Shown: piece by piece, positions 1 to 64,000 of the stretch
How the letters are laid out: every line of letters begins with the position of its first letter
Numbering within the stretch: the first letter of the stretch is position 1
Source of the DNA: Escherichia coli
Lineage (GTDB): Bacteria; Pseudomonadota; Gammaproteobacteria; Enterobacterales; Enterobacteriaceae
Length of the DNA stretch: 64,000 nt
Reading direction: 5' to 3' (one strand)
Assembly: GCF_044647545.1 (NCBI RefSeq)
Contig: NZ_CP172818.1
Position numbers and translations under genes: made by a program
Notes under the pieces: generated by a model
Told to the model about the DNA's origin: nothing
Database searches by the model: none
What the model saw: only the letters and a program-made list of their open reading frames with translations

Positions 1-213
1 AGGTTCTCCCAGGCGATGGGCTAATACGTCCGCATGACGGACAACACTAAAGGCGCTACTTAAAATACCAATAAGAGCAAGAAGATTGATGGCAATGACC
101 ACTGGTAGTGTCTGGCTGCTTCCCCACAGGAACAGCACTACCAGCGCCAGAACCGGGAAAATAAGCGAAGTCTCCTTGTGGCGGGTTTTTACCGCCTCTT
201 GAGCATTTGACAT
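1..213 (-). CDS. chaA: Ca2+/H+ antiporter ChaA, N-terminal 71 codons only (gene runs off the window start)
   Basis: Minus-strand translation from the ATG at 211-213 reads MSNAQEAVKTRHKETSLIFPVLALVVLFLWGSSQTLPVV..., matching the ChaA N-terminus; no stop within the window; divergent from chaB. Confidence 0.85.
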   Translation of the reverse strand, partial: MSNAQEAVKTRHKETSLIFPVLALVVLFLWGSSQTLPVVIAINLLALIGILSSAFSVVRHADVLAHRLGEP

Positions 214-482
214 TATGGTTATCCCTTTGCAGATGAATTTATCGAAAATGTAAAAAATAGGTAGGAAAAATAACAGAAAGTGTCTGGATATCGGTAACAT
301 TTTACGAATTTTTACCCCGCTGTCGATTTTTTACTCATCGGGCCATAAAAATAAGCAATGCGTTTAGACAATGTTTGTTTTAGCACTTCTTAAGAAGAGT
401 CTGACATGAAAATTCTTATGTTTTGGCAAGAGTAGATGTTGTTGACCACACTTAATGTTCAACTTTGTAAAAGGAGTCAACG

Positions 483-713
483 ATGCCGTATAAAACGAAA
501 AGCGATCTGCCGGAAAGCGTAAAGCACGTGCTTCCGTCTCATGCTCAGGATATCTATAAAGAAGCGTTCAACAGCGCATGGGATCAATATAAAGATAAAG
601 AAGATCGGCGTGATGACGCCAGTCGCGAAGAAACCGCGCATAAAGTGGCCTGGGCTGCTGTGAAGCATGAATATGCCAAAGGGGATGATGATAAATGGCA
701 TAAAAAATCGTAA
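483..713 (+). CDS. chaB: Cation transport regulator ChaB (76 aa)
   Basis: ORF 483-713 translates to MPYKTKSDLPESVKHVLPSHAQDIYKEAF...; length and sequence fit ChaB; good RBS (aggagt) upstream. Confidence 0.9.
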   Translation: MPYKTKSDLPESVKHVLPSHAQDIYKEAFNSAWDQYKDKEDRRDDASREETAHKVAWAAVKHEYAKGDDDKWHKKS

Positions 714-870
714 AACCGGTAGCTTAGTTAAAGCTATTCGTGCGGTGTTGCCTTGCAAGTGGTCCGTGGATTGCATATTGTCCCGTTAGTGGTTTCAAAA
801 TGAGCAGTAAAAATGTCCGGAAGACACCAAAAAGTTGTCGCAGGGAAGTATGCAGTGGCGGAGGTGTAAG

Positions 871-1566
871 GTGATAACGCGTGATTTCTTGATGAATGCC
901 GATTGTAAAACGGCATTTGGTGCCATTGAAGAATCACTCTTATGGTCAGCAGAGCAACGGGCGGCTTCGCTGGCGGCGACGCTGGCTTGTCGACCTGATG
1001 AGGGACCGGTGTGGATCTTCGGTTATGGATCGTTGATGTGGAATCCGGCACTGGAGTTTACCGAGTCGTGCACCGGTACACTGGTTGGATGGCATCGCGC
1101 GTTTTGCCTGCGCCTGACCGCCGGGCGCGGGACTGCGCACCAGCCGGGACGGATGCTTGCACTGAAAGAGGGCGGACGCACCACAGGCGTCGCCTATCGA
1201 CTGCCAGAAGAGACGCTGGAGCAGGAACTAACCCTGTTGTGGAAGCGCGAGATGATTACCGGCTGTTATCTGCCAACCTGGTGTCAGCTTGATCTTGATG
1301 ATGGACGCACAGTAAACGCCATTGTGTTTATTATGGACCCGCGACATCCAGAATATGAATCTGACACTCGCGCTCAGGTCATCGCGCCGTTGATTGCGGC
1401 GGCGAGCGGTCCGCTGGGAACCAATGCACAATACCTGTTTTCACTGGAACAGGAGCTTATCAAACTGGGAATGCAGGACGATGGGCTGAATGATTTGCTG
1501 GTATCGGTAAAAAAACTGCTGGCGGAGAATTATCCGGATGCTGTGTTACGGCCGGGATTCGCCTGA
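871..1566 (+). CDS. chaC: Glutathione-specific gamma-glutamylcyclotransferase ChaC (231 aa, GTG start)
   Basis: ORF 835-1566; the known 231-aa product begins at the in-frame GTG at 871 (MITRDFLMNADCKTAFG...). Confidence 0.85.
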   Translation: MITRDFLMNADCKTAFGAIEESLLWSAEQRAASLAATLACRPDEGPVWIFGYGSLMWNPALEFTESCTGTLVGWHRAFCLRLTAGRGTAHQPGRMLALKEGGRTTGVAYRLPEETLEQELTLLWKREMITGCYLPTWCQLDLDDGRTVNAIVFIMDPRHPEYESDTRAQVIAPLIAAASGPLGTNAQYLFSLEQELIKLGMQDDGLNDLLVSVKKLLAENYPDAVLRPGFA

Positions 1567-1609
1567 GTAAACTTCCCTCATAGTGGGGCGTCAGACGCCC
1601 CCTCAAACA

Positions 1610-1963
1610 TTAAAATGTGAGCACTTTATCGGCTGACAGCGTCCATTGCGCCAGTTCCACAAGAGTACCGATTTCCACCCCATCAATCAGAGGAAGTGTG
1701 CTAATCCCGCGTCCGTCAGTACAGGTTTTGCACAATTTCACCGGTACATTCTGAGCGGTAAGGATCTCCAGCATTTGCTGAATGTTGTAGCCTTCCCCTG
1801 GTTTTTGCCCGCGCAACCCGGCTGTGACCGCATCAGACATCAGGAACAGACGCAGATCCAGATTGTTCTCCTGCTCTCGTAACGCAATGGCCAGCCGCAA
1901 GCTGTTAAACAAGGATTCGCTCCCGTAAGGTGCGCCATTGGCAACGATCACGATTTTTTGCAT
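1610..1963 (-). CDS. ychN: DsrE/YchN-family protein (117 aa)
   Basis: 117-aa minus-strand ORF MQKIVIVANGAPYGSESLFNSLRLAIAL...; expected size and position after chaC. Confidence 0.85.
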   Translation of the reverse strand: MQKIVIVANGAPYGSESLFNSLRLAIALREQENNLDLRLFLMSDAVTAGLRGQKPGEGYNIQQMLEILTAQNVPVKLCKTCTDGRGISTLPLIDGVEIGTLVELAQWTLSADKVLTF

Positions 1964-2011
1964 TATTTACTCCTGTATTCAGGGAATTAGACACTCATCT
2001 TCTATCTTACC

Positions 2012-2138
<127 letters not shown>

Positions 2139-2147
2139 ACCGACGTT

Positions 2148-3542
2148 TTGAGCCGTTTCGTTCCTCGCATTATTCCGTTTTATTTACTCTTGCTGGCGGC
2201 AGGCGGTACAGCTAACGCACAATCTACCTTCGAGCAAAAAGCGGCAAATCCCTTTGATAATAACAATGATGGTCTGCCGGATTTAGGCATGGCACCCGAA
2301 AATCATGATGGGGAAAAACACTTTGCTGAAATTGTGAAAGATTTCGGCGAAACCAGTATGAATGATAACGGGCTGGATACTGGCGAGCAGGCAAAAGCTT
2401 TCGCATTGGGAAAAGTCCGCGACGCGCTTAGTCAACAGGTTAATCAGCACGTTGAGTCGTGGCTATCACCGTGGGGAAATGCCAGTGTTGACGTCAAAGT
2501 GGATAACGAAGGACATTTCACCGGCAGTCGTGGAAGCTGGTTTGTGCCGTTACAAGATAATGATCGTTATCTCACCTGGAGCCAGCTTGGTCTTACTCAG
2601 CAGGATGATGGCTTGGTGAGCAATGTGGGCGTAGGGCAACGCTGGGCGCGCGGCAACTGGCTGGTGGGTTATAACACTTTTTATGACAACTTGCTGGACG
2701 AAAATCTTCAGCGAGCGGGCTTTGGTGCCGAAGCGTGGGGCGAATATTTGCGACTATCGGCAAACTTTTATCAGCCGTTTGCTGCATGGCATGAACAGAC
2801 AGCCACGCAGGAACAACGGATGGCGCGCGGGTACGACCTGACAGCCCGGATGCGCATGCCGTTCTATCAACACCTCAATACCAGTGTCAGCGTAGAACAG
2901 TATTTTGGTGATCGTGTTGATTTGTTTAACTCTGGTACGGGTTATCACAATCCCGTCGCGTTGAGTCTGGGATTAAATTACACCCCTGTGCCCTTAGTCA
3001 CTGTGACGGCCCAGCATAAACAGGGTGAAAGTGGCGAGAATCAAAATAACCTCGGGCTGAATCTTAACTACCGCTTTGGTGTACCGCTCAAAAAACAACT
3101 TTCTGCGGGCGAAGTTGCCGAAAGTCAGTCGTTACGTGGTAGTCGCTATGACAATCCGCAGCGAAATAATCTTCCGACTCTTGAGTACCGACAGCGAAAA
3201 ACCCTAACGGTGTTTCTGGCGACACCGCCGTGGGATCTAAAACCTGGCGAAACAGTGCCGCTGAAATTACAAATCCGCAGTCGTTACGGTATTCGGCAAC
3301 TGATTTGGCAGGGCGATACGCAGATATTAAGTTTGACGCCGGGCGCACAAGCCAACAGCGTGGAGGGCTGGACGCTGATCATGCCTGACTGGCAGAACGG
3401 GGAAGGGGCGAGCAATCACTGGCGATTGTCGGTGGTGGTGGAAGATAACCAGGGGCAGCGTGTCTCCTCCAATGAGATCACGCTAACGCTTGTCGAACCG
3501 TTCGATGCATTGTCAAACGACGAACTGCGCTGGGAACCGTAA
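2148..3542 (+). CDS. ychO: Putative invasin-like outer-membrane protein YchO (464 aa, TTG start with signal peptide)
   Basis: 464-aa ORF with an N-terminal signal-peptide-like segment (IPFYLLLLAAGGTANA); TTG start at 2148; sits between ychN and narL as in K-12. Confidence 0.75.
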   Translation: MSRFVPRIIPFYLLLLAAGGTANAQSTFEQKAANPFDNNNDGLPDLGMAPENHDGEKHFAEIVKDFGETSMNDNGLDTGEQAKAFALGKVRDALSQQVNQHVESWLSPWGNASVDVKVDNEGHFTGSRGSWFVPLQDNDRYLTWSQLGLTQQDDGLVSNVGVGQRWARGNWLVGYNTFYDNLLDENLQRAGFGAEAWGEYLRLSANFYQPFAAWHEQTATQEQRMARGYDLTARMRMPFYQHLNTSVSVEQYFGDRVDLFNSGTGYHNPVALSLGLNYTPVPLVTVTAQHKQGESGENQNNLGLNLNYRFGVPLKKQLSAGEVAESQSLRGSRYDNPQRNNLPTLEYRQRKTLTVFLATPPWDLKPGETVPLKLQIRSRYGIRQLIWQGDTQILSLTPGAQANSVEGWTLIMPDWQNGEGASNHWRLSVVVEDNQGQRVSSNEITLTLVEPFDALSNDELRWEP

Positions 3543-4193
3543 TCAGAAAATGCGCTCCTGATGCACCCATACCGCTGCTTCCACGCGAGACTTGAGCTTC
3601 ATTTTCTTCAGCATGTGCTTGACGTGCACTTTTACTGTGCTTTCGGTGATATCCAGGCGGCGGGCAATCATCTTGTTCGGCAAACCCTGGGCAATCAGCT
3701 TGAGAATATCGCGCTCGCGTGGGGTTAACTGGTTAACGTCGCGCTCAGTAGTGGCACGGTTTGCGCGCAAGCTGGCGGCCAGAACAGGCGTTAATGCTTC
3801 GCTTAATACCATTTCGCCAGCAGCTGCCTGATGTAACGCTTTCAGCAGATCTTCCGGTTCCATATCTTTTAACAGATAGCCATCCGCGCCGCGTTTCAGT
3901 GCGGTGACCACATCTTCTTCATGGTTAGAGACGCTGAATACCACAATGCGCCCTGAGAGGGACTTTTCGCGGAGTTTATCCAGCGTTTCCAGACCATTCA
4001 TGCCGGGCATATTGAGATCTAACAGGATCAGATCGGGATCAAGAGATTCCGCCAGTTCAATACCCTGTTCGCCATTACTCGCTTCGCCAACCACGGTGAT
4101 ATCTGGTGCCATACTGATAAGCTGTTTTACGCCAGTTCGCAGCATCGGGTGATCGTCGATCAGCAGGATAGTAGCCGGTTCCTGATTACTCAT
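3543..4193 (-). CDS. narL: Nitrate/nitrite response regulator NarL (216 aa)
   Basis: Minus ORF 3543-4307 contains [25 protein letters not shown]... from the ATG at 4193; receiver domain plus LuxR-type HTH; overlaps the narX stop by 8 bp. Confidence 0.95.
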
Positions 4194-5982
4194 GGGTATC
4201 TCCTTGGACGTCTGTGAAAGTTTTTTCGGGAATAAAGGTGACAACCACTTCGGTGCCACCTGATTCACGACGGCGGACGCGGCAATCGCCTCGTAAACTT
4301 TGCGCACGGTCGCGCATTATTATCATGCCGTAGTGATTGCTGCGGATGGCATTTTCAGGCACGCCGCAGCCGTTATCCTGGACGGTCAGTTTGACCTGAT
4401 TATCGTTTTGCGCCACCGTCACCACGACCTCACTCGCTTGCGAATGTTTGAGGGCGTTACTTAATGCCTCACGGGCAATTTGCAACAAGTGGATTGCCTG
4501 ATGCGAAGGCACCAGACGAGGCGGCAATTGATAATCCAGCTTCACCGGGAAGCCAAATTTGGCGCTGTACTCTTCGCAACTCGCCTCCAGCGCCGGACGT
4601 AATCCAGGCTCGGTGAGCTGCAAGCGGAATGTGGTGAGCAATTCACGCAACTGCGCCCAGGATGCATTCAGTTCGTTACGGATCTGACTTAACAGTTCGC
4701 GGCTGCTTTCTGGCAGCGCATCGCCCTGCATCTGTAAACAACTCACCTGCATCTTCATGCAAGAGAGAGATTGGGCAATAGAATCATGCAGTTCGCGCGC
4801 AATGGTGGCACGCTCTTCCATCACGATCAACTGTTGCTGACGTTCCTGATGCCGATCCAGCGCCAGCGTGGCGGTGAGTTGTTCAACCAGGGTATCCACC
4901 AGTTGTTGTTGATCATGGCTAAGATGACGCCCCTGCGGCAGGGTCGCCAGCAAAATACCGTACTGCGTATGAGAGTCAGCCAGCCGCCACTTCAGGGTTG
5001 TACCGCGATCGCCAACGGGTAATACGCCGCGCGGGCAGAGCTGGCAGCCTTTATCATCACAAGTCATATCTGGCTGGCAGGTAAACTCCTGATGATTCTC
5101 TTCATCATCAGTATCATAAACCCGCAGTTCGATATCACGTAGCAGGGTTAAATTCTGTAAGCCGTTGAGTACCGGTGACAGGCGTTCACACAGCGGGGCG
5201 CGGGAATGCAAACGGCGGTTAGCCTGCCATAAAAAAGAGAGGATCTGATTTTTATGCTCCAGCCCGGCAGTTTTCTCCTGAACCCGCTGCTCAAGTACGG
5301 CATAACTTTCGGCCAGTTCTGCAGACATATTGTTCAATGCAGTTCCAAGCATCGCCATTTCGTTGCGCCCGCTGATGTTTGCGCGTTGGGTAAAATCGCG
5401 ATGGCTGACGGCACTCGCCATTGCCAGCAGTTGCCGCCACGGTTGTAGCAGTCGCGCCCGCAACCAGATAATAGTGAACACCAGTAAAAGTGCCATAAAT
5501 ACCGCCATTACCCGATGGACCAGTACCACTGTCTCAATGCGCATTTCCGTGGTGCGGTCAAAACCAGATACCAGCTGATCAAGCCCGGCAACAAACTGGC
5601 TGACATCCGCTGACACCGTTTCGCGGTTTTGTGCACGCATCAGCGCAGGGATCAGTTCATTACGCCAGTAATCTTGTAAACCCTGTAATTGCGCCAGTTG
5701 TCCGTCTCGTTCCGCTGCTCGAGTCAACTCGGCGCTAAATGCCGTTTGTTCCATTTCTTTAATTAAGGGCTTGTCTTTCTCGCTTAATGGCACTGCCGCC
5801 AACAGACGGTAACTTTGCATGCGCAGTGATCCCGCTTTGTTGATCGCATGGGCGCTGCCCTGAACGCCTTGCACTAGCCAGCCAGAAACTGCCATCCCTG
5901 CCAGTCCAATAGCAGTAGAAAGCAACACAATAAGCGCAACCTGATTAACCAGGGTGAGCGGAGAGAGACAACGTTTAAGCAT
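4186..5982 (-). CDS. narX: Nitrate/nitrite sensor histidine kinase NarX (598 aa)
   Basis: 598-aa [37 protein letters not shown]... with HAMP and histidine-kinase regions; classic narXL arrangement. Confidence 0.95.
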
Positions 5983-6247
5983 GTAAACCTCTTCCTTCAG
6001 GCTTTAAATGAGCAATAACCTTAATGAATGTGACGATACATTCTGGAATGGCAGTATTCTCGGCTATTGGCTGAAGTATACCCATACCCGGAAAGAGTTA
6101 CTCCTTATTTGCCGCGTGGTTAGTCGCTTTACATCGGTAAGGGTAGGGATTTTACAGCACCGTGAAAAATCTCATAATTTTTATGAAATCACTGTACTCA
6201 CTATGGGTAATGATAAATATCAATGATAGATAAAGTTATCTTATCGT

Positions 6248-6261
6248 TTGATTTACATCAA
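6248..6261 (+). promoter_or_regulatory. FNR-type binding site (TTGAT-N4-ATCAA) in the narK promoter
   Basis: Sequence ttgatttacatcaa at 6248-6261 matches the FNR half-site consensus; lies about 60 bp upstream of the narK start. Confidence 0.6.
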
Positions 6262-6320
6262 ATTGCCTTTAGCTACAGACACTAAGGTGGCAGACATCGA
6301 AACGAGTATCAGAGGTGTCT

Positions 6321-7712
6321 ATGAGTCACTCATCCGCCCCCGAAAGGGCTACTGGAGCTGTCATTACAGATTGGCGACCGGAAGATCCTGCGTTCTGGCA
6401 GCAACGCGGTCAACGTATTGCCAGCCGCAACCTGTGGATTTCCGTTCCCTGTCTGCTGCTGGCGTTTTGCGTATGGATGTTGTTCAGCGCTGTTGCGGTG
6501 AACTTACCGAAAGTCGGTTTTAATTTTACGACCGATCAGCTATTTATGTTGACTGCGCTGCCTTCGGTTTCTGGCGCGTTATTACGTGTTCCATACTCCT
6601 TTATGGTTCCTATCTTCGGTGGTCGTCGCTGGACGGCGTTCAGCACCGGTATTCTGATTATTCCTTGCGTCTGGCTGGGTTTTGCCGTGCAGGATACCGC
6701 CACGCCTTATAGCGTCTTCATCATCATCTCTCTGCTGTGCGGCTTTGCTGGCGCGAACTTCGCATCCAGTATGGCAAACATCAGCTTCTTCTTTCCGAAA
6801 CAGAAGCAGGGTGGCGCGCTGGGTCTGAATGGTGGTCTGGGCAACATGGGCGTCAGCGTCATGCAGTTGGTTGCTCCGCTGGTGGTATCACTGTCGATTT
6901 TCGCAGTATTTGGTAGCCAGGGTGTCAAACAGCCGGATGGGACTGAGCTGTATCTGGCGAATGCGTCCTGGGTATGGGTGCCGTTCCTTGCCATCTTCAC
7001 CATTGCGGCGTGGTTTGGCATGAACGATCTTGCTACCTCGAAAGCCTCCATCAAGGAGCAGTTGCCGGTACTCAAACGGGGTCATCTGTGGATTATGAGC
7101 ATGCTGTATCTGGCAACCTTCGGCTCCTTCATCGGCTTCTCCGCGGGCTTTGCGATGCTGTCAAAAACGCAGTTCCCGGATGTTCAGATTCTGCAATACG
7201 CTTTCTTCGGGCCGTTTATTGGTGCGCTGGCGCGTTCTGCAGGTGGTGCATTATCTGACCGTCTGGGCGGAACTCGTGTCACGCTGGTGAACTTTATCCT
7301 GATGGCGATTTTCAGCGGCCTGCTGTTCCTGACCTTACCGACTGACGGACAGGGCGGAAGCTTCATGGCGTTCTTCGCAGTCTTCCTGGCGCTGTTCCTG
7401 ACAGCTGGGCTGGGTAGTGGTTCCACTTTCCAGATGATTTCCGTGATCTTCCGTAAACTGACAATGGATCGCGTGAAAGCAGAAGGGGGTTCTGACGAAC
7501 GTGCGATGCGTGAAGCGGCAACCGACACGGCGGCGGCGCTGGGTTTCATCTCTGCGATTGGCGCGATTGGTGGCTTCTTTATCCCGAAAGCGTTTGGTAG
7601 CTCGCTGGCATTAACGGGTTCGCCAGTCGGCGCAATGAAAGTATTTTTGATTTTCTATATCGCCTGCGTGGTGATTACCTGGGCGGTATATGGTCGGCAT
7701 TCTAAAAAATAA
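6321..7712 (+). CDS. narK: Nitrate/nitrite transporter NarK (463 aa, MFS)
   Basis: ORF 6315-7712; the known N-terminus MSHSSAPERATGAVITDWRPEDP begins at 6321. Confidence 0.95.
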   Translation: MSHSSAPERATGAVITDWRPEDPAFWQQRGQRIASRNLWISVPCLLLAFCVWMLFSAVAVNLPKVGFNFTTDQLFMLTALPSVSGALLRVPYSFMVPIFGGRRWTAFSTGILIIPCVWLGFAVQDTATPYSVFIIISLLCGFAGANFASSMANISFFFPKQKQGGALGLNGGLGNMGVSVMQLVAPLVVSLSIFAVFGSQGVKQPDGTELYLANASWVWVPFLAIFTIAAWFGMNDLATSKASIKEQLPVLKRGHLWIMSMLYLATFGSFIGFSAGFAMLSKTQFPDVQILQYAFFGPFIGALARSAGGALSDRLGGTRVTLVNFILMAIFSGLLFLTLPTDGQGGSFMAFFAVFLALFLTAGLGSGSTFQMISVIFRKLTMDRVKAEGGSDERAMREAATDTAAALGFISAIGAIGGFFIPKAFGSSLALTGSPVGAMKVFLIFYIACVVITWAVYGRHSKK

Positions 7713-7732
7713 ATCTAATATTTGATTATCCT

Positions 7733-7761
7733 TTGCGCGGCATGATGTCGCGCTTTTTTTA
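7733..7761 (+). terminator. Rho-independent terminator after narK
   Basis: GC hairpin gcgcgg-catgatgt-cgcgc followed by a T7 run (ctttttttatt). Confidence 0.6.
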
Positions 7762-7835
7762 TTCGTCATTTAGTTACAACATACTCATATTATATGGCTT
7801 ATTTCGCCGGATTTCATTAAGAGCCATTAATATGT

Positions 7836-7865
7836 TACCCATGGGGAATACTCCTTAATACCCAT
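7836..7865 (+). promoter_or_regulatory. Cluster of NarL heptamer-like sites (TACCCAT / TACTCCT) in the narG upstream region
   Basis: tacccat at 7836-7842, tactcct at 7849-7855 and tacccat at 7859-7865, about 250 bp upstream of narG, consistent with the known distal NarL-binding region. Confidence 0.5.
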
Positions 7866-7998
7866 CTGCATAAAAATCTTAATAGTTTAAATAACTACAG
7901 GTATAAAACATCTTAATTTACAGCGTGTTATGCTGTAACTGCTAATTATCCTAAAGGGGTATCTTAGGAATTTACTTTATTTTTCATCCCCATCACTC

Positions 7999-8012
7999 TT
8001 GATCGTTATCAA
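7999..8012 (+). promoter_or_regulatory. FNR binding site of the narG promoter (TTGAT-N4-ATCAA)
   Basis: Perfect ttgatcgttatcaa at 7999-8012, about 90 bp upstream of the narG ATG. Confidence 0.7.
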
Positions 8013-8103
8013 TTCTCACGCTGTTTCAGAGCGTTACCTTGCCCTTAAACATTAGCAATGTCGATTTATCAGAGGGCCGACAGGCTCCCACAGGAGAAAA
8101 CCG

Positions 8104-11100
8104 ATGAGTAAATTCCTGGACCGGTTTCGCTACTTCAAACAGAAGGGTGAAACCTTTGCCGATGGGCATGGCCAGCTTCTCAATACCAACCGTGACTGGG
8201 AGGATGGATATCGCCAGCGTTGGCAGCATGACAAAATCGTCCGCTCTACCCACGGGGTAAACTGCACCGGCTCCTGCAGCTGGAAAATCTACGTCAAAAA
8301 CGGTCTGGTGACCTGGGAAACCCAGCAGACTGACTATCCGCGTACTCGCCCGGACCTGCCAAACCATGAACCTCGCGGCTGCCCGCGCGGTGCCAGCTAC
8401 TCCTGGTATCTTTACAGTGCCAACCGCCTGAAATACCCGATGATGCGCAAACGCCTGATGAAAATGTGGCGTGAAGCGAAGGCGCTGCATAGCGATCCGG
8501 TTGAGGCATGGGCTTCTATCATTGAAGACGCCGATAAAGCGAAAAGCTTTAAGCAGGCGCGTGGACGCGGTGGTTTTGTTCGTTCTTCCTGGCAGGAAGT
8601 GAATGAACTGATCGCCGCCTCTAACGTTTACACCATCAAAAACTACGGCCCGGACCGCGTCGCTGGCTTCTCGCCAATTCCGGCAATGTCGATGGTTTCT
8701 TACGCTTCCGGCGCGCGCTATCTCTCGCTGCTTGGCGGTACTTGCTTAAGCTTCTACGACTGGTACTGCGACCTGCCTCCTGCATCTCCGCAAACCTGGG
8801 GCGAGCAGACTGACGTACCGGAATCTGCTGACTGGTACAACTCCAGCTACATCATCGCCTGGGGTTCAAATGTGCCGCAGACGCGTACCCCGGATGCTCA
8901 CTTCTTTACTGAAGTGCGTTACAAAGGGACCAAAACTGTTGCCGTCACACCAGACTACGCTGAAATCGCCAAACTGTGCGATCTGTGGCTGGCACCGAAA
9001 CAGGGCACCGATGCGGCAATGGCGCTGGCAATGGGTCACGTAATGCTGCGTGAATTCCACCTCGACAACCCAAGCCAGTATTTCACCGACTATGTGCGCC
9101 GCTACACCGACATGCCGATGCTGGTGATGCTGGAAGAGCGCGACGGTTACTACGCTGCGGGTCGTATGCTGCGCGCTGCTGATCTGGTGGATGCACTGGG
9201 CCAGGAAAACAATCCGGAATGGAAAACTGTCGCCTTTAATACCAATGGTGAAATGGTTGTGCCGAACGGTTCTATTGGCTTCCGCTGGGGCGAGAAGGGC
9301 AAATGGAATCTTGAGCAGCGCGACGGCAAAACTGGCGAAGAAACCGAGCTGCAACTGAGCCTGCTGGGTAGCCAGGATGAGATCGCTGAGGTGGGCTTCC
9401 CGTACTTTGGTGGCGATGGCACGGAACACTTCAACAAAGTGGAACTGGAAAACGTGCTGCTGCATAAGCTACCGGTGAAACGCCTGCAACTGGCTGATGG
9501 CAGCACCGCCCTGGTGACCACCGTTTATGATCTGACACTGGCAAACTACGGTCTGGAACGTGGCCTGAACGACGTTAACTGTGCAACCAGCTATGACGAT
9601 GTGAAAGCTTACACTCCGGCGTGGGCCGAGCAAATCACTGGCGTTTCTCGTAGCCAGATTATCCGTATTGCCCGTGAATTTGCCGATAACGCTGACAAGA
9701 CGCACGGTCGTTCGATGATTATCGTCGGTGCGGGGCTGAACCACTGGTATCACCTCGATATGAACTATCGTGGTCTGATCAACATGCTGATTTTCTGCGG
9801 CTGTGTCGGTCAGAGCGGGGGCGGCTGGGCGCACTATGTAGGTCAGGAAAAACTGCGTCCGCAAACCGGCTGGCAGCCGCTGGCGTTTGCCCTTGACTGG
9901 CAGCGTCCGGCGCGTCACATGAACAGCACTTCTTATTTCTATAACCACTCCAGCCAGTGGCGTTATGAAACCGTCACGGCGGAAGAGTTGCTGTCACCGA
10001 TGGCGGATAAATCCCGTTATACCGGACACCTGATCGACTTTAACGTCCGTGCGGAACGCATGGGCTGGCTGCCGTCTGCACCGCAGTTAGGCACTAACCC
10101 GCTGACTATCGCTGGCGAAGCGGAAAAAGCCGGGATGAATCCGGTGGACTATACGGTGAAATCCCTGAAAGAGGGTTCTATCCGTTTCGCTGCGGAACAG
10201 CCGGAAAACGGTAAAAACCACCCGCGTAATCTGTTCATCTGGCGTTCTAACCTGCTCGGTTCTTCCGGTAAAGGTCATGAGTTTATGCTCAAGTACCTGC
10301 TGGGGACGGAGCACGGTATCCAGGGCAAAGATCTGGGGCAGCAGGGCGGCGTGAAGCCGGAAGAAGTGGACTGGCAGGACAACGGTCTGGAAGGCAAGCT
10401 GGATCTGGTGGTGACGCTGGACTTCCGTCTGTCGAGCACCTGTCTCTATTCCGACATCATTTTGCCGACGGCGACCTGGTACGAAAAAGACGACATGAAT
10501 ACTTCGGATATGCATCCGTTTATTCACCCGCTGTCTGCGGCGGTCGATCCGGCCTGGGAAGCGAAAAGCGATTGGGAAATCTACAAAGCCATCGCGAAGA
10601 AATTCTCCGAAGTGTGCGTCGGCCATCTGGGTAAAGAAACCGACATCGTCACGCTGCCTATCCAGCACGACTCTGCCGCTGAACTGGCGCAGCCGCTGGA
10701 TGTGAAAGACTGGAAAAAAGGCGAATGCGACCTGATCCCAGGTAAAACTGCACCGCACATTATGGTCGTAGAGCGCGATTATCCGGCGACTTACGAACGC
10801 TTTACCTCTATCGGCCCGCTGATGGAGAAAATCGGTAATGGCGGTAAAGGGATTGCCTGGAACACCCAGAGCGAGATGGATCTGCTGCGTAAGCTCAACT
10901 ACACCAAAGCGGAAGGTCCGGCAAAAGGTCAGCCGATGCTCAATACCGCAATTGATGCAGCAGAGATGATCCTGACGCTGGCACCGGAAACCAATGGTCA
11001 GGTAGCTGTAAAAGCCTGGGCTGCCCTGAGCGAGTTTACCGGTCGTGACCATACGCATCTGGCGCTGAATAAAGAAGACGAGAAGATCCGCTTCCGCGAT

Positions 11101-11847
11101 ATTCAGGCACAGCCGCGCAAAATTATCTCCAGCCCGACCTGGTCTGGTCTGGAAGATGAACACGTTTCTTACAACGCCGGTTACACCAACGTTCACGAGC
11201 TGATCCCGTGGCGTACGCTCTCTGGTCGTCAGCAACTGTATCAGGATCACCAGTGGATGCGTGATTTCGGTGAAAGCCTGCTGGTTTATCGTCCGCCGAT
11301 CGACACCCGTTCGGTGAAAGAAGTGATGGGGCAGAAATCCAACGGCAACCCGGAAAAAGCGCTCAACTTCCTGACGCCGCACCAGAAGTGGGGTATCCAC
11401 TCCACCTACAGCGACAACCTGCTGATGCTGACTTTAGGTCGCGGTGGTCCAGTGGTCTGGCTGAGTGAAGCCGATGCCAAAGATCTGGGCATTGCCGATA
11501 ACGACTGGATTGAAGTCTTCAACAGCAACGGTGCTCTGACTGCCCGTGCGGTTGTCAGCCAGCGTGTTCCGGCAGGGATGACCATGATGTACCACGCGCA
11601 GGAACGTATCGTTAACCTGCCTGGTTCGGAAATTACCCAACAGCGTGGTGGTATCCATAACTCGGTCACCCGTATCACGCCGAAACCGACGCATATGATC
11701 GGCGGCTATGCCCATCTGGCATACGGCTTTAACTACTACGGCACCGTAGGTTCTAACCGCGATGAGTTTGTTGTAGTGCGTAAGATGAAGAACATTGACT
11801 GGTTAGATGGCGAAGGCAATGACCAGGTACAGGAGAGCGTAAAATGA
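8104..11847 (+). CDS. narG: Respiratory nitrate reductase A alpha subunit NarG (1247 aa)
   Basis: 1247-aa ORF MSKFLDRFRYFKQKGETFADGHGQ... with the Mo-bisMGD enzyme family signature; overlaps narH by 4 bp. Confidence 0.97.
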   Translation: MSKFLDRFRYFKQKGETFADGHGQLLNTNRDWEDGYRQRWQHDKIVRSTHGVNCTGSCSWKIYVKNGLVTWETQQTDYPRTRPDLPNHEPRGCPRGASYSWYLYSANRLKYPMMRKRLMKMWREAKALHSDPVEAWASIIEDADKAKSFKQARGRGGFVRSSWQEVNELIAASNVYTIKNYGPDRVAGFSPIPAMSMVSYASGARYLSLLGGTCLSFYDWYCDLPPASPQTWGEQTDVPESADWYNSSYIIAWGSNVPQTRTPDAHFFTEVRYKGTKTVAVTPDYAEIAKLCDLWLAPKQGTDAAMALAMGHVMLREFHLDNPSQYFTDYVRRYTDMPMLVMLEERDGYYAAGRMLRAADLVDALGQENNPEWKTVAFNTNGEMVVPNGSIGFRWGEKGKWNLEQRDGKTGEETELQLSLLGSQDEIAEVGFPYFGGDGTEHFNKVELENVLLHKLPVKRLQLADGSTALVTTVYDLTLANYGLERGLNDVNCATSYDDVKAYTPAWAEQITGVSRSQIIRIAREFADNADKTHGRSMIIVGAGLNHWYHLDMNYRGLINMLIFCGCVGQSGGGWAHYVGQEKLRPQTGWQPLAFALDWQRPARHMNSTSYFYNHSSQWRYETVTAEELLSPMADKSRYTGHLIDFNVRAERMGWLPSAPQLGTNPLTIAGEAEKAGMNPVDYTVKSLKEGSIRFAAEQPENGKNHPRNLFIWRSNLLGSSGKGHEFMLKYLLGTEHGIQGKDLGQQGGVKPEEVDWQDNGLEGKLDLVVTLDFRLSSTCLYSDIILPTATWYEKDDMNTSDMHPFIHPLSAAVDPAWEAKSDWEIYKAIAKKFSEVCVGHLGKETDIVTLPIQHDSAAELAQPLDVKDWKKGECDLIPGKTAPHIMVVERDYPATYERFTSIGPLMEKIGNGGKGIAWNTQSEMDLLRKLNYTKAEGPAKGQPMLNTAIDAAEMILTLAPETNGQVAVKAWAALSEFTGRDHTHLALNKEDEKIRFRDIQAQPRKIISSPTWSGLEDEHVSYNAGYTNVHELIPWRTLSGRQQLYQDHQWMRDFGESLLVYRPPIDTRSVKEVMGQKSNGNPEKALNFLTPHQKWGIHSTYSDNLLMLTLGRGGPVVWLSEADAKDLGIADNDWIEVFNSNGALTARAVVSQRVPAGMTMMYHAQERIVNLPGSEITQQRGGIHNSVTRITPKPTHMIGGYAHLAYGFNYYGTVGSNRDEFVVVRKMKNIDWLDGEGNDQVQESVK

Positions 11848-13382
11848 AAATTCGTTCACAAGTCGGCATGGTGCTGAATCTCGATAAGTGCATCGGCTGC
11901 CACACCTGTTCAGTTACCTGTAAAAACGTCTGGACCAGCCGCGAAGGCGTGGAATACGCGTGGTTCAACAACGTGGAAACCAAGCCGGGCCAGGGCTTCC
12001 CGACTGACTGGGAAAACCAGGAAAAATACAAAGGCGGCTGGATCCGTAAAATCAATGGCAAACTGCAACCGCGCATGGGTAACCGAGCCATGCTGCTGGG
12101 TAAAATCTTCGCTAACCCTCATCTGCCGGGGATCGACGATTATTACGAGCCGTTCGATTTTGACTATCAGAACCTGCATACCGCGCCGGAAGGCAGCAAG
12201 TCGCAGCCGATTGCCCGTCCGCGTTCGCTGATTACCGGCGAACGGATGGCGAAAATCGAAAAAGGGCCGAACTGGGAAGATGACCTGGGCGGTGAGTTCG
12301 ACAAGCTGGCGAAAGACAAGAACTTCGACAACATCCAGAAGGCGATGTATAGCCAGTTCGAAAACACCTTCATGATGTATTTGCCGCGCCTGTGCGAACA
12401 CTGCCTGAACCCGGCATGTGTGGCGACCTGCCCGAGCGGTGCGATTTACAAGCGTGAAGAAGATGGCATCGTCCTGATCGACCAGGATAAATGCCGTGGC
12501 TGGCGTATGTGCATCACCGGATGCCCGTACAAAAAAATCTATTTCAACTGGAAGAGCGGTAAGTCTGAGAAGTGCATCTTCTGCTATCCGCGTATTGAAG
12601 CGGGTCAGCCGACCGTGTGCTCAGAAACCTGTGTCGGTCGTATCCGTTATCTCGGCGTGCTGTTGTACGATGCCGACGCTATTGAACGTGCAGCCAGCAC
12701 TGAGAACGAGAAAGATCTTTACCAGCGTCAGCTGGACGTGTTCCTCGATCCGAACGATCCGAAAGTCATCGAGCAGGCGATTAAAGACGGTATTCCGCTG
12801 AGCGTTATTGAAGCCGCACAGCAGTCGCCGGTTTATAAAATGGCAATGGAATGGAAACTGGCGCTGCCGCTGCATCCAGAATATCGCACACTGCCGATGG
12901 TCTGGTACGTGCCGCCTCTGTCTCCGATTCAGTCTGCAGCAGACGCGGGTGAGCTGGGTAGCAACGGCATTCTGCCAGACGTCGAAAGCCTGCGCATTCC
13001 GGTGCAGTATCTGGCGAATCTGCTGACCGCCGGTGATACCAAACCGGTACTGCGCGCGCTGAAACGTATGCTGGCGATGCGTCATTATAAACGTGCTGAA
13101 ACCGTTGACGGGAAAGTGGATACCCGTGCGCTGGAAGAGGTCGGTCTGACCGAAGCCCAGGCACAGGAGATGTACCGTTATCTGGCGATTGCTAACTACG
13201 AAGATCGCTTTGTGGTGCCGAGTAGTCATCGTGAACTGGCGCGGGAAGCCTTCCCGGAGAAAAATGGCTGCGGCTTTACCTTTGGTGATGGCTGCCACGG
13301 TTCAGATACCAAATTCAATCTGTTCAACAGCCGCCGTATCGATGCCATCGACGTAACCAGCAAAACGGAGCCGCACCCATGA
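11844..13382 (+). CDS. narH: Nitrate reductase A beta subunit NarH (512 aa, Fe-S)
   Basis: 512-aa ORF with multiple Cys clusters (CIGCHTCSVTC, CEHCLNPACVATCP, etc.). Confidence 0.97.
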   Translation: MKIRSQVGMVLNLDKCIGCHTCSVTCKNVWTSREGVEYAWFNNVETKPGQGFPTDWENQEKYKGGWIRKINGKLQPRMGNRAMLLGKIFANPHLPGIDDYYEPFDFDYQNLHTAPEGSKSQPIARPRSLITGERMAKIEKGPNWEDDLGGEFDKLAKDKNFDNIQKAMYSQFENTFMMYLPRLCEHCLNPACVATCPSGAIYKREEDGIVLIDQDKCRGWRMCITGCPYKKIYFNWKSGKSEKCIFCYPRIEAGQPTVCSETCVGRIRYLGVLLYDADAIERAASTENEKDLYQRQLDVFLDPNDPKVIEQAIKDGIPLSVIEAAQQSPVYKMAMEWKLALPLHPEYRTLPMVWYVPPLSPIQSAADAGELGSNGILPDVESLRIPVQYLANLLTAGDTKPVLRALKRMLAMRHYKRAETVDGKVDTRALEEVGLTEAQAQEMYRYLAIANYEDRFVVPSSHRELAREAFPEKNGCGFTFGDGCHGSDTKFNLFNSRRIDAIDVTSKTEPHP

Positions 13383-14089
13383 TCGAACTCGTGATTGTAT
13401 CGCGTCTCCTTGAATATCCGGATGCTGCCTTATGGCAGCATCAACAAGAGATGTTTGAGGCGATTGCCGCGTCGAAAAATCTGTCGAAAGAAGATGCCCA
13501 TGCGCTGGGCATTTTCCTGCGCGATTTAACGGCGATGGATCCGCTCGATGCTCAGGCCCAGTACAGCGAACTGTTCGACCGTGGCCGCGCCACGTCACTG
13601 TTGCTGTTTGAACATGTGCACGGCGAATCCCGCGACCGCGGTCAGGCGATGGTAGACCTGCTGGCGCAGTATGAGCAGCACGGTTTGCAGTTAAACAGCC
13701 GCGAATTGCCCGACCATCTGCCGCTGTATCTGGAGTACCTGGCGCAGCTGCCGCAAAGCGAAGCCGTGGAAGGTTTGAAAGATATTGCGCCGATTCTGGC
13801 ATTGCTGAGTGCGCGTCTGCAACAGCGTGAAAGCCGTTATGCCGTGCTGTTTGATCTGCTGCTGAAACTGGCGAATACCGCTATCGACAGCGACAAAGTG
13901 GCGGAAAAAATTGCCGACGAAGCGCGCGACGATACGCCGCAGGCGCTGGATGCCGTTTGGGAAGAAGAGCAGGTTAAATTCTTTGCTGACAAAGGCTGCG
14001 GTGATTCAGCAATCACTGCCCATCAACGTCGCTTTGCCGGTGCCGTCGCACCGCAATATCTGAATATCACCACCGGAGGACAGCACTAA
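13379..14089 (+). CDS. narJ: Nitrate reductase assembly chaperone NarJ (236 aa)
   Basis: 236-aa [29 protein letters not shown]...; 4-bp overlap with narH. Confidence 0.95.
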
Positions 14090-14766
14090 TGCAATTCCTG
14101 AATATGTTCTTCTTTGATATCTACCCGTACATAGCCGGGGCGGTCTTCCTGATTGGTAGCTGGCTGCGTTATGACTACGGGCAGTACACCTGGCGCGCGG
14201 CGTCCAGCCAGATGCTGGATCGCAAAGGGATGAACCTGGCATCGAACCTGTTCCATATCGGTATTCTGGGGATTTTTGTCGGTCACTTCTTCGGTATGTT
14301 GACGCCGCACTGGATGTATGAAGCCTGGCTGCCGATTGAAGTGAAACAGAAAATGGCGATGTTTGCTGGTGGTGCCAGCGGTGTGCTGTGTCTGATTGGC
14401 GGCGTGCTGTTGCTGAAGCGTCGTCTGTTCAGCCCACGCGTGCGTGCAACCACTACCGGAGCGGATATCCTGATCCTGTCGCTGCTCGTTATCCAGTGCG
14501 CGCTGGGCTTGCTGACCATTCCGTTCTCCGCCCAACATATGGACGGTAGCGAGATGATGAAACTGGTTGGCTGGGCGCAGTCGGTAGTGACCTTCCACGG
14601 TGGCGCTTCTCAACACCTTGATGGTGTGGCGTTTATCTTCCGTCTGCACCTGGTGCTGGGGATGACGTTATTCCTGCTGTTCCCGTTCTCGCGTCTGGTG
14701 CACATCTGGAGCGTCCCGGTGGAGTATCTGACACGTAAGTATCAGCTGGTGCGCGCTCGTCACTAA
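14089..14766 (+). CDS. narI: Nitrate reductase A gamma subunit NarI (225 aa, cytochrome b)
   Basis: 225-aa hydrophobic [38 protein letters not shown]... Confidence 0.95.
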
Positions 14767-14785
14767 GCGAATTTTAGTTCACATA

Positions 14786-14810
14786 GACCCTGCTTCGGCG
14801 GGGTTTTTTT
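14786..14810 (+). terminator. Rho-independent terminator of narGHJI
   Basis: GC-rich hairpin (ccctgcttcggcgggg) followed by a T7 run at 14804-14810, 20 bp after the narI stop. Confidence 0.6.
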
Positions 14811-14947
14811 ATGGGCACGGTGCGGGGTGAGTTGTCGGATGCGCTTCGCTTATCCGAACTTCAGGGGAGGATATTTTAGGTCCGGTAAACGCGGTGCCAT
14901 CGGGCAGAATTAGCTCGGAGTAACAGGTTTTGAGTATTTCAGGAAGT
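14811..14947 (-). other. 3' trailer region of the tyrTV transcript (rtT/tpr-type region)
   Basis: Lies immediately downstream (minus strand) of tyrV; contains a REP-like segment (gtcggatgcgcttcgcttatccgaac); assignment is from established knowledge of the tyrT locus, not from a recognisable ORF. Confidence 0.3.
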
Positions 14948-15032
<85 letters not shown>

Positions 15033-15065
15033 AGGGGTAATTCAAATTCTGAGGTAATGCTTGAA

Positions 15066-15150
<85 letters not shown>

Positions 15151-15190
15151 ACGGGGTAATGCTTTTTACTGGCCTGCTCCCTTATCGGGA

Positions 15191-15230
15191 AGCGGGGCGC
15201 ATCATATCAAATGACGCGCCGCTGTAAAGT
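15191..15230 (-). promoter_or_regulatory. tyrT promoter (-35 TTTACA, -10 TATGATG, GC-rich discriminator)
   Basis: Minus-sense TTTACAGCGGCGCGTCATTTGATATGATGCGCCCCGCTTCCC matches the classical stringently controlled tyrT promoter; -35 is plus 15223-15228 and -10 is plus 15201-15207. Confidence 0.8.
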
Positions 15231-15309
15231 GTTACGTTGAGAAAAATGAACTGGTTGCGTAATTTTCACCCGTAACGGATTAAAGGTAACCAGTTATTTT
15301 TGCTGGCGA

Positions 15310-16152
15310 TTAAAGAATAATCGTCCGATTACCGTAAACAAAGACGCGCTGCGCCAGTACTTTGTAGAGTGCGCGACTTAAGACGTTTTTCTCGACGTCA
15401 CGACCTGCGCGCATCATATCTTCAGCTGTGTAGGTATGATCGACATGAATAACGTCCTGCATGATGATTGGACCTTCGTCCAGATTGTCATTCACATAGT
15501 GAGCGGTTGCGCCAATAATCTTCACGCCACGTTCATAGGCCTGGTGATAAGGACGTGCGCCGATAAACGCTGGCAGGAATGAATGGTGAATATTGATGAT
15601 CTTATTCGGGAAGCGTGCCACAAATTCTGGCGTTAATACCCGCATATACTTCGCCAGCACCACGTAGTCAGGCTGATAAGCATCAATGGCATCCGCCATC
15701 TTTTGATCGTGCTCGTTGCGACTTAATCCTTCATGACTTACCAGCTCAAACGGAATATCAAAACGCTCAACCAGAGAACGTAAAGTATCGTGGTTACCAA
15801 TAACTGCCGCGATTTCGACATCCAGGCCGCCGTAATTGGCTTTCATCAACAAATCGCCAAGGCAATGCGCCTCTTTAGTGACCAGAATCACTATCCGGCG
15901 ACGACCGGCAGGATTCAGCTCACGTACGGAGCCTTCTGGCAATGCGCTGTCGAGATCCGCCAGCAGGGTGGAATCATTAAAAATTCCTTCCAGTTCCGTG
16001 CGCATAAAAAAGCGCCCGGTACGGTGATCAACAAATTCATTGTTCTGCACGATATTTAACTCGTGCTTGTAGCAAATATTGGTAATACGTGCGATCAGAC
16101 CTTTTTGGTCCGGACAAATAGTACGCAGAACTTTACGTTGGAGTGAATGCAT
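15310..16152 (-). CDS. purU: Formyltetrahydrofolate deformylase PurU (280 aa)
   Basis: 280-aa ORF MHSLQRKVLRTICPDQKGLIARITNICYKHELNIVQNNEF... with an ACT domain and formyltransferase core. Confidence 0.95.
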   Translation of the reverse strand: MHSLQRKVLRTICPDQKGLIARITNICYKHELNIVQNNEFVDHRTGRFFMRTELEGIFNDSTLLADLDSALPEGSVRELNPAGRRRIVILVTKEAHCLGDLLMKANYGGLDVEIAAVIGNHDTLRSLVERFDIPFELVSHEGLSRNEHDQKMADAIDAYQPDYVVLAKYMRVLTPEFVARFPNKIINIHHSFLPAFIGARPYHQAYERGVKIIGATAHYVNDNLDEGPIIMQDVIHVDHTYTAEDMMRAGRDVEKNVLSRALYKVLAQRVFVYGNRTIIL

Positions 16153-16201
16153 TGCTGGAAAAACCTTGTTGAGAGTGTTTGCTAAACCGTACCGTCAACC
16201 A

Positions 16202-16660
16202 TTATTGGCCGCAGCACTTTTTAAATTTTTTACCTGAACCACAAGGGCAGGGATCGTTGCGGCCAAACTGCGGACGTGTACCGTCAATATAGTACCATTG
16301 ACCGTTTTCTTTCAAAAATCGCGAACGTTCAATGATTGCACCTGTTTTGCCACCTTCGGTAAATCGAGCAACAAAACTGACAAATCCGATATTGTCGGCG
16401 TCCTGCCAACAATGTTCAAATACGGTCAATCCCAACCATTCAGTATGCGCAAATCCGGCCATCAATTCGGCACGTAACGCCGCCGCTCCACAAGATGGAT
16501 GCCAGGTCTTTATTAAATAATCTGCGTCTTTCATCACAAAAGCGCAGTAACGCGAACGCATGAGATGTTCTGGATCAGGTGCAACCTTTTCACCAGACAC
16601 ATAAGGGTGGCAACATAGGCTATACTCGACAGCACTACCACAGGGACAAAGCTGAGACAC
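16202..16660 (-). CDS. ychJ: SEC-C motif protein YchJ (152 aa, probable GTG start)
   Basis: ORF 16202-16681; CPCGSAVEY and [18 protein letters not shown] metal-binding motifs at both ends; start placed at the GTG that gives 152 aa. Confidence 0.8.
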
Positions 16661-16772
16661 AAATAATCTCCCTGGAAACAATAACGGCGTATTAACCGCC
16701 TGAGTAGCACTATGTTAACCGAGCAGTAGCGATGTGGCTACGATTGCATTCCAGGGGAATCTTGCGGGAATA

Positions 16773-17678
16773 ATGAGAAAGATAAAAATAGGGCTGGCGC
16801 TGGGATCTGGCGCGGCGAGAGGTTGGTCGCATATTGGCGTTATTAATGCGCTAAAAAAAGTGGGTATTGAAATTGATATCGTTGCAGGATGCTCAATTGG
16901 TTCGCTGGTGGGCGCGGCCTATGCATGCGATCGATTATCTGCGCTGGAAGATTGGGTAACCTCTTTCAGTTATTGGGATGTTTTACGCCTGATGGATCTC
17001 TCCTGGCAGCGCGGTGGGTTACTGCGCGGCGAGCGTGTCTTCAATCAATATCGCGAAATAATGCCGGAAACAGAGATCGAAAATTGTTCCCGTCGCTTCG
17101 CGGCTGTTGCCACCAATTTAAGTACTGGGCGCGAATTATGGTTTACTGAAGGCGATCTCCATCTTGCTATTCGTGCATCATGCAGTATTCCAGGACTAAT
17201 GGCACCCGTTGCGCATAACGGCTACTGGCTGGTTGATGGGGCAGTAGTTAACCCAATTCCTATTTCGCTCACGCGTGCATTGGGTGCTGATATTGTGATA
17301 GCGGTCGACCTGCAGCACGATGCTCATTTGATGCAACAAGATCTGCTCTCCTTTAATGTCAGTGAAGAAAATAGCGAGAATGGTGATTCTCTGCCGTGGC
17401 ATGCGCGTCTGAAAGAAAGGTTGGGCAGCATAACGACACGTCGGGCGGTGACAGCGCCAACGGCAACAGAGATTATGACCACTTCTATCCAGGTGCTGGA
17501 GAACCGCCTTAAAAGGAACCGCATGGCAGGTGATCCGCCCGATATTCTGATTCAACCTGTTTGCCCGCAAATATCTACGCTTGATTTCCATCGCGCGCAC
17601 GCTGCCATTGCGGCTGGGCAGCTGGCAGTGGAAAAGAAAATGGACGAACTTTTGCCGTTGGTACGCACCAACATTTGA
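16773..17678 (+). CDS. rssA: Patatin-like phospholipase RssA (301 aa)
   Basis: ORF 16734-17678; GSGAARGW and GCSIGS patatin motifs; start at the ATG giving MRKIKIGLALGSG. Confidence 0.85.
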   Translation: MRKIKIGLALGSGAARGWSHIGVINALKKVGIEIDIVAGCSIGSLVGAAYACDRLSALEDWVTSFSYWDVLRLMDLSWQRGGLLRGERVFNQYREIMPETEIENCSRRFAAVATNLSTGRELWFTEGDLHLAIRASCSIPGLMAPVAHNGYWLVDGAVVNPIPISLTRALGADIVIAVDLQHDAHLMQQDLLSFNVSEENSENGDSLPWHARLKERLGSITTRRAVTAPTATEIMTTSIQVLENRLKRNRMAGDPPDILIQPVCPQISTLDFHRAHAAIAAGQLAVEKKMDELLPLVRTNI

Positions 17679-17769
17679 CCAGAATTTTTATCTACACTTA
17701 AGTTAATTCTGACAGGCGCAGGTGGCAATAGCATGCCACTATTGAGTAAAGCCAGTCAGGGGAGAGAAC

Positions 17770-18783
17770 ATGACGCAGCCATTGGTCGGAAAACAGATTC
17801 TCATTGTTGAAGATGAGCAGGTATTTCGCTCGCTTCTGGATTCGTGGTTTTCCTCATTGGGAGCGACAACGGTACTGGCGGCTGATGGGGTGGATGCCCT
17901 TGAGTTGCTGGGAGGTTTCACTCCAGACCTGATGATATGTGATATCGCGATGCCCAGAATGAACGGGCTTAAACTGCTGGAACATATACGCAACAGAGGT
18001 GACCAGACACCGGTTCTGGTGATATCTGCCACTGAAAATATGGCAGATATTGCCAAAGCGTTACGTCTGGGCGTTGAAGATGTTTTGCTGAAACCAGTTA
18101 AAGATCTGAATCGCTTGCGCGAGATGGTTTTTGCCTGTCTCTATCCCAGCATGTTTAATTCCCGCGTTGAGGAAGAGGAAAGGCTTTTTCGCGACTGGGA
18201 TGCAATGGTTGATAACCCTGCCGCAGCGGCGAAATTATTACAGGAATTGCAACCGCCGGTTCAGCAGGTGATTTCCCATTGCCGGGTTAATTATCGTCAA
18301 TTGGTTGCCGCGGACAAACCCGGCCTGGTGCTTGATATTGCCGCACTTTCGGAAAACGATCTGGCATTTTATTGCCTTGATGTCACCCGAGCTGGACATA
18401 ATGGCGTACTTGCTGCCTTGTTATTACGCGCATTGTTTAACGGATTATTACAGGAACAGCTTGCACACCAAAATCAACGGTTGCCAGAGTTGGGCGCGTT
18501 ATTGAAGCAGGTAAACCATTTACTCCGTCAGGCCAATCTGCCGGGGCAGTTTCCGCTATTAGTTGGCTATTATCATCGCGAACTGAAAAATCTCATTCTG
18601 GTTTCTGCGGGTCTGAATGCGACGTTAAATACCGGCGAACACCAGGTACAAATCAGTAATGGTGTTCCGTTAGGCACTTTAGGTAACGCTTATTTGAATC
18701 AATTGAGCCAGCGATGCGATGCCTGGCAATGTCAAATATGGGGAACCGGTGGTCGGCTTCGCTTGATGTTGTCTGCAGAATGA
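17770..18783 (+). CDS. rssB: RpoS-degradation adaptor response regulator RssB (337 aa)
   Basis: 337-aa ORF MTQPLVGKQILIVEDEQVFRSLLDSWF...; receiver domain plus PP2C-like C-terminus. Confidence 0.95.
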   Translation: MTQPLVGKQILIVEDEQVFRSLLDSWFSSLGATTVLAADGVDALELLGGFTPDLMICDIAMPRMNGLKLLEHIRNRGDQTPVLVISATENMADIAKALRLGVEDVLLKPVKDLNRLREMVFACLYPSMFNSRVEEEERLFRDWDAMVDNPAAAAKLLQELQPPVQQVISHCRVNYRQLVAADKPGLVLDIAALSENDLAFYCLDVTRAGHNGVLAALLLRALFNGLLQEQLAHQNQRLPELGALLKQVNHLLRQANLPGQFPLLVGYYHRELKNLILVSAGLNATLNTGEHQVQISNGVPLGTLGNAYLNQLSQRCDAWQCQIWGTGGRLRLMLSAE

Positions 18784-18984
18784 GCAAACGATAACGCGGG
18801 CTAAATTTGCATTACCTGCTAATGTCGGCTGGTGGTACTATCGTCGCCATTCGTATAAGTAATTGTCTTAATTATGCTAACTCGCCTCCTTTTCAGAACT
18901 TAGCCCCTTCGGGGTGCTGATATACTGGGATGCGATACAGAAATATGAACACGTTCAAAACACGAACAGTCCAGGAGAATTTAA

Positions 18985-19893
18985 ATGGCTGCCATTAATA
19001 CGAAAGTCAAAAAAGCCGTTATCCCCGTTGCGGGATTAGGAACCAGGATGTTGCCGGCGACGAAAGCCATCCCGAAAGAGATGCTGCCACTTGTCGATAA
19101 GCCATTAATTCAATACGTCGTGAATGAATGTATTGCGGCTGGCATTACTGAAATTGTGCTGGTTACTCACTCATCTAAAAACTCTATTGAAAACCACTTT
19201 GATACCAGTTTTGAACTGGAAGCAATGCTGGAAAAACGTGTAAAACGTCAACTGCTTGATGAAGTGCAGTCTATTTGTCCGCCGCACGTGACTATTATGC
19301 AAGTTCGTCAGGGGCTGGCGAAAGGCCTGGGACACGCGGTATTGTGTGCTCACCCGGTAGTGGGTGATGAACCTGTGGCTGTTATTTTGCCTGACGTTAT
19401 TCTGGATGAATATGAATCCGATTTGTCACAGGATAACCTGGCAGAGATGATCCGACGCTTTGATGAAACGGGTCATAGCCAGATCATGGTTGAACCGGTT
19501 GCTGATGTGACCGCATATGGCGTTGTGGATTGCAAAGGCGTTGAATTAGCACCGGGTGAAAGCGTACCGATGGTTGGCGTGGTTGAAAAACCAAAAGCGG
19601 ATGTTGCGCCGTCTAATCTCGCTATTGTGGGGCGTTACGTACTTAGCGCGGATATTTGGCCGTTGCTGGCAAAAACCCCTCCGGGAGCTGGTGATGAAAT
19701 TCAGCTCACCGACGCAATTGATATGCTGATCGAAAAAGAAACGGTGGAAGCCTATCATATGAAAGGGAAGAGCCATGACTGCGGTAATAAATTAGGTTAC
19801 ATGCAGGCCTTCGTTGAATACGGTATTCGTCATAACACCCTTGGCACGGAATTTAAAGCCTGGCTTGAAGAAGAGATGGGCATTAAGAAGTAA
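18985..19893 (+). CDS. galU: UTP-glucose-1-phosphate uridylyltransferase GalU (302 aa)
   Basis: 302-aa [47 protein letters not shown]... Confidence 0.95.
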
Positions 19894-19917
19894 CATCCGT
19901 ATCGGTGTTATCCACGA

Positions 19918-19948
19918 AACGGCGTTGAGCAATCGACGCCGTTTTTTT
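19918..19948 (+). terminator. Rho-independent terminator after galU
   Basis: Hairpin aacggcgt-(11-nt loop)-acgccgtt followed by a T7 run. Confidence 0.7.
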
Positions 19949-19988
19949 ATAGCTTATTCTTATTAAATTGTCTTAAACCGGACAATAA

Positions 19989-20012
19989 AAAATCCCGCCG
20001 ATGGCGGGATTT
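19989..20012. terminator. Bidirectional hairpin terminator between galU and hns (serves hns on the minus strand)
   Basis: aaaaaatcccgcc-gatg-gcgggattttt: perfect stem flanked by A-run and T-run, 26 bp below the hns stop. Confidence 0.65.
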
Positions 20013-20037
20013 TTAAGCAAGTGCAATCTACAAAAGA

Positions 20038-20451
20038 TTATTGCTTGATCAGGAAATCGTCGAGGGATTTACCTTGCTCATCCATTGCTTTTTTGATTAC
20101 AGCTGGAGTACGGCCCTGGCCAGTCCAGGTTTTAGTTTCGCCGTTTTCGTCAACGTAGCTATATTTTGCCGGACGCTGAGCACGTTTAGCTTTGGTGCCA
20201 GATTTAACGGCAGCAAGGCTATTCAGCAGTTCGTTCGGGTCAATACCGTCAGCGATCAGCATTTCGCGATATTGCTGCAGTTTACGAGTGCGCTCTTCAA
20301 CTTCAGCAGCAGCCGCGCTTTCTTCTTCGCGACGTTCGTTAACAACAACTTCTAATTTTTCCAGCATTTCTTCCAGCGTTTCAAGTGTACATTCTCTTGC
20401 CTGCGCACGAAGAGTACGGATGTTGTTCAGAATTTTAAGTGCTTCGCTCAT
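20038..20451 (-). CDS. hns: Nucleoid-associated protein H-NS (137 aa)
   Basis: 137-aa [44 protein letters not shown]... Confidence 0.97.
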
Positions 20452-21054
20452 TGTAGTAATCTCAAACTTATATTGGGGTGGTTTGTTGAGGTAATAATAG
20501 AGCCTTAAATTCAGTTGTGCAATAGCCAGGAATGTAAGGAATTCAAAATTGTTCTTTATTTTGTGCCGCCAATAAATATCTTTTCATAAAATTAGCCAGA
20601 AAAGACGCGGCATATAGCCCTATTTGCACCGATGATTTCGCAGCACGTGAGGTTAAAACTTCCTGATTCATGTCACATTTTATGGGGAGATTATCGTAGG
20701 CTGACGACCTTTCAGTCTTCTGTATTAGTCGTGTTTACGAGAATTCCCTATTAAGCGAATGATGAAAAGTAGAACAGTCGCAATAAGAGCAGGGACTTAG
20801 TATTGCACTATCTCCAGGAGGTCAACAGAGGGCTATTACTTGCGCAACAGGTTAAAGATTGTGAATAGTTACCAGCAGTCATTTACCCGCTTATAACAAG
20901 CGAGGCAGTTGTAATGATAGCTCAGAAGGATTATGCAAGGCTTCGTAAGGGAGAACGCATATACCACTTCTGTGCATACTGTTGAGCTGTAAAACTGACG
21001 AATTATGATAAACTCCAGCCAACTTTAATTCATATCATTGAGGGCCTGTGGCTG

Positions 21055-21672
21055 ATGGCACAGCTATATTTCTACTATTCCGCAATGAATGCGGGTAAGT
21101 CTACAGCATTGTTGCAATCTTCATACAATTACCAGGAACGCGGCATGCGCACTGTCGTATATACGGCAGAAATTGATGATCGCTTTGGTGCCGGGAAAGT
21201 CAGCTCGCGTATAGGTTTGTCATCGCCTGCAAAATTATTTAACCAAAATTCATCATTATTTGATGAGATTCGTGCGGAACATGAACAGCAGGCAATTCAT
21301 TGCGTACTGGTTGATGAATGCCAGTTTTTAACCAGACAACAAGTATATGAATTATCGGAGGTTGTCGATCAACTCGATATACCCGTACTTTGTTATGGTT
21401 TACGTACCGATTTTCGAGGTGAGTTATTTATTGGCAGCCAATACTTACTGGCATGGTCCGACAAACTGGTTGAATTAAAAACCATCTGTTTTTGTGGCCG
21501 CAAAGCAAGCATGGTGCTGCGTCTTGATCAAGCAGGCAGACCTTATAACGAAGGTGAGCAGGTGGTTATTGGTGGTAATGAACGCTACGTTTCTGTATGC
21601 CGTAAACACTATAAAGAAGCGTTAGAAGTCGGCTCATTAACGGCTATTCAGGAAAGGCATCGCCACGATTAA
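21055..21672 (+). CDS. tdk: Thymidine kinase Tdk (205 aa)
   Basis: 205-aa [39 protein letters not shown]... with P-loop. Confidence 0.95.
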
Positions 21673-21949
21673 TAAGAATTTCTTTACTGACAGGGTGAGC
21701 AGGGCGCTTTTATCCTGTCAGTTCGTTTTACTCACTTCATCCGGTGTATATACCCTTCTCGACAGTTCTTTAACGCCACTATACCCCTCACAGAGCGCTT
21801 ATACACCGACATTGACTTGTAACCTGTAAAGTACAATATCGCTGTGTGTAGGCGTTATACATCGTCGCAAATATGATGAAGGACAATGCTGTCGGTTTAT
21901 GGGAAAGTTGCTTTGGGTAAAACAAAAAAACGGCCCCAGAAGGGTAATG

Positions 21950-22850
21950 CCGATCAGTTAAGAGGAGCGGCACTATGTTTCACAGGATAACGGGTTTTTG
22001 ATATCTTTAACCGACCTCGGCCTTGATGGTCGGGGGCGTTTTGTTATGAACACCACTTCCAGAGCACCCCGAAGATGCTCCAGTCGTTTCGGGATAGTCC
22101 CTGGTAACACCCTTTACCCAGCTCTATCATTTCTGATGCGATATTCTTCCACGCAGGCAGTAGCCAGTGGCGGTTACAACCCTTCTGGTTCAGCGTCAGC
22201 AGCAGGTCTTCGCTGTAAAAAGTTTATCAAACAACGTAATAGAGTTATCCGGGATGGTGGCGAGCATGGAGTGGGCCAGCACAGTTTCGCTCTGCCGGTA
22301 AGGTGCGGTCACGGCATTCAGCAGAATGTGACTTCCCAGGTTCATTAAGGCCACCAGACGCATAACCGGGTAGGCGTTCTGCCGCTTAGTGGATGTGTTG
22401 GCAGACCCATAATATTCACGCAGCTCGGGTTTATCAGGTGTCCTGAACTGTGCGCCATCAATGGCAAAAAGTTGCAGGCCGTGCCAGTCATCCTTCAGGT
22501 AACGTTCCGCGCCCCTGTCTGTGCGGTCTGGCGGAAGAGCCATTCCACTGGGGCGGCCCCCACGCGCTGACGCGCCTGGGTGACAGCGCTGCGGGCCAGC
22601 AGGTTCATCCCCGCTTCGCCATCCGCGCTCAGGTTCAGACGGCGAACAACATCGGTAATTGGCTCATTGCACCACCATCCAGATAACCATGTCCCCCGGT
22701 AAACGACGGCGGCGAACGGTCGCATGAGCAGAAAGCGTCAGGCAGTGTTGTATCCACTCGGTGGGAAGGTGTTCTGCAAATAGTTGTGCAGAGGGCGGAG
22801 GCATAAGCGGATGGTCACTGAAATCGAGCAGATCATTGAGAAGTGGCATA
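21950..22850 (-). pseudogene. insZ: IS4-family transposase remnant (N-terminal part only, multiple frameshifts)
   Basis: Three out-of-frame minus ORFs (22664-22849, 22495-22725, 22196-22543) together resemble the N-terminal half of IS4-type DDE transposases (e.g. ...TVRRRRLPGDMVIWMVV..., ...FAIDGAQFRTPDKPE...); no intact reading frame or terminal inverted repeats seen. Boundaries are approximate. Confidence 0.6.
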
Positions 22851-22973
22851 AGAAAACGGCTCCCTGTTGTGGAAGCCGTTATAGTGCCTCAGTTTAAGGA
22901 TCGGTCAACTAATCCTTAACTGACTGGCATTACCCCAGAAGGGACCGTTTATGTTGCCAGACAGCGCTACTGA

Positions 22974-25649
22974 TTAAGCGGATTTCTTCGCTTTTTTCTC
23001 AGCTTTAGCCGGAGCGGCTTCTTTTTTCGCTGCAGTTTCACCTTCTACATAATCACGACCGTAGTAGGTATCCAGCAGAATCTGTTTCAGCTCGGAGATC
23101 AGTGGGTAACGCGGGTTAGCGCCGGTGCACTGGTCATCGAATGCATCTTCAGACAGTTTATCCACATTCGCCAGGAAGTCTGCTTCCTGAACGCCAGCTT
23201 CACGGATAGATTTCGGAATACCCAGTTCAGCTTTCAGCGTTTCCAGCCATGCCAGCAGTTTCTCGATCTTAGCAGCAGTACGGTCGCCCGGTGCGCTCAG
23301 ACCCAGGTGGTCAGCAATTTCAGCATAACGACGGCGAGCCTGCGGACGGTCATACTGGCTGAATGCAGTCTGCTTGGTCGGGTTGTCGTTCGCGTTGTAG
23401 CGAATAACGTTACAAATCAGCAGGGCGTTTGCCAGACCGTGCGGAATATGGAACTGGGAACCCAGTTTGTGCGCCATTGAGTGACATACACCCAGGAAGG
23501 CGTTCGCAAACGCGATACCCGCGATAGTTGCTGCACTGTGAACACGTTCACGCGCTACCGGATTTTTAGATCCTTCGTGGTAGGACGCTGGCAGATATTC
23601 TTTCAGCAGTTTCAGCGCCTGCAGAGCCTGACCATCAGAGAACTCAGATGCCAGTACAGAAACATAAGCTTCCATGGCGTGAGTTACTGCGTCCAGACCA
23701 CCGAAAGCACACAGGGACTTCGGCATGTCCATAACCAGGTTGGCATCGACAATCGCCATATCCGGGGTCAGCGCATAGTCTGCCAGCGGATATTTCTGAC
23801 CAGTAGCGTCGTCAGTTACAACCGCAAACGGAGTGACTTCAGAACCTGTACCAGAAGTGGTGGTGACAGCGATCATTTTCGCTTTCACGCCCATTTTCGG
23901 GAACTTGTAGATACGTTTACGGATATCCATAAAGCGCAGCGCCAGTTCTTCGAAGTGAGTTTCCGGATGTTCGTACATGACCCACATGATCTTCGCGGCG
24001 TCCATCGGGGAACCACCACCCAGCGCGATAATCACGTCTGGTTTGAAGGAGTTTGCCAGTTCTGCACCTTTACGAACGATGCTCAGGGTCGGGTCAGCTT
24101 CTACTTCGAAGAAGACTTCAGTTTCAACGCCTGCTGCTTTCAGTACGGAAGTGATCTGATCAGCATAACCATTGTTGAACAGGAAGCGGTCAGTCACGAT
24201 GAGCGCACGTTTGTGGCCATCAGTAATCACTTCATCCAGCGCGATTGGCAGAGAGCCACGGCGGAAGTAGATAGATTTCGGAAGTTTGTGCCACAACATG
24301 TTTTCAGCTCGCTTAGCAACGGTTTTCTTGTTGATCAGGTGTTTCGGACCAACGTTTTCAGAGATGGAGTTACCACCCCAGGAACCACAACCCAGAGTCA
24401 GGGAAGGTGCGAGTTTGAAGTTATACAGGTCACCGATACCACCCTGAGAAGCCGGGGTGTTAATCAGGATACGAGCGGTTTTCATTTTCTGACCGAAGTA
24501 AGAAACGCGAGCCGGTTGGTTATCCTGGTCAGTGTACAGGCAAGAGGTATGACCGATACCGCCCATAGCTACCAGTTTCTCTGCTTTTTCTACCGCGTCT
24601 TCGAAATCTTTAGCGCGGTACATTGCCAGAGTTGGGGACAGTTTTTCATGTGCGAACGGTTCGCTTTCATCAACAACGGTCACTTCACCGATCAGAATCT
24701 TGGTGTTTTCTGGTACAGAGAAGCCTGCCAGTTCAGCAATTTTATAGGCTGGCTGACCAACGATAGCCGCGTTCAGCGCACCGTTTTTCAGGATAACATC
24801 CTGAACAGCTTTCAGCTCTTTACCCTGCAACAGATAGCCGCCGTGGGTTGCGAAACGTTCACGTACTGCGTCATAAACAGAGTCAACAACAACAACAGAC
24901 TGTTCAGAAGCACAGATTACGCCGTTGTCGAAGGTTTTGGACATCAGCACAGATGCAACTGCACGTTTGATATCAGCAGTTTCATCGATAACAACAGGCG
25001 TGTTACCCGCGCCTACACCGATAGCTGGTTTACCGGAGCTGTATGCGGCTTTAACCATGCCCGGACCACCAGTCGCGAGGATCAGGTTGATGTCTGGGTG
25101 GTGCATCAGTGCGTTAGACAGTTCAACCGAAGGTTGATCGATCCAGCCGATCAGATCTTTCGGAGCACCGGCAGCGATAGCAGCCTGCAGAACGATATCA
25201 GCTGCTTTGTTGGTTGCATCTTTTGCACGCGGGTGCGGGGAGAAGATAATGGCGTTACGGGTCTTCAGGCTGATCAGCGATTTGAAGATAGCAGTTGAAG
25301 TCGGGTTAGTGGTCGGAACGATACCGCAAATAATACCGATGGGTTCAGCGATAGTGATGGTACCAAAAGTGTCGTCTTCAGACAGAACACCACAGGTTTT
25401 TTCATCTTTATAGGCGTTGTAAATATATTCAGAAGCAAAGTGGTTTTTGATCACTTTATCTTCGACGATACCCATGCCGGATTCGGCAACGGCCATTTTC
25501 GCGAGTGGGATTCGAGCATCTGCAGCAGCCAGAGCGGCGGCGCGGAAGATTTTGTCTACTTGCTCTTGAGTGAAACTGGCATATTCACGCTGGGCTTTTT
25601 TTACACGCTCTACGAGTGCGTTAAGTTCAGCGACATTAGTAACAGCCAT
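22974..25649 (-). CDS. adhE: Bifunctional acetaldehyde-CoA / alcohol dehydrogenase AdhE (891 aa)
   Basis: 891-aa [57 protein letters not shown]... Confidence 0.97.
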
Positions 25650-26125
25650 AATGCTCTCCTGATAATGTTAAACTTTTTTAGTAAATCATCTGCTCGAATA
25701 CGAGAGTATAGTCAGTGCGGTGATGATTTGCTTAACCGATGGAAATCAAAAGCTTACTCGCGCTCACACTCACTGTGATTTACTAAAAGAGTTTAAACAT
25801 TAGAGTTATTATCTCTAATGCGTCACTTCCAGGTGGCGTAAGCAAGATTACTCACTTCTGGGTACTGATTACGTGATCCAAATCAAATTTTTGCAAAGCT
25901 GACACCTTTCAGCATCGCTTTTCGCCATTATAGCTAACAGTTAATAAATTGTAGTATGATTTGTTGGCTACATTAGCATGTTTTGCACAACTAGATAACA
26001 ATAACGAATGATAGCAATTTTAAGTAGTTAGGAGGTGAAAAATGCTGTCAAAAGGCGTATTGTCAGCGCGTCTTTTTAACCTTATTTATGGCTAACATTA
26101 TCCGGCTTTTGCTTCGGAGCTAACC

Positions 26126-26773
26126 GTGATTCAGACCCTTTTTGATTTTCCCGTTTACTTCAAATTTTTCATCGGGTTATTTGCGCTGGTCAACCCGGTA
26201 GGGATTATTCCCGTCTTTATCAGCATGACCAGTTATCAGACAGCGGCAGCGCGAAACAAAACTAACCTTACAGCCAACCTGTCTGTGGCCATTATCTTGT
26301 GGATCTCGCTTTTTCTCGGCGACACGATTCTACAACTTTTTGGTATATCAATTGATTCATTCCGTATCGCCGGGGGCATCCTGGTGGTGACAATAGCGAT
26401 GTCGATGATCAGCGGCAAGCTTGGTGAGGATAAACAGAACAAGCAAGAAAAATCAGAAACCGCGGTACGTGAAAGCATTGGTGTGGTGCCGTTGGCGTTG
26501 CCGTTGATGGCGGGGCCAGGGGCGATCAGTTCTACCATCGTCTGGGGTACGCGTTATCACAGCATTAGCTATCTGTTTGGTTTCTTTGTGGCTATTGCTT
26601 TGTTCGCTTTATGTTGCTGGGGATTGTTCCGCATGGCACCGTGGCTGGTACGGGTTTTACGCCAGACCGGCATCAACGTGATTACGCGTATTATGGGGCT
26701 ATTGCTGATGGCATTGGGGATTGAATTTATCGTTACTGGTATTAAGGGGATTTTCCCCGGCCTGCTTTATTAA
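26126..26773 (+). CDS. ychE: MarC-family inner-membrane protein YchE (215 aa)
   Basis: 215-aa hydrophobic ORF MIQTLFDFPVYFKFFIGLFALVNPVGIIPVFISM... Confidence 0.85.
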   Translation: MIQTLFDFPVYFKFFIGLFALVNPVGIIPVFISMTSYQTAAARNKTNLTANLSVAIILWISLFLGDTILQLFGISIDSFRIAGGILVVTIAMSMISGKLGEDKQNKQEKSETAVRESIGVVPLALPLMAGPGAISSTIVWGTRYHSISYLFGFFVAIALFALCCWGLFRMAPWLVRVLRQTGINVITRIMGLLLMALGIEFIVTGIKGIFPGLLY

Positions 26774-26786
26774 TTCCTTTCAATTG

Positions 26787-26812
26787 AAACGGAGCTGCCA
26801 TGCTCCGTTTAC
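26787..26812 (+). terminator. Candidate terminator hairpin after ychE
   Basis: aaacggagc-tgccat-gctccgttt hairpin; only a short T run follows, so intrinsic termination is uncertain. Confidence 0.4.
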
Positions 26813-27506
26813 TTCGTCATTATTTTTACTTTGTTCCCGCGCAGTTATCAAAAGCAAAAGGAATAGGTAAAAATATTCTTCTCAAATTACAGTTAGTTAT
26901 AAGGATTTCCCTAACTGCTTCTCCTCACCATCATGTTATTTTCGCCACATCATAATCCTGGGCTTGCTGAAGAATAATTGAAATGATATTAGTAATTCCA
27001 CTACCTTTGGTAGAGGAACTAAATAATAATCAATTGTTAAATTATTGTGCATTTCACTACTGGAACTGTAATCAGAAAAGAGAGACATGCTTAACCAACC
27101 TCTATTTGATTGAATTGAAAGATGTTTGTTAAGGCATGGATGCAAGCTATAGATTCTGATACGGTCAATAAAAGAGAATTGCTTAACAATTTTGCAAAAT
27201 GTATTGGCGAGTAAGAACCGCATTTGGTACTTTCCGGGCAACCGCCAGGCGATTCTTTATTGGTAATGAGAATAATTAACAATTAAAGATCGTCGCGAAA
27301 GAATAATGTGTCTCGACAGGGGAGACACAGTACGAATCGACATAAGGTGATCGTCTGAATCACCAGAATAAATAAAGTCGGTGATAGTAATACGTAACGA
27401 TAAAGTAACCTGACAGCAGAAAGTCTCCGAGCCTGTGCAGGGTCCCAATCCGGGATTACACATGCTGGTTAATACCAGTAATTATAATGAGGGAGTCCAA
27501 AAAACA

Positions 27507-29138
27507 ATGACCAACATCACCAAGAGAAGTTTAGTAGCAGCTGGCGTTTTGGCTGCGCTTATGGCAGGGAATGTCGCGCTGGCAGCTGATGTACCCGCAG
27601 GTGTCACACTGGCGGAAAAACAAACGCTGGTACGTAACAATGGTTCAGAAGTTCAGTCATTAGATCCGCACAAAATTGAAGGTGTTCCGGAGTCTAATAT
27701 CAGCCGAGACCTGTTTGAAGGCTTACTGGTTAGCGATCTTGACGGTCATCCGGCACCTGGCGTCGCTGAATCCTGGGATAATAAAGACGCGAAAGTCTGG
27801 ACCTTCCATTTGCGTAAAGATGCGAAATGGTCTGATGGCACGCCAGTTACAGCACAAGACTTTGTGTATAGCTGGCAACGTTCTGTTGATCCAAACACTG
27901 CTTCTCCGTATGCCAGTTATCTGCAATATGGGCATATCGCCGGTATTGATGAAATTCTTGAAGGGAAAAAACCGATTACCGATCTCGGCGTGAAAGCTAT
28001 TGATGATCACACATTAGAAGTCACCTTAAGTGAACCTGTTCCGTACTTCTATAAATTACTTGTTCACCCATCAACTTCACCGGTGCCAAAAGCCGCTATC
28101 GAGAAATTCGGCGAAAAATGGACCCAGCCTGGTAATATCGTCACCAACGGTGCCTATACCTTAAAAGATTGGGTCGTAAACGAACGAATCGTTCTTGAAC
28201 GCAGCCCGACCTACTGGAACAACGCGAAAACCGTTATTAACCAGGTAACCTATTTGCCTATTGCTTCTGAAGTTACCGATGTCAACCGCTACCGTAGTGG
28301 TGAAATCGACATGACTTATAACAACATGCCGATCGAATTGTTCCAGAAGCTGAAAAAAGAGATCCCGGACGAAGTTCACGTTGATCCATACCTGTGCACT
28401 TACTATTACGAAATTAACAACCAGAAACCGCCATTTAATGACGTGCGTGTGCGTACCGCACTGAAATTGGGTATGGACCGCGATATCATTGTTAATAAAG
28501 TGAAAGCGCAGGGCGACATGCCCGCCTATGGTTACACTCCACCATATACTGATGGCGCAAAATTGACTCAGCCGGAATGGTTTGGCTGGAGCCAGGAAAA
28601 ACGTAACGAAGAAGCGAAAAAACTGCTGGCTGAAGCGGGTTATACCGCAGACAAACCGTTGACCATCAACCTGTTGTATAACACCTCCGATCTGCATAAA
28701 AAGCTGGCGATTGCTGCCTCTTCATTGTGGAAGAAAAACATTGGTGTAAACGTCAAACTGGTTAACCAGGAGTGGAAAACGTTCCTCGACACCCGTCACC
28801 AGGGCACTTTTGATGTGGCCCGTGCAGGCTGGTGTGCAGACTACAACGAACCAACTTCCTTCCTGAACACCATGCTGTCGAACAGCTCGATGAATACCGC
28901 GCATTATAAGAGCCCGGCCTTTGACAGCATTATGGCGGAAACGCTGAAAGCGACTGACGAGGCGCAGCGCACAGCTCTGTACACTAAAGCAGAACAACAG
29001 CTGGATAAGGATTCGGCCATTGTTCCTGTTTATTACTACGTGAATGCGCGTCTGGTGAAACCGTGGGTTGGTGGCTATACCGGCAAAGATCCGCTGGATA
29101 ATACCTACACCCGGAATATGTACATTGTGAAGCACTAA
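27507..29138 (+). CDS. oppA: Periplasmic oligopeptide-binding protein OppA (543 aa)
   Basis: ORF 27435-29138; the known start MTNITKRSLVAAGVLAALMAGNVALA (signal peptide) is at 27507. Confidence 0.95.
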   Translation: MTNITKRSLVAAGVLAALMAGNVALAADVPAGVTLAEKQTLVRNNGSEVQSLDPHKIEGVPESNISRDLFEGLLVSDLDGHPAPGVAESWDNKDAKVWTFHLRKDAKWSDGTPVTAQDFVYSWQRSVDPNTASPYASYLQYGHIAGIDEILEGKKPITDLGVKAIDDHTLEVTLSEPVPYFYKLLVHPSTSPVPKAAIEKFGEKWTQPGNIVTNGAYTLKDWVVNERIVLERSPTYWNNAKTVINQVTYLPIASEVTDVNRYRSGEIDMTYNNMPIELFQKLKKEIPDEVHVDPYLCTYYYEINNQKPPFNDVRVRTALKLGMDRDIIVNKVKAQGDMPAYGYTPPYTDGAKLTQPEWFGWSQEKRNEEAKKLLAEAGYTADKPLTINLLYNTSDLHKKLAIAASSLWKKNIGVNVKLVNQEWKTFLDTRHQGTFDVARAGWCADYNEPTSFLNTMLSNSSMNTAHYKSPAFDSIMAETLKATDEAQRTALYTKAEQQLDKDSAIVPVYYYVNARLVKPWVGGYTGKDPLDNTYTRNMYIVKH

Positions 29139-29223
29139 TGGCAATACGTGGGGCAGGCGTATCCTGCTCCACGGTGTCTGATTTTTATCGCATTACAGAA
29201 GGCACAGGCCAGAAGGTAGGGCA

Positions 29224-30144
29224 ATGTTAAAATTTATTCTACGTCGCTGTCTGGAAGCGATTCCGACGCTATTTATTCTTATTACTATTTCGTTCTTCAT
29301 GATGCGCCTCGCGCCGGGCAGTCCTTTTACCGGCGAACGTACTTTACCACCGGAAGTGATGGCCAATATCGAAGCGAAATATCATCTTAATGATCCGATC
29401 ATGACACAGTATTTCAGCTACCTGAAACAACTGGCGCATGGCGATTTCGGTCCATCGTTTAAATATAAAGATTATTCGGTCAATGACCTGGTTGCATCCA
29501 GTTTTCCCGTTTCTGCCAAACTGGGAGCCGCAGCATTTTTCCTTGCGGTAATACTGGGTGTTAGTGCTGGCGTTATTGCCGCATTAAAACAAAACACCAA
29601 ATGGGACTATACCGTGATGGGGCTGGCAATGACCGGGGTTGTTATCCCCAGTTTTGTGGTTGCGCCATTATTAGTCATGATATTTGCGATCATTTTGCAT
29701 TGGCTGCCGGGCGGTGGCTGGAATGGTGGTGCGCTTAAATTCATGATACTGCCAATGGTGGCGTTGTCACTCGCCTATATCGCCAGTATTGCGCGTATTA
29801 CCCGTGGCTCTATGATTGAAGTATTACACTCCAACTTTATTCGTACTGCCCGGGCGAAAGGGTTACCTATGCGGCGGATCATTTTACGCCACGCATTAAA
29901 ACCTGCTCTGTTACCCGTGCTCTCCTATATGGGCCCTGCATTTGTCGGCATTATTACCGGTTCTATGGTCATCGAAACCATTTATGGTTTGCCGGGGATT
30001 GGGCAATTGTTCGTTAATGGTGCATTGAACCGTGACTATTCCTTAGTGTTAAGCCTGACCATCCTGGTTGGTGCTTTAACCATTTTGTTTAATGCCATTG
30101 TCGATGTGCTATATGCGGTTATCGACCCGAAAATCCGTTACTGA
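29224..30144 (+). CDS. oppB: Oligopeptide ABC transporter permease OppB (306 aa)
   Basis: 306-aa ORF MLKFILRRCLEAIPTLFILITISFFMMRLAPGSPF... Confidence 0.95.
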   Translation: MLKFILRRCLEAIPTLFILITISFFMMRLAPGSPFTGERTLPPEVMANIEAKYHLNDPIMTQYFSYLKQLAHGDFGPSFKYKDYSVNDLVASSFPVSAKLGAAAFFLAVILGVSAGVIAALKQNTKWDYTVMGLAMTGVVIPSFVVAPLLVMIFAIILHWLPGGGWNGGALKFMILPMVALSLAYIASIARITRGSMIEVLHSNFIRTARAKGLPMRRIILRHALKPALLPVLSYMGPAFVGIITGSMVIETIYGLPGIGQLFVNGALNRDYSLVLSLTILVGALTILFNAIVDVLYAVIDPKIRY

Positions 30145-30158
30145 TACTGGAGCTCGCG

Positions 30159-31067
30159 ATGATGTTAAGTAAGAAAAACAGCGAGACGCTGGAAAATTTC
30201 AGTGAAAAGCTGGAGGTCGAAGGGCGCAGCTTGTGGCAGGACGCACGTCGACGTTTTATGCATAACCGTGCGGCGGTTGCCAGTCTGATAGTGCTGGTGC
30301 TGATCGCGTTATTTGTCATCCTGGCACCGATGCTTTCGCAGTTTGCCTATGACGATACTGACTGGGCGATGATGTCCAGCGCCCCGGATATGGAGTCCGG
30401 TCACTACTTTGGTACTGACTCATCTGGTCGCGACCTGCTTGTGCGCGTTGCGATTGGCGGGCGTATCTCACTCATGGTCGGTGTTGCTGCGGCACTGGTG
30501 GCAGTGGTCGTGGGGACACTTTATGGTTCGCTTTCCGGTTATCTGGGCGGTAAAGTGGATTCGGTAATGATGCGTCTGCTGGAAATCCTCAACTCCTTCC
30601 CATTCATGTTCTTCGTCATTTTGCTGGTGACCTTTTTCGGTCAAAACATCCTGCTGATTTTCGTGGCGATTGGCATGGTTTCCTGGCTGGATATGGCTCG
30701 TATTGTGCGTGGGCAAACCCTGAGTCTGAAGCGCAAAGAGTTTATTGAGGCGGCACAAGTTGGCGGTGTATCGACGCCGGGCATTGTTATTCGCCACATT
30801 GTGCCGAACGTACTCGGTGTGGTGGTGGTCTACGCATCGCTATTGGTGCCCAGCATGATCCTCTTTGAATCTTTCCTTAGCTTCCTGGGGTTGGGGACGC
30901 AAGAGCCGTTAAGCAGCTGGGGCGCATTGCTGAGTGATGGCGCGAACTCGATGGAAGTCTCTCCATGGTTACTGTTGTTCCCAGCGGGATTCCTCGTGGT
31001 GACGCTATTTTGTTTCAACTTTATCGGCGATGGCTTGCGTGATGCCCTCGACCCGAAAGATCGTTAA
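30159..31067 (+). CDS. oppC: Oligopeptide ABC transporter permease OppC (302 aa)
   Basis: 302-aa ORF MMLSKKNSETLENFSEKLEVEGRSLWQDARRRF... Confidence 0.95.
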   Translation: MMLSKKNSETLENFSEKLEVEGRSLWQDARRRFMHNRAAVASLIVLVLIALFVILAPMLSQFAYDDTDWAMMSSAPDMESGHYFGTDSSGRDLLVRVAIGGRISLMVGVAAALVAVVVGTLYGSLSGYLGGKVDSVMMRLLEILNSFPFMFFVILLVTFFGQNILLIFVAIGMVSWLDMARIVRGQTLSLKRKEFIEAAQVGGVSTPGIVIRHIVPNVLGVVVVYASLLVPSMILFESFLSFLGLGTQEPLSSWGALLSDGANSMEVSPWLLLFPAGFLVVTLFCFNFIGDGLRDALDPKDR

Positions 31068-31078
31068 GGAGTGCAGCC

Positions 31079-32092
31079 ATGAGCGTAATTGAAACTGCAA
31101 CTGTGCCGCTCGCACAACAACAGGCTGACGCACTGCTGAACGTGAAAGATTTGCGTGTCACCTTTAATACCCCGGACGGCGACGTCACGGCGGTCAATGA
31201 TCTGAATTTTTCCCTACGTGCCGGAGAAACGCTGGGCATCGTAGGTGAGTCTGGTTCGGGCAAATCGCAAACCGCATTTGCGTTGATGGGCCTGTTGGCT
31301 GCCAACGGACGTATTGGCGGATCGGCAACCTTCAATGGGCGTGAAATCCTCAATTTGCCAGAGCGTGAACTCAATAAACTGCGAGCTGAACAAATCTCAA
31401 TGATTTTTCAGGACCCAATGACTTCGTTGAATCCCTATATGCGCGTCGGTGAGCAGTTGATGGAAGTGCTGATGCTGCATAAGAACATGAGCAAAGCTGA
31501 GGCGTTTGAAGAGTCGGTGCGGATGCTCGATGCGGTAAAAATGCCGGAAGCGCGTAAACGCATGAAAATGTACCCGCACGAATTTTCTGGCGGCATGCGT
31601 CAGCGAGTCATGATTGCGATGGCATTGCTATGTCGACCTAAGCTGCTGATTGCGGATGAACCCACTACTGCGCTGGACGTCACCGTACAGGCGCAGATCA
31701 TGACGCTATTGAATGAACTGAAGCGGGAATTTAATACCGCCATCATTATGATCACCCACGATCTTGGCGTGGTGGCGGGGATCTGCGACAAAGTGCTGGT
31801 AATGTACGCCGGGCGCACGATGGAATATGGCAACGCGCGCGATGTCTTTTATCAACCCGTTCATCCTTATTCTATCGGTTTGCTCAACGCGGTGCCGCGT
31901 CTCGATGCGGAAGGTGAAACAATGTTGACTATTCCGGGTAATCCGCCAAACCTGCTGCGATTACCGAAAGGTTGCCCGTTCCAGCCACGTTGTCCGCATG
32001 CGATGGAAATTTGTAGTAGCGCACCGCCGCTGGAAGAGTTTACGCCTGGCCGTCTGCGTGCTTGCTTTAAACCGGTGGAGGAACTGTTATGA
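31079..32092 (+). CDS. oppD: Oligopeptide ABC transporter ATPase OppD (337 aa)
   Basis: 337-aa ORF with Walker A GESGSGKSQ and ABC signature FSGGMRQR; 4-bp overlap with oppF. Confidence 0.95.
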   Translation: MSVIETATVPLAQQQADALLNVKDLRVTFNTPDGDVTAVNDLNFSLRAGETLGIVGESGSGKSQTAFALMGLLAANGRIGGSATFNGREILNLPERELNKLRAEQISMIFQDPMTSLNPYMRVGEQLMEVLMLHKNMSKAEAFEESVRMLDAVKMPEARKRMKMYPHEFSGGMRQRVMIAMALLCRPKLLIADEPTTALDVTVQAQIMTLLNELKREFNTAIIMITHDLGVVAGICDKVLVMYAGRTMEYGNARDVFYQPVHPYSIGLLNAVPRLDAEGETMLTIPGNPPNLLRLPKGCPFQPRCPHAMEICSSAPPLEEFTPGRLRACFKPVEELL

Positions 32093-33093
32093 ATGCTGTA
32101 ACCGAAGGAAGAAAAGTCCTCCTCGAAATCGCCGATCTGAAAGTGCACTTTGAAATCAAAGATGGCAAACAGTGGTTCTGGCAACCGCCGAAAACGCTCA
32201 AAGCCGTCGATGGTGTAACTCTTCGCCTGTATGAAGGGGAAACATTAGGTGTGGTAGGGGAATCGGGATGCGGTAAGTCCACCTTTGCTCGCGCCATCAT
32301 CGGTTTGGTCAAGGCGACCGACGGTCATGTTGCCTGGTTAGGTAAAGAGTTGCTGGGCATGAAGCCCGATGAATGGCGTGCCGTTCGCAGTGATATTCAG
32401 ATGATTTTCCAGGATCCGTTGGCATCGCTGAACCCGCGTATGACCATCGGCGAGATCATCGCTGAACCACTGCGTACTTATCATCCGAAAATGTCACGCC
32501 AGGAAGTTCGCGAGCGCGTGAAGGCGATGATGCTGAAAGTCGGGTTATTGCCTAACCTGATTAACCGCTATCCGCATGAGTTCTCTGGTGGGCAGTGCCA
32601 GCGTATCGGGATTGCACGTGCACTTATTCTTGAACCGAAGCTGATTATCTGTGATGAGCCGGTGTCGGCGCTGGATGTGTCAATTCAGGCGCAGGTGGTC
32701 AACCTGCTCCAGCAGTTACAACGTGAGATGGGATTGTCATTAATTTTTATCGCTCACGACCTGGCCGTGGTAAAACACATTTCCGATCGTGTGTTAGTGA
32801 TGTATCTCGGCCATGCGGTAGAACTGGGGACCTATGATGAGGTCTACCACAATCCACTACATCCTTACACCAGGGCATTGATGTCGGCAGTCCCCATACC
32901 TGATCCGGATCTGGAGAAGAACAAAACCATCCAGTTACTGGAAGGGGAATTACCGTCGCCGATCAACCCGCCTTCCGGTTGTGTTTTCCGTACCCGTTGT
33001 CCGATTGCCGGTCCGGAGTGTGCCAAAACACGTCCTGTGCTGGAGGGGAGTTTCAGACACGCCGTTTCTTGCCTGAAAGTCGATCCGCTTTAA
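32089..33093 (+). CDS. oppF: Oligopeptide ABC transporter ATPase OppF (334 aa)
   Basis: 334-aa ORF with Walker A GESGCGKST and signature FSGGQCQR. Confidence 0.95.
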   Translation: MNAVTEGRKVLLEIADLKVHFEIKDGKQWFWQPPKTLKAVDGVTLRLYEGETLGVVGESGCGKSTFARAIIGLVKATDGHVAWLGKELLGMKPDEWRAVRSDIQMIFQDPLASLNPRMTIGEIIAEPLRTYHPKMSRQEVRERVKAMMLKVGLLPNLINRYPHEFSGGQCQRIGIARALILEPKLIICDEPVSALDVSIQAQVVNLLQQLQREMGLSLIFIAHDLAVVKHISDRVLVMYLGHAVELGTYDEVYHNPLHPYTRALMSAVPIPDPDLEKNKTIQLLEGELPSPINPPSGCVFRTRCPIAGPECAKTRPVLEGSFRHAVSCLKVDPL

Positions 33094-33099
33094 ACACAA

Positions 33100-33127
33100 T
33101 AAGGGCTGACAGTTGTCAGCCCTTTTT
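33100..33127. terminator. Hairpin terminator between convergent oppF and yciU
   Basis: agggctgaca-gttg-tcagccct followed by ttttt; 7 bp after the oppF stop. Confidence 0.65.
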
Positions 33128-33145
33128 CACTCCAAAAGCGATTAT

Positions 33146-34970
<1,825 letters not shown>

Positions 34971-35112
34971 AGATTAGAAATCCTTTTGAAAGCGCATTGT
35001 TATGAGTTTACGCATATGGATTCATCTGGCAAATAAAAACGCGGGAAAAGCACTGGTCAGCGTCGGGGGCGGGGGTATAATGACCATTCTGTTATTGCAT
35101 AGAGTAGTTAAC

Positions 35113-35286
35113 ATGAAGCGGAGTAGAACGGAAGTGGGGCGCTGGCGCATGCAGCGTCAGGCTAGCCGACGTAAATCGCGTTGGCTTGAGGGGCAGTCGC
35201 GCCGAAATATGCGTATCCACAGCATCAGGAAGTGCATTCTAAACAAACAGCGTAACTCGTTATTGTTTGCGATCTACAATATCTAA
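35113..35286 (+). CDS. yciY: Small highly basic protein YciY (57 aa)
   Basis: Internal ATG of ORF 35002-35286 gives MKRSRTEVGRWRMQRQASRRKSRWLEGQSRRNMRIHSIRKCILNKQRNSLLFAIYNI (57 aa); lies between convergent cls and kch. Confidence 0.6.
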   Translation: MKRSRTEVGRWRMQRQASRRKSRWLEGQSRRNMRIHSIRKCILNKQRNSLLFAIYNI

Positions 35287-35340
35287 ATGTTCTGGGCACC
35301 ATTGCGGTGCCCAATAAGTTTACTCTTCCGTCTTTAAACT

Positions 35341-36594
35341 CTATTTTTGCGCCGATTCTTTACTGTCAGCTTTCGTTTCTTGTTCATCGTTATCGCTGAA
35401 AATGCCATGACCGGAGTTCAACAACATTGAAACGAGCATATCATTATTAATCTCTTCACCATTTAAAACTCGCGCCAGAATTTCGCTGCCAAACAGTTGT
35501 GGTGAGAGAATGATATCCGGATGTACCATCTTAATCTTATTCAGGTTTTTGCTATCACTGACGGCAAGAACTGTTTTGACATCACTGCTCATATCTTTTG
35601 CCGAGAGTACAACAAACGCGTTATCTGCATCGTTATCACTCAGCGCCAGAATGGCCCGGCAACGATCGATTCCCGCTTTCTTTAACACTGAACTGTCATT
35701 ACTGTCACCGGGGATAACATCAGCGTTATCGCCTAAGCGTTGCTCAAGTTGCTTGATATCATCTTCAGGCAAGTTGCTGATAACCGTAACGTTTTGTCCG
35801 CGTTGATTCAGTTGCAGGATCGTATTGATGGCGAGAATCGAATGTCCGCAAACAATAAAATGATCTTTACGATGCATTGTATGATTGTTTCCTTTTACAA
35901 GTTTGTTGAATCCCCCGCGGATAAGCGGACCAAAAATTGAGGTCATAGAGGTGGCAAAAACGGTAATGCCGGAAATAATGACCGAAATAGTGAACAATCG
36001 TGCTGATTCAGAAACAGGGACAATATCGCCATAGCCGACGGTTGACATGGTTTCTATCGAAAAATAGAACGCGGTCATCAAACTTTCTATTCGCGGATTA
36101 AAACCTTCGCTTAAATAAAGCGCACCGTAGGTGGAGTAAAACAGTAACGTCGTGAAACTAATAAATGCGAAAATTGTCCCGGCTGCGGCGCTACTGTGGG
36201 AGAAGTCTTTGCGCAGTATCAGCAAAAACACCAGCGTAAAAATGCAAAATCCAATACTAAATTTCAGCCAGGGATAAAAATGCAGGGTGTAAATTAGCGC
36301 TATCAACAACAAAATGATACTGATTGCCCATGCGAGTTTTGCCCGGAACAGTAAGCCAATGGAGTTCAGGACAAGAAAGACGCCGAGCATAAAGAGTGGG
36401 GCGTTTGCCAGCAAGGAGAGATCCAACTCTGAAAAGGCTTTGATATGGAAAATATCAAGCAAATTGACCGACATACCATAGATTGTTTTAAAAATAAGCA
36501 ATCCATTTAAAAAAACGGCCAGCGCGAGAATGTCGTGCCGTAGGGTCACCCATAAATTAGTTGCTGTTTGTTTGAATGTAGCCCAGTGACTCAC
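35341..36594 (-). CDS. kch: Voltage-gated potassium channel homolog Kch (417 aa, GTG start)
   Basis: ORF 35341-36612; product MSHWATFKQTATNLWVTLRHDILALAVFL... with the K+ selectivity filter TVGYGD and a C-terminal RCK/TrkA domain. Confidence 0.9.
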   Translation of the reverse strand: MSHWATFKQTATNLWVTLRHDILALAVFLNGLLIFKTIYGMSVNLLDIFHIKAFSELDLSLLANAPLFMLGVFLVLNSIGLLFRAKLAWAISIILLLIALIYTLHFYPWLKFSIGFCIFTLVFLLILRKDFSHSSAAAGTIFAFISFTTLLFYSTYGALYLSEGFNPRIESLMTAFYFSIETMSTVGYGDIVPVSESARLFTISVIISGITVFATSMTSIFGPLIRGGFNKLVKGNNHTMHRKDHFIVCGHSILAINTILQLNQRGQNVTVISNLPEDDIKQLEQRLGDNADVIPGDSNDSSVLKKAGIDRCRAILALSDNDADNAFVVLSAKDMSSDVKTVLAVSDSKNLNKIKMVHPDIILSPQLFGSEILARVLNGEEINNDMLVSMLLNSGHGIFSDNDEQETKADSKESAQK

Positions 36595-36894
36595 TGATAC
36601 CTCTGTAACCACAATTTTGTTTAATTATCTCAACGTGCACATTTTCTGAACATACATGCAGCACGTGAATGTGTTAAACAATAGTAGATGACTTTATCTG
36701 AAGTAATCAAAGGTTTTGAGTGAGCAACTCTGCGTCAGGAAAGGGCATTTTTCCTGAATATGCTCACATCATATAAAGAAATACAGATAAAGTTATTATC
36801 TGCTTGTGGGGGTGAATGCACTGACCGACCTATAAGGAAAGGCCAAACAAGAACACGGTTGCAAAAACCGTGCCCTTAAATATTGAATCTCTAT

Positions 36895-37191
36895 TCAGAA
36901 CACTTTCTTAAATGGTTTCACTGAAACGTGTTCATAGACTCCTGCCGCTACGTACGGGTCAGCATCGGCCCAGGCCTGAGCTGCTTCCAGCGATTCAAAT
37001 TCAGCAATAACGGTTGAGCCAGTAAATCCCGCAGCCCCTGGATCGTTACTGTCTACTGCTGGCATTGGACCGGCGGTCAACAAACGACCTTCATCATGCA
37101 GTAACTGTAAACGTGCTAAATGTGCCGGACGAACGGAAAGGCGTTTTTCGAGGCTATCAGCTTTGTCTTGAGCGTAAATAACATACAACAC
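36895..37191 (-). CDS. yciI: YciI-like protein (98 aa, probable GTG start)
   Basis: ORF 36895-37254; Dabb/YciI-like fold sequence; start placed to give the known 98-aa length. Confidence 0.75.
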
Positions 37192-37346
37192 GGGCACAAC
37201 TCCTTGTTCGGGAAAGTTGTAAAGTACGTTATTTGAAAGGGCGAAGATCTGCAACGGAAAGATGATGTCTTTGTTAAGACCATTTAAAAAGTAAGGTCAA
37301 TTGCGCCAAAAATGACATTTTCACTGATCCTGATCGTCTTGCCTTA

Positions 37347-37370
37347 TTGAATATGATTGCTATTTGCATT
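37347..37370 (+). promoter_or_regulatory. Fur box in the tonB promoter
   Basis: ttgaatatgattgctatttgcatt resembles the Fur consensus (GATAATGATAATCATTATC-type hexamer repeats), about 45 bp upstream of the tonB ATG. Confidence 0.6.
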
Positions 37371-37414
37371 TAAAATCGAGGCCTGGTTTTTCTACTGAAA
37401 TGATTATGACTTCA

Positions 37415-38131
37415 ATGACCCTTGATTTACCTCGCCGCTTCCCCTGGCCGACGTTACTTTCGGTCTGCATTCATGGTGCTGTTGTGGCGGGTCTGCTCTA
37501 TACCTCGGTACATCAGGTTATTGAACTACCTGCGCCCGCGCAGCCGATTTCTGTCACGATGGTTGCGCCAGCGGATCTCGAACCGCCACAAGCCGTTCAA
37601 CCACCACCGGAGCCGGTGGTAGAGCCAGAACCGGAACCTGAGCCGATCCCTGAACCGCCAAAAGAAGCTCCGGTGGTCATTGAAAAGCCGAAGCCGAAAC
37701 CTAAGCCAAAACCGAAGCCGGTGAAAAAGGTGGAGCAGCCAAAACGCGATGTCAAACCCGTAGAGTCGCGTCCGGCATCACCGTTTGAAAATACGGCACC
37801 CGCGCGCCCGACATCAAGTACGGCAACGGCTGCAACCAGCAAGCCGGTTACCAGTGTGGCTTCAGGACCACGCGCATTAAGCCGTAATCAGCCGCAGTAT
37901 CCGGCACGAGCACAGGCATTGCGCATTGAAGGGCAGGTTAAAGTTAAATTTGATGTCACGCCAGATGGTCGCGTGGATAACGTACAAATCCTCTCAGCCA
38001 AGCCTGCAAACATGTTTGAGCGTGAGGTGAAAAATGCGATGCGCAGATGGCGTTATGAGCCGGGTAAGCCAGGCAGTGGGATTGTGGTGAATATCCTGTT
38101 TAAAATTAACGGCACCACCGAAATTCAGTAA
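37415..38131 (+). CDS. tonB: Energy transducer TonB
   Basis: ORF 37364-38131; recognised start [29 protein letters not shown] at 37415; proline-rich (EP)n/(KP)n spacer; C-terminal ...[13 protein letters not shown]. Confidence 0.95.
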
Positions 38132-38141
38132 ACAGAAAGTC

Positions 38142-38165
38142 AAAAGCCTCCGACCGGAGGCTTTT
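38142..38165. terminator. Bidirectional terminator between tonB and yciA
   Basis: aaaagcctccg-acc-ggaggctttt: perfect hairpin flanked by A4 and T4. Confidence 0.75.
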
Positions 38166-38170
38166 GATTA

Positions 38171-38569
38171 TTACTCAACAGGTAAGGCGCGAGGTTTTCC
38201 TTCGGGATCAACCGCGACATACTTAAATAATGCTTCTGTTGCTTTATAGCGTTGCCCGATGGGTTCAGACGCCACTTTTTTCACCCACACTTCAATATTA
38301 ATGCTGACTGATGTCGTCCCTTTCTGGACACAGCGTGCATAGCAGCACACCACATCGCCGACCGCAACCGGCCGTAAGAAAGTCATTCCTTCAACCCGCA
38401 CGGTCACTACACGACCGTGGGCAATTTCTTTCGCCAGAATAGCGCCGCCAATATCCATTTGTGACATTAACCAACCACCAAAGATGTCACCATTGGCATT
38501 GGTATCGGCGGGCATGGCTAAAGTACGTAAAACAAGATCGCCCTGAGGGACGTTATGTGTTGTAGACAT
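38171..38569 (-). CDS. yciA: Acyl-CoA thioesterase YciA (132 aa)
   Basis: 132-aa ORF MSTTHNVPQGDLVLRTLAMPADTNANGDIFGGWLMSQMD... (hotdog fold). Confidence 0.9.
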   Translation of the reverse strand: MSTTHNVPQGDLVLRTLAMPADTNANGDIFGGWLMSQMDIGGAILAKEIAHGRVVTVRVEGMTFLRPVAVGDVVCCYARCVQKGTTSVSINIEVWVKKVASEPIGQRYKATEALFKYVAVDPEGKPRALPVE

Positions 38570-38673
38570 GGTAAAACCGACTTAAAAGGAAAATCACAGG
38601 CGCGATGCTACTATGATTTTCCTGAGGAGAACAGAGGAGATACAGCGCCAGCCCCGAAGGACTGGCAGTCTGG

Positions 38674-39213
38674 TTAGGATTTATCTTCCTGCGGCATGTG
38701 GCGGTAGATATAGATACCGCTTAACAATGTGAAGATTAAGGTAAGGGCGGTCAGGCCAAAGACTTTAAAGTTGACCCAAATATTTTGCGGCAGCCAGAAT
38801 GCGATGTAGATGTTTGCCAGACCGCAAAGGATAAAGAAAACAGCCCAGGCCAGATTCAGCTTCGACCATACCGGTTGCGGCAGGGTGAGTTCTTTACCCA
38901 GCATCCGCTGAATTAGCGGCTTTTTCATCACCCATTGGCTGACTAACAGGGCACCTGCAAACAGGGCATAAATGACAGTAACCTTCCATTTAATAAACTC
39001 ATCATTGTGGAAGAACAGGGTCAAGCCACCGAAGACGACCACCAGAACAAAAGTGATCAGGGCCATCTTCTCAACCTTACGAAAGCGAACCCAGCTATAT
39101 ATAAGCACAATCGCCGTGGCGACGATCAGCGCCGCAGTAGCCGCATAGATGTCATAAATCTTGTAAAACGCGAAAAAGACAACCAGCGGTAAAAAATCAA
39201 GAAACTGCTTCAT
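38674..39213 (-). CDS. yciB: Inner-membrane (intracellular septation) protein YciB (179 aa)
   Basis: 179-aa hydrophobic [42 protein letters not shown]... Confidence 0.9.
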
Positions 39214-39242
39214 TTTACGATTCCGTAATCAAATGCTTAAGG

Positions 39243-39986
39243 TTATTGGCGAATCAACATATACAGGCGGAACAGATAGATGAGCAGTACGGCTGAAATC
39301 AGGTTGCTCAAGGTGTTCGCCAGTACGGCACCAATTTCCGGGGTTAATGCGGCAAAAGAAGAGGCAAAAAGCAGCAACAGTGTTTTTGCCAGCAACCAGC
39401 TCAGTACTGCGGGTGCCACCAGACGCATATTCGCCCAAGTCAGCCGCATACTGCTACGCATCGAGGCAAAAACGCCCATTTTGTCCTGTACCAACATCAC
39501 CGGTGCCAGGGCCAGTAAAATGGCCATGATAATTCCCGGAACGACCACCAGCATGATGCCAATCTGTACTAAAAGGGTAGTCAGAAAAATCAGAATAAAT
39601 AACTTTGGCAATATCGGCGCACTGGCACCAATAGCTCGCAGCGCACTGACTCTCTGACCCGCAGACACCAGCTGGATAATTAATATTACGCCTCCGGCGA
39701 GAATGGCGTTACCGATTAATCCTGAAAAAGTGGACGCCGCTGAAGCCTGCAGCAAAATTTGTTGCTGTTCCGGTGACATATTCTGAACCAGGTCGAACAA
39801 GCCACTACTGCCGCTAACGGGCACGCCGTCATTGAGCTGCGCAAGCTGTGCATCACTGGGTGAGAAAACATGCCCTAACACCACTGTGATAAACGCACAT
39901 AGCAACGATACCAACAGAATGGTCATAAATTGATTGCGGAAGAAATTTCCGGTGTCACGGTATACGGACTGCGCCGTGATAGACAT
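39243..39986 (-). CDS. yciC: Inner-membrane protein YciC (247 aa)
   Basis: 247-aa [41 protein letters not shown]... Confidence 0.9.
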
Positions 39987-40342
39987 GCACTCTCCTTGAG
40001 TTTTATGCAGGTGTTAATTAGCGGGCAATTGTACCCTGGTTAAGCCTCGGGTGGCAGCATCAGGTCTTGTATGGAAAAGCATATCTTTGTAAAGCGGAGG
40101 TAATTGCTGGCCTTCAGACGTGGGCAAATCGCGGCAAGTGGCGATCGAGTTAATATTTGCGTAGCGAAAATATTTAAAAATTGATTTGAATCACATTAAC
40201 CAGGATTCTTAATGCAACTTCTAAATTAATCCAGATCAATAAATGGTGAATTATCATATGTAATGTGATCTATGTAGGATCATTTGTTACTCCAATGTAG
40301 GTATATTCGTCACGTTTTTATAACCATAACGACGGAGCGGAT

Positions 40343-40981
40343 ATGAAAAAGTTAACAGTGGCGGCTTTGGCAGTAACAACTCTTCTCTCTGGCAGTGCCT
40401 TTGCGCATGAAGCAGGCGAATTTTTTATGCGTGCAGGTTCTGCAACCGTACGTCCAACAGAAGGTGCTGGTGGTACGTTAGGAAGTCTGGGTGGATTCAG
40501 CGTGACCAATAACACGCAACTGGGCCTGACGTTTACTTATATGGCGACCGATAACATTGGTGTGGAATTGCTGGCAGCGACGCCGTTCCGCCATAAAATC
40601 GGCACCCGGGCGACCGGCGATATTGCAACCGTTCATCATCTGCCGCCAACACTGATGGCGCAGTGGTATTTTGGTGATGCCAGCAGCAAATTCCGTCCTT
40701 ACGTTGGGGCAGGTATTAACTACACCACCTTCTTTGATAATGGATTTAACGATCATGGCAAAGAGGCGGGGCTTTCCGATCTCAGTCTGAAAGATTCCTG
40801 GGGAGCTGCCGGGCAGGTGGGGGTTGATTATCTGATTAACCGTGACTGGTTGGTTAACATGTCAGTGTGGTACATGGATATCGATACCACCGCCAATTAT
40901 AAACTGGGCGGTGCACAGCAACACGATAGCGTACGCCTCGATCCGTGGGTGTTTATGTTCTCAGCAGGATATCGTTTTTAA
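40343..40981 (+). CDS. ompW: Outer-membrane protein OmpW (212 aa)
   Basis: 212-aa ORF MKKLTVAALAVTTLLSGSAFAHEAGEFFMRAGSATVRPTEG... with signal peptide and C-terminal aromatic residue. Confidence 0.95.
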   Translation: MKKLTVAALAVTTLLSGSAFAHEAGEFFMRAGSATVRPTEGAGGTLGSLGGFSVTNNTQLGLTFTYMATDNIGVELLAATPFRHKIGTRATGDIATVHHLPPTLMAQWYFGDASSKFRPYVGAGINYTTFFDNGFNDHGKEAGLSDLSLKDSWGAAGQVGVDYLINRDWLVNMSVWYMDIDTTANYKLGGAQQHDSVRLDPWVFMFSAGYRF

Positions 40982-40995
40982 TTCCGCACAAAAAC

Positions 40996-41016
40996 GACCC
41001 CGTAATATACGGGGTC
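40996..41016 (-). terminator. Hairpin terminator downstream of yciE (end of the yciGFE operon), shared with ompW
   Basis: gaccccgtatattacggggtc (minus sense) followed by gtttttgtg; lies between the convergent ompW and yciE stops. Confidence 0.6.
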
Positions 41017-41040
41017 AATAAGGACATGGTATAAAGGGTA

Positions 41041-41547
41041 TTATTTCTTCGCTTCTACGCCATCAGTTTCAGAGCGAATTAAAAATTTCTCAGTTGTTTG
41101 CGGAATATGCTGAATCAGCCAGTCGGCCATTTGCTTTTCCTCATTTAAAATCGCTTCGATGGTTGGAATTGAAGCTGTATCACCGGCATTTTTTGCTGCT
41201 GCTAAGAGTGAGGTGTAACAGGCGATTTCAAATTGCTCGAAGACATATCCGCTAATAGAGCCTTTGACTATTTCATCAGAAGGGAATATACCACCGATTG
41301 ACTGCCCAAGCGCAGCCATTTTACTCATGGAATCTTTAATGACTGAACGTGAAATGTCATTACGATCAAGAATAGTTTCCAGTTGAACAATCGGTTTTTG
41401 GTTTCAATAAGATGTTGTTCAATACGAGCGCGTAGTTCAGGATAATTATCTATACGGCTGGCCATGGATTAAAGCATAGATTCGGCTTGCTTTTCCATTG
41501 CGTGGGCGTCACGTAACCAGTCATGATAATGTTCAATACGATTCATG
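41041..41547 (-). pseudogene. yciE: yciE (ferritin-like DUF892 stress protein) disrupted by a premature TAA and a 1-bp frameshift
   Basis: From the ATG at 41545-41547 the minus strand reads MNRIEHYHDWLRDAHAMEKQAESML then TAA (plus 41469-41471); the same frame continues SMASRIDNYPELRARIEQHLIETKN and then shifts by -1 near plus 41391-41394 into the 95-aa C-terminal ORF 41041-41328 (MSKMAALGQS...VEAKK). Repairing both changes gives exactly 168 aa, the expected YciE length. Confidence 0.8.
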
Positions 41548-41591
41548 AAAATGTCCTCTTTATAAAATGACTAAAAGTTAAAGTTCATATT

Positions 41592-42092
41592 TCAGGCTTT
41601 ATTTTCGGCTTTCTTATTTACGTTATTAAGGGCCAGATCAGTTAGTTTGATGTCGGTGGCCTTTTCTTCTTCAAGAGTTTCTTTCAGAAGCTTAGCTGCT
41701 TTACGGTAACCTAATTGTTCAGCCAGCGTCGCTAATGTCCCGTAACTGGCAATCTCATAATGCTCGACTTTCTGTGCTGCGGCAATCAGTGCGGCATCAC
41801 GCACTTCGTTTTTCTCGGTACTTTCGATGACCTCATTAGCTTCTTCAATAAGACCTTCCATTGCCACACATTTCATGCGCTTAATTTTCAGATTCGATTC
41901 TGATTCCACAACTTGATCAATACGTTCAATCTGTCCATGTGTTTCCTCGAGGTGCGCATGAAAAGCCTGACTTAATTTTTCGTTTGATGTTGCTCTAGCG
42001 AGTTTTGCCAGTGCACGTGTTAATTGTTTTTCTGCACTGTAGGTGTCTGAAAGCAGGTGAATAAATACATCTTCAATGGTCTTCATATTCAT
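41592..42092 (-). CDS. yciF: Ferritin-like stress protein YciF (166 aa)
   Basis: ORF 41592-42140; product MNMKTIEDVFIHLLSDTYSAEKQLTRALAKLARATSNEK... from the ATG at 42092; paralog of YciE. Confidence 0.9.
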   Translation of the reverse strand: MNMKTIEDVFIHLLSDTYSAEKQLTRALAKLARATSNEKLSQAFHAHLEETHGQIERIDQVVESESNLKIKRMKCVAMEGLIEEANEVIESTEKNEVRDAALIAAAQKVEHYEIASYGTLATLAEQLGYRKAAKLLKETLEEEKATDIKLTDLALNNVNKKAENKA

Positions 42093-42178
42093 ATTTTTCT
42101 CCAGTGAAATCACTGCGAGCCATACGGCCCGCAGATGCAATTATCTTTATCAGCTGATATTAATAATGAACGGTGAAT

Positions 42179-42358
42179 CAGGATTTTCCTGATTTATTAC
42201 CACCGCTTTGTTGACCGCCTTTTTTACCCGCTTCAGATGCGCGTTGCGGATCATTTTTAAAATTACCGCCGCTATGCTGACCGCCTTTACGGCCTGCGTC
42301 GGATGCCTTCTCACGGTCTTCGGCGAAATTTCCTGAACCACCACGATGTTCGGCCATG
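42179..42358 (-). CDS. yciG: KGG-repeat stress protein YciG (59 aa)
   Basis: Manual translation from the ATG at plus 42356-42358: MAEHRGGSGNFAEDREKASDAGRKGGQHSGGNFKNDPQRASEAGKKGGQQSGGNKSGKS. The supplied ORF 42150-42344 is in a different frame. Confidence 0.85.
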
Positions 42359-42714
42359 TTATTTCTCCCGTTGCGTTGCGTTGCGTTGCATTGTTTGATT
42401 AATATGAGTGTTGTGTGTCGACACTCATTAAAATTAGTCGCAAATGAGTATTAGTCAAATTAAGCGTAACGAGAAAAAAGAGGGAAAATATATTTTGAGG
42501 AACATTCTGGATATATTAACAATAGCCTGAGGAATAAGTGACTTAGAGAAAATTATTGATTTTACTGGTGTTATGTTGCGGGATTAATTTGTTTGATTAT
42601 ATTACTGTTGGGCGGAAAAATGACGTAAGTTGACGTTCGACAGGGGTAAACGAAACGGTAGAAAGATAAATATTAAATGAATTTAGGATTTTTCCGGCTT
42701 CGTTAAAGAAAGTT

Positions 42715-42741
42715 AAAATGCCGCCAGCGGAACTGGCGGCT
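42715..42741 (-). terminator. trp operon terminator (trp t)
   Basis: Minus sense AGCCGCCAGTTCCGCTGGCGGCATTTT directly after the trpA stop; matches the classical trp t hairpin. Confidence 0.85.
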
Positions 42742-42747
42742 GTGGGA

Positions 42748-43554
42748 TTAACTGCGCGTCGCCGCTTTCATCGGTTGTACAAAAGCTTTCAGTGCCGCCA
42801 GCATTTTCTCTGGCTCATTAATATGTTGCTCGATGATTTTAACGATGGCCGAACCAGAAATCGCGCCCGCAGCTCCTGCATCAATCGCTGCTTTTACCTG
42901 ATCCGGGGCGGAAATACCAAATCCCTGCAATGGAGGCGCAGCATTGTATTCTTTCAGCTTCGTGACCAGATGATTGAGGGGTAACGCGGCGCGGTTTTCT
43001 GCGCCGGTCACGCCCGCACGTGACAATAAATAGGTGTATCCACGACCGTAGGAGGCTATCTGGCGCAGCAAATCATCGTCGGCATTCGGCGGGCAAATAA
43101 AGATAGGTGCGACATTATGACGCAACGCGGCCTGGCGGAAGGGCGCGGACTCTTCCACGGGCACATCGGCAACCAGCACCGAATCGACGCCGACTTTCTC
43201 GCACTCGGCATAAAACTCATCAATGCCTTTGTTAAACACCAGGTTGGCATACATCAAAAGGCCGATGGGAATGGTCGGGTGCTTCTGGCGAATGAGTGCC
43301 AGCATCTCAAAGCACTGCGCCGGGGTTACTCCCGCCGCAAAAGCACGCAGTGTGGCGTTTTGAATCGTCGGGCCATCCGCCAGTGGGTCGGAGAAGGGGA
43401 TGCCTAACTCCAGCGCGTCAGCACCGGCTTCAATTAGCGTATCGATAATTCTCAACGACTGCTCAATGCCCGGATCACCGAGGGTGACGAAAGGAACGAA
43501 TGCGCCTTCTTTGCGCTCCTTCAACTGGGCAAACAGAGATTCGTAGCGTTCCAT
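42748..43554 (-). CDS. trpA: Tryptophan synthase alpha subunit TrpA (268 aa)
   Basis: 268-aa [65 protein letters not shown]... Confidence 0.97.
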
Positions 43555-44747
43555 CAGATTTCCCCTCGTGCTTTCAAAATATCGTGAACGGTGAAGATGT
43601 CTTTATCGCCGCGACCGGAAAGGTTAACCACCAGTAGCTGCTCTTTTTCCGGATTTTCGCGCATCATTTTCAGCGCATGGGCCAGGGCGTGGGAGGATTC
43701 CAGCGCCGGGATGATCCCTTCATGCAGGCAAAGCGTTTTGAAGGCTTCCAGTGCTTCATCATCGGTAATTGACACGTAATCAGCGCGTCCAGTGCTGTTA
43801 AGATACGCGTGTTGCGGGCCGACAGACGGGAAATCCAGTCCGGCAGAAATGGAGTAAGATTCTTCAATCTGCCCGTCTTCGGTTTGCATCATCGGCGCTT
43901 TCATACCGAAATAGATGCCCACGCGACCATGTTTTAACGGTGCGCCGTGCTCGCCGGTTTCGATACCGTGACCGCCAGGCTCCACACCAATCAGGCCGAC
44001 GTTGGTTTCGTTGATGAAATCTGCAAACATGCCGATGGCATTCGAACCGCCGCCAACACAGGCGATAACCGCATCCGGCAGGCGACCTTCTCTTTCCAGA
44101 ATCTGTGCTTTGGTTTCTTCGCCAATCACTCGCTGAAACTCACGGACAATGGTCGGATAAGGATGTGGGCCAGCTGCGGTGCCCAGCATATAGTGCGCGG
44201 TTTCATAACTGCCGGACCAGTCGCGCAGCGCCTCGTTACAGGCATCTTTCAGCGTCGCGGAACCGCTATGTACCGGGATCACTTCCGCACCCATTAAGCG
44301 CATACGAAAAACGTTTGGCGACTGGCGTTCAACGTCTTTGGCACCCATATAAATACGGCATTTCAGGCCGAGCAGGGCGCTGGCAAGGGCCGACGCCACG
44401 CCATGCTGACCGGCTCCGGTTTCGGCGATGATTTCCGTTTTACCCATCCGCTTCGCCAGCAACGCCTGTCCCAGCACCTGGTTAGTTTTATGCGCGCCGC
44501 CGTGCAGCAAATCTTCGCGCTTCAGATACAGCGTGGTGTTCGTCCCGGCTGTAATGTTCTGGCATTTGGTCAGCGCGGTTGGACGCCCGGCATAGTTTTT
44601 CAGCAGGTCGTTGAACTGAGCCTGAAATTCAGGATCTTTTTGCGCACTGACAAAAGCTTCTTCCAGCTGGCGCAGAGCAGGCATCAGGATTTGTGGCACG
44701 TACATGCCGCCAAACTCACCAAAATAGGGGTTAAGTAATGTTGTCAT
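43554..44747 (-). CDS. trpB: Tryptophan synthase beta subunit TrpB (397 aa)
   Basis: 397-aa [35 protein letters not shown]...; 1-nt stop/start overlap with trpA. Confidence 0.97.
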
Positions 44748-44758
44748 TGTTCCTTTCC

Positions 44759-46117
44759 TTAATATGCGCGCAGCGTCTGGAAAACCGAGGCCAAAAGACG
44801 TGCGTCTTTGATGCCCGGTTGCGACTCTACAGCAGAATTAAAATCAAGTCCGGCGCAGCCGGTTTGTGCCGCTTCCACGCAGTTATCTGCGCCTAAGCCC
44901 CCCGCCAGCAGAACGTTGCCAAGCGATTGACCGTTTAACAGTGACCAGTCGAAACGTTGTCCGCTCCCGCCCTGACCGTTGTCGAATACATATTTATCGA
45001 TGTGCTGAAAATCGCGCGCGGGAAGAGTTTCACCGACACTTAAAGCCTTCCAGATGGCGACGTGTGCTGGCAGAGCCTCACGCAGAGTGTCGATATACAG
45101 CTGATCTTCATTACCATGCAGTTGCACTGCCGCCAGCGATAACACCTTAGCTTTGTCCACCACATCGGCAATATCGTGATTGCGGAACACGCCAACATAC
45201 TGCAACGGTGCCGCAGCCATCACTTCCTGCGCCTGTTCAACGTTGACGCAACGCGGTGATGTCGCAACAAAAATCAACCCACCGTAAATCGCGCCCGCGT
45301 CATAAGCTGCTTTAGCATCTTGCCCACGCGTCAGGCCACACACTTTATTCTCACCCAGCAACACCCGGCGCACGGCGGCGTTCAAATCGTCATGGGCCAT
45401 CAACGCCGAACCAATCAGAAAACCGTTAGCGAAGTGGCTTAACTCGCGCACCTGGGCGTAAGTATTGATGCCGGATTCGCTGATTACCGTCACGTTGTGC
45501 CCAAGCTTCGGCGCAAGCTCGCGGGTACGGTTGAGATCAATCGACAAATCACGCAGATCGCGGTTGTTGATGCCAACGACCTTTGCCCCCAATGCAATGG
45601 CGCGCTCCAGTTCCTCTTCATTACTGACTTCAGTCAGCACACCCATCTCCAGACTGTGGGCGACAGCAGCAAGCTGGCGATATTGTTCGTCATCCAGTAC
45701 TGAAAGCATTAATAAACAGGCATCAGCCTGGTAATAGCGCGCCAGATAGATCTGGTAAGGATCGATAATGAAGTCTTTACATAAAATCGGCTGCGGGGCG
45801 ATTTGGCTGACGATAGGGAGGAAATCAAAGCTCCCCTGAAAATATTTCTCATCAGTCAGCACTGAAATTGCCGAAGCGTAATGTTTATAAATGGCAGCAA
45901 TGCGTGCCGGATCGAAATCATCACGGATCACGCCTTTTGACGGCGACGCTTTTTTGCACTCCAGAATAAACGCCGTGCGTGCACCCTGTAGCGCATCATA
46001 AAAATGTCGCGTGCTCGGCTGAATCTCATTCTGAAAACTGGCCAGCGGTTGCTGCTGTTTGCGGGCTTCTACCCAAATCGCCTTGTCTGCGACGATTTTC
46101 GCTAAAACGGTTTGCAT
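44759..46117 (-). CDS. trpC: Bifunctional indole-3-glycerol-phosphate synthase / phosphoribosylanthranilate isomerase TrpC
   Basis: 452-aa [32 protein letters not shown]... from the ATG at 46117. Confidence 0.95.
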
Positions 46118-46120
46118 TAT

Positions 46121-47716
46121 TTACCCTCGTGCCGCCAGTGCGGTGACTCTGTCGTAAGCGGAACCACTGCGCAGTACCTCAAGAACGGTTTGCGCATTGG
46201 CTTGCAGATCTTCATGGCCATGCAGGCGCATTAACATGGCGACATTCGCCGCGACGGCTGCTTCGTGAGCGGCGTCGCCTTTACCTTGTAACAAGCGTGT
46301 TAAAATGTCACGGTTTTCTTCCGGTGTTCCGCCTGCCAGTTGCTCCTGGTGGTAGGGTGTCAGGCCAAAATCTTCAGCGGTCAATTGATAGCTCTTAATT
46401 TCGCCGTCATGCAGTTCGGCAACGATTGTCGGCGCGTGTAATGAAACTTCATCCATCCCGCCGCTGTGCACCACCGCCGCGCGTTGATACCCCAGCACGC
46501 GCAAGGTTTCGGCAATCGGCAGCACCAGTTCCGGACTATAAACACCAATTAGCGCCAGCGGCGGATGCGCCGGGTTAATCAATGGCCCCAGCACATTGAA
46601 CAGAGTGCGGGTTTTCAGTTGCTGGCGAACCGGCATCGCATGGCGGAATCCGGTGTGATATTTCGGCGCAAAGAGGAAACAGACGCCTAACTCATCCAGC
46701 GCCTGGCGCGATTTATCGGCGTTCATATCAAGATTAATACCGAACGCCGCCAGCAGATCCGACGAGCCGGATTTACTGGAGACGCTACGGTTGCCGTGTT
46801 TCGCCACTTTCAGCCCACAGGCCGCGGCGACAAACGCACTGGCGGTAGAAATATTGATGCTGTTACTGCCGTCACCGCCGGTGCCGACGATATCGGCAAA
46901 CAGATAATCAGGGCGTGGGAACGGCGCGGCGTTTTCCAGTAGCGCGGTTGCTGCCCCGGCGATCTCGTTCGGGTGCTCACCGCGAATTTTCATGCTCACC
47001 AGCGCCGCCGCCAGTTGTTCCGGCTTCAGCTCGCCACGTACCACCGCTGAAAACAGCTGGTGGCTTTCTTGTTGGCTAAGCGTCTGTGCCTGATACAGTT
47101 TTTCCAGAATCGGTTGCAGCGTGTTGGTTGGCTCTAGTTTCTGCTGCGCCCAGGCCAGCGTTTGTTCCAGCAGGCGAGCGCCCTGGGTAGTAAGAATGGA
47201 TTCCGGATGGAACTGGAATCCACAAACGCGATCCGCATCATGACGCACCGCCATCACCATGCCATTAAAATGGGCGTTGATGGTTAAACCGGCCGGAATA
47301 TTACTGCCAACCAGCGAGTGATAACGCGCCACTGGCAGCGGGTTTGTTAATCCGGCAAACATCGCCTGACCGTCATGTTCAATGCTCGACGCTTTACCGT
47401 GAAGAATTTCGCCCGCCTGACCGACATAGCCCCCGTAAGCTTCGACAATCGCCTGATGACCGAGGCAAATGCCAATAATTGGCAGCTTGCCGCGCAGGCG
47501 GGTGAGGAGTTCCGGCATACAACCGGCTTCGCTCGGCACACCGGGGCCAGGAGAGAGCATCAGCACCGGATTGCTCATCGTCGCCAGGCGTTCAATTAAG
47601 GTCTGCGCCGGAATATGGTTGCGGTAAATCACCACGTTATGCCCATTGCTGCGCAACTGATCTGCCAGGTTGTAAGTAAAAGAATCGATATTATCGAGTA
47701 GCAGAATGTCAGCCAT
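46121..47716 (-). CDS. trpD: Anthranilate synthase component II / anthranilate phosphoribosyltransferase TrpD (531 aa)
   Basis: 531-aa [37 protein letters not shown]... Confidence 0.97.
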
Positions 47717-49278
47717 CAGAAAGTCTCCTGTGCATGATGCGCGGTGGCAATAGCGCGCAGTACAGCGCGGGCTTTATTACGGGTTTCGTCGGCTTCCGAC
47801 TGCGGAACAGAATCAAGGACTACGCCAGCACCGGCTTGCACGGTGGCGATACCGTTTTCCACGAGCGCCGAGCGGATCACAATGCAGGTGTCGAGATCGC
47901 CATTTGCGGTGAAATAACCTACCGCGCCGCCGTAGCTGCCGCGGCGACGACCTTCTGCTTCGGCAATTAACTGCATAGCGCGTACTTTCGGCGCACCGCT
48001 TAACGTCCCCATATTCATACAGGCGCGGTAAGCGTGCAGGGCGTCGAGATCGTGGCGCAGCTCACCGACAACGCGGGAGACCAGGTGCATCACGTAAGAG
48101 TAACGGTCTACTTTGGTGAGATCGGCGACGTAGCGGCTGCCGGGTGTGCAAATGCGTGCCAGGTCATTACGGGCGAGATCCACCAGCATCAGATGTTCAG
48201 AAAGCTCTTTATGATCGGTACGCATCTCCAGTTCGATGCGGCTGTCGAGGTCTCTGTCCAGTGAACCATCGGCACGACGACCGCGTGGACGTGTTCCGGC
48301 AATCGGGTAAATCTCAATCTGGCGGCTGGTGGCGTCATACTTGAGCGAACTTTCCGGCGACGCGCCAAACAGGGTGAAATCATTATCCTGCATAAAAAAC
48401 ATGTACGGGCTGGGATTACTCTTTTTCAGCACGTAATAGGCCGCCAGCGGTGACGGGCAGGGCAGAGAGAAACGGCGAGATGGCACCACCTGGAAAATTT
48501 CTCCGGCGCGAATCGCTTTTTGCAACGAACGCACTACGCCACCGAACTCTTCATCGCTCTGATTACATTCACAAAGCATATGCGGCACGGAAACTACCGG
48601 CAGCGGTGGCGCGGTTTCGGTCAGTTGCTGGCGAAGTTCGTTCAGGCGAGCAGTGAGACGTTGTTTTTCTTCTTCATTTGGAGTAAACAGGCTGGCCTGA
48701 ATGCGGGTGCTTTTCTTCTGATGGTCAATCACCATCAGCGTTTCAGCGAGATAAAAACAGAAATCAGGGCAGTTATTTTCCGCTGACAATTGCGGTAAAT
48801 CTTCAAATCCCGCCACAATGTCATAAGAGAACAGGCCGCCGAAGAACATTGCTTCTCGTTCTTCCTTCGGTACATTCAACAGATTCTGCAATATGCGGAA
48901 AGCGTCAAAAACCGAAAGGGAGCATAAGCGGGCGTCTTCATCCAGCAATGGACTGACAGGGGGGAAGCGCAGCACGCGGCAGTTTGGTGATTGTTCATTT
49001 TCCACACCCGCAGGCAGGGCGTTATCCAGTAATGCCAGCAGAGCTTCGCCATTGCCGGAAAGTGCCTGAATAGTGACAGTGTCACCTAATGCTGTAATGC
49101 GCAGCGCACTGTCCACTAGCAATAGACTTTTTAAATCATCTTTGCTGTCGATATCTGCGGATTCCAGCAGCAGCGTTGCCGGACGATCCCCACACAACTG
49201 GTGAAAAAGCGCAGTCGGGTTGTCGCGATAAGCGCCTTTGCAAGTTAGCAGTTCGAGAGTCGGTTTTTGTGTTTGCAT
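47716..49278 (-). CDS. trpE: Anthranilate synthase component I TrpE (520 aa)
   Basis: 520-aa [56 protein letters not shown]...; 1-nt overlap with trpD. Confidence 0.97.
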
Positions 49279-49298
49279 TGTTATTCTCTAATTTTGTT

Positions 49299-49330
49299 CA
49301 AAAAAAAGCCCGCTCATTAGGCGGGCTGGG
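49299..49330 (-). terminator. trp attenuator (leader terminator 3:4 hairpin)
   Basis: Minus sense AGCCCGCCTAATGAGCGGGCTTTTTTTT located between trpL and trpE. Confidence 0.9.
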
Positions 49331-49369
49331 TATCTGATTGCTTTACGCATGGTGAATACACTGCCCGTT

Positions 49370-49414
49370 TCAGGAAGTGCGCCACCAACCTTTCAGTACG
49401 AAAATTGCTTTCAT
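49370..49414 (-). CDS. trpL: trp leader peptide (14 aa, tandem Trp codons)
   Basis: ATGAAAGCAATTTTCGTACTGAAAGGTTGGTGGCGCACTTCCTGA = [14 protein letters not shown]. Confidence 0.95.
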
Positions 49415-49441
49415 TGTCGATACCCTTTTTACGTGAACTTG

Positions 49442-49480
49442 CGTACTAGTTAACTAGTTCGGTGATTAATTGTCAACAGC
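49442..49480 (-). promoter_or_regulatory. trp promoter with TrpR operator
   Basis: Minus sense TGTTGACAATTAATCA(C)CGAACTAGTTAACTAGTACGCAAG: -35 TTGACA (plus 49471-49476) and the palindromic operator CGAACTAGTTAACTAGTACG (plus 49442-49461). Confidence 0.9.
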
Positions 49481-49551
49481 TCATTTCAGAATATTTGCCA
49501 GAACCGTTATGATGTCGGCGCAAAAAACATTATCCAGAACGGGAGTGCGCC

Positions 49552-50433
49552 TTGAGCGACACGAATTACGCAGTGATTTACGACCTGCACAGCCATACCA
49601 CAGCTTCCGATGGCTGCCTGACGCCAGAAGCATTGGTGCACCGTGCAGTCGAGATGCGCGTCGGCACCCTGGCGATCACCGACCATGACACCACAGCTGC
49701 AATTGCACCAGCAAGAGAGGAAATTTCACGTTCGGGACTGGCGCTGAATCTTATTCCTGGTGTGGAAATTTCCACGGTCTGGGAAAATCATGAAATTCAT
49801 ATTGTCGGGCTGAATATTGATATTACTCATCCGCTAATGTGTGAGTTCCTCGCGCAGCAGACAGAACGGCGCAATCAGCGGGCGCAGCTGATTGCCGAAA
49901 GACTTGAAAAAGCGCAAATACCTGGGGCACTGGAAGGCGCGCAACGACTGGCGCAGGGCGGTGCGGTGACGCGCGGTCATTTTGCTCGTTTCCTTGTGGA
50001 GTGCGGAAAAGCCAGTTCAATGGCGGATGTCTTTAAAAAGTATCTGGCGCGCGGGAAAACCGGATACGTTCCGCCACAGTGGTGTACAATAGAACAAGCT
50101 ATTGATGTCATTCATCATTCTGGCGGTAAGGCGGTGCTAGCTCATCCTGGGCGGTACAATCTTAGTGCTAAATGGCTGAAAAGATTGGTTGCGCATTTTG
50201 CCGAACACCACGGCGACGCGATGGAAGTCGCGCAGTGCCAGCAATCGCCCAATGAACGCACCCAGCTGGCGACACTTGCGCGTCAGCATCATTTATGGGC
50301 ATCACAAGGATCTGATTTTCATCAGCCATGCCCGTGGATCGAACTGGGTCGTAAACTCTGGCTGCCCGCAGGCGTTGAAGGCGTCTGGCAGCTATGGGAA
50401 CAGCCGCAGAACACCACAGAGAGGGAATTATGA
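49552..50433 (+). CDS. trpH: PHP-domain 5'-3' exoribonuclease TrpH/YciV (293 aa)
   Basis: 293-aa ORF MSDTNYAVIYDLHSHTTASDGCLTPEALVHRAVEMRVGTLAITDHDT... (PHP motif). Confidence 0.9.
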   Translation: MSDTNYAVIYDLHSHTTASDGCLTPEALVHRAVEMRVGTLAITDHDTTAAIAPAREEISRSGLALNLIPGVEISTVWENHEIHIVGLNIDITHPLMCEFLAQQTERRNQRAQLIAERLEKAQIPGALEGAQRLAQGGAVTRGHFARFLVECGKASSMADVFKKYLARGKTGYVPPQWCTIEQAIDVIHHSGGKAVLAHPGRYNLSAKWLKRLVAHFAEHHGDAMEVAQCQQSPNERTQLATLARQHHLWASQGSDFHQPCPWIELGRKLWLPAGVEGVWQLWEQPQNTTEREL

Positions 50434-51050
50434 GCCAGTTTTTTTATATTCATCCTGATAACCCGCAGCAACGTCTGATCAACCAGGCGGTGGAGATCGT
50501 GCGTAAAGGCGGGGTGATTGTTTATCCAACTGATTCCGGCTATGCGCTCGGCTGTAAAATTGAAGATAAAAACGCGATGGAGCGTATTTGTCGTATTCGC
50601 CAGCTGCCGGACGGTCACAACTTTACCCTGATGTGTCGCGATCTTTCTGAACTCTCGACCTATTCATTTGTCGATAACGTTGCGTTTCGTTTAATGAAAA
50701 ACAACACGCCGGGCAACTATACCTTCATCCTGAAGGGGACGAAGGAAGTGCCACGCCGTCTGTTGCAGGAAAAACGCAAAACCATCGGTATGCGTGTGCC
50801 GTCTAACCCGATTGCGCAGGCGTTGCTTGAAGCACTGGGCGAACCGATGCTTTCCACTTCGCTAATGCTGCCAGGCAGCGAATTTACCGAATCCGATCCC
50901 GAAGAAATTAAAGACCGTCTGGAAAAACAGGTAGATTTGATTATTCACGGCGGCTATCTCGGGCAGAAACCAACAACGGTTATTGATCTTACTGATGATA
51001 CGCCGGTCGTGGTGCGTGAAGGCGTAGGTGATGTGAAGCCTTTCTTATAA
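50430..51050 (+). CDS. yciO: Sua5/YciO/YrdC-family protein YciO (206 aa)
   Basis: ORF 50394-51050; product MSQFFYIHPDNPQQRLINQAVEIVRKGGVIVYPTDSGYALGC... from the ATG at 50430, overlapping the trpH stop. Confidence 0.9.
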   Translation: MSQFFYIHPDNPQQRLINQAVEIVRKGGVIVYPTDSGYALGCKIEDKNAMERICRIRQLPDGHNFTLMCRDLSELSTYSFVDNVAFRLMKNNTPGNYTFILKGTKEVPRRLLQEKRKTIGMRVPSNPIAQALLEALGEPMLSTSLMLPGSEFTESDPEEIKDRLEKQVDLIIHGGYLGQKPTTVIDLTDDTPVVVREGVGDVKPFL

Positions 51051-51077
51051 CAAATTGCGTTCCACGGATGGAAGACT

Positions 51078-52967
51078 ATGGCAGGGAAGTTTCGCTGCAT
51101 TTTGCTGTTGATAGCAGGGCTTTTTTTCTCTTCGTTGAGTTATGCGAAAAACACGGAGATCCCTTCTTATGAAGAAGGGATCTCGCTCTTTGATGTTGAA
51201 GCCACTCTGCAACCGGATGGGGTGCTCGACATCAAAGAAAATATTCATTTTCAGGCGCGAAATCAGCAGATTAAGCACGGATTTTATCGTGATTTACCAC
51301 GACTCTGGATGCAGCCTGATGGGGACGCTGCACTGCTGAACTATCATATTGTTGGCGTCACCCGTGATGGTATTCCTGAACCCTGGCATCTTGACTGGCA
51401 TATCGGGTTAATGAGTATTGTCGTGGGCGATAAACAACGTTTCTTGCCTCAAGGCGACTATCATTATCAAATTCATTATCAGGTTAAAAATGCTTTCCTG
51501 CGTGAAGGGGATTCTGATCTGCTAATCTGGAACGTGACCGGTAACCACTGGCCGTTTGAAATTTATAAAACCCTATTTTCACTCAAGTTGCCTGATATTG
51601 CGGGTAATCCATTTAGCGAAATCGATCTCTTTACTGGAGAAGAGGGCGACACATATCGAAATGGCCGCATCCTTGAGGACGGAAGAATTGAATCCCGCGA
51701 TCCGTTTTATCGTGAAGATTTCACGGTACTCTACCGCTGGCCTCACGCTTTACTTAGCAATGCCCCGGCTCCACAAACGACGAATATTTTCAGCCATCTT
51801 CTTTTACCCTCCACGTCATCGTTGTTAATTTGGTTTCCTTGTCTATTCCTGGTTTGTGGATGGTTATATCTCTGGAAGCGCAGGCCGCAATTTACGCCGG
51901 TAGATGTGATTGAAACCGATGTCATTCCGCAAGATTACACACCCGGCATGTTACGTCTCGATGCGAAGCTGGTTTACGACGATAAAGGTTTTTGTGCCGA
52001 TATCGTAAATCTGATTGTGAAAGGAAAAATTCATCTGGAAGATCAGTATGATAAGAACCAGCAAATCCTGATTCGTGTTAATGAAGGCGCGACCAGAAAT
52101 AATGCGGTATTACTGCCCGCAGAGCAGTTATTACTGGAAGCGTTATTTCGTAAAGGCGATAAGGTCGTTCTTACGGGTAGACGCAACAGCGTCTTACGCA
52201 AGGCATTTTTACGGATGCAGAAATTTTATCTGCCGCGTAAAAAGTCTTCGTTTTACCGACCTGATGCGTTTTTGCAATGGGGCGGAATGGCAATATTGGC
52301 GGTCATTCTCTACGGTAACCTGAGTCCCGTAGGCTGGGCAGGAATGAGTCTGGTTGGCGATATGTTTATTATGATCTGCTGGCTTCTTCCTTTCTTATTT
52401 TGTTCCCTTGAGCTTTTGTTTGCCCGCGATGATGACAAGCCTTGCGTTAATCGTGTAATCATCACTTTGTTTTTACCGCTGATTTGTTCAGGCGTGGCCT
52501 TTTACTCTCTCTATATCAATGTCGGAGATGTATTCTTTTACTGGTATATGCCAGCGGGTTATTTTAGCGCTGTTTTCCTGACCGGCTATCTCACTGGCAT
52601 GGGGTATATTTTTCTGCCAAAGTTTACCCAAACTGGGCAGCAAAGTTATGCCCACGGTGAAGCTATCGTTAACTATCTTGCGCGTAAAGAGGCAGCAACA
52701 CACAGTGGGCGTCGGCGGAAAGGGGAAACACGGAAACTGGATTACGCGTTGCTAGGTTGGGCAGTCTCGGCAAACCTTGGCAGAGAATGGGCAGCACGTA
52801 TCACGCCGTCACTCACAGCGGCTGTTCGCGCCCCGGAAATTGCCCGTAGTGGCGTTTTATTCTCATTACAGACGCACCTGAGTTGCGGGGCCTATACCAG
52901 TTTGTTGGGGCGGAGCTATTCCGGTGGTGGTTCTGGCGCTGGTGGCGGAGGCGGTAGTGGCTGGTAA
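51078..52967 (+). CDS. yciQ: Membrane protein YciQ (DUF2207 family, 629 aa as read here)
   Basis: 629-aa ORF with an N-terminal signal peptide, internal hydrophobic segments and a Gly-rich C-terminal tail (GGGSGAGGGGGSGW). Confidence 0.85.
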   Translation: MAGKFRCILLLIAGLFFSSLSYAKNTEIPSYEEGISLFDVEATLQPDGVLDIKENIHFQARNQQIKHGFYRDLPRLWMQPDGDAALLNYHIVGVTRDGIPEPWHLDWHIGLMSIVVGDKQRFLPQGDYHYQIHYQVKNAFLREGDSDLLIWNVTGNHWPFEIYKTLFSLKLPDIAGNPFSEIDLFTGEEGDTYRNGRILEDGRIESRDPFYREDFTVLYRWPHALLSNAPAPQTTNIFSHLLLPSTSSLLIWFPCLFLVCGWLYLWKRRPQFTPVDVIETDVIPQDYTPGMLRLDAKLVYDDKGFCADIVNLIVKGKIHLEDQYDKNQQILIRVNEGATRNNAVLLPAEQLLLEALFRKGDKVVLTGRRNSVLRKAFLRMQKFYLPRKKSSFYRPDAFLQWGGMAILAVILYGNLSPVGWAGMSLVGDMFIMICWLLPFLFCSLELLFARDDDKPCVNRVIITLFLPLICSGVAFYSLYINVGDVFFYWYMPAGYFSAVFLTGYLTGMGYIFLPKFTQTGQQSYAHGEAIVNYLARKEAATHSGRRRKGETRKLDYALLGWAVSANLGREWAARITPSLTAAVRAPEIARSGVLFSLQTHLSCGAYTSLLGRSYSGGGSGAGGGGGSGW

Positions 52968-53177
52968 TCAAGCTGATATTAATCGAAACAAGCTTTAACC
53001 ATAAAGATAGTGTAGTATGTTGCGCCTCAAAGCCAGGCCGATAAACGTCGAGTCGTTTACTTAAGGCCTGAAGAGTTCAAACAGACTTTACTATCAGTGA
53101 GTCAGATGTAAGTTCTGACTCACTGTTGCACAAAAGCATATCAGACGCCTGGGAAGGCGACACCAAAAGGAAGCTCT

Positions 53178-54053
53178 ATGAGCGAAAAGCTACAGAAAGT
53201 GCTGGCGCGTGCCGGCCACGGCTCTCGCCGTGAAATCGAATCTATTATTGAAGCCGGTCGTGTGAGTGTTGATGGCAAAATTGCTAAACTCGGCGATCGC
53301 GTTGAAGTTACCCCTGGATTGAAAATCCGTATCGATGGTCACCTGATTTCGGTACGTGAGTCCGCTGAACAAATTTGTCGCGTTCTGGCCTATTACAAAC
53401 CGGAAGGTGAGTTGTGTACCCGTAACGATCCGGAAGGACGTCCAACGGTGTTTGACCGTCTGCCAAAACTGCGTGGCGCACGCTGGATTGCCGTGGGTCG
53501 CCTGGACGTTAACACCTGTGGTCTGCTGCTGTTCACCACCGATGGTGAACTGGCAAACCGTTTAATGCACCCAAGCCGTGAAGTTGAACGTGAATATGCC
53601 GTGCGTGTATTTGGTCAGGTTGACGACGCGAAACTGCGTGATTTGAGTCGTGGCGTGCAGTTGGAAGATGGTCCGGCAGCCTTTAAAACCATCAAGTTCA
53701 GCGGCGGCGAAGGGATCAACCAGTGGTACAACGTTACTCTGACCGAAGGCCGTAACCGTGAAGTTCGTCGTCTTTGGGAAGCGGTTGGTGTGCAGGTGAG
53801 CCGCCTGATCCGTGTTCGTTACGGTGATATCCCACTGCCAAAAGGTCTGCCACGCGGTGGCTGGACGGAGCTGGACCTCGCCCAGACTAACTATCTGCGC
53901 GAACTGGTGGAGCTACCGCCAGAAACCAGCTCTAAAGTCGCTGTAGAAAAAGACCGTCGTCGCATGAAGGCGAATCAGATTCGTCGTGCGGTGAAACGTC
54001 ACAGTCAGGTGAGCGGCGGTCGTCGTTCTGGCGGACGTAATAATAACGGTTAA
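53178..54053 (+). CDS. rluB: 23S rRNA pseudouridine(2605) synthase RluB (291 aa)
   Basis: 291-aa [45 protein letters not shown]... (S4 domain plus RsuA-type catalytic domain, Arg-rich tail). Confidence 0.95.
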
Positions 54054-54466
<413 letters not shown>

Positions 54467-54508
54467 TGCGGATAATGACATGGAATATCCGGCATTATAT
54501 TTACAGCA

Positions 54509-55099
54509 TTAATAATCAATCCCTATTTGCGCCTTAACACCGGCATCAAACGCATGTTTGATGGGGCGCAGCTCACTTACCGTATCCGCCAGTTCGAGTA
54601 TATCCCGATGACAACCACGACCCGTGATAATCACCGTTTGTTGATGTGGACGTTCATTTAACGCCTGCACCACTTCTTCCAGTGGCAAATAGTCATACGC
54701 CACCATATAAGTCAGCTCATCGAGCAAAACCATATCCAGTGAAGGATCGGCCAGCATTCGTTTGGCATGTTGCCAGACTTCACGGCAGGCCGCAGTATCA
54801 GATTCGCGATTTTGTGTATCCCAGGTAAAGCCCGTTGCCATCACCTGAAACTCAACGCCATGTGGCTCCAGTAGATTGCGCTCGCCATTAGGCCAGGTGC
54901 CTTTAATAAACTGCACGACGCCCACTTTTTTGCCATGGCCTACTGCACGAGTTGCCGTACCAAATGCCGCGGTGGTTTTGCCTTTTCCATTGCCGGTAAA
55001 GACGATGATAATACCGCGTTCATCCTGGGCCTGGGCCACACGAGCATCGACTTTTTCTTTCACTCGCTGCTGACGCTGTTGGTAGCGTTCATCACTCAT
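54509..55099 (-). CDS. btuR: Cob(I)yrinic acid a,c-diamide adenosyltransferase BtuR/CobA (196 aa)
   Basis: 196-aa ORF MSDERYQQRQQRVKEKVDARVAQAQDERGIIIVFTGNGKGKTTAAFG...; 4-bp overlap with yciK. Confidence 0.95.
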   Translation of the reverse strand: MSDERYQQRQQRVKEKVDARVAQAQDERGIIIVFTGNGKGKTTAAFGTATRAVGHGKKVGVVQFIKGTWPNGERNLLEPHGVEFQVMATGFTWDTQNRESDTAACREVWQHAKRMLADPSLDMVLLDELTYMVAYDYLPLEEVVQALNERPHQQTVIITGRGCHRDILELADTVSELRPIKHAFDAGVKAQIGIDY

Positions 55100-55854
55100 T
55101 GGGAAATTCCTGGTTTACGGCCCGGTTGGGCGTCAAAGGTCATGCCGGTTTTACGGCGGCTGTCATCGCCCATCAGCCAGAGGTAGAGCGGCATGATATC
55201 AGCGGGTGTTTTAAGTTTCTGTGGATCTTCGGTCGGGAAGGCGCTGGCACGCATTGCGGTGCGCGTACCGCCTGGGTTAATGCAGTTGACGCGCAGGCGC
55301 TGCTGATATTCATCGGCCAGTACCTGCATCATCCCTTCGGTGGCAAATTTCGACGCTGCATATGCGCCCCAGTTGGCTCGTCCCTGACGTCCAACGCTTG
55401 ATGAAGTAAAGACCAGTGAACCGGCGTCCGATTTGAGTAATAAAGGAAGCAGTGCCTGGGTGAGCATAAAGGTGGCATTAACGTTGACCTGCATGACGTC
55501 CTGCCAGACCTGCGGATTTTGTTCGCTCATTGGGCAAACATCGCCGAGCAATCCGGCATTATGCAAAACACCATCCAGACGCGGATAATTAACGGCAATG
55601 CGCTGTGCCAGTTGTTGGCAATCTTCGGACGTGCAGGTCAGCAAATCGAGAATAAACCACTGTGGCTGACGCCCAGTTTCTTCGTTTATGTGGCTGGCTA
55701 CCTGACGTAATTTTTCTTCATTACGGCCCAACAGAATCACTGTCGCACCATAGCGTGCATACGTCATCGCGGCTTCACGACCAATACCATCACTGGCTCC
55801 CGTCACCAGGATAATGCGATCATTGAGTAAATCTTGTTTTGGCTGGTAATGCAT
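55096..55854 (-). CDS. yciK: Short-chain dehydrogenase/reductase YciK (252 aa)
   Basis: 252-aa ORF MHYQPKQDLLNDRIILVTGASDGIGREAAMTYARYGATVILLGR... (Rossmann TGASDGIG motif). Confidence 0.9.
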   Translation of the reverse strand: MHYQPKQDLLNDRIILVTGASDGIGREAAMTYARYGATVILLGRNEEKLRQVASHINEETGRQPQWFILDLLTCTSEDCQQLAQRIAVNYPRLDGVLHNAGLLGDVCPMSEQNPQVWQDVMQVNVNATFMLTQALLPLLLKSDAGSLVFTSSSVGRQGRANWGAYAASKFATEGMMQVLADEYQQRLRVNCINPGGTRTAMRASAFPTEDPQKLKTPADIMPLYLWLMGDDSRRKTGMTFDAQPGRKPGISQ

Positions 55855-56073
55855 GGCTACTCCTCAACGACGTTGTCTGTCGCGCTGCCAGTGTTCTTTA
55901 TGACTTTGGGGCTTTATGCCTGAAACAGAAGGGCATTTCAATCAGCCTGGGGCGATAACACCGCAAAATGGATACTTTGTCATACTTTCGCTGCAATAAC
56001 ATCTCTGCGAGACGGCTTAACATGCCTGTTGTAAACTGTGAGCCAAAGCGTTGTTTAACCAAGGTGGGGACTC

Positions 56074-57123
56074 GTGGAATTGTTGTCTGAATATGGTTTG
56101 TTTTTGGCGAAAATCGTTACCGTTGTGCTAGCGATTGCGGCGATTGCCGCCATTATTGTCAATGTTGCTCAACGTAATAAACGCCAGCGTGGCGAGTTAC
56201 GGGTCAACAATCTCAGCGAACAGTATAAGGAGATGAAAGAAGAACTGGCCGCGGCGCTGATGGACACTCATCAGCAAAAACAGTGGCACAAAGCGCAGAA
56301 GAAAAAGCACAAGCAAGAAGCGAAAGCAGCAAAAGCGAAAGCTAAACTGGGCGAGGTGGCAACTGACAGTAAACCTCGCGTCTGGGTGCTGGATTTTAAA
56401 GGCAGCATGGACGCCCATGAAGTGAACTCGCTACGTGAAGAGATAACGGCGGTACTCGCAGCATTCAAACCGCAGGATCAGGTTGTGCTCCGTCTGGAAA
56501 GCCCTGGTGGCATGGTGCATGGTTACGGGTTGGCGGCTTCGCAGCTGCAGCGTCTGCGTGATAAAAACATTCCTTTAACTGTTACGGTAGACAAAGTCGC
56601 TGCCAGCGGCGGTTACATGATGGCCTGTGTGGCGGACAAAATTGTTTCCGCACCGTTTGCTATTGTGGGTTCCATTGGCGTGGTGGCACAAATGCCCAAC
56701 TTTAACCGCTTCCTGAAAAGCAAAGATATTGATATCGAACTGCACACCGCCGGGCAGTATAAGCGCACGCTGACCTTGCTGGGTGAAAACACCGAAGAAG
56801 GGCGGGAGAAATTCCGCGAAGAGCTGAACGAAACGCATCAGTTATTTAAAGATTTTGTGAAGCGTATGCGTCCGTCTCTGGATATTGAACAGGTGGCAAC
56901 GGGTGAACACTGGTACGGACAACAGGCGGTAGAGAAAGGCCTGGTTGATGAAATCAACACCAGTGATGAAGTTATTCTTAGCCTGATGGAAGGCCGTGAA
57001 GTGGTCAATGTACGCTATATGCAGCGTAAACGACTCATTGACCGATTCACCGGCAGCGCGGCAGAGAGCGCCGATCGATTGTTGCTACGCTGGTGGCAGC
57101 GGGGTCAAAAGCCATTGATGTAA
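56074..57123 (+). CDS. sohB: Inner-membrane peptidase SohB (S49 family, 349 aa)
   Basis: 349-aa ORF MELLSEYGLFLAKIVTVVLAIAAIAAIIVNVAQRNKRQRGEL... with a Lys-rich linker. Confidence 0.95.
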   Translation: MELLSEYGLFLAKIVTVVLAIAAIAAIIVNVAQRNKRQRGELRVNNLSEQYKEMKEELAAALMDTHQQKQWHKAQKKKHKQEAKAAKAKAKLGEVATDSKPRVWVLDFKGSMDAHEVNSLREEITAVLAAFKPQDQVVLRLESPGGMVHGYGLAASQLQRLRDKNIPLTVTVDKVAASGGYMMACVADKIVSAPFAIVGSIGVVAQMPNFNRFLKSKDIDIELHTAGQYKRTLTLLGENTEEGREKFREELNETHQLFKDFVKRMRPSLDIEQVATGEHWYGQQAVEKGLVDEINTSDEVILSLMEGREVVNVRYMQRKRLIDRFTGSAAESADRLLLRWWQRGQKPLM

Positions 57124-57128
57124 AAGAC

Positions 57129-57156
57129 AAACGCGAGGGTAAGACCTCGCGTTTTG
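57129..57156 (+). terminator. Rho-independent terminator after sohB
   Basis: aaacgcgagg-gtaag-acctcgcgtttt hairpin with T run, 6 bp after the sohB stop. Confidence 0.75.
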
Positions 57157-57158
57157 CT

Positions 57159-57410
57159 TTAATCAACCAGGTGATATTTTTCTGAAAGCACATGGGCCAG
57201 GTGTTTGAACATATTAAACACCGCGGTGCTTTTGGCTGTTGGCAATCCTTGTTCATCTAAAAAGTAGTCGCCGGTAAATACCAGCACGCCATTACGCTGC
57301 GTGACGCCGGTGGCTTCAATCCCTGCGAGCGTATCCTCATGCTCACGAATGATTTTGTTGGCCTCTTTCAACAGCGTCTCGCGGTCGATGGGTTGTGTCT
57401 CTTTGTTCAT
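57159..57410 (-). CDS. yciN: Small protein YciN (83 aa)
   Basis: 83-aa [86 protein letters not shown]. Confidence 0.9.
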
Positions 57411-57789
57411 TATTTACTCCTTAAACAAGGACATTAGTCTACGCCAGGCATGGCTTGCAGACAAATATACCACGCTGGTGGCAAGAGCGCCTTACTGGCA
57501 ACTTTGGATTTTGCATGCTAATAAAGTTGCGTATCGGATTTTATCAGGTACAGTGTGACGCTTTCGTCAATCTGGCAATAGATTTGCTTGACATTCGACC
57601 AAAATTCCGTCGTGCTATAGCGCCTGTAGGCCAAGACCTGTTAACTCAGTCACCTGAATTTTCGTGAACAGAGTCACGACAAGGGGTTGATATCCGCAGA
57701 GAGCGAGTCCATATCGGTAACTCGTTGCCAGTGGAAGGTTTATCAACGTGCGACGCATTCCTGGAAGAATCAAATTAGGTAAGGTGAAT

Positions 57790-60387
57790 ATGGGTAAAGC
57801 TCTTGTCATCGTTGAGTCCCCGGCAAAAGCCAAAACGATCAACAAGTATCTGGGTAGTGACTACGTGGTGAAATCCAGCGTCGGTCACATCCGCGATTTG
57901 CCGACCAGTGGCTCAGCTGCCAAAAAGAGTGCCGACTCTACCTCCACCAAGACGGCTAAAAAGCCTAAAAAGGATGAACGTGGCGCTCTCGTCAACCGTA
58001 TGGGGGTTGACCCGTGGCACAATTGGGAGGCGCACTATGAAGTGTTGCCTGGTAAAGAGAAGGTCGTCTCTGAACTGAAACAACTGGCTGAAAAAGCCGA
58101 CCACATCTATCTCGCAACCGACCTTGACCGCGAAGGGGAAGCCATTGCATGGCACCTGCGGGAAGTGATTGGTGGTGATGATGCGCGCTATAGCCGAGTG
58201 GTGTTTAACGAAATTACTAAAAACGCGATCCGCCAGGCATTTAACAAACCGGGTGAGCTGAATATTGATCGTGTTAATGCCCAGCAGGCGCGTCGCTTTA
58301 TGGACCGCGTGGTAGGGTATATGGTTTCGCCGCTGCTGTGGAAAAAGATCGCTCGTGGTCTGTCTGCCGGTCGTGTGCAGTCGGTGGCGGTTCGCCTGGT
58401 GGTCGAGCGTGAGCGTGAAATTAAAGCGTTCGTGCCGGAAGAGTTCTGGGAAGTCGATGCCAGCACGACCACGCCATCTGGTGAAGCGTTGGCGTTACAG
58501 GTGACTCATCAGAACGACAAACCGTTCCGTCCGGTCAACAAAGAACAAACTCAGGCTGCGGTAAGTCTGCTGGAAAAAGCGCGCTACAGCGTGCTGGAAC
58601 GTGAAGACAAACCGACAACCAGTAAACCTGGCGCTCCTTTTATTACCTCTACGCTGCAACAAGCTGCCAGCACCCGTCTTGGATTTGGCGTGAAAAAAAC
58701 CATGATGATGGCGCAGCGTTTGTATGAAGCAGGCTATATCACTTACATGCGTACCGACTCCACTAACCTGAGTCAGGACGCGGTAAATATGGTTCGCGGT
58801 TATATCAGCGATAATTTTGGTAAGAAATATCTGCCGGAAAGTCCGAATCAGTACGCCAGCAAAGAAAACTCACAGGAAGCGCACGAAGCGATTCGTCCTT
58901 CTGACGTCAATGTGATGGCGGAATCGCTGAAGGATATGGAAGCAGATGCGCAAAAACTGTACCAGTTAATCTGGCGTCAGTTCGTTGCCTGCCAGATGAC
59001 CCCAGCGAAATATGACTCCACGACGCTGACCGTTGGTGCGGGCGATTTCCGCCTGAAAGCACGCGGTCGTATTTTGCGCTTTGATGGCTGGACAAAAGTG
59101 ATGCCTGCACTGCGTAAAGGCGATGAAGATCGTATCTTACCGGCAGTCGATAAAGGCGATGCTCTGACGCTCGTTGAACTGACACCAGCCCAGCACTTTA
59201 CCAAGCCTCCAGCCCGTTTCAGTGAAGCATCGCTGGTCAAAGAGCTGGAAAAACGCGGTATCGGTCGTCCTTCTACCTATGCGTCGATCATTTCGACCAT
59301 TCAGGATCGTGGCTATGTGCGAGTAGAAAATCGTCGTTTCTATGCGGAAAAAATGGGCGAAATCGTCACCGATCGCCTGGAAGAGAATTTCCGCGAGTTA
59401 ATGAACTACGACTTTACTGCGCAGATGGAAAACAGCCTCGACCAGGTGGCCAATCACGAAGCAGAGTGGAAAGCTGTACTGGATCACTTCTTCTCGGATT
59501 TCACTCAGCAGTTAGATAAAGCTGAAAAAGATCCGGAAGAGGGTGGTATGCGCCCGAACCAGATGGTTCTGACCAGCATTGACTGCCCGACTTGTGGTCG
59601 CAAAATGGGGATTCGCACAGCGAGCACCGGGGTATTCCTTGGCTGTTCTGGTTATGCGCTGCCGCCGAAAGAGCGTTGCAAAACCACCATTAACCTGGTG
59701 CCGGAAAACGAAGTGCTGAACGTGCTGGAAGGCGAAGACGCTGAAACCAACGCGCTGCGCGCAAAACGTCGTTGCCCGAAATGCGGCACGGCGATGGACA
59801 GCTATCTCATCGATCCGAAACGTAAGTTGCATGTCTGTGGTAATAACCCAACCTGCGACGGTTACGAGATCGAAGAGGGCGAATTCCGCATTAAAGGTTA
59901 TGACGGCCCGATCGTTGAGTGTGAAAAATGTGGCTCTGAAATGCACCTGAAAATGGGCCGTTTCGGTAAATACATGGCCTGCACCAACGAAGAGTGTAAA
60001 AACACACGTAAGATTTTACGTAACGGCGAAGTGGCACCACCGAAAGAAGATCCGGTGCCATTACCTGAGCTGCCGTGCGAAAAATCAGATGCTTATTTCG
60101 TGCTGCGTGACGGTGCTGCCGGTGTGTTCCTGGCGGCCAATACCTTCCCGAAATCGCGTGAAACACGTGCGCCACTGGTGGAAGAGCTTTATCGCTTCCG
60201 CGACCGTCTGCCGGAAAAACTGCGTTATCTGGCCGATGCGCCACAGCAGGATCCGGAAGGTAATAAGACCATGGTTCGCTTTAGCCGTAAAACCAAACAG
60301 CAATATGTCTCTTCGGAAAAAGACGGAAAGGCGACTGGCTGGTCAGCATTTTATGTTGATGGCAAATGGGTTGAAGGGAAAAAATAA
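57790..60387 (+). CDS. topA: DNA topoisomerase I TopA (865 aa)
   Basis: ORF 57748-60387; product [38 protein letters not shown]... from the ATG at 57790; C-terminal zinc ribbons ([16 protein letters not shown]). Confidence 0.97.
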
Positions 60388-60418
60388 CCTTTAATTTTGT
60401 CAGGTTTTTATAAACAAA

Positions 60419-60443
60419 GGGTCGCGAAAGCGGCCCTTTTTTA
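60419..60443 (+). terminator. Rho-independent terminator after topA
   Basis: gggtcgcgaaagcggccc hairpin followed by a T6 run. Confidence 0.7.
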
Positions 60444-60572
60444 TTGCATATTATTTTTTCTTCACACCTATACACTAAGGCTATAAATGATATAGTGGTT
60501 ATAGTTAGCCCCTTTTTTATTATTAAATCGTATTAGTCACCCGCCTGGCGTGACGAAAAAACGATGTTCTGA

Positions 60573-61571
<999 letters not shown>

Positions 61572-61889
61572 TTTCTTGCGTTATTTTCGGCACCTTTTAT
61601 GTAGCGAAGGTGCCGGAATATGTTCTCTTTTGTTACTTATTTCTATACCGTGCACAATATTTTTACCCCTCATATTTATAGGGTAAATTACCTGTAAAGT
61701 AGTGTCTAATTACCCGCCTAGCAAATTCCCGTTTTCAAATATCTATTTCAGGTCAAAAGATTGAATTATTCACTGGCGACGATTCGTAAATTCGCTGGAT
61801 TTTTGACTAAAGTTTCTTTAGGATTTGTCTCATCGTATGATTAATTACACCAATCGTTCAACGTCTTGCTGATAAGTGATGGCGATTAT

Positions 61890-62030
61890 ATGAGGTTAGC
61901 AATGCCTTCTGGAAATCAGGAACCCCGCCGCGATCCTGAATTAAAACGTAAAGCCTGGCTGGCGGTTTTTCTTGGTTCTGCACTTTTCTGGGTGGTTATC
62001 GCACTGCTGATTTGGAAAGTGTGGGGATAA
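61890..62030 (+). CDS. ymiA: Small membrane protein YmiA (46 aa from ATG 61890; alternative in-frame ATG at 61902 gives 42 aa)
   Basis: Manual translation: M(RLAM)PSGNQEPRRDPELKRKAWLAVFLGSALFWVVIALLIWKVWG*; single hydrophobic helix; stop overlaps the yciX start (TAACTATG). Confidence 0.55.
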   Translation: MRLAMPSGNQEPRRDPELKRKAWLAVFLGSALFWVVIALLIWKVWG

Positions 62031-62032
62031 CT

Positions 62033-62200
62033 ATGGTCGGTCAGGAGCAACTGGAGTCGTCACCATTATGTCAGCATAGTGATAATGAACCAGAAACGAA
62101 ACGGGAATGTTCCGTCGTTATTCCAGACGACTGGCAACTAACATCGCAGCAGCAAGCCTTTATAGAACTGTTTGCTGAAGATGATCAGCCGAAACAATAA
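62033..62200 (+). CDS. yciX: Small acidic protein YciX (55 aa)
   Basis: ORF 62012-62200; MVGQEQLESSPLCQHSDNEPETKRECSVVIPDDWQLTSQQQAFIELFAEDDQPKQ from the internal ATG at 62033. Confidence 0.6.
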   Translation: MVGQEQLESSPLCQHSDNEPETKRECSVVIPDDWQLTSQQQAFIELFAEDDQPKQ

Positions 62201-62313
62201 TTATCATCATTCTTATTACCCATTTTTAATGAATTACAGGGCTTTTAATACACCGCAGCAATAACAGGTTGAGTTATCTCAACACAAAGTAATAACCGTT
62301 AAGGGTGTAGCCT

Positions 62314-62409
62314 ATGATCAACACAAATATGAAATATTGGTCCTGGATGGGCGCGTTTTCTCTGTCGATGCTCTTCTGGGCTGAACTCCTCTGGATCATT
62401 ACTCACTAA
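62314..62409 (+). CDS. Candidate 31-aa small membrane protein upstream of acnA
   Basis: ATG at 62314 preceded by aagggtgtag (weak RBS); encodes MINTNMKYWSWMGAFSLSMLFWAELLWIITH*; followed by a hairpin terminator. May correspond to a described K-12 small protein, but I cannot confirm the name. Confidence 0.4.
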   Translation: MINTNMKYWSWMGAFSLSMLFWAELLWIITH

Positions 62410-62415
62410 TCCCTG

Positions 62416-62437
62416 ACCCCGCTGCGGCGGGGGTTTT
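62416..62437 (+). terminator. Rho-independent terminator after the 31-codon ORF
   Basis: gaccccgc-tgcg-gcggggg followed by ttttcatttg. Confidence 0.65.
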
Positions 62438-62573
62438 CATTTGCTTTGCCACAAGGTTTCTCCTCTTTTATCAATTTGGGTTGTTATCAAATCGTTACGC
62501 GATGTTTGTGTTATCTTTAATATTCACCCTGAAGAGAATCAGGGCGTCGCAACCCTGTCATTAAGGAGGAGCT

Positions 62574-64000
62574 ATGTCGTCAACCCTACGAGAAGCCAGT
62601 AAGGACACGTTACAGGCCAAAGATAAAACTTACCACTACTACAGCCTGCCGCTTGCTGCCAAATCACTGGGCGATATCACCCGTCTGCCCAAGTCACTCA
62701 AAGTTTTGCTCGAAAACCTGCTGCGCTGGCAGGATGGTAACTCGGTTACCGAAGAGGATATCTACGCGCTGGCGGGATGGCTGAAAAATGCCCATGCTGA
62801 CCGTGAAATTGCCTACCGCCCGGCAAGGGTGCTGATGCAGGACTTTACCGGCGTACCTGCCGTTGTTGATCTGGCGGCAATGCGCGAAGCGGTTAAACGC
62901 CTCGGCGGCGATACTGCAAAGGTTAACCCGCTCTCACCGGTCGACCTGGTCATTGACCACTCGGTGACCGTCGATCGTTTTGGTGATGATGAGGCATTTG
63001 AAGAAAACGTGCGCCTGGAAATGGAGCGCAACCACGAACGTTATGTGTTCCTGAAATGGGGAAAGCAGGCGTTCAGTCGTTTTAGCGTCGTGCCGCCAGG
63101 CACAGGCATTTGCCATCAGGTTAACCTCGAATATCTCGGCAAAGCAGTGTGGAGCGAATTGCAGGACGGTGAATGGATTGCTTATCCGGATACACTCGTT
63201 GGTACTGACTCGCACACCACCATGATCAACGGCCTTGGCGTGCTGGGGTGGGGCGTTGGTGGGATCGAAGCCGAAGCCGCAATGTTAGGCCAGCCGGTTT
63301 CCATGCTTATCCCGGACGTAGTAGGCTTTAAACTTACCGGAAAATTACGTGAAGGTATTACCGCCACAGACCTGGTTCTCACCGTTACCCAAATGCTGCG
63401 CAAACATGGCGTGGTGGGGAAATTCGTCGAATTTTATGGTGATGGGCTGGATTCACTACCGCTGGCGGATCGCGCCACCATTGCCAATATGTCGCCAGAA
63501 TATGGTGCGACCTGTGGCTTCTTCCCAATCGATGCTGTCACCCTCGATTACATGCGTTTAAGCGGGCGCAGCGAAGATCAGGTCGAGTTGGTCGAAAAAT
63601 ATGCCAAAGCGCAGGGCATGTGGCGTAACCCGGGCGATGAACCGATTTTTACCAGTACGTTAGAACTGGATATGAATGACGTTGAAGCGAGCCTGGCAGG
63701 GCCAAAACGCCCACAGGATCGCGTTGCACTGCCCGATGTACCAAAAGCATTTGCCGCCAGTAACGAACTGGAAGTAAATGCCACGCATAAAGATCGCCAG
63801 CCGGTCGATTATGTTATGAACGGACATCAGTATCAGTTACCTGATGGCGCGGTGGTCATTGCTGCGATAACCTCGTGCACCAACACCTCTAACCCAAGTG
63901 TGCTGATGGCCGCAGGTTTGCTGGCGAAAAAAGCTGTAACACTGGGCCTCAAGCGGCAACCGTGGGTCAAAGCGTCGCTGGCACCGGGTTCGAAAGTCGT
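62574..64000 (+). CDS. acnA: Aconitate hydratase A, N-terminal 475 codons (gene runs off the window end)
   Basis: ATG at 62574 after a strong RBS (aaggagga); reads [55 protein letters not shown]..., the aconitase A N-terminus; no stop before the window end. Confidence 0.9.

Follow-up and report, generated by a model that had tools for sequence, protein, structure and literature searches.

The interval 7830-8103 is very probably the control region and leader of narGHJI (respiratory nitrate reductase A) of an Escherichia coli strain. We assign this reading a probability of roughly 0.93, which applies to the best explanation as a whole, namely the published FNR-NarL-IHF mechanism acting at a narG control region. 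In the window, i.e. the whole 64-kb stretch of DNA analysed, the regulatory sites are present, non-random and identical to footprinted K-12 DNA; across Enterobacteriaceae, sites and spacing alike are conserved, a phylogenetic footprint in support of the FNR-IHF-NarL arrangement already published. The comparison suggests that the ancestral elements are the FNR box, the -195/-185 heptamer repeat, the IHF core, the -89 NarL site and a fixed 150-bp spacing. The architecture is already known, narG being one of the best-characterised bacterial promoters. The value of the case is that of a positive control: reading the sequence alone was enough to recover a real, multi-factor control region at its exact coordinates. 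Modest further detail comes from the comparative data, which separate ancestral from lineage-specific elements.

The window possesses a minus-strand open reading frame of 598 aa at 4186-5982 and further frames of 463 aa at 6321-7712 and 1247 aa at 8104-11847. RefSeq annotation of E. coli loci 96.6-99.7% identical to this DNA names the flanking genes narX (minus), narK (plus) and narG (plus), and on that annotation we identify the locus as narXL-narK-narGHJI and not the paralogous narZ. The narK-narG intergenic DNA was matched in 5415 of 5426 complete E. coli genomes, the region being absent from 11, with an identity of 99.7% to strain FDAARGOS_497 and 96.6% to K-12. Thirteen matches to the narG control region sit on records labelled plasmids. 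In E. coli FDAARGOS_943, an IS1A element (L127:3249-4169) lies between the -89 NarL site and the FNR box, splitting the NarL/IHF module from the core promoter. Rfam models found no match in the control region or leader (5900-8400 at E<=1; whole window at gathering score). Elsewhere in the window, gathering-score matches at 14951-15150, 49300-49393 and 62241-62444 correspond to two tRNA genes downstream of the nar operon, the trp operon leader and the small RNA STnc180. For the cross-species comparison, 120 narG loci, essentially all from Enterobacteriaceae, were retrieved from species-representative genomes with a degenerate pattern for the first 15 NarG codons; the conservation profile was ungapped and anchored on the FNR box (n=115 sequences). 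The elements of the control region, numbered relative to the start proposed below, are as follows.

7836-7842, plus strand: NarL heptamer TACCCAT, centre -208; exact TACYYMT match, identical to K-12
7849-7855, plus strand: NarL heptamer TACTCCT, centre -195; exact match, core of the upstream NarL footprint region
7859-7865, plus strand: NarL heptamer TACCCAT, centre -185; exact match
7866-7950: AT-rich spacer of 85 bp (72% A+T), fixed in length and variable in sequence; candidate IHF region
7903-7909, plus strand: A-rich tract, -144 to -138; conserved A run in the cross-species profile
7918-7930, plus strand: IHF-like core TTACAGCGTGTTA, -129 to -117; 3 mismatches to WATCAANNNNTTR
7946-7961: proximal NarL site, composed of TTATCCT (plus strand), AA and a perfect TACCCCT on the minus strand at 7955-7961, centre -89
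7999-8012: FNR site TTGATCGTTATCAA, centre -41.5; perfect consensus
8035-8040, plus strand: putative -10-like hexamer TACCTT
8047, plus strand: predicted transcription start (+1), derived from FNR at -41.5
8047-8103, plus strand: narG leader, 57 nt, with the block GCAATGTCGATTT at 8056-8068, a 5-bp hairpin and the Shine-Dalgarno sequence AGGAG at 8092-8096
8104-11847, plus strand: narG coding sequence, 1247 aa, from the open reading frame list and RefSeq annotation of near-identical DNA

Perfect TTGAT-N4-ATCAA matches occur only twice on both strands of the 64 kb, as TTGATCGTTATCAA at 7999-8012 and TTGATTTACATCAA at 6248-6261 (2 observed vs 0.08 expected; two or more in 0/100 shuffles). These are exactly the narG and narK boxes that the initial annotation had proposed, and each is a perfect consensus. 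Myers et al., combining FNR ChIP and literature, place the narGHJI and narK FNR sites both at -41.5 (PMC3688515). If the centre of the narG box (8005.5) is set to this value, transcription would start at 8047; the published name of the -89 heptamer agrees independently, the centre of 7955-7961 falling exactly at -89. With this start the published geometry is reproduced, bearing out the earlier claim that the sites lie in the order expected of the narG promoter. Of about 115 species compared, nearly all have an FNR box or a one-base variant of it 100-109 bp before the ATG of narG.

Downstream, the hexamer TACCTT starts 29.5 bp past the FNR site centre, which matches the class II spacing rule for an FNR site and a -10 hexamer (PMC9314961). 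Both sequence hallmarks of a class II promoter are thus found here, a consensus FNR site and the appropriate centre-to--10 spacing, and the -10 region GTTACCTT is kept across species in the anchored profile. For K-12 narG, a mapped start and FNR-dependent anaerobic transcription are known (PMC3688515). The sigma-70 promoter/terminator scan does not call the weak FNR-dependent narG promoter; its sole standout is the narK terminator at 7735-7760, a strong intrinsic terminator with an 8-bp stem and a T run. A minus-strand hexamer pair at 7817-7789 was rejected as a promoter, such pairs being at chance level (3 found vs 3.1 expected). A 2026 Cronobacter paper places a target of the small RNA CsrN, GCGUUACCGUCCCG, in the "narG 5′ UTR" (PMC13065745). 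The E. coli counterpart, GCGTTACCTTGCCC, is at 8031-8044, i.e. -16 to -3, where it overlaps the -10 hexamer and lies upstream of the FNR-dependent start proposed here.

Single NarL heptamers carry little information: TACYYMT occurs 48 times in the window vs 30.4 expected, and a comparative study found NarL sites not reliably predictable (PMC1805755). The grouping is what stands out. Three same-strand heptamers within 30 bp appeared in 0/1000 dinucleotide shuffles of the window, and the 391-bp narK-narG intergenic region holds five heptamers vs 0.54 expected, a count reached in 0/5000 shuffles. The three TACYYMT-type heptamers noted by the initial annotation at 7836-7865 are therefore genuine in position, strand and clustering; that reading nevertheless overlooked the high-affinity NarL site at -89 and included a -208 heptamer that is not conserved across genera. 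Comparison with published narG footprinting, the check proposed at the outset, gave agreement: the heptamers at -208/-195/-185 and at -89 coincide with the -195 and -89 regions protected by NarL-phosphate, as given in later literature citing the original footprints, with high affinity at -89 and lower affinity at -195 (PMC4549865).

Conservation distinguishes the three upstream heptamers. The one at -195 is perfect at a fixed position in 78/115 species and has one mismatch in 12 more; the distance from its start to the FNR box is 150 bp in 85/118 sequences and 151-152 bp in most others. The -185 heptamer is kept with at most one mismatch in 57/115 species, its TACC part being conserved, and the block TACCCCTTAATACC at -198 to -185 is strongly conserved in the anchored profile (n=115). 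The -208 position, by contrast, is matched in only 2/115 sequences. It reads CATCCAT in close Escherichia clades; the heptamer is invariant in five sampled E. coli alleles and becomes TACTCAT, still consensus, in a sixth genome labelled E. coli. This supports the view that the ancestral upstream element would be the -195/-185 direct repeat, with the -208 heptamer a probable E. coli addition of uncertain contribution. An extra heptamer, TACTCAT at 7782-7788 (~-262), was not supported as a site, the ungapped profile being without conservation upstream of -215; certain loci of Citrobacter and Enterobacter do have matches like it at a comparable distance.

The published high-affinity heptamer at -89 is TACCCCT/AGGGGTA, and the same source describes narG as having no 7-2-7 sites (PMC4549865). 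Consistent with this, the best 7-2-7 candidate in the narG control region, TTATCCTAAAGGGGTA, has 2+0 mismatches and a centre at -93.5; no consensus inverted pair is present, its left heptamer TTATCCT (-98) being degenerate with 2 mismatches. The GGTA of the -89 heptamer is kept across species, within a profile block CT..G.GGTA at about -96 to -86. In most other genera the -98/-89 pair is a near-palindromic 7-2-7 arrangement, TACCACY-NN-GGTGGTA (e.g. TACCACC-TT-GGTGGTA in Klebsiella), while the E. coli pair reads TTATCCT-AA-AGGGGTA and the left half is degenerate in both E. coli and Salmonella. By this comparison the loss of symmetry is probably lineage-specific, and the described absence of 7-2-7 sites from narG may hold for the E. 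coli/Salmonella lineages specifically.

A/T tracts are known to lie 5′ of IHF cores; here the conserved A run at -144 to -138 precedes the candidate core at -129 to -117. Zere et al., citing Schroder et al. 1993, put IHF at about -125 of narG (PMC4682653); position -125 corresponds to 7922, within the 72% A+T spacer. The initial annotation had located an IHF-induced bend in this interval. Its base composition and the position of -125 agree with that, but the consensus WATCAANNNNTTR at <=1 mismatch has no match in the narG spacer and the candidate core has three mismatches. At that threshold, matches in the whole window are no commoner than by chance (73 vs 63). The IHF-like core of the window is weak by consensus, and a consensus scan alone would not call TTACAGCGTGTTA. 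It keeps the best-conserved letters C-126, A-125, T-119, T-118 and A-117, which form a CA...TTA pattern at -126 to -117 in the anchored profile (n=115), and at -129 to -117 no more than 2 mismatches to WATCAANNNNTTR are found in 72% of 115 species vs 1.9% at other spacer positions.

Nine positions between -217 and +57 distinguish the window from K-12: eight SNPs at -137 to -105, all in the spacer (7910, 7924, 7925, 7933, 7934, 7937, 7938 and 7942), and one at -31 (8016), where the T of the window is the cross-species majority and the C of K-12 a minority state. Consequently, -104 to +57 differs at one base only. At the FNR box, every heptamer, the -10 region and the leader the two sequences agree completely, so that the locus is intact as first described, every site named there being unchanged; the window copy has essentially the K-12 sequence at every functional site. 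Two of the differences, 7924 and 7925, affect letters that the IHF core leaves unspecified (its NNNN). The eight spacer SNPs flank and enter the IHF footprint region, and the quantitative behaviour of the promoter could differ from that in K-12.

The spacer changes fast at constant length. Without a single indel, the whole 85 bp can be aligned in each of 5417 E. coli records, at identities of 80-100% to the window (>=99% in 81 records, 95-99% in 500, 90-95% in 3799 and 80-90% in 1037), and identity to other Escherichia clades is 54-73%. Spacer and narG third-codon-position identities are 90.6% and 93.2% against K-12, 80.0% and 89.8% against RMDEC465, 58.8% and 89.2% against Escherichia sp. MOD1, and 54.1% and 79.2% against E. 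albertii. Of all 85-bp segments in about 11 kb, the spacer has the lowest identity in two Escherichia comparisons; in the remaining two, ~2600-3400, which aligns poorly and with gaps, is the one stretch that ranks below it. A length that stays fixed despite 10-46% divergence is what one would expect of a bend or loop for which length and phase weigh more than sequence. The fast divergence is most simply explained by relaxed constraint on a linker for which length is important. With its fixed length and fast evolution, the spacer is a natural experiment on the amount of sequence that an IHF-bent loop requires.

The 57-nt leader behaves differently, being at least 99% identical in 5367/5417 E. 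coli records and single-copy in E. coli genomes; a leader shared with narZ was rejected on the latter ground. In an alignment of 85 distinct Enterobacteriaceae leaders the block GCAATGTCGATTT (8056-8068, +10 to +22) is nearly invariant. An upstream open reading frame from the leader ATG at 8057 was rejected as a leader peptide, neither its frame nor its length being conserved across these 85 leaders. The single-sequence fold of the whole leader is no better than shuffles (z = -0.03), while the consensus fold contains a conserved hairpin, GGGCC-GACA-GGCTC, pairing 8074-8078 with 8083-8087 just before the Shine-Dalgarno sequence. Only its five base pairs show a few compensatory changes, in Hafnia and Enterobacillus, and we do not claim a leader riboregulator. 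The 3′ arm of the hairpin (CTCC) could pair instead with the Shine-Dalgarno GGAG.

Four alternatives were weighed against the published mechanism. The motif matches could be coincidences of AT-rich intergenic DNA with no regulatory meaning; heptamers are short and exceed expectation in the window (48 vs 30), and IHF matches at <=1 mismatch are near chance (73 vs 63) with none in the spacer. Against this, the only two perfect FNR boxes of the 64 kb both lie at -41.5 of known FNR promoters, the heptamer cluster was reached in neither the 1000 window shuffles nor the 5000 intergenic ones, and sites and spacing are conserved in 115 species, in sequence identical to footprinted K-12 DNA. We consider this alternative refuted by the shuffles and the cross-species conservation. 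An equally negligible chance attaches to the idea that this DNA governs narZYWV, which encodes the paralogous and largely constitutive nitrate reductase Z, or that it is a 7-2-7 promoter responsive to NarP, like those of napF and nrfA. The two enzymes NarG and NarZ are closely related paralogues and a degenerate TTATCCT-AA-AGGGGTA is present at -93.5, but narXL/narK synteny and the RefSeq narG annotation exclude narZ, the leader is single-copy, the left heptamer has two mismatches, and narG is without 7-2-7 sites according to the literature (PMC4549865).

A far stronger competitor, to which we give slightly less than an even chance, holds that the upstream cluster is only partly functional, with an ancestral -195/-185 repeat, a recent, E. 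coli-specific and possibly dispensable -208 heptamer, and the true high-affinity site at -89. It draws on the 2/115 matches at -208, the CATCCAT of close Escherichia clades, the strong conservation of TACCCCTTAATACC at -198 to -185 and the ranking of -89 as high-affinity and -195 as lower in the literature (PMC4549865). The -208 heptamer is, on the other hand, a perfect consensus, invariant in five sampled E. coli alleles and TACTCAT in the sixth. The published NarL-phosphate protection around -195 is reportedly broad, which also counts against a partial cluster. The remaining alternative, which we regard as unlikely, sees more in the spacer than a passive bendable linker: its fast turnover at fixed length would reflect lineage-specific narG tuning or recombinational exchange of regulatory alleles. 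In two comparisons no other 85-bp stretch of the ~11 kb is as divergent as the spacer, it diverges 2-4x as much as narG third codon positions between Escherichia clades (54-65% vs 79-89% identity), and O157:H7 and Ecol_448 rank differently in similarity by spacer and by narG. The sample comprises only 85 bp, however, third codon positions do not evolve neutrally in a highly expressed gene, and relaxed constraint on an AT-rich linker suffices without selection. Similarly doubtful is a joint proposal in which the spacer divergence would reflect a nitrate-reductase induction set-point that is tuned by lineage or exchanged and GCAATGTCGATTT would be a candidate regulator binding site, both perhaps undescribed. 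If true, the several distinct spacer alleles within E. coli would represent such tuning or exchange of the set-point, and the candidate binder of GCAATGTCGATTT would be a post-transcriptional or a downstream transcriptional regulator.

The preferred reading, the FNR-NarL-IHF mechanism, would proceed as follows. In the absence of oxygen, FNR at the -41.5 site would recruit RNA polymerase to the weak -10 hexamer TACCTT by class II activation. With nitrate, phosphorylated NarL would occupy the -89 site with high affinity and, with lower affinity, the direct repeat of heptamers at -208, -195 and -185. IHF would bind the AT-rich spacer at about -125 and bend it, and this bend would bring the remote NarL complex onto the FNR-polymerase complex, raising transcription roughly 20-fold. 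These steps are those of published K-12 work; for the window, binding, bending, start and looping are taken from the literature or deduced.

The neighbouring narK promoter, on the same evidence, possesses the following elements.

6248-6261: narK FNR site TTGATTTACATCAA, centre -41.5 from the predicted narK start at 6296
6210-6223: second narK FNR site with 1 mismatch, at -79.5, 38 bp upstream of the perfect box
6079-6085, 6099-6105 and 6203-6209: narK TACYYMT heptamers at about -214, -194 and -90 from the predicted start

At the other end of narK, K-12 carries a 128-bp dispersed repeat directly after the stop codon and before the narK terminator (L001:2373-2500), and the window has the empty site at 7712-7716. 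The repeat, which looks ERIC/IRU-like, occurs in E. coli genomes at a median copy number of 10; at the narK site it is present in about 2457 E. coli records and absent, as in the window, from about 2959. In Salmonella the narK 3′ end yields the small RNA NarS (PMC7038943); Rfam gave no match at the narK 3′ end of the window. Pairing of the narK 3′-UTR (NarS) with the narG leader was rejected, 38% of shuffled leaders being as good.

Among known systems, the closest is K-12 narGp itself, which shares with the window an identical FNR box, four consensus heptamers, degenerate -98 heptamer, -10 region and leader in the same order and spacing; it differs by the eight substitutions at -137 to -105, the one at -31 and the 128-bp repeat after narK. 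The narK promoter resembles narG in its perfect FNR box at -41.5 and in heptamers at comparable distances, and departs from it in having the second, one-mismatch FNR site at -79.5 and an upstream region without the extreme divergence of the narG spacer. The nirB, nrfA and napF promoters also belong to FNR class II, and both nitrate-responsive regulators and nucleoid proteins modulate them (PMC3688515), but they possess an inverted 7-2-7 heptamer pair close to the promoter, whereas the narG sites are remote and non-7-2-7; at nirB, moreover, NarL displaces IHF (PMC3688515), while at narG IHF is a co-activator. UvrY at csrB and TodT, regulators of the FixJ/NarL family that activate from a distance with help from IHF, share with narG a remote response-regulator site, an IHF bend in between and a promoter-proximal complex (PMC4549865, PMC4682653). 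Their regulators, signals and promoter classes are different, and the likeness is one of mechanism only.

Follow-up and report, generated by a model that had tools for sequence, protein, structure and literature searches.

A dead IS4-subgroup element occupies the adhE terminator of an Escherichia coli chromosome and probably supplies its replacement

In Escherichia coli K-12, the interval between tdk and adhE contains a pseudogene named insZ or ISZ' (PMC3465305, PMC3032704), and the presence of a similar sequence at the same position in a second chromosome raises the question of what kind of element this is, and of what its insertion has meant for adhE. The sequence analysed here (the window) is a 64,000-nucleotide stretch of E. 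coli DNA in which hns (20038–20451, minus strand), tdk (21055–21672, plus strand) and adhE (22974–25649, minus strand) provide the gene-order context. Collinearity of the window with K-12 is interrupted only by small indels and by a poly(A) tract of ~410 bp at 54055–54467, where K-12 has 19 bp. In our reading, to which we assign a probability of roughly 85%, the feature between tdk and adhE is a dead element of the IS4 family and IS4 subgroup, orthologous to insZ/ISZ', which split the adhE terminator and whose own leader hairpin now probably ends the adhE mRNA. As a pseudogene of a known insertion-sequence family the feature was already known, and the K-12 remnant at this site is annotated as 'IS4 family transposase, frameshifted', which agrees with the mention of a K-12 pseudogene here in the initial annotation. 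From the point of view of annotation the locus is therefore routine, and the borrowed terminator, a four-allele hot spot and chimeric ends are modest additions. The further statement in the initial annotation that nothing else in the window derives from mobile elements holds for insertion-sequence and prophage genes, and the collinear K-12 interval annotates no other transposase or integrase.

The family assignment rests on three minus-strand open reading frame fragments (22664–22849, 22495–22725 and 22196–22543). These matched the Pfam families Nterm_IS4 (PF13006; E 3.7e-11 and 3.5e-12) and DDE_Tnp_1 (PF01609; E 1.5e-05), while their stitched translation scored 137.9 bits against the NCBIfam model NF033592, 'IS4 family transposase' (cutoff 115). 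A full-length relative of 445 aa, assembled from database fragments, was used as a tblastn query and aligned across the frameshifts and stops with an E-value of 3.6e-100, placing residues 1–217 at 22849–22217, residues 217–249 at 22220–22122, residues 397–429 at 22104–22006 and residues 428–444 at 22010–21960. These data support the original description of a degraded IS4-family transposase whose minus-strand frames are interrupted by frameshifts and stops; an absence of similarity to IS4 transposases, the outcome that would have spoken against this description, was looked for and is not what the Pfam and NF033592 scores report.

The alignment also indicates how much of the gene survives. The N-terminal remnant (22217–22849, minus strand, ATG at 22849–22847), seen in the reading frames, Pfam matches and tblastn alike, carries residues 1–217, in which D1 (AIDG) and D2 (LFDKLF) are retained along with the IS4 N-terminal domain, and two deletions, of 17 bp at ~22669 and of 1 bp at ~22515, disrupt its frame. 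Residues 217–249 follow in a shifted frame (22122–22220, minus strand), a 1-bp deletion at ~22220 being evident from comparison with K-12 and the intact copy, and end at the junction of a 423-bp deletion (22130–22143, minus strand). Alignment to the intact element shows that this deletion removed 141 codons (residues ~247–387), which are flanked there by 14-bp direct repeats, TATCGCGRCAGAAA. Beyond the junction, a C-terminal remnant (21960–22104, minus strand) retains residues 397–444 of 445, so that the gene is not represented by its N-terminal part alone, as had been thought. This segment contains two frameshifts found only in the window, +1 at 22008 and −1 at 22113, which, with the single-base indels at ~22515 and ~22220, add to the disruption of the frame. 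Taken together, residues 1–~246 and ~388–445 survive, corresponding to 988 of ~1430 bp and roughly 300 of 445 codons, or about two thirds of the transposase rather than the half first estimated. Because the 423-bp deletion takes residues ~247–387, the Y(2)R(3)E(6)K motif has been lost together with the catalytic glutamate; the motif is absent from the remnant, and is present in the intact relative (88–92% identical) as YHSRWEIEVGFRNLK at residue 311. Judged from its sequence, the lineage is a member of the IS4 subgroup, but the window copy is catalytically dead, with no active enzyme encodable.

The initial annotation had seen neither terminal inverted repeats nor a target-site duplication. 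Both were found at the flanks of the coding remnants. An IS4-type end pattern had two matches in the 64 kb (chance expectation 0.02), and these are the two ends of the element: an 18-bp terminal inverted repeat, TAATGCCGATCAGTTAAG, on the plus strand at 21945–21962, at the 3' end of the transposase gene, whose stop codon is read just inside it, and its partner, TAATGCCAGTCAGTTAAG, on the minus strand at 22915–22932, at the 5' end of the gene. Adjoining each end is one copy of a perfect 11-bp direct repeat, CCCCAGAAGGG, on the tdk side at 21934–21944 and on the adhE side at 22933–22943; a direct repeat search found exactly two copies in the 64 kb, where 0.02 would be expected. From the terminal repeats and the abutting duplication, the element therefore spans 21945–22932 (988 bp), and its minus-strand transposase gene has the same direction as adhE. 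The extent originally given, 21950–22850, encloses the transposase fragments but misses the 5' leader and one of the repeats. A subterminal inverted repeat with 8-bp arms, TTAAGGAT...ATCCTTAA (22894–22919), is also visible in the sequence and pairs as a stem on folding; it overlaps the terminal repeat on its inner side, and IS4 and the intact plasmid relative each have an equivalent stem.

These features can be compared with the definition of the IS4 subgroup, for which a single-ORF DDE transposase bearing the IS4 N-terminal domain, an end signature of -AATR--------WTW----, a duplication of 10–13 bp and a length of 1400–1650 bp have been described (De Palmenaer et al. 2008, PMC2266710). Both ends of the element fit the signature, and the 11-bp duplication, present as a single copy in the empty site, falls within the range. 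The length of 988 bp is below that of the subgroup because, compared with the intact element of ~1430 bp, 423 bp and 17 bp have been lost to deletions. With N- and C-terminal parts both kept around one internal deletion, the feature is an internally deleted whole element and not a truncated half. The frameshifted N-terminal fragments would also be expected of a truncated half-transposase fossil with no ends and no duplication, random debris unrelated to adhE expression, but such a fossil is hard to reconcile with two ends, a duplication and the coding end of the C-terminus, or with a position inside the adhE terminator and, in the Term-seq entries available for K-12, a mapped RNA 3' end within the element; we consider it very improbable.

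The position of the insertion was resolved by comparison with E. coli 042, in which the same tdk–adhE interval lacks the element and contains one CCCCAGAAGGG. On the adhE strand, this empty site folds as AAACGGUCCC-UUCU-GGGGCCGUUU with a U-run after it, 30 nt past the adhE stop codon, and by this predicted fold it is a canonical intrinsic terminator of adhE. In the window, the insertion point falls within that hairpin and 30 bp beyond the adhE stop codon, the element occupying the loop and inner stem. The distal arm of the ancestral hairpin, AAAAAAACGG, is now at 21924–21933, parted by the insertion from its proximal partner, ACCGTTT, at 22944–22950. Folding of the sequence next to adhE in the window leaves a 4-bp stub without a U-tract, and the insertion appears to have destroyed the original terminator. 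The element is thus downstream of adhE, and not upstream of an adhE 3' flank as had been suggested. The neighbouring tdk gene is not affected by the insertion because it has a terminator-like hairpin of its own at ~21686–21727.

A candidate replacement is present within the element itself. A terminator scan of 21600–23100 found a single terminator-like site on the minus strand, which is the leader hairpin of the element (22855–22880), located just upstream of the transposase ATG. In the fold, a 10-bp stem with six G–C pairs closes a 6-nt loop, and UUUCUU comes next, in keeping with a GC-rich stem-loop and U-tract. Its 3' arm includes the Shine-Dalgarno-like motif GGGAG, which from its sequence is a likely ribosome-binding site. 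The hairpin is conserved in the intact plasmid relative, and IS4 has a stronger hairpin in the same place, with a 14–15-bp stem and U7. In an intact element, the leader hairpin and its U-tract would normally shield the transposase gene from outside read-through and hide its ribosome-binding site.

Published Term-seq data for K-12 MG1655 bear on whether this hairpin acts on adhE transcripts (Adams et al. 2021, PMC7815308, supplementary file 1). A 3' end was recorded at 1,295,324(−) in three growth conditions, with mean reads of 53,801 (LB, OD 0.4), 51,499 (LB, OD 2.0) and 100,225 (M63). The surrounding sequence is given as ...AACGGCTTCCACAACAGGGAGCCGTTTTCT|TATGCC, with the 3' end within ...GGGAGCCGTTTTCT, and the position converts to about 22851 in the window, which is in the U-tract of the leader hairpin. 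The window and K-12 are identical over 22222–22923, and the signal represents K-12 data on identical sequence. Among the Term-seq entries available for this region, no minus-strand 3' end is listed between 1,295,324 and the adhE open reading frame, while a 3' end is recorded on the tdk side at 1,294,198(+). With a 3' end at the U-tract and none listed nearer adhE in those entries, the simplest reading is that the adhE mRNA now probably ends at the leader hairpin donated by the dead element, which would terminate it ~120 nt downstream of the stop codon. In the same entries the authors of the Term-seq study classed 1,295,324(−) as 'orphan' and not as the adhE terminator, and the 3' end may instead mark a site of processing or belong to a transcript that begins between adhE and the hairpin.

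If the hairpin does terminate adhE transcription, as we think probable, a terminator supplied by the element would explain why the insertion has been tolerated and kept in about a third of E. coli. For a remnant that cannot make transposase, this is the sole function suggested so far, and itself a putative one. In K-12-type strains, a much-studied gene would appear to end its mRNA at the terminator of a dead mobile element, and such a borrowed terminator is relevant to annotation of the adhE 3' UTR and to strain engineering at tdk–adhE. Two further observations concern the same region. The only Rfam match in 21500–23100 was ctRNA_p42d at 22846–22882, which was rejected as a generic likeness to terminator hairpins, its score being 33.4 bits against a gathering score of 50. 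On the plus strand, the element contains a promoter-like site at 21979–22007 and then a terminator-like site at 22015–22035; in the available K-12 Term-seq entries (PMC7815308), no plus-strand 3' ends are listed between 1,294,198 and 1,299,498 for two of the three conditions, the coverage of the third beginning downstream of 1,294,198.

The relationship to K-12 insZ/ISZ' is close in most respects. The two copies have in common the locus, the orientation, the 11-bp target, the 423-bp and 17-bp deletions and most of the frameshifts, so that site, orientation and inactivating lesions are those expected of orthologues; the ends and flanks are not those expected of simple vertical descent. The K-12 ends, CAATGCCGTTCACTTAAG and CAATGCCGATCAGTTAAG, are as in the intact plasmid relative, whereas the window ends differ from them at three positions each, and the K-12 duplication has lost one base, whereas that of the window is perfect. 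Seven changes within the element are found in the window and not in K-12: an added T at 22008 and, clustered over 22096–22116, G>A at 22096, 22106 and 22109, G>C at 22112, a deletion at 22113 and T>A at 22116. None of the seven occurs in the K-12, RM9513, plasmid or O157 copies, and their derivation from a paralogue was rejected on that basis; by eye, they show no shift towards the IS4 sequence.

The ends and flanks of the window element are matched by strain ST648 (NZ_CP008697.1). Identity between the window and K-12 is about 98%, against 99.97% with ST648 over 1–21962 and 99.86% over 22915–40983 (~99.9% over 40 kb), and it reaches 100% at 20500–21962 and 22915–23491, through both 18-bp ends. 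At tdk–adhE, ST648 has an intact IS4 in plus orientation, and each end of the window element is that of the ST648 IS4 on the same side, at 3 of 18 positions unlike the K-12 insZ end. Between these ends, the window interior is insZ-type, in minus orientation and with the K-12 lesions. The equation with the K-12 allele is accordingly correct for the remnant and its site, and incorrect for the 18-bp ends and flanks, which are those of an ST648-type IS4 insertion. The ends are foreign to the lineage of the interior that they enclose, and the history of this copy is thus not one of simple vertical descent. As a separate difference between the two chromosomes, ST648 has a prophage next to ompW that is absent from the window.

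Searches for this allele elsewhere were negative. Its combination of features was found in 0 of 5,426 E. coli genomes (best match 95.8% over the left junction) and in none by exact-ORF look-up, and a metagenome scan returned the window-type junction 0 times and a K-12-type control junction 20 times. An artefact of assembly or gap filling would account for this uniqueness among the genomes, ORFs and metagenomes searched: contigs of an ST648-like strain may have broken at the multicopy IS4 (present in 6 places in the relative FDAARGOS_497) and the gap may have been filled from an insZ-bearing reference, with real sequence kept only as far as it could be aligned, that is, through the 18-bp ends. 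The break points do coincide precisely with the inner edge of each alignable end. The poly(A) tract at another place in the window, implausible at ~410 bp, inclines us towards assembly trouble, although the rest of the window has the structure of ST648 and not that of a K-12-like reference, and the seven private changes match no reference examined. We regard an artefact as quite possible while stopping short of calling it probable, and the chimeric allele calls for caution before the assembly is trusted.

A natural recombinant would be a chromosome of the ST648 lineage in which the IS4 interior alone was swapped for an insZ-type interior of another lineage, the resident flanks and 18-bp ends being kept, possibly through heteroduplex repair that returned the homologous arms to the recipient sequence. 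The complete identity to ST648 up to and through both ends, within ~40 kb of near identity, the intact IS4 at this site in ST648 relatives and the K-12-type lesions of the interior are all as such an exchange would leave them. However, the exchange points would have to lie within 5–9 bp of shared sequence, far under what RecA-type recombination needs, the flanks contain no donor SNPs, the combination is missing from the genomes, look-ups and metagenomes in which the K-12-type junction recurs, and the seven interior changes are in no other copy examined. Natural recombination consequently strikes us as unlikely, if not negligibly so.

Independent insertion of a 988-bp non-autonomous deletion derivative, mobilised in trans by an IS4-type transposase, was also considered. 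Perfect IS4-type ends and a perfect duplication are what such an event would produce, and IS4-ended miniature elements are mobile in other genera; yet the site, orientation, 423-bp and 17-bp deletions and near-identical 5' 700 bp are common to the K-12-type allele, each end matches that of the ST648 IS4 on its own side, and the tdk–adhE query with the element matched a median of one place per genome. The 988-bp unit with other duplications at other loci has not been seen so far in these searches, and we give this route almost no weight.

Comparison of the tdk–adhE interval across strains, which the initial annotation had recommended, was extended from the empty site of E. coli 042 to 5,426 complete E. 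coli genomes using junction-centred queries. Four alleles were distinguished: an empty site in 2,200 genomes, the insZ-type remnant in about 1,883 (1,882–1,883), IS4 in minus orientation with its right end towards tdk in about 1,130, and intact IS4 in plus orientation in 190, among them ST648 and STEFF_1. These add up to 5,403 of the 5,426 genomes, and the adhE terminator is occupied in 59%. The junctions of A4, STEFF_1 and ST648 show that all inserted alleles use the same 11–12 bp duplication. The IS4 copy of strain A4, which belongs to the minus-orientation group, is 1146 bp long, with a 281-bp internal deletion that has also cost it the YREK motif. The occupation of one site by at least two unrelated elements, and in both orientations, argues for site-specific targeting and not for one ancient accident. 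The adhE terminator is in this respect a natural four-allele insertion hot spot, and possibly a ready-made system for the study of IS4 target recognition.

The two elements that share this target are alike in architecture and unlike in content. IS4 (insG), the 1426-bp type element of the subgroup, belongs to the same family and subgroup as the window element, has identical 18-bp ends and makes a duplication of 11–14 bp. Subterminal hairpins are found in both, as is a terminator-like hairpin shortly before the transposase ATG, and both have the adhE terminator as a hot-spot target. The DNA interiors, however, are only distantly related (the A4 copy of IS4 and the window interior were left unaligned by megablast), the transposases are different proteins, and IS4 is intact and active in many strains whereas the window element is dead. 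The closer relative is an intact element on plasmids (pE105-1; WP_094312392.1, 445 aa), whose nucleotide identity to the remnant is 92% across 800 bp at the 5' end and 88% across 200 bp at the 3' end. Like the window element it has the leader hairpin and an 11-bp duplication in a hairpin-like target; it differs in its full length of ~1430 bp, its complete DDE and YREK motifs, its ends, which begin CAATGCC, and its location on plasmids. A fragment of this plasmid lineage has been labelled 'ISCro3 transposase' by one source.

Preference for hairpins has been described for other insertion sequences. ISRm22, of the IS4 family, and IS1397, IS621 and ISPpu9, of other families, target hairpins or REP sequences with strong site specificity (PMC1525189), and the IS4 subgroup has been credited with 'spectacular apparent insertion specificity' (PMC2266710). 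These elements resemble the window element in residing in extragenic palindromes or terminator-like hairpins; IS1397, IS621 and ISPpu9, unlike ISRm22, belong to families with other chemistries, and use of the element's terminator by the upstream gene does not form part of their description.

In a tentative and still doubtful generalisation, IS4-subgroup elements would be 'terminator-homing, terminator-supplying', recognising and splitting symmetric terminator or REP hairpins and giving back inward-facing terminators from their own ends, and the window allele would be the record of a natural 'cassette exchange' in which two different elements of the same hot spot traded sequence between the inverted repeats. 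Were this true, element-supplied terminators would render insertion nearly neutral, explaining the recurrent occupation of the adhE terminator.

As part of the main reading, the transposases of the IS4 subgroup probably recognise hairpin-like targets with symmetry, among them AAA-N20-TTT terminators and REP sequences, and cut with a stagger of about one helical turn. The target consensus of IS4 is AAA-N20-TTT, and the fit to it was examined at three sites (n=3). In strain NN5, the intact IS4 found in the bamD terminator fits it, and the K-12 insG site is a sequence of the same type. The hairpin-like targets of the intact plasmid relatives lack the A/T arms, which counts against targeting of this type. 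A scan of species-representative genomes with the 18-bp ends found many IS4-ended miniature elements of 123–218 bp in Pseudomonas and Comamonas, situated in terminator-like A-run/hairpin/T-run sequences or in REP palindromes.

Comparison of the dead IS4-subgroup element lying between tdk and adhE with ST648, a strain nearly clonal with the window (NZ_CP008697.1), showed an interior and ends of different types. The two strains are identical at both 18-bp terminal inverted repeats (21945-21962 and 22915-22932), and the window flanks from 1 to 21962 and from 22915 to 40983 are of the ST648 type. At the same site, ST648 carries an intact IS4 in the orientation opposite to that of the window element, the interior of which is of the type seen in the K-12 pseudogene insZ, with the addition of seven private changes. 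This combination of ST648-type flanks and ends with an insZ-type interior was absent from every collection searched. Within the element, the leader hairpin coincides with a weak Rfam match to ctRNA_p42d (22846-22882, minus strand; 33.4 bits versus a gathering score of 50), which probably reflects a generic terminator shape.

Across 5,426 complete E. coli genomes, IS4 proper occupied the adhE-terminator target in minus orientation in ~1,130, as in strain A4 (locus L003, 1764-2909), and as an intact plus-orientation copy in 190, as in STEFF_1 and ST648 (loci L011 and L132). A 281-bp stretch with the YREK motif is missing from the A4 copy. The region encoding the catalytic glutamate has been lost independently in both remnants examined, this copy and the insZ type. 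A second copy of the insZ-like element, truncated differently and with 82–94% identity, was found in O157:H7 strain NADC 5570/86-24/6565 (locus L009, 2001-2772), where a pseudogene for a sialate O-acetylesterase and nanM lie close by.

In strain NN5, an intact IS4 (locus L007, 1524-2949) lies inside the bamD terminator hairpin, in the same direction as bamD, flanked by a 14-bp target duplication (CAGCTCAAGGGCTG) and with its leader terminator directly downstream of the gene. Dozens of miniature elements of 123–218 bp were also found between 18-bp IS4-type ends the same as those of the window element (loci L020-L026, L057, L062-L112, L123 and L124). In Pseudomonas sp. ok272 (L062-L112), a 145-bp family is inserted at REP-like palindromes with the duplication GGGCAAGCCT; others are located in A-run/hairpin/T-run terminators.

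Elsewhere, the window differed from K-12 or ST648 at ~7713-7717, 14945-15160 and ~40891-40983, the last being where it diverges from ST648. The narK-narG spacer is 127 bp longer in K-12, which also has a larger number of rtT/tyrT repeat units than the window. A prophage integrated beside ompW in ST648 is absent from the window. Between rluB (53178-54053, plus strand) and cobO/btuR (54509-55099, minus strand) lies an A-rich, low-complexity, almost pure poly(A) tract of ~410 bp (54055-54467), with neither an ORF nor a mobile-element repeat structure. The corresponding interval in K-12 is just 19 bp long, and the tract most likely arose as an artefact of assembly or sequencing.

Follow-up and report, generated by a model that had tools for sequence, protein, structure and literature searches.

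The question raised by this locus is why a long gap of low GC content lies in front of oppA, and what this gap contains. In the window (the whole stretch of E. coli DNA analysed, 64,000 nt in length), the ORF list and the RefSeq annotation give the gene order adhE (on the minus strand), ychT (a small gene), ychE and oppABCDF, and this adhE-ychT-ychE-oppA synteny is the arrangement of E. coli. We conclude, with a probability of about 0.9, that the region between ychE and oppA is the control region of oppABCDF as published for E. coli K-12, of which the parts would be a terminator of ychE, some 190 bp of operator DNA lying upstream, a pair of promoters, sites for several regulators and a long leader. 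As such the region is already known and ordinary, and nothing found here alters the published picture. The gain of the present analysis is that the published elements have been placed on window coordinates, and that the architecture appears to be kept family-wide with covariation support for the structure of the leader. The oppA locus sets the level of the oligopeptide transporter, and hence the uptake of nutrient peptides and the sensitivity to toxic peptides and some aminoglycosides; its leader is a textbook-grade case of integration, with Lrp, ArcA, FNR and Fur acting on the DNA, and GcvB, MicF, Hfq, RNase E and polyamines on the RNA.

Boundaries, composition and conservation of the ychE-oppA spacer

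The ychE stop lies at 26773 and the oppA start codon at 27507-27509, the latter in agreement with the frame in the ORF list and with the N-terminus MTNITKRSL as anchored by tblastn, leaving a noncoding gap of 733 bp (26774-27506). The promoters and RNA elements described below lie on the plus strand unless otherwise mentioned. An AT-rich gap of about 700 bp between these two genes, the starting point of the preliminary description, was thus confirmed. Of the bounds then given, 26813-27506, the end was exact but the start falls just past a terminator-like hairpin of ychE, AAACGGAGC-tgccat-GCTCCGTTT (26787-26811; RNAfold dG -14.9 kcal/mol), which begins 14 nt beyond the ychE stop codon and was passed over by a simple terminator scan because it is followed by no clean T-run. 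The GC content of the spacer is 0.374 as against 0.495 for the whole 64-kb window, where an equal AT-richness was found in just 1.2% of 733-bp sliding windows; the most AT-rich part is the first ~470 bp (26774-27240), with a GC content of 0.34-0.36.

The spacer was matched in 5423 of the 5426 complete E. coli genomes. Beyond E. coli, all 76 Enterobacteriaceae species in which the retrieved contig contained both genes carry a spacer of 664-878 bp with a GC content of 0.34-0.45, between flanks of about 0.50, and the long AT-rich gap can hardly be due to chance. The conservation is a mosaic: the conserved blocks coincide with elements described below, namely the P1 and P2 promoters, the Fur box (a block at 27262-27280 centred on ATGAGAAT), the sites for RNase E, MicF and Hfq, and the Shine-Dalgarno sequence, and include in addition the segment +15 to +54 of the P1 transcript, while the stretches between blocks are close to random divergence (22-30% identity). 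To judge from these alignments, the whole control architecture of oppA is conserved across the Enterobacteriaceae.

Transcription starts and promoters

In K-12, two starts of oppA transcription, P1 (+1) and P2 (+246), have been mapped by primer extension, giving leaders of about 511 and 266 nt, respectively (Carrier, Lalaouna & Masse, RNA Biol 2023, PMC9988348). Using the primer sequences of that study, we transferred the K-12 coordinates to the window, a published position +n corresponding to 26995+n; the K-12 spacer has 4 extra nt at 27018/19 relative to the window strain. The T7-oppA primer EM4528, whose first base is that of the +341 cleavage site, begins at 27336, and the reverse primer of the P1 promoter fusion has its end at 27000. 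By this transfer P1 starts at about 27000 and P2 at about 27241; the AUG becomes +512, and the leader about 511 nt long. The published Hfq site (+484 to +492) served as a cross-check and falls on a conserved ARN block at 27479-27487. The transferred positions are those of the K-12 starts, good to about 1-2 nt. A long 5' leader of oppA, as expected beforehand, is therefore borne out by the K-12 primer extension and by the primers that map here; of the 'long untranslated region' then described, however, only ~510 of the 733 bp is leader, and the rest is the ychE terminator together with promoter and operator DNA. P2, the Fur box and the RNase E, MicF and Hfq sites were all absent from that description.

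The P1 promoter region (26934-26999) includes an upstream block, TGTTATTTTC, followed by a putative -35 element TTGCTG (26964-26969), a 17-bp spacer and an extended -10 element TGaTATTAG (26984-26992); the hexamers TTGCTG and TATTAG were assigned from the mapped start. Per 10 nt, this region is 62-97% identical to its counterparts in 71 non-Escherichia species, the conserved pattern among relatives being CTTGCTG ... GAAATGATATTAGT, of which GAAATGATATTAGT is nearly invariant. The P1-proximal leader and operator block at +15 to +54, GTGCTAAATAAT..CAATTGTTAAATT (27014-27053), shows 79-91% identity across genera. For the P2 promoter (27164-27240), with the upstream block AAAAGAGAAttgcTTAACAAtTTTGCAAAATGTA, the probable hexamers are the -35 TTGGCG (27204-27209) and the -10 within the extended element TGgTACTTT (27225-27233). 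This region is 62-93% identical across genera, and its conserved pattern, including ~40 bp upstream, reads AAAAGAGAA..TTAACAA.TTTGCAAAATGTATTGGCG ... TTTGrTACTTTCCGG. Both would be sigma-70-type promoters with extended -10 elements. A simple promoter scan, in which predicted sites were no more numerous than in shuffled sequences, missed both P1 and P2, since the hexamers are imperfect in both and P1 lacks T at hexamer position 6.

Structure of the leader RNA

For analysis of the leader RNA, the segment 27300-27512 was aligned with 73 orthologues (MAFFT, alignment A1) and the consensus structure was predicted by RNAalifold. The consensus comprises 32 pairs in six helices, and 17 of the 32 pairs are changed on both sides. 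Standard pairs are formed in 96.2% of the cells, compared with 30-52% after the partners had been slid by 1-3 columns; the cells changed on both sides number 263 versus 36-89, and the covariation score is 0.382, a value reached by none of 500 shuffles, versus at most 0.115. G-U pairs are frequent and would read as A-C in the opposite strand, which assigns the structure to the oppA (plus) strand. The covariation is independent evidence for transcription, and for selection at the RNA level, of sequence lying over 200 nt upstream of the AUG. The fold of the single sequence is mildly better than those of its shuffles (z = -1.9) and differs from the consensus.

Hairpin 1 (27307-27329) has a conserved loop, GACAGGG(G), on a covarying stem, of which all four outer pairs are changed on both sides in 15-29 sequences each; the lone 'terminator' given by the scan, on the minus strand at 27329-27307, is this same hairpin and was rejected, the G-U pairs placing it on the plus strand. 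In hairpin 2, GGUGAUC / GAAUCACC (27346-27364), 5 of the 7 pairs are changed on both sides and 96.5% of cells are paired, and in hairpin 3, CCUGACAG ... CUGUGCAGG (27409-27441; 27409-27416 with 27433-27441), the corresponding values are 4 of 7 and 95.4%. Hairpin 4, GUCCC-aaucc-GGGAU (about 27442-27456), comes from the single-sequence minimum free energy fold, with CCCC/GGGG variants seen by eye in other genera; it has no covariation score because the MAFFT columns are shifted there. Hairpin 5, CUGGU-uaau-ACCAG (27465-27478; 27465-27469 with 27474-27478), is paired in 98.6% of cells, and its closing pair is CG in 30, UA in 26 and UG in 14 sequences. In the sixth helix, AUCGAC (27336-27341) of the RNase E site pairs with GUCGGU (27377-27382) of the MicF target core, enclosing hairpin 2; 99.3% of cells are paired, and since both sides are invariant, covariation speaks neither for nor against it. 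If this 6-bp helix is formed, the binding of MicF and the processing by RNase E, or an OppX-like release, would be structurally coupled. A permissive scan of 25600-27700 with Rfam 15 yielded two hits, a Tetrahymena snoRNA and a plant miRNA (E = 0.34 and 0.94), both far below the gathering scores and rejected as chance level; no Rfam family covers the leader. In the model we favour, the last ~200 nt of the leader would fold into five conserved hairpins that present single-stranded landing pads.

RNase E cleavage, MicF pairing and the putative A/U-rich enhancer

The element formerly known as oppA 'P3' (+341) has been identified as an RNase E cleavage site in K-12 (PMC9988348). In the window this site, GA|AUCGAC, lies at 27334-27341 with the processed 5' end at 27336, as defined by primer EM4528; its CGAC is invariant in 74 species and GAATCGACG is conserved there. 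After the cut at 27336, the 3' ~170 nt would present structured spacers and three single-stranded pads, for MicF, Hfq and GcvB.

For the pairing analysis, the gcvB and micF sequences were taken from MG1655 and their seed regions were scanned over 30-nt windows of the leader; folding of full-length GcvB or MicF against the leader was dropped, as it gave meaningless 'duplexes' of 200 nt. The best duplex of MicF nt 1-26 was found at 27366-27389 (-20.2 kcal/mol), an energy reached by none of 100 shuffles, and in agreement with the published site at +372 to +392/3. The position of the best MicF site, -150 to -131, is shared by 58 of 62 species, and within it AAAGTCGGTGAT is 93% conserved, AAAGTCGGTGATAG being among the conserved blocks. 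In K-12, the pairing of MicF with oppA was supported by lead probing, EMSA and compensatory mutants, and MicF was found to activate OppA-LacZ through this pairing, from ~120 nt upstream of the AUG, neither opening an inhibitory structure at the ribosome-binding site nor altering mRNA stability (PMC9988348). Next to this site is the A/U-rich putative translational enhancer (27394-27413, flanked by primers EM5095a/b), the segment deleted in oppA-delta399; this deletion decreased OppA-LacZ by 46% and abolished the effect of MicF (PMC9988348). The length of the A/U-rich enhancer differs among species. In the proposed mechanism, MicF bound at 27366-27389 would raise translation by way of the adjacent enhancer, as in K-12.

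The main product of this segment could instead be a free small RNA of the OppX type, released from the 5' UTR and sponging MicF as in Salmonella, where the oppA 5' UTR is the reported source of OppX-L, -M and -S (410, 190 and 109 nt), according to the account cited in PMC9988348. The family-wide conservation of the MicF site, the two preceding hairpins and the RNase E site is as this proposal would have it. In K-12, however, no stable 5' UTR fragment was detected, and MicF activates OppA-LacZ through the pairing verified by compensatory mutations (PMC9988348); the RIL-seq chimeras of K-12, as far as described in that source, reach beyond the OppX boundaries. The two sets of studies are in conflict, by the same account, on whether MicF regulates oppA or the leader sponges MicF, and we consider the free small RNA an unlikely main product here.

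The translation initiation region

Within the control region favoured here, the last leader segment carries the elements for translation initiation. The Hfq distal-face (A-R-N)n site, published as +484 to +492 from footprint and toeprint analyses in K-12, corresponds to 27479-27487 and sits in a nearly invariant block, CAGTAATTATAATGAG. It is followed by the Shine-Dalgarno sequence GAGGGAG (27489-27495), as read from the sequence, 11 nt before the AUG and conserved among relatives as GAG(T)GGAG. In the work of Igarashi, as cited in later papers, this 11-nt distance is linked to polyamine stimulation, and polyamines reportedly remodel the SD/AUG region.

The preliminary description had named the ribosome-binding region of oppA as a target of GcvB and proposed to look for pairing around 27450-27510. 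The best R1 duplex within 26774-27600 was indeed found at 27497-27521, CCAAAAAACAAUGACCAACAUCACC (C/A-rich spacer, AUG and first codons), with an energy of -23.1 kcal/mol. Since 18 of 100 shuffles reach that energy, as the G/U-rich R1 pairs promiscuously, the energy alone is not significant. Across relatives the best R1 site between -500 and +40 overlaps the RBS/AUG in 40 of 62 species; for both the GcvB and MicF sites, we take this position across relatives to be a stronger argument than the pairing energy. The R1-dependent repression of oppA at the initiation region has been shown in K-12 (PMC9988348), and the claim that GcvB targets this region is supported.

Three modes of control might thus converge on the start codon: Hfq bound to the ARN tract at 27479-27487 would block the binding of the 30S subunit, resulting in repression; GcvB R1 would repress by pairing with the C/A-rich spacer and the AUG at 27497-27521; and polyamines would remodel the SD/AUG region, in which the Shine-Dalgarno sequence lies unusually far (11 nt) from the AUG.

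Strain differences at P1

The last base of the putative -10 hexamer of P1, at 26992, is T in K-12 (TATTAT) but G in the window strain and the other E. coli lineages examined (TATTAG), as it is in the non-Escherichia species, which are 97% identical to the window in the 10-nt block that holds it. The K-12 41-mer with the T allele was found in 341 of the 5426 genomes, and those sampled were mostly laboratory derivatives of K-12. In sigma-70 -10 elements no base is more conserved than the T at the last position of the hexamer, and for this reason K-12 may carry an up-promoter allele of P1. If so, the description of P1 as the strongest promoter, and the leader dosage that results, may be a peculiarity of K-12.

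The window strain lacks AGTG between 27018 and 27019, inside the family-conserved motif GAATGTGCTAAA (+19 to +22). Except for this deletion, its spacer is identical to that of FDAARGOS_497. The deletion is common to just two complete genomes, BS-01 and HS-01, of which BS-01 has a different spacer haplotype. With G at 26992 and 4 conserved nt missing at +19 to +22, the strength of P1 could differ from that in K-12. The deletion abuts the CTAA (27019-27022) where the sequenced MG1655 carries IS5, 19 nt downstream of the P1 start, and 47 genomes contain the IS5 junction in the spacer; the deletion may represent an IS5 footprint, but equally a recurrent mutation or a sequencing error. A poly(A)-like stretch of ~410 nt elsewhere in the 64-kb window is absent from all E. 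coli genomes and calls for caution about assembly quality. Another insertion element, ISSen4, is found in the ychE-oppA spacer of NCTC122.

At P1, then, both K-12 (by its -10 allele, and by IS5 in MG1655) and the window strain (by its 4-nt deletion) deviate from the family consensus. A wider reading, by which the leader would act throughout the family as a modular riboregulator and not as a passive long UTR, with laboratory K-12 as an atypical representative, appears doubtful to us. It would draw on the putative helix between the RNase E site and the MicF target and on the P1 allele of K-12, for neither of which we found an earlier description.

DNA-binding regulators and the question of H-NS

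On the DNA side, Lrp, ArcA, FNR and Fur, as regulators tied to nutrition and redox state, would determine how strongly P1 and P2 are transcribed. Lrp gives two ChIP peaks at the oppA region and represses oppA, the repression being relieved by leucine (PMC10127797), and ArcA activates oppA directly, with co-regulation by FNR mentioned (PMC3798270). The FNR ChIP-seq summit at 1298775 in U00096.2 (PMC3688515) corresponds to -431 from the oppA ATG, or about 27076 in the window. Near this summit, the candidate FNR-like half-sites TTGAT-TGAA-TTGAA (27106-27119; 8 of 10 matches by eye) may serve as a lead. For Fur, a strong cluster (21.5 bits) has been described at position -233 relative to the oppA ATG and confirmed by gel shift in K-12 (PMC2189734). 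In the window the Fur box, GGTAATGAGAATAATTAAC (27262-27280), lies just downstream of the P2 start and has 15 of 19 matches to GATAATGATAATCATTATC, with its core, ATGAGAAT, conserved.

The sequence TTAACAATT occurs in three copies within the 64 kb, all in the ychE-oppA spacer, and the third copy coincides with the Fur box; a direct repeat, AAGAGA..GCTTAAC, is also found in the spacer. When the ArcA, Fur, IHF and Lrp motifs were compared by eye with these repeats, the Fur box was the sole documented site that coincided.

The preliminary description had also pointed to an H-NS-bound regulatory region. In its full form, this explanation holds that the gap is mainly an H-NS-bound, silenced AT-rich spacer, its length and composition arising from nucleoid-protein binding and not from an RNA leader. 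H-NS generally prefers AT-rich DNA, and the spacer belongs to the lowest 1.2% of 733-bp windows in GC content, its first ~470 bp being the most AT-rich. Against this, no report of H-NS binding or of hns-dependent expression of oppA was found in the literature searched, which documents Lrp, ArcA, FNR and Fur at oppA; oppA is expressed, with P1 and P2 mapped in K-12 (PMC9988348); and the synteny and block conservation in 76 species, together with the RNA covariation, are unexpected for silenced filler DNA. The spacer looks unlike typical H-NS-silenced foreign DNA, and the claim is unsupported. H-NS could bind in addition to the documented regulators, but as the main explanation of the gap it is quite improbable.

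Open reading frames in the spacer

The three minus-strand ORFs listed earlier as shadow ORFs (26936-27241, 27091-27282 and 27257-27463) are present exactly as described, and that judgement has been borne out. For none of the six spacer ORFs of at least 30 aa are the start, frame and stop kept in any of 71 non-Escherichia species, and the longest (101 aa) carries stops or frameshifts in other Escherichia species (alignment labels L007, L009, L010, L011 and L031); the coding potential of all six was rejected on account of this nonconservation. Most E. coli genomes have, in the RefSeq/PGAP annotation of this spacer, a 98-aa 'hypothetical protein' (WP_001211520/525; minus strand, 26936-27223/27241), which is most probably a false-positive call. 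That the spacer codes for a protein, be it this one or a small plus-strand upstream ORF, has next to nothing in its favour beyond this annotation and the existence of the ORFs, considering also that the 4-nt deletion in the window strain shifts the frame of the 101-aa ORF and leaves the surrounding conservation unaffected, and that the minus-strand ORF overlaps P1, P2 and the conserved operator blocks of the opposite strand.

Comparison with known systems

The closest known system is the oppA 5' UTR of K-12 (Igarashi et al. 1997; Pulvermacher et al. 2008; Carrier et al. 2023), which is the same locus, with a spacer 98.2% identical to that of the window strain. Its primers, which mark the end of the P1 fusion, the cleavage at +341, the MicF site, the delta399 enhancer and the RBS region, map here in collinear order, and the sites for GcvB, MicF and Hfq are the same in sequence or almost the same. 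The differences are the G for T at 26992, the missing AGTG and 8 other single-base differences.

In Salmonella enterica, the MicF sponge OppX derives from the 5' UTR of oppABCDF (Matera et al. 2022, as cited in PMC9988348). The orthologous spacer of S. enterica subsp. diarizonae and arizonae is 762-763 bp long; in the Salmonella leader the MicF target AAAGTCGGTGATAG is identical, GAATCGACG is conserved, and compensatory changes preserve hairpins 1 and 2. As that account has it, MicF is titrated in Salmonella by a stable fragment of the leader, whereas in K-12 no stable fragment is seen and MicF activates oppA translation (PMC9988348). By analogy, we infer that the transcription starts, the cleavage and the regulatory effects described in K-12 and Salmonella would hold in the window strain.

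Among more distant systems, dppA and gltI are, like oppA, targets of GcvB with a C/A-rich element that pairs with the G/U-rich R1, this element lying at the RBS in oppA. The leaders of rpoS, flhDC and csgD are likewise several hundred nt in length and receive several Hfq-dependent sRNAs of opposite sign (PMC9988348). The oppA leader differs from leaders of this type in that it holds within itself a promoter, P2, together with the Fur box, and in that MicF, in K-12, acts from ~120 nt upstream of the AUG with no inhibitory RBS structure being opened and with mRNA stability unchanged.

Annotated reading frame and repeated motifs in the ychE-oppA spacer

Within the 733-bp ychE-oppA spacer (26774-27506), most E. 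coli genomes carry a RefSeq/PGAP annotation of a 98-aa 'hypothetical protein' (WP_001211520/WP_001211525) on the minus strand at 26936-27241. The frame lacks conservation even inside Escherichia and overlaps the operator blocks and both oppA promoters, P1 and P2 (starts at about 27000 and 27241, transferred from K-12), and this CDS is probably a false gene call. Just upstream of ychE, RefSeq annotates YchT, a small protein of 17 aa (MLSKGVLSARLFNLIYG), and its reading frame is intact here at 26042-26095 on the plus strand.

The 9-mer TTAACAATT, with an expected count of 0.88 over the whole 64-kb window, is present in three copies, all inside 253 bp of the spacer: at 27032-27040 on the minus strand, and at 27183-27191 and 27276-27284 on the plus strand. 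The first two are located in blocks conserved across genera; the copy at 27276-27284 overlaps the Fur box (27262-27280).

In the oppA leader, the RNase E site AUCGAC (27336-27341) and GUCGGU (27377-27382), within the core of the MicF target (27366-27389), form a candidate helix that encloses hairpin 2 (27346-27364). Across 74 species, 99% of cells are compatible with this pairing, and because both sides of the helix are invariant, it lies beyond the reach of a covariation test.

Poly(A)-like run and the 4-nt deletion in the P1 leader

A nearly pure A run of about 410 nt was observed at 54054-54466, between rluB and cobO, and no other part of the window is as AT-rich as its region (GC about 0.24 over 733 bp). 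The run was found in no complete E. coli genome, and the best matches span 1385 nt versus 1801 nt in the window. It appears to be either an artefact of assembly or sequencing or a low-complexity block that was inserted, and it reduces confidence in small indels elsewhere in the assembly.

At 27018/27019 the 4-nt sequence AGTG (+19 to +22 of the P1 leader) is deleted within the motif GAATGTGCTAAA, which is conserved in all 76 Enterobacteriaceae species with an orthologous spacer. Among 5426 complete genomes, the deletion is otherwise found only in BS-01 and HS-01, and the spacer haplotype of BS-01 differs. The deletion directly adjoins CTAA (27019-27022), the IS5 site of MG1655. It may be a footprint left by IS5, may have arisen as a recurrent mutation, or may be an error.

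Comparison with K-12 and other strains

In sequenced MG1655, this CTAA, which lies 19 nt past the P1 start, holds an IS5 insertion (insH21; NC_000913.3 1299499-1300693), so that P1 and oppA are parted by 1.2 kb. This junction was detected in 47 complete genomes, and NCTC122 carries ISSen4 at another place in the spacer. Position 26992, within the inferred P1 -10 element, is G (TATTAG) in the present strain, in the other E. coli lineages examined and in non-Escherichia Enterobacteriaceae, which show 97% identity to the window across that 10-nt block. The K-12 laboratory strains carry T (341 of 5426 genomes), giving an inferred -10 of TATTAT, and the P1 measurements in the literature are throughout of K-12 source.

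Follow-up and report, generated by a model that had tools for sequence, protein, structure and literature searches.

Does the short and very basic open reading frame between cls and kch encode a protein, and what could such a protein do? The frame lies in a stretch of 64,000 nucleotides from Escherichia coli, referred to here as the window, and a first-pass annotation had read it either as a nucleic-acid- or ribosome-binding protein or, equally well, as a non-coding artefact. We therefore looked at its identity, its conservation and published translation data, its transcription signals and gene neighbourhood, and finally at the predicted structure of its product.

Identity and translation of the open reading frame

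The frame runs on the plus strand from an ATG at 35113–35115 to a TAA at 35284–35286 and encodes 57 amino acids, as read from the window sequence and the list of its open reading frames. The earlier description of a 57-aa frame at 35113–35286 and of its peptide was exact, and its estimate of about 30% Arg and Lys agrees with the 17 of 57 residues (29.8%) counted here. We hold with high confidence that this frame is yciY and a genuine protein-coding gene, and no result of the analysis speaks against this identity. RefSeq annotates the coding sequence (57 aa plus stop) as ‘YciY family protein’ (WP_001309467.1) and the peptide is exactly that of the UniProt entry YCIY_ECOLI, ‘uncharacterized protein YciY’. 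The NCBIfam family NF033701 (yciY_fam) matched with 109.8 bits at a cut-off of 30 (E = 5.1e-32), with residues 1–55 aligned to profile positions 1–55 of 56. The local copy of Pfam gave no match for YciY, and PF26518 (YciY) is listed for all relatives in precomputed annotations. The protein has the same sequence as the E. coli reference and agrees with the family (NF033701/PF26518) in length, genomic position and orientation with no difference; it is in fact the founding member of this family, the name of which gives no function. The gene is already known, with an annotation that is years old, and its identity is therefore no new discovery.

Of the 5426 complete E. coli genomes 5422 carry the region, as judged by a 370-nt query across the cls–kch gap at an identity of at least 95%. 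Among the 15 matches listed across the ranking all are YciY family protein, 14 with an intact yciY and one with a pseudogene disrupted by IS1, and the best match shows the gene order oppF, yciU, cls, yciY, kch, yciI, tonB. In E. coli strain C3728 a copy of IS1A interrupts yciY in its 3' part and makes it a pseudogene (locus L087, 2643–3516). This insertion represents a natural knockout and yciY is therefore dispensable, at least in one clinical isolate, which counts against its importance.

Some smaller observations concern the gene itself. The stretch 35113–35286 is 100% identical to strain FDAARGOS_497, and one synonymous difference separates the window from K-12 MG1655 in yciY (codon 28 is CAG in the window and CAA in K-12, the latter taken from the start-site table discussed below). 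Rare codons (AGA, AGG, CGA twice and CGG) are used for five of the 13 Arg residues. The gene also occurs on 22 ‘plasmid’ records of 150 kb to 4.9 Mb, 20 of them predicted to be non-mobilizable; these PLSDB records probably represent pieces of chromosomes, or entire chromosomes, that were wrongly labelled as plasmids.

As 47 open reading frames of 30 aa or more were counted across the surrounding 4.5 kb, a length of 57 aa is no more than expected by chance and the significance of the frame rests on its conservation. One genome per species was scanned and a YciY relative was found to be encoded in 335 species, of which the best 80 loci were examined. All 80 contain an intact frame of 57 or 59 aa that starts with ATG, and the in-frame stretch upstream of this ATG varies between 3 and 91 codons in the same loci, so that only the ATG at 35113 is conserved. 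Over 54 gap-free aligned codons, 25, 18 and 50 sites are variable at codon positions 1, 2 and 3, respectively. The median pairwise dN/dS of yciY is 0.065 between the species loci (mean pS 0.58, mean pN 0.083), and the two shifted frames, calculated alike as controls, gave 2.1 and 2.8. Within the genus Escherichia 20 differences from the window were counted, and all but one of them (19) are synonymous. Judged by these substitution patterns the YciY protein is under strong purifying selection across Enterobacterales, and the dN/dS comparison that had been proposed as a check from the sequence thus revealed neither neutral nor frame-breaking variation in the 80 species loci.

Published data also locate the start of translation. 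In the start-site table of the tetracycline-inhibited ribosome profiling (TetRP) of Nakahigashi et al. 2016, a start is given at K-12 position 1306812 (+) with the identical peptide (PMC4909307). Initiation-site or ribosome profiling data had been named as a further check, and the start in this table falls on the exact ATG. The table labels the entry ‘New protein (2014), yciY’, alongside yccB, yncL, yneM and ynhF, and its signal columns for yciY read 192.4, 4.17 and 46.0, similar to those for yneM and yncL (PMC4909307). A chromosomal Venus fusion at the 3' end of yciY (construct IVP3) is described there as fluorescent and as used for a positive control (PMC4909307). The other four small proteins with the same label each contain a long hydrophobic stretch, whereas YciY has no transmembrane-like segment. 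Hemm et al. 2008 reportedly were the first to propose and SPA-tag yciY, in a study that is said to have added small proteins of E. coli to the annotation via comparative genomics and models of the ribosome binding site.

Two other readings of the frame have to be weighed against these results. The frame might be open by chance, with its apparent conservation stemming from promoter or terminator elements of cls or from an RNA. Chance frames of similar size are indeed common, the Shine-Dalgarno sequence is weak and regulatory elements of the neighbours are present in the region, but the codon-position pattern and the dN/dS of 0.065 are found in this frame only and not a single frame break occurs in the 80 species loci. 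With a mean pS of 0.58 the synonymous sites are near saturation, so that the frame itself is free of nucleotide-level constraint and a promoter or RNA cannot explain its conservation. Moreover, the blocks of the cls promoter lie upstream of the frame and not within it, no Rfam family was found at threshold in the region, and translation has been shown by the TetRP start site and the Venus fusion. We regard a chance frame as vanishingly improbable, and the non-coding artefact that the first-pass annotation had put on a par with a protein is refuted. Alternatively, the real product could be a form of 94 aa starting at an ATG at 35002, as annotated in some genome records. The frame is open from this position and 94-aa ‘hypothetical protein’ entries do exist (P0001, P0175, P0176), but in many genera the in-frame extension comprises merely 3–25 codons and is not conserved, it holds the conserved promoter hexamers of yciY as well as the cls promoter, and the TetRP start site is at the ATG further downstream, which makes the longer form very improbable. 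Other records contain a form of 45 aa, probably starting from Met13 (P0174; one copy is mislabelled ‘chpB toxin’). As the upstream extension is unconserved and holds promoters, the alternative starts of yciY look like annotation inconsistencies.

Transcription signals and gene neighbourhood

The genes on both sides of yciY had been described as convergent, but cls (cardiolipin synthase, 33510–34970) and kch (35341–36594) are both located on the minus strand. Thus, yciY diverges from cls, with 142 nt between its ATG and the cls start, and converges on kch. The doubt that had been derived from a ‘convergent terminator region’ is also wrong, as cls and kch are co-directional and the frame between them has its own conserved promoter.

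This promoter was found in a consensus scan and consists of the −35-like hexamer TGGTCA (35054–35059, plus strand), which is moderately conserved in an alignment of the cls–yciY intergenic region from 18 genera, and the −10 hexamer TATAAT (35076–35081, plus strand), which is a perfect consensus and invariant in the same alignment. Together with their spacing of 16 nt (35054–35081) they show 10 of 12 matches to a sigma-70-like consensus. Across 87 loci the hexamer found most often at the −35 position is TGGTCT or TGGTCA, and in 83 of them TATAAT precedes the ATG by 35–41 nt. From these elements we infer a transcription start near 35088. The spacer (35060–35075) is a G-run in E. coli, GCGTCGGGGGCGGGGG; its sequence is unconserved and other genera are also G+C-rich here. 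No obvious Shine-Dalgarno sequence had been seen in the first reading, and it is indeed weak, but an AGAG at 35101–35104 on the plus strand precedes the ATG by 8 nt, and 85 of 87 loci have a GAG between positions −15 and −7 relative to the ATG. The 5' UTR is not significantly structured (z = 0.06). The consensus scan also detected a promoter-like site for cls on the minus strand (TTGCCA-16 nt-TAAACT, 35005–35032), which stands back to back with the promoter of yciY. The blocks GAGTtTACGC and TCTGGCAAATAAAAA, which contain the hexamers of this promoter-like site, are invariant or nearly so in the 18-genus alignment, in which invariant blocks also correspond, on the opposite strand, to the Shine-Dalgarno sequence of cls.

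Downstream of yciY a GC-rich hairpin is located at 35293–35313, past the ends of both genes, 7 nt from the stop codon of yciY and 27 nt from that of kch, and it folds on both strands. It consists of an 8-bp stem (TGGGCACC/GGTGCCCA) with the 5-nt loop ATTGC, and its core GGGCACC...GGTGCCC spans 35294–35312. With an MFE of −17.5 kcal/mol and z = −4.6 none of 200 shuffled sequences folded as well, and the other strand reached z = −3.8. The hairpin noted before at 35293–35312 is thus real, but its core starts one base later than stated there. Loop and flanks diverge between 18 genera, but these retain the stem GGGCACC/GGTGCCC, in which one pair shows a compensatory change. We regard this hairpin as a probable 3'-end or terminator structure common to the convergent yciY and kch transcripts. 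In Kluyvera, Pluralibacter, Trabulsiella and Mangrovibacter the homologous hairpin is flanked by an A-run, a T-run or both, and in several genera with a convergent yciI the A-run precedes the hairpin and the T-run follows it, or one of the two is present, which is how a bidirectional terminator is built. No T-run directly follows the stem in the E. coli window, where the sequence continues with AATAAGTTTAC on the plus strand and GAACATTTAGA on the minus strand, and a terminator scan did not call the hairpin at 35293–35313. As E. coli, with kch between yciY and yciI, has no T-runs and the scan was negative, the hairpin is a putative terminator there. The 7-bp stem is almost invariant across 18 genera with saturated synonymous sites and one covarying pair, which is unusually strict for a terminator, and judging from this conservation the hairpin might also be recognised by something.

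With its own promoter and 3' hairpin yciY is a monocistronic unit. A role as leader peptide found no support in the gene order, as no co-directional gene follows, the next gene is convergent where it could be placed (kch, yciI) and the hairpin comes after the stop. In all of the best 80 loci from the 335 species a distance of 139–146 nt separates the start of yciY from that of the divergent cls, and yciU comes after cls. This divergent pairing was also found in Brenneria, Morganella and one further relative, with a chemoreceptor gene at the right flank of yciY in Brenneria and unrelated genes in Morganella. Among the 80 loci, kch is located between yciY and yciI in Escherichia only (E. coli, E. 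albertii, E. whittamii and other Escherichia). Most other genera have a convergent yciI a short distance after yciY, and kch in this place thus gives the appearance of an insertion specific to Escherichia. In the loci examined cls–yciU is the sole constant neighbour of yciY, and the downstream gene changes. This linkage may reflect either function or interlocked promoters that are hard to separate. The gap between kch and yciY has been used as a neutral integration site in another open-access paper.

Relatives of YciY were found in many genera of the Enterobacteriaceae, in Pectobacteriaceae (Brenneria, Pectobacterium), Yersiniaceae (Rouxiella), Erwiniaceae (Erwinia) and Morganellaceae (Morganella, Providencia), and all named relatives are from Enterobacterales. 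A HMMER profile search against 1.84 billion representative proteins returned 39 proteins, nearly all of them small members or fragments of the YciY family; no remote homologues and no link to another family were detectable in this search. PADLOC and PHROGs gave no match to YciY, and phage genomes gave chance matches only (E ≥ 0.3).

Two further observations concern kch. A weak match to CRISPR-DR35 lies inside this gene at 35398–35433 on the minus strand (21.8 bits at a gathering threshold of 35, E = 0.09) without a repeat array and is almost certainly due to chance. The longest kch reading frame starts with a GTG at 36612 and encodes 423 aa, compared to 417 aa from the RefSeq start at 36594.

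Predicted structure and possible partners of YciY

The identification of yciY mainly closes a question and does not open a long-standing one. What is left of value is the function of a strongly conserved and extremely basic protein of 57 aa that is restricted to Enterobacterales. An open-access literature search for b4595 gave no relevant match, and no experiment that connects YciY with RNA or ribosomes was found in the searchable literature.

YciY contains 13 Arg, 4 Lys, 2 Glu and no Asp, which results in a net charge of +15 and a pI of 12.0. Its N-terminal 40 residues are nearly invariant and follow the pattern M[KR]RSRxEV[GAS]RWRMxRQxxRR[KR]xRWLExQSRRNMRIHxIRK, with M1, S4, E7, V8, R10, W11, R12, M13, R15, Q16, R23, W24, L25, E26, Q28, S29, R30, I35 and R39 being invariant. 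No transmembrane segment was found (maximum 19-residue Kyte-Doolittle mean 0.09, GRAVY −1.14). AlphaFold2 with the family alignment predicted one continuous helix for residues 5–56 with a mean pLDDT of 91.7, although a high pLDDT says little about real structure when the model is a lone helix. The hydrophobic moment is mostly below 0.3, showing little amphipathicity, and the conserved positions point evenly to all sides of the helical wheel (resultant 0.08), so that all faces of the predicted helix are constrained. In this model such a constraint fits better to a helix enclosed by its partner, as in an RNA groove or a protein cleft, than to a helix on a membrane surface. Together with the mapped promoter, Shine-Dalgarno sequence and hairpin, the conserved N-terminal 40 residues, the conservation on all faces and the linkage to cls–yciU provide the groundwork for characterising YciY.

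Our best guess, which builds on the predicted helix, is that YciY would bind a polyanion via this Arg/Trp-rich helix. RNA or the ribosome can be named as a tentative candidate for the partner by analogy, at rather less than even probability. The helix would then insert into a polyanionic partner that encloses it, and this partner would most likely be a structured RNA (rRNA, the ribosome or another RNA), as for ARM peptides or small basic ribosomal proteins. The composition had already been taken to fit a nucleic-acid- or ribosome-binding protein in the first-pass annotation, and this reading stays an inferred one. RNA-binding helices of the ARM type are found in lambda N, HIV-1 Rev and Tat. 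They share with YciY a short Arg-rich segment with Trp, whereby the helix of YciY is a predicted one and 13 of its 57 residues are Arg, and the predicted binding mode would be alike, with a helix enclosed by a polyanion. In contrast to ARM peptides, YciY is a free-standing chromosomal protein of 57 aa without detectable homology or a phage homologue. The local sequence RWRMQRQ of YciY resembles RWRERQRQ of HIV-1 Rev, but is kept as an analogy only; BLASTP of YciY against an HIV Rev sequence entered by hand gave no alignment with E ≤ 100. The small basic ribosomal proteins of the Sra/bS22 type, bS21, bL34 and bL36 are similar to YciY in size, extreme basicity and predicted helical character, but YciY shows no sequence relation to the chains of solved ribosome structures, and a search of the PDB including the E. 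coli ribosome chains gave no significant match. The conserved linkage to cls–yciU, which are genes for lipid synthesis and a DNA mimic and not for translation, also counts against an RNA- or ribosome-based mechanism. A match to mitochondrial uS14 (E = 0.23 to 2) was rejected as a chance hit, and hhalign against an E. coli S14 sequence, likewise entered by hand, gave a probability of 0.2%.

The neighbourhood points to other partners. YciY could work with the products of yciU–cls, either as a basic partner or antagonist of YciU or as a peptide associated with anionic lipids or ClsA that affects cardiolipin synthesis, which we consider unlikely. The divergent cls/yciY pair is present in 80 Enterobacteriaceae loci as well as in Brenneria, Morganella and the one further relative, and is kept while the downstream neighbour changes between kch, yciI, a chemoreceptor gene and unrelated genes; however, back-to-back promoters alone could hold two genes together. 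YciU is a very acidic dsDNA mimic of the HI1450 family with 30 acidic and 7 basic residues, compared to the charge of +15 of YciY, and the Haemophilus homologue HI1450 binds the basic protein HU (PMC3643605). In a 2026 screen overexpression of yciU raised the MIC of doxycycline and of an aminoglycoside, and genetic interactions between yciU and genes of translation are cited in the same paper (PMC12924614). An AlphaFold2 model of a YciU-(G4S)6-YciY fusion based on a genome-paired alignment reached a pTM of 0.48 with no confident docking, and the pLDDT of the YciY part dropped from about 92 to 51–73. The model thus lends no support to a complex, but it is a weak test, as its output contains neither contacts nor PAE. 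Moreover, homologues of YciU are found beyond Enterobacterales (HI1450 in Haemophilus), whereas the named YciY relatives are confined to this order, and YciU therefore does not depend on YciY. Arg/Trp-rich peptides are generally known to bind anionic lipids, but YciY is not amphipathic and is conserved on all faces, so that a membrane helix lying on the surface fits poorly.

A narrower version, in which YciY is the dedicated basic counterpart of yciU–cls and its +15 helix is either neutralised by the −23 YciU or competes with HU or nucleic acid for YciU, has only a slim chance in our estimate. If true, such an acid/base pair of YciU and YciY would link the state of the nucleoid or of translation to cardiolipin synthesis. 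The cls/yciY pairing throughout Enterobacterales is compatible with this version, which found no support in the model of the fusion. YciY could also be a DNA-binding, nucleoid-associated basic peptide, for which its charge, its predicted helix and the nearby gene for a dsDNA mimic can be brought forward. No similarity to DNA-binding families was found in Pfam, NCBIfam or the PDB, though, and the rare Arg codons may point to a low abundance that is untypical of nucleoid proteins, and we judge this role to be improbable.

Outside of the conserved N-terminal region, the C-terminal part of YciY is variable except for a patch of [SA]-L-L-[FY]. This patch reads QRNSLLF in the window (residues 46–52, 35248–35268), has the general form Q-R-x-[SA]-L-L-[FY] and is QRVSLF in Rouxiella. 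It loosely resembles what we take to be binding motifs for the beta sliding clamp (QL[SD]LF, QAMSLF), with a register that does not fit in E. coli.

Follow-up and report, generated by a model that had tools for sequence, protein, structure and literature searches.

The yciE product is a ferritin-like four-helix-bundle protein of the DUF892 family, and its gene ends the stress-induced yciGFE operon of Escherichia coli. The locus is said, in the title of a 2010 study by Beraud et al., to be sigma-S-dependent and regulated by YncC and H-NS. The review PMC7705038, which cites this study, presents yciGFE as a stress operon under activation by McbR and treats yciF and yciE as paralogues.

K-12 yciE provides the intact counterpart of the locus considered here. 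The window, a 64,000-nucleotide stretch of the E. coli contig NZ_CP172818.1, carries yciE at the same site as K-12, between yciF and the convergent ompW and downstream of trpA. Unlike that of K-12, the yciE reading frame of the window is destroyed, by a nonsense mutation (codon 26) and the loss of 1 nt (codon 52), and would no longer allow YciE to be made. Two further counterparts are already annotated as yciE pseudogenes. EGY17_RS20125 of FDAARGOS_497 is 100% identical to the window over the locus, and ECSMS35_RS09500 of SMS-3-5 has a stop and a deletion identical to those of the window. Alleles of the SMS-3-5 type differ from the window's allele in that Ser47 is kept and the changes G85S and F88F are present; therefore, they decayed separately after the shared lesions had arisen.

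Other losses of yciGFE are found within the species. No yciE match was obtained in 697 of 5,426 complete E. coli genomes (about 13%), and in both of the yciE-less genomes that were checked, trpA adjoins ompW and the whole of yciGFE is absent; thus, the locus is dispensable in E. coli. In CFT073, yciG is missing and yciF is shortened. Within E. coli, this stress locus has been lost or trimmed by more than one route. Such cases share with the window the same outcome for YciE, or concern the same dispensable locus. They are, however, whole-gene deletions, whereas the yciE of the window remains in place with point lesions, and its yciG and yciF are intact.

The loss of yciE described here is that of an ordinary, already annotated, lineage-specific pseudogene. 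Very probably, it has been inherited vertically, having first lost its function and then decayed neutrally.

The yciE pseudogene and its neighbours

In the window, trpA, yciG, yciF, and yciE follow one another on the minus strand and are succeeded by the convergent ompW. The transcription unit begins with yciG (42178–42357, minus strand; 59 aa) and continues with the yciE paralogue yciF (41592–42092, minus strand; 166 aa). Both are full-length, in agreement with the earlier note, which had described them as intact. The final gene of the unit is yciE, which in the alignment with K-12 occupies 41041–41546 on the minus strand and measures 506 nt, against 507 nt for an intact copy. A terminator-like hairpin followed by a T run (40995–41017, minus strand) lies 24 nt past the yciE stop codon, between the convergent yciE and ompW genes. 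Because this terminator follows yciE and ompW is convergent, no downstream gene is hit by the yciE lesions. The position of yciE as the last gene before the terminator also suggests that expression of yciG and yciF would be unaffected.

The alignment of yciE with K-12 (570 nt, short flanks included) contains six differing columns, five of which fall within the coding sequence. Two of the five are disabling, and these are the two inactivating lesions that the earlier note had claimed; the rest are S47I (AGT to ATT), a synonymous change at L114 (CTA to CTC), and N147H. The nonsense mutation occupies codon 26 (41469–41471, minus strand), where GAA has become TAA through a G-to-T change at window position 41471, exactly as had been proposed from the window's sequence. 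The second disabling difference is the loss of the A of CAG codon 52, between window positions 41393 and 41392 (41392–41393, minus strand). A 1-nt deletion had been predicted near 41391–41394, which is where it lies, and was assigned to codon 53 or thereabouts; the codon number needs a trivial adjustment to 52. The deleted A sits between CC and G, outside any run of A's, and an A5 run adjoins it. At codon 47 (41406–41408, minus strand), ATT (Ile) stands in place of AGT (Ser) through another G-to-T change, which is specific to the window's ST648-type haplotype.

The frame-1 translation of 41546–41041 reads MNRIEHYHDWLRDAHAMEKQAESML*SMASRIDNYPELRARIEQHLIETKN and is out of frame thereafter. In other words, the frame stops after 25 residues, YciE sequence resumes as far as N51, and the remainder lies in another frame. 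At most, the allele of the window would yield a 25-residue peptide, and YciE function is presumably lost. A C-terminal ORF of 95 aa, likewise reported in the earlier note, is present at 41041–41328; it starts with ATG and leaves the last two helices in their native sequence. With both lesions repaired, the gene encodes the 168 aa that had been expected, 166 of which are identical to K-12 YciE (S47I and N147H differ). Three mutations inside 79 nt of a 507-nt gene have a probability of about 0.065 under uniform placement, and their clustering is therefore unremarkable. Chance is hardly at issue for the lesions themselves, since they are discrete differences from an intact orthologue. Within the same species, intact yciE alleles are carried by K-12, CFSAN061770, TUM9803, and genomes of the 1517k type.

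The repaired protein places the gene within its family. It matches the PDB entry 3OGH ("Protein yciE") end to end, over residues 1–168, with an E-value of 2.5e-106, against 9.2e-05 for 4ERU, the structure of the paralogue YciF. This score, together with the gene order trpA-yciG-yciF-yciE-ompW as in K-12, establishes orthology to YciE rather than to YciF. The Pfam profile DUF892 (PF05974) is matched over the whole domain by the repaired translation only (E=2.3e-50; residues 5–156; model positions 4–158 of 159). In the actual sequence, the frame for the complete four-helix bundle is interrupted by the codon 26 stop and the codon 52 frameshift. Therefore, the locus is a pseudogene of the YciE/DUF892 family and not a functional member of it. 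A search of NCBIfam with repaired YciE, YciF, and YciG gave no match at E≤0.001. The product names used by PGAP, the annotation pipeline of NCBI, are "ferritin-like domain-containing protein" and "YciE/YciF ferroxidase family protein".

Genomes of the window type share an identical YciF protein (WP_001056491.1) with SMS-3-5 and with CFSAN061770, the last of which has an intact yciE, and YciG is represented by WP_000807651.1 in all examined genomes that possess yciG. Among the variable codons of yciF across the compared haplotypes, 17 are synonymous and 2 non-synonymous; yciF stays under purifying selection. Following the deletion, yciE has acquired the non-synonymous or nonsense changes E26*, S47I, G85S, and T129I and the synonymous changes F88F, A125A, and P128P. 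The resulting ratio of non-synonymous to synonymous changes is 4:3 for yciE and 2:17 for yciF, two figures that refer to different depths and to counts too small for significance. The direction of the post-lesion changes, small as their number is, fits relaxed constraint.

Distribution and order of the lesions

The survey covered 5,426 complete E. coli genomes at three sites of yciE: codon 26 (G or T), codon 47 (G or T), and codon 52 (A or deletion). Short queries were built such that any 28-mer seed was forced to span the lesion, and 90-mers were used for which a single difference lowers the identity below 99%. The deletion was found in 123 of the 5,426 genomes with a 30-mer and the stop in 116 with a 31-mer. 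Resolved by haplotype, the allele of the window (T-T-del) occurs in 84 genomes and the Ser47 allele (T-G-del) in 32, both as exact 90-mers; the latter group includes SMS-3-5, a phylogroup F strain. The frameshift alone (G-G-del) is present in 8 genomes, as an exact match over the full length. The three haplotypes sum to 124, compared with 123 by the 30-mer, a discrepancy of one genome. Since 84 and 32 make 116, all stop-bearing genomes also bear the deletion. A stop without the deletion on the Ile47 haplotype gave no exact match among the 5,426 complete genomes.

Dead yciE is thus common to about 2% of complete E. coli genomes, and the remaining genomes with the gene, roughly 4,600 in number, normally have an intact frame. 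Among the matches listed, at least 40 complete genomes agree with the window at every base of the 601-nt yciE region (100% identity). The exact allele is carried by 84 independent complete genomes, which come from many hosts as well as many laboratories and include a strain named ST648, MS6198, and IMT16316. The last of these strains belongs to ST648 (PMC6003029), a sequence type within phylogroup F (PMC12736214). Two suggestions made in the earlier note are set aside by these counts. A strain-specific pseudogene is incompatible with a deletion found in about 123 genomes, spread over three haplotypes, and with a stop found in 116; an introduced or erroneous sequence is incompatible with an identical allele in 84 independent genomes.

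The same state has already been recorded in public annotation. PGAP flags dead yciE as a pseudogene in 10 separately fetched records. The label is "frameshifted; internal stop" on the T-G-del and T-T-del genomes that were fetched and "frameshifted" only on G-G-del genomes, five of the eight having been checked individually. For example, NZ_CP033850.1 carries the same yciE allele as the window, annotated by PGAP as a pseudogene with the label "frameshifted; internal stop". In the 43 kb fetched from this record, just two pseudogene flags appear, on yciE and on a short ykgJ remnant. For the ST648-type lineage, dead yciE is the standard annotated state under PGAP, and the pseudogene is already known from RefSeq annotation in many genomes, including that of the reference strain SMS-3-5. 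A search of the literature on yciE pseudogenes and on yciE in ST648 turned up no paper that discusses it; the one nearby mention concerns yciE as a prophage insertion site.

The surviving haplotypes allow the events to be ordered. The existence of frameshift-only genomes shows that the two inactivating lesions arose as separate events, which bears out their description as independent. From the nesting of the haplotypes, in which 123 genomes with the deletion contain 116 with the stop and these contain 84 with Ile47, the order deletion, stop, S47I follows as the likely one, a stepwise decay of an already dead gene. In this sequence of events, the first lesion was the loss of the A of codon 52, on a yciE allele that has C at nt 341 as its marker, and it left a 73-aa product composed of 51 native residues and a 22-residue out-of-frame tail. 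The second lesion, the G-to-T change that created TAA at codon 26, arose in a subset of deletion carriers and cut the product to 25 residues. The third and latest change, the G-to-T substitution behind S47I, then occurred in the ST648-type subset, of which the window is a member. Purifying selection would have been lifted from yciE after the first lesion, with neutral decay ever since.

Other orders were considered and rejected. An origin of the stop before the deletion is contradicted by the lack of any stop-only (Ile47) exact match, by the finding of 116 of 116 stop carriers within deletion haplotypes, and by the frameshift-only genomes. Nor can Ile47 be ancestral in the lineage, as it is confined to the most derived haplotype and, independently, to TUM9803 with its K-12-like background. 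In TUM9803 (NZ_CP135671.1), yciE is intact and K-12-like in haplotype, and it carries the same AGT-to-ATT change (S47I); the codon 47 site has therefore mutated more than once.

With respect to the deletion, C at nt 341 is common to all three deletion haplotypes. The nearest intact allele (1517k, KOr019, AR13438, and HB42; protein WP_001079500.1), which has the same yciF 5' haplotype, carries A at this position, as does K-12. On account of the shared C and of the location of the deleted A outside a run of A's, a single origin of the deletion is favoured. At sites –247 and –147 within yciF (relative to the yciE start), the window-type, TCM3e1-type, 1517k-type, and K-12 haplotypes fail the four-gamete test. 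All four combinations are present; recombination has therefore taken place within the locus in the past, and its flanks are mosaic. For this reason, the nesting of haplotypes, not a genome-wide tree, is the basis for the order of events. The mosaic flanks also raised the idea that the deletion had recurred in the G-G-del group, which is less likely in view of the shared nt 341 C and a site that is not prone to slippage. The earlier note had further proposed a comparison across E. coli genomes for recurrent inactivation of yciE; a single origin of the lesion is seen in the survey, with no independent repeat hits within yciE.

Alternative explanations and implications

Several other readings of the interrupted frame deserve consideration. 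Sequencing or assembly errors, or a deliberate alteration confined to the window, could be suspected from the abnormal tract of about 400 nt and about 90% A found elsewhere in the window (54075–54470). Such an origin is exceedingly improbable for the yciE lesions: the 601-nt region recurs without a mismatch in at least 40 listed genomes, the 90-mer across both lesions is matched exactly in 84 genomes, and, two replaced segments aside, 1 SNP and one 4-bp indel are all that separates the window from NZ_CP033850.1 in 31 kb. It is also very unlikely that yciE still functions, either through readthrough of the stop combined with a –1 shift near CC-AAA-AAC-CG or through independent translation of the 95-aa ORF (41041–41328). 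A –1 shift directly past AAA-AAC would restore the frame, and the C-terminal ORF does begin with ATG and keep the last two helices in native sequence; yet the codon 26 TAA lies upstream of the shift site in no known readthrough context, and C-AAA-AAC, read from the sequence, is not a canonical X-XXY-YYZ slippery heptamer. In programmed recoding, the interrupted frame is the conserved state and a canonical slippery site is present; here the slippery site is not canonical, and the frame is normally intact, as the roughly 4,600 other yciE genomes demonstrate. As for the split gene, the internal ATG is preceded by no clear Shine-Dalgarno sequence, half a four-helix bundle would be unlikely to fold, and the sister haplotypes carry the downstream non-synonymous changes G85S and T129I, which also count against recoding. 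A reversible, phase-variable switch has solely the position of the deletion beside the A5 run to recommend it and deserves next to no credence. The deleted A lies between CC and G, outside any repeat tract, the deletion is linked to the haplotype marker nt 341 C, and additional lesions have piled onto it.

Neutral decay must further be weighed against adaptation, namely that inactivation of YciE benefited the ancestor of these phylogroup F lineages, such that the first lesion was selected and did not drift. In line with this idea, successful lineages (84 ST648-type and 32 SMS-3-5-type genomes) have the pseudogene fixed, further lineages of E. coli have also lost or trimmed yciGFE, and yciF is constrained while its paralogue yciE has been lost. 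However, nothing in these patterns separates selection from drift or hitch-hiking, a single origin of the lesion is seen, with no recurrent hits within yciE, and close relatives with an intact yciE persist too. Adaptive loss is therefore regarded as unlikely. Slightly more doubtful still is the specific proposition that selection drove the loss of YciE, with YciF kept, in the ancestor of the phylogroup F lineages of the ST648 and SMS-3-5 types. If it were true, the loss might, for example, have altered iron or oxidative-stress handling in stationary phase and thereby aided clones that are now pandemic, and the pseudogene, beyond neutral debris, would mark its lineage and have a phenotype as well. 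Relaxed selection on a pseudogene, which was among the possibilities named in the earlier note, offers the best explanation.

The yciE of the window is neither an error nor a new mechanism, and its importance is limited. It nevertheless provides a small and clean case of a pseudogene decaying step by step, with the intermediates (the frameshift by itself, the frameshift with the stop, and then an added missense change) still present in public genomes. The three-site yciE haplotype could serve to mark ST648-type and related phylogroup F E. coli. Furthermore, YciE is dispensable in natural E. coli, as is the entire yciGFE locus in other lineages, and YciF stays constrained, a contrast that modestly suggests some non-equivalence between the paralogues.

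Other features in and around the window

Over 31 kb, the window and NZ_CP033850.1 are distinguished by 1 SNP and one 4-bp indel, and otherwise only two replaced segments differ. The small differences are the indel at 27019, where CACT is missing in the window, and the SNP at 53713. The A-rich tract (54075–54470, plus strand) is situated between rluB and cobO; it comprises about 400 nt with about 90% A and is quite unlike E. coli DNA. The GC fraction of 54001–54400, in the region of this tract, is 0.138. The corresponding spot of NZ_CP033850.1 is occupied by about 1.5 kb in which two hypothetical genes lie, and the flanks adjoin each other in most E. coli. With a 1.4-kb query across the tract, none of the 5,426 complete genomes gave a coverage of 80% or more. 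The tract is probably an assembly artefact or replaced sequence.

Between adhE and tdk lies a 952-bp segment (21963–22914) with fragments resembling an IS4-family transposase. NZ_CP033850.1 has a complete IS4 element at this spot, with a transposase gene of 1,347 nt. The window differs from ST648-type genomes at the IS4 site, and K-12-like genomes align across 21963–22914.

Closer to yciE, ompW is intact in the window (40343–40981). In ECCNB12-2, S13, 500010, and N4220121, it is truncated by an inserted prophage, and carriers of the yciE pseudogene are among these genomes. Between ompW and yciC, a short remnant of a YkgJ-family cysteine-cluster gene is located at 40014–40103 on the minus strand. 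Wherever the region fetched from another annotated genome extended to this position, CFT073 and SMS-3-5 included, PGAP flags the remnant as an incomplete pseudogene; the K-12 record covers the position and carries no such feature. The ykgJ remnant appears to be old and widely shared.

What the first reader, a model, noticed from the sequence alone, without database searches (positions are those of the whole stretch)
42179..42358. yciG KGG-repeat protein lies in a frame the ORF track missed
The supplied minus-strand ORF 42150-42344 (64 aa) is a shadow frame. The real gene, read from the ATG at 42358, encodes a 59-aa Gly/Lys-rich protein with repeated (K/R)GG(Q)(Q/H)SGGN units, typical of the RpoS-dependent general-stress KGG family. 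It heads the yciG-yciF-yciE operon, whose last gene is inactivated in this window.
Basis: partly seen in the sequence, partly recalled or inferred. Interest (0 to 1): 0.25.

Follow-up and report, generated by a model that had tools for sequence, protein, structure and literature searches.

The report
yciG small stress-protein gene, correctly read
This is the well-known E. coli gene yciG, encoding a 59-residue glycine/lysine-rich disordered stress protein; the longer overlapping 64-codon frame is an unavoidable by-product of its amino-acid make-up, so the finding is correct but ordinary.

Summary
The gene is window 42178-42357 on the minus strand, with its ATG at 42357. Translating the stated 42179-42358 gives 10 stops.

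- **Identity.** The 59-aa product matches Pfam KGG (PF10685, E 7.9e-18, two repeats). It is identical to K-12 YciG (b1259) and RefSeq WP_000807651.1.
- **Protein evidence.** Its mass without Met (5867.79 Da) matches a published top-down measurement of YciG (5867.78 Da).
- **Why it was missed.** 59 aa is below the ORF lister's default 60-aa cut-off.
- **The 64-aa ORF is a shadow.** YciG has T at codon position 2 only in M1, F11 and F33, so the +1 frame stays stop-free in 100% of 20,000 synonymous recodings. Against 7 homologues, 157 of 175 substitutions fall on yciG third positions. Amino-acid identity is 90-96% in the yciG frame and 44-65% in the +1 frame.
- **Promoter and operon.** A sigma-S-type -10 (CTAnnnTTA) lies 66-86 nt upstream of the ATG in all 9 loci compared. 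The yciG-yciF-yciE order is confirmed, and yciE carries a stop codon plus a 1-nt deletion.

Side observations: a (GCAAC)n repeat in the leader with 2 to 8 copies, a conserved yciG-yciF hairpin, and deletion of yciG in Nissle 1917. Already known; low interest.

The parts
42178..42357 (-). yciG coding sequence (59 codons plus TGA), ATG at 42357-42355
   Evidence: ORF list; Pfam KGG E 7.9e-18; RefSeq CDS WP_000807651.1 at the same position in DNA-identical strains; protein identical to K-12 b1259, with one synonymous difference; predicted mass matches published top-down MS
42268..42333 (-). KGG repeat 1 (residues 9-30, GNFAEDREKASDAGRKGGQHSG)
   Evidence: Best Pfam stretch covers residues 10-30; 14/22 identical to repeat 2
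42202..42267 (-). KGG repeat 2 (residues 31-52, GNFKNDPQRASEAGKKGGQQSG)
   Evidence: Second PF10685 stretch (only the first stretch, residues 10-30, was printed, so these boundaries come from the internal repeat comparison); the most conserved part of the family alignment
42150..42344 (-). 64-codon shadow ORF in the +1 frame of yciG; not a gene
   Evidence: No family hit above any cut-off. The frame is stop-free in 100% of 20,000 synonymous recodings. Its translation is only 44-65% conserved against 90-96% for yciG, and 157/175 substitutions fall on yciG codon position 3
42364..42369 (-). Shine-Dalgarno GGGAGA; the GGAG core ends 7 nt before the ATG
   Evidence: Sequence; GAG is invariant in the 7-locus upstream alignment
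42370..42389 (-). (GCAAC)x4 pentanucleotide repeat in the predicted leader (TRF span 42369-42393)
   Evidence: TRF. K-12 has 2 copies. Copy number in complete E. coli genomes ranges from 2 to 8
42415..42424 (-). Perfect palindrome GTGTCGACAC at the predicted transcript start; possible regulator site (inferred)
   Evidence: Sequence; identical in Salmonella, and the CGAC core is kept in 6 of the 7 loci aligned (GAC in all 7; the E. coli second copy reads TGAC)
42428..42437 (-). Predicted sigma-S-type extended -10: C(-13) TAATTT TAA. Predicted +1 near 42424, giving a leader of about 67 nt
   Evidence: CTAnnnTTA occurs 66-86 nt upstream of the ATG in all 9 yciG/ymdF/STM14_1829-type loci; the chance rate is 0.026 per 220 nt. 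The start site is inferred, not mapped
42453..42458 (-). Predicted -35 TTGACT, 16 nt from the -10
   Evidence: TTGAC sits about 16 nt upstream of the -10 hexamer in 7 of the 9 loci, preceded by AT in 6 of them
42113..42134 (-). Conserved 9-bp hairpin between yciG and yciF (CTGCGGGCC-GTAT-GGCTCGCAG); likely attenuator or stabiliser
   Evidence: Folded in 6 loci. All 9 pairs are kept in 6 sequences, 2 of them through changes on both sides. It is followed by a T-run in the Salmonella locus, the Klebsiella locus and locus L008, but not here
41592..42092 (-). yciF (DUF892, ferritin-like), second gene of the operon
   Evidence: Pfam DUF892 E 4.7e-52; RefSeq annotation
41041..41546 (-). yciE pseudogene: TAA at 41471-41469 (codon 26) and a 1-nt deletion between 41393 and 41392
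   Evidence: Alignment to K-12; RefSeq note 'frameshifted; internal stop'; the exact 96-nt double-lesion haplotype occurs in 84 of 5426 genomes
40995..41017 (-). Terminator-like hairpin with T-run after yciE; the operon end
   Evidence: Terminator scan
42720..42740 (-). Terminator-like hairpin after trpA; upstream boundary of the yciG control region
   Evidence: Terminator scan

Best explanation
Window 42178-42357 (minus strand) is yciG, the first gene of the yciG-yciF-yciE operon of E. coli. It encodes a 59-residue, very hydrophilic, Gly/Lys-rich protein made of two 22-residue KGG repeats.

Shown here: the frame, the family, the identity with K-12 YciG, purifying selection on this frame and not on the overlapping one, and the operon layout.

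Inferred from conserved sequence: transcription from a sigma-S-type promoter (TTGACT, 16 nt, then C-TAATTT-TAA) starting near 42424. This would give a leader of about 67 nt that contains a (GCAAC)4 repeat and a good Shine-Dalgarno. A conserved hairpin after yciG probably makes yciG more abundant than yciF and yciE.

From the literature: the protein is made in stationary phase and under stress, under RpoS control. It behaves as an intrinsically disordered 'hydrophilin'. Together with its paralogue YmdF it contributes redundantly to acid and heat tolerance, and it affects flagellar motility in Salmonella.

The most likely mode of action is inferred, not shown. YciG would be an abundant, unfolded, highly hydrated polypeptide that shields or transiently binds other proteins, rather than an enzyme.

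The 64-codon ORF at 42150-42344 is a shadow. A protein with almost no codons that have T at position 2 cannot generate stops in its +1 frame.
For: - **Family and annotation.** Pfam KGG at 64.8 bits against a cut-off of 20.4, two stretches. RefSeq CDS yciG, named 'general stress protein' or 'con-10 family general stress protein', sits at the same coordinates in DNA-identical strains. The protein is identical to K-12 b1259.
- **Protein detected.** Top-down MS found YciG without Met at 5867.78 Da (PMC5594050); the value computed here is 5867.79 Da, -2.0 ppm. LC-MS peptides distinguish YciG, YmdF and STM14_1829 in Salmonella (PMC5437024).
- **Selection on the frame.** 12, 6 and 157 substitutions fall at codon positions 1, 2 and 3. 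Amino-acid identity is 90-96% in this frame and 44-65% in the +1 frame. The +1 frame is stop-free in 100% of synonymous recodings.
- **Promoter.** CTAnnnTTA is conserved in 9 of 9 loci, 66-86 nt upstream of the ATG.
- **Operon.** The order yciG, DUF892, DUF892 (then Mn-catalase in most other loci) recurs in the Salmonella (L009), Klebsiella (L007) and Enterobacter (L010) loci, in locus L008 and in a second E. coli copy.
- **Disorder.** Gly 23.7%, GRAVY -1.67. AlphaFold2 gives mean pLDDT 60.9 and pTM 0.24. No PDB relative was found.
- **Function and regulation from papers.** RpoS dependence, disorder, and acid, heat and motility phenotypes (PMC7161692; bioRxiv 10.64898/2026.04.09.717482). A bacterial two-hybrid interaction with YhjH in S. 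Paratyphi A (bioRxiv 10.64898/2026.06.04.730116). Activation by McbR/YncC at the yciG promoter (PMC7705038).
Against: Nothing contradicts the identification. The weak points all concern mechanism and regulation.

- The transcription start is predicted, not mapped. The generic sigma-70 scan finds no promoter upstream.
- NCBIfam gave no model hit for the 59-aa protein.
- Single yciG deletions have little or no phenotype in Salmonella, and the motility reports conflict between strains.
- The operon is dispensable in E. coli. yciE is broken here. Nissle 1917 lacks yciG and the first 9 codons of yciF. A paper held here calls the operon H-NS-repressed (bioRxiv 10.1101/2025.05.13.653802), and the title of Beraud et al. 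2010 attributes differential regulation of the locus to H-NS; that paper was not readable here.
Confidence: 0.97

Rival explanations
1. The 64-aa ORF at 42150-42344 is the real gene, or a second overlapping gene (dual coding).
For: It is open and GTG-started. The +1 frame is also open in 8 of the 9 homologous sequences examined.
Against: Openness is forced by YciG's composition: 100% of synonymous recodings keep the frame open. Its translation is poorly conserved, at 44-65%. No family hit exceeds a cut-off. Substitutions fall on what would be its second codon positions. The observed intact mass fits YciG, not this frame. No Shine-Dalgarno-like purine run precedes the GTG in the sequence read.
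Confidence: 0.01
2. yciG is intact here but is a silent, decaying remnant in this strain. The operon would be transcriptionally silenced and drifting towards loss, with no current function.
For: yciE is a pseudogene here. yciG and the start of yciF are deleted in Nissle 1917. About 690 of 5426 complete genomes have no match to the locus. The control region has 36% GC against about 50% for the window, the kind of DNA that H-NS binds. A paper held here calls the operon H-NS-repressed.
Against: The yciG protein is identical to K-12 despite about 2% DNA divergence in the neighbouring genes. Third-position substitutions dominate across genera. The promoter, the Shine-Dalgarno and the hairpin are intact. 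YciG protein has been detected in E. coli BL21 colonies.
Confidence: 0.1
3. YciG is a nucleotide-binding protein that acts through a Walker A motif (GGNKSGKS, residues 52-59), as suggested in the Pfam description and in PMC9262955.
For: The pattern GxxxxGK[ST] is literally present at residues 52-59. Two papers mention it.
Against: The pattern sits at the very C-terminus of a protein predicted to be disordered (pLDDT below 50 for residues 56-59). No strand or helix flanks it. It occurs only in the E. coli-type tail: 27 of 120 clusters have it, and the orthologues from the Salmonella, Klebsiella and Enterobacter loci do not.
Confidence: 0.03

Closest known systems
E. coli K-12 YciG (b1259, UniProt P21361)
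   Same: 100% identical protein, with one synonymous nucleotide difference. Same neighbours: trpA upstream, then yciF, yciE and ompW.
   Different: The leader has 4 GCAAC units instead of 2. The downstream yciE is a pseudogene here.
Salmonella yciGFE-katN operon
   Same: Same position after trpA. The same CTAATTTTAA -10 and GTGTCGACAC palindrome. The yciG proteins are 94% identical over the first 49 residues. The same hairpin follows yciG.
   Different: Salmonella keeps a fourth gene, the Mn-catalase katN, between yciE and ompW. Its YciG has a different C-terminal tail (…QNSHGGRKSDNS) with no Walker-like pattern.
Paralogues YmdF and STM14_1829/SEN1538 (KGG family, PF10685; Pseudomonas PA2146)
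   Same: Same size and two-repeat architecture, 90-94% identical over the first 49 residues in the examples examined (Pluralibacter YmdF-type L011 and Salmonella STM14_1829-type L004). The same CTAnnnTTA motif lies at a similar distance upstream. RpoS dependence is reported for all of them.
   Different: The paralogues are monocistronic and lie elsewhere in the genome. They are not followed by DUF892 genes.
Hydrophilins and LEA-like disordered stress proteins (e.g. Neurospora con-10, B. subtilis GsiB; these two names are from memory and from RefSeq's 'con-10 family' label)
   Same: High glycine content, strong hydrophilicity, repeats, stress induction and lack of a fixed fold.
   Different: Protection of cellular components by YciG itself has not been demonstrated. 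The genetic phenotypes are weak and redundant.

Membership tests
KGG repeat family (Pfam PF10685) | Profile match above the curated gathering score | tested here: met
   64.8 bits against a cut-off of 20.4, E 7.9e-18, two stretches. All 120 listed homologues carry PF10685.
KGG repeat family (Pfam PF10685) | Tandem repeats, each ending in (K/R)KGG | tested here: met
   Two 22-residue repeats, 14/22 identical. RKGG occurs at residues 23-26 and KKGG at 45-48.
YciG orthologue (E. coli b1259) | Sequence identity and conserved position between trpA and yciF | tested here: met
   Identical protein, same neighbours, same RefSeq accession WP_000807651.1.
Hydrophilins (Garay-Arroyo et al. 2000, as cited in PMC5437024; thresholds of Gly >6% and hydrophilicity index >1 are from memory) | High glycine content and high hydrophilicity | tested here: met
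   Gly 23.7%, GRAVY -1.67. YciG is named a hydrophilin in PMC5437024.
Intrinsically disordered proteins | No stable fold | tested here: inconclusive
   The prediction is consistent with disorder: AlphaFold2 mean pLDDT 60.9, pTM 0.24, and only two low-confidence helices. No PDB relative was found. Experimental confirmation is reported second-hand for the Salmonella proteins (PMC7161692).
RpoS (sigma-S) regulon | Sigma-S-type promoter: C at -13, T(-12) A(-11), T(-7), and TAA at -6 to -4 (consensus from memory) | tested here: met
   C-TAATTT-TAA at 42437-42428. The pattern CTAnnnTTA is conserved in 9 of 9 loci. This is sequence evidence only.
RpoS (sigma-S) regulon | Expression lost in an rpoS mutant | not testable with these tools
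   Reported for yciG in Salmonella and E. coli (PMC7161692; PMC5437024).
yciGFE operon | Three co-oriented genes with short gaps and a conserved order | tested here: met
   The gaps are 85 and 45 nt. The order is conserved in 5 other loci. On this strand, terminator-like sites lie only before yciG and after yciE.
yciGFE operon | All three genes intact | tested here: not met
   yciE has a premature TAA and a frameshift.
P-loop NTPases (Walker A) | A conserved GxxxxGK[ST] loop between a strand and a helix of a folded domain | tested here: not met
   The pattern is at the extreme C-terminus, in a low-confidence region. It is absent from the orthologues outside the E. coli-type tail.

The most novel reading that the evidence does not exclude
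The (GCAAC)n repeat in the predicted yciG leader varies from 2 to 8 copies among complete E. coli genomes and has 4 copies here. It could be a lineage-level tuning knob for yciG translation or mRNA stability, working by changing the length of an unstructured CA-rich leader just upstream of the Shine-Dalgarno. Alongside the yciE pseudogene and the deletion of yciG in Nissle 1917, this would mean that different E. coli lineages are remodelling this sigma-S stress operon in different ways.
Probability: 0.1. Interest if true: 0.3.

Novelty: already known. Interest (0 to 1): 0.06.

Why it matters
It matters mainly as quality control. A real, expressed 59-aa gene falls one residue below a 60-aa ORF cut-off, while a longer meaningless frame over the same DNA passes it.

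The general lesson can be reused. For very hydrophilic proteins with few Leu, Ile, Val or Met residues, the +1 frame cannot contain stops, so a long shadow ORF is guaranteed and carries no evidential weight.

Biologically this is a textbook sigma-S stress gene. The side observations are of modest interest to people working on strain variation in the general stress response: decay of the operon in different E. coli lineages, a leader microsatellite, and a conserved hairpin between cistrons.

Tried and rejected
- **Stated coordinates.** Translating 42179-42358(-) literally gives 10 stops, so the coordinates are off by one.
- **Generic promoter scan.** The sigma-70 scan finds no site upstream of yciG. 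The sigma-S-type site emerged only from cross-species alignment.
- **Rfam.** On 40900-42800 the only match is a sub-threshold sroD-like hit (21.9 bits against a gathering score of 50, E 0.23) over the trpA terminator. I treat it as chance.
- **NCBIfam.** No model matched the 59-aa protein.
- **PDB sequence search.** No relative was found. I did not run a fold search because the AlphaFold model has low confidence.
- **Leader folding.** With 1 to 8 GCAAC units, the predicted accessibility of the Shine-Dalgarno to AUG region changes without trend (0.64-0.79). No structural mechanism for the repeat is supported.
- **Papers not held.** The three papers most relevant to promoter mapping and disorder could not be read: Beraud et al. 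2010 (PMC3101850), J Bacteriol 2019 (PMC6304668) and Weber et al. 2005 (PMC1063999). What I say about them rests on their titles, on second-hand citation, or on memory, and is marked as such.
- **Repeat copy counts.** Exact counts per copy number could not be extracted. They are estimated from BLAST identity bands and are approximate.

Full report
**1. What is in the sequence**

On the minus strand an ATG lies at 42357-42355. It is preceded by GGGAGA (42369-42364). The frame runs for 59 codons to a TGA that ends at 42178.

Translated literally, they give a frame with 10 stops.

The correct translation is MAEHRGGSGNFAEDREKASDAGRKGGQHSGGNFKNDPQRASEAGKKGGQQSGGNKSGKS. It consists of:
- 8 N-terminal residues;
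- two 22-residue repeats that are 14/22 identical and end in RKGGQHSG and KKGGQQSG;
- a 7-residue tail.

The protein is 23.7% Gly and 11.9% Lys, with GRAVY -1.67 and pI 9.9.

The 64-codon GTG-started ORF at 42150-42344 also exists, in the +1 frame. The ORF lister shows both ORFs at min_aa=30. Its default minimum is 60 aa, which explains why a 59-aa gene was missing from the first-stage track while the 64-aa shadow was present.

**2. Which frame is real**

- **Family hits.** The 59-aa product matches Pfam KGG (PF10685) at 64.8 bits against a gathering score of 20.4 (E 7.9e-18, two stretches). The 64-aa product has only sub-threshold noise.
- **Annotation.** The DNA of 40900-42760 is 100% identical to many complete E. 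coli chromosomes. RefSeq annotates exactly this ORF there as yciG (WP_000807651.1), named 'general stress protein' or 'con-10 family general stress protein'.
- **K-12.** b1259 encodes the identical protein, with one synonymous difference.
- **Substitution pattern.** I compared the first 49 codons with seven non-identical homologues, plus K-12, which is identical over this stretch and adds no differences. Their loci are:
  - a second E. coli copy (L005);
  - a Klebsiella locus (L007);
  - an Enterobacter locus (L010);
  - an unnamed enterobacterial contig (L008);
  - Salmonella yciG (L009);
  - a Salmonella STM14_1829-type paralogue (L004);
  - a Pluralibacter ymdF-type gene (L011).

  Differences fall 12, 6 and 157 at codon positions 1, 2 and 3. 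Amino-acid identity is 90-96% in the yciG frame and 44-65% in the +1 frame.
- **Protein mass.** Published top-down mass spectrometry of E. coli colonies identified YciG without its initiator Met at 5867.78 Da (PMC5594050). The window translation gives 5867.79 Da monoisotopic, -2.0 ppm. The alternative frame would give 6976 or 7107 Da.
- **Peptides.** LC-MS peptides distinguishing YciG from its paralogues are reported for Salmonella (PMC5437024).

**3. Why the shadow ORF exists**

A stop in the +1 frame requires a T at the second position of a codon in the real frame. YciG has T there only in M1, F11 and F33, and none of these can produce TAA, TAG or TGA in this context. Accordingly, the +1 frame was stop-free in all 20,000 random synonymous recodings. 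The +2 frame was stop-free in only 0.24% of them.

The +1 frame is also open in 8 of the 9 homologous sequences examined. So the shadow ORF is a necessary consequence of a hydrophilic composition with almost no aliphatic residues, and it carries no evidential weight.

One consequence can be seen in the databases. Several 68-70-aa 'proteins' consist of the YciG N-terminus fused to the shadow-frame tail (…VVINQANPDSPLIINIS). These are frameshifted reads or alleles that run on instead of terminating.

**4. Promoter and leader**

The generic sigma-70 scan finds nothing upstream of yciG. Aligning 200 nt upstream of the ATG from 7 operon-type loci (mean column identity 54%) leaves few invariant blocks. 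These are TTGAC-like, CTA…TTA, GAC (CGAC in 6 of the 7) and the Shine-Dalgarno.

The pattern CTAnnnTTA occurs 66-86 nt upstream of the ATG in all 9 loci, including the two paralogue types. Its background rate is 0.026 per 220 nt.

In the window the elements are:
- -35 TTGACT at 42458-42453;
- a 16-nt spacer ending in C at 42437;
- TAATTT at 42436-42431;
- TAA at 42430-42428.

C at -13, T(-12)A(-11), T(-7) and TAA at -6 to -4 are the features of sigma-S-selective promoters. That consensus is from my own knowledge.

The predicted start is near 42424, at a perfect palindrome GTGTCGACAC (42424-42415) that is identical in Salmonella. This start is an inference and has not been mapped.

RpoS dependence of yciG is reported in PMC7161692 and PMC5437024. 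Activation by McbR/YncC binding at the yciG promoter is stated in PMC7705038. H-NS repression is stated in bioRxiv 10.1101/2025.05.13.653802. The control region has 36% GC against 50% for the window, which fits H-NS binding.

**5. Operon**

- yciF (41592-42092, DUF892, E 4.7e-52) follows yciG after 85 nt. yciE (41041-41546) follows yciF after 45 nt.
- On this strand, terminator-like sites occur only after trpA (42740-42720) and after yciE (41017-40995).
- The order KGG, DUF892, DUF892 recurs in the Salmonella, Klebsiella and Enterobacter loci and in a second E. coli copy, in each case followed by an Mn-catalase gene. It also recurs in locus L008, which lacks the catalase.
- yciE is inactivated here by GAA->TAA at codon 26 and by a 1-nt deletion. 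RefSeq marks it 'frameshifted; internal stop'. The exact 96-nt double-lesion haplotype is present in 84 of 5426 complete genomes.

**6. How it most likely works**

- **Shown.** This is a small, repeat-built, extremely hydrophilic protein under purifying selection, behind a conserved sigma-S-type promoter.
- **Predicted.** It has no stable fold. AlphaFold2 with a 21-sequence alignment gives mean pLDDT 60.9 and pTM 0.24, with only two low-confidence helices, one per repeat. No PDB relative exists by sequence.
- **Reported.**
  - YciG, YmdF and STM14_1829 are intrinsically disordered and RpoS-dependent.
  - They contribute redundantly to growth at pH 4.5, and YciG is linked to heat and acid tolerance.
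  - Motility effects depend on the strain.
  - A two-hybrid screen found that YciG binds the c-di-GMP phosphodiesterase YhjH in S. Paratyphi A but not in S. Typhimurium.
- **Inferred.** I judge it most likely (about 0.6, given that the identification is correct) that YciG acts as an abundant, unfolded, hydrated shield or weak multivalent binder during stationary phase and acid or heat stress, and not as an enzyme.

The 'Walker A' reading of residues 52-59 is unlikely. The pattern is at the disordered C-terminus and is confined to the E. coli-type tail (27 of 120 clusters). It is absent from the orthologues in the Salmonella, Klebsiella and Enterobacter loci.

**7. Things seen in passing**

(a) The leader carries (GCAAC)x4 at 42389-42370, and K-12 has two copies. 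Among complete genomes:
- two copies predominate (about 4170 of 4371);
- four copies occur in about 126-165 genomes;
- three copies occur in roughly 20-30 and five in roughly 13 to a few dozen;
- six copies are inferred from the length of the matched stretch in four genomes (H125-H128), and eight copies were read directly in strain CFSAN061771.

Predicted accessibility of the Shine-Dalgarno does not change systematically with copy number.

(b) A 9-bp hairpin at 42134-42113, between yciG and yciF, is conserved in six loci. Two of its pairs are kept through changes on both sides. It is followed by a T-run in the Salmonella locus, the Klebsiella locus and locus L008, but only by TGATTTCA here. 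It probably attenuates read-through or stabilises the yciG message.

(c) In Nissle 1917 a deletion corresponding to window 42392-42064 removes the repeat, the Shine-Dalgarno, yciG and the first 9 codons of yciF. The promoter and the first 32 nt of the predicted leader remain. About 360 genomes match the locus but not the leader (4735 against 4371), and about 690 have no match at all.

(d) Many E. coli carry a second yciGFE-katN copy next to phage tail-fibre assembly genes.

Together with the missing katN and the broken yciE, these observations show that the locus is being eroded or remodelled differently in different E. coli lineages.

**8. Verdict**

The finding is correct after a 1-nt shift of the coordinates. 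It concerns a gene that is annotated, named, detected as a protein and studied. Novelty: already known. Interest is low. The reusable point is the composition rule that guarantees shadow ORFs over hydrophilin genes, together with the hazard of a 60-aa cut-off.

Noticed in passing
window 42370-42389 (TRF span 42369-42393), minus strand: A pentanucleotide repeat (GCAAC)x4 lies in the predicted yciG leader, just upstream of the Shine-Dalgarno. K-12 has 2 copies. Complete E. coli genomes show 2 (the great majority), 3, 4, 5 and 8 copies, and 6 by inference from match length. Copy number has no predicted effect on Shine-Dalgarno accessibility.
   Followed up: partly
window 42113-42134, minus strand: A conserved 9-bp hairpin (CTGCGGGCC-GTAT-GGCTCGCAG) lies between yciG and yciF. 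It is kept in 6 loci from several genera, with 2 pairs changed on both sides. A T-run follows it in some genera but not here. It is probably an attenuator or an mRNA stabiliser.
   Followed up: partly
L012 1810-2081 (Nissle 1917), corresponding to window 42392-42064: Nissle 1917 has a deletion that removes the leader repeat, yciG and the first 9 codons of yciF, while keeping the promoter. About 360 complete genomes match the locus but not the yciG leader, and about 690 have no match to the locus at all.
   Followed up: partly
window 41041-41546: The yciE pseudogene carries TAA at codon 26 plus a 1-nt deletion. The exact 96-nt double-lesion haplotype occurs in only 84 of 5426 complete E. coli genomes, fewer than the roughly 126 genomes that share the 4-copy leader allele.
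   Followed up: yes
L005 and L006, 4001-6214: Many E. coli carry a second yciG-yciF-yciE-katN copy. Its 60-aa YciG is 88% identical to this one. The copy is flanked by phage tail-fibre and tail-fibre-assembly genes, which suggests prophage-associated carriage.
   Followed up: no
database proteins P0017, P0020, P0023 and others (68-70 aa): These are chimeric 'proteins': the YciG N-terminus joined to the tail of the +1 shadow frame (…VVINQANPDSPLIINIS). They are frameshifted alleles or sequencing errors that read on because the +1 frame never stops.
   Followed up: partly
window 42415-42424, minus strand: A perfect 10-bp palindrome GTGTCGACAC sits at the predicted transcription start. It is identical in Salmonella, and the CGAC core is kept in 6 of the 7 loci aligned. 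It could be a regulator binding site, possibly for McbR/YncC; this was not tested.
   Followed up: no
window about 40014-40103 (from L001 615-704): RefSeq annotates a 90-nt remnant of a YkgJ-family cysteine-cluster gene between yciC and ompW. Salmonella has an intact 134-aa CxxCxxCC gene at that position (L009 7312-7716).
   Followed up: no
window 42715-42769, minus strand: A weak sroD-like Rfam match (21.9 bits against a gathering score of 50, E 0.23) overlaps the trpA terminator hairpin. It is most likely chance.
   Followed up: no
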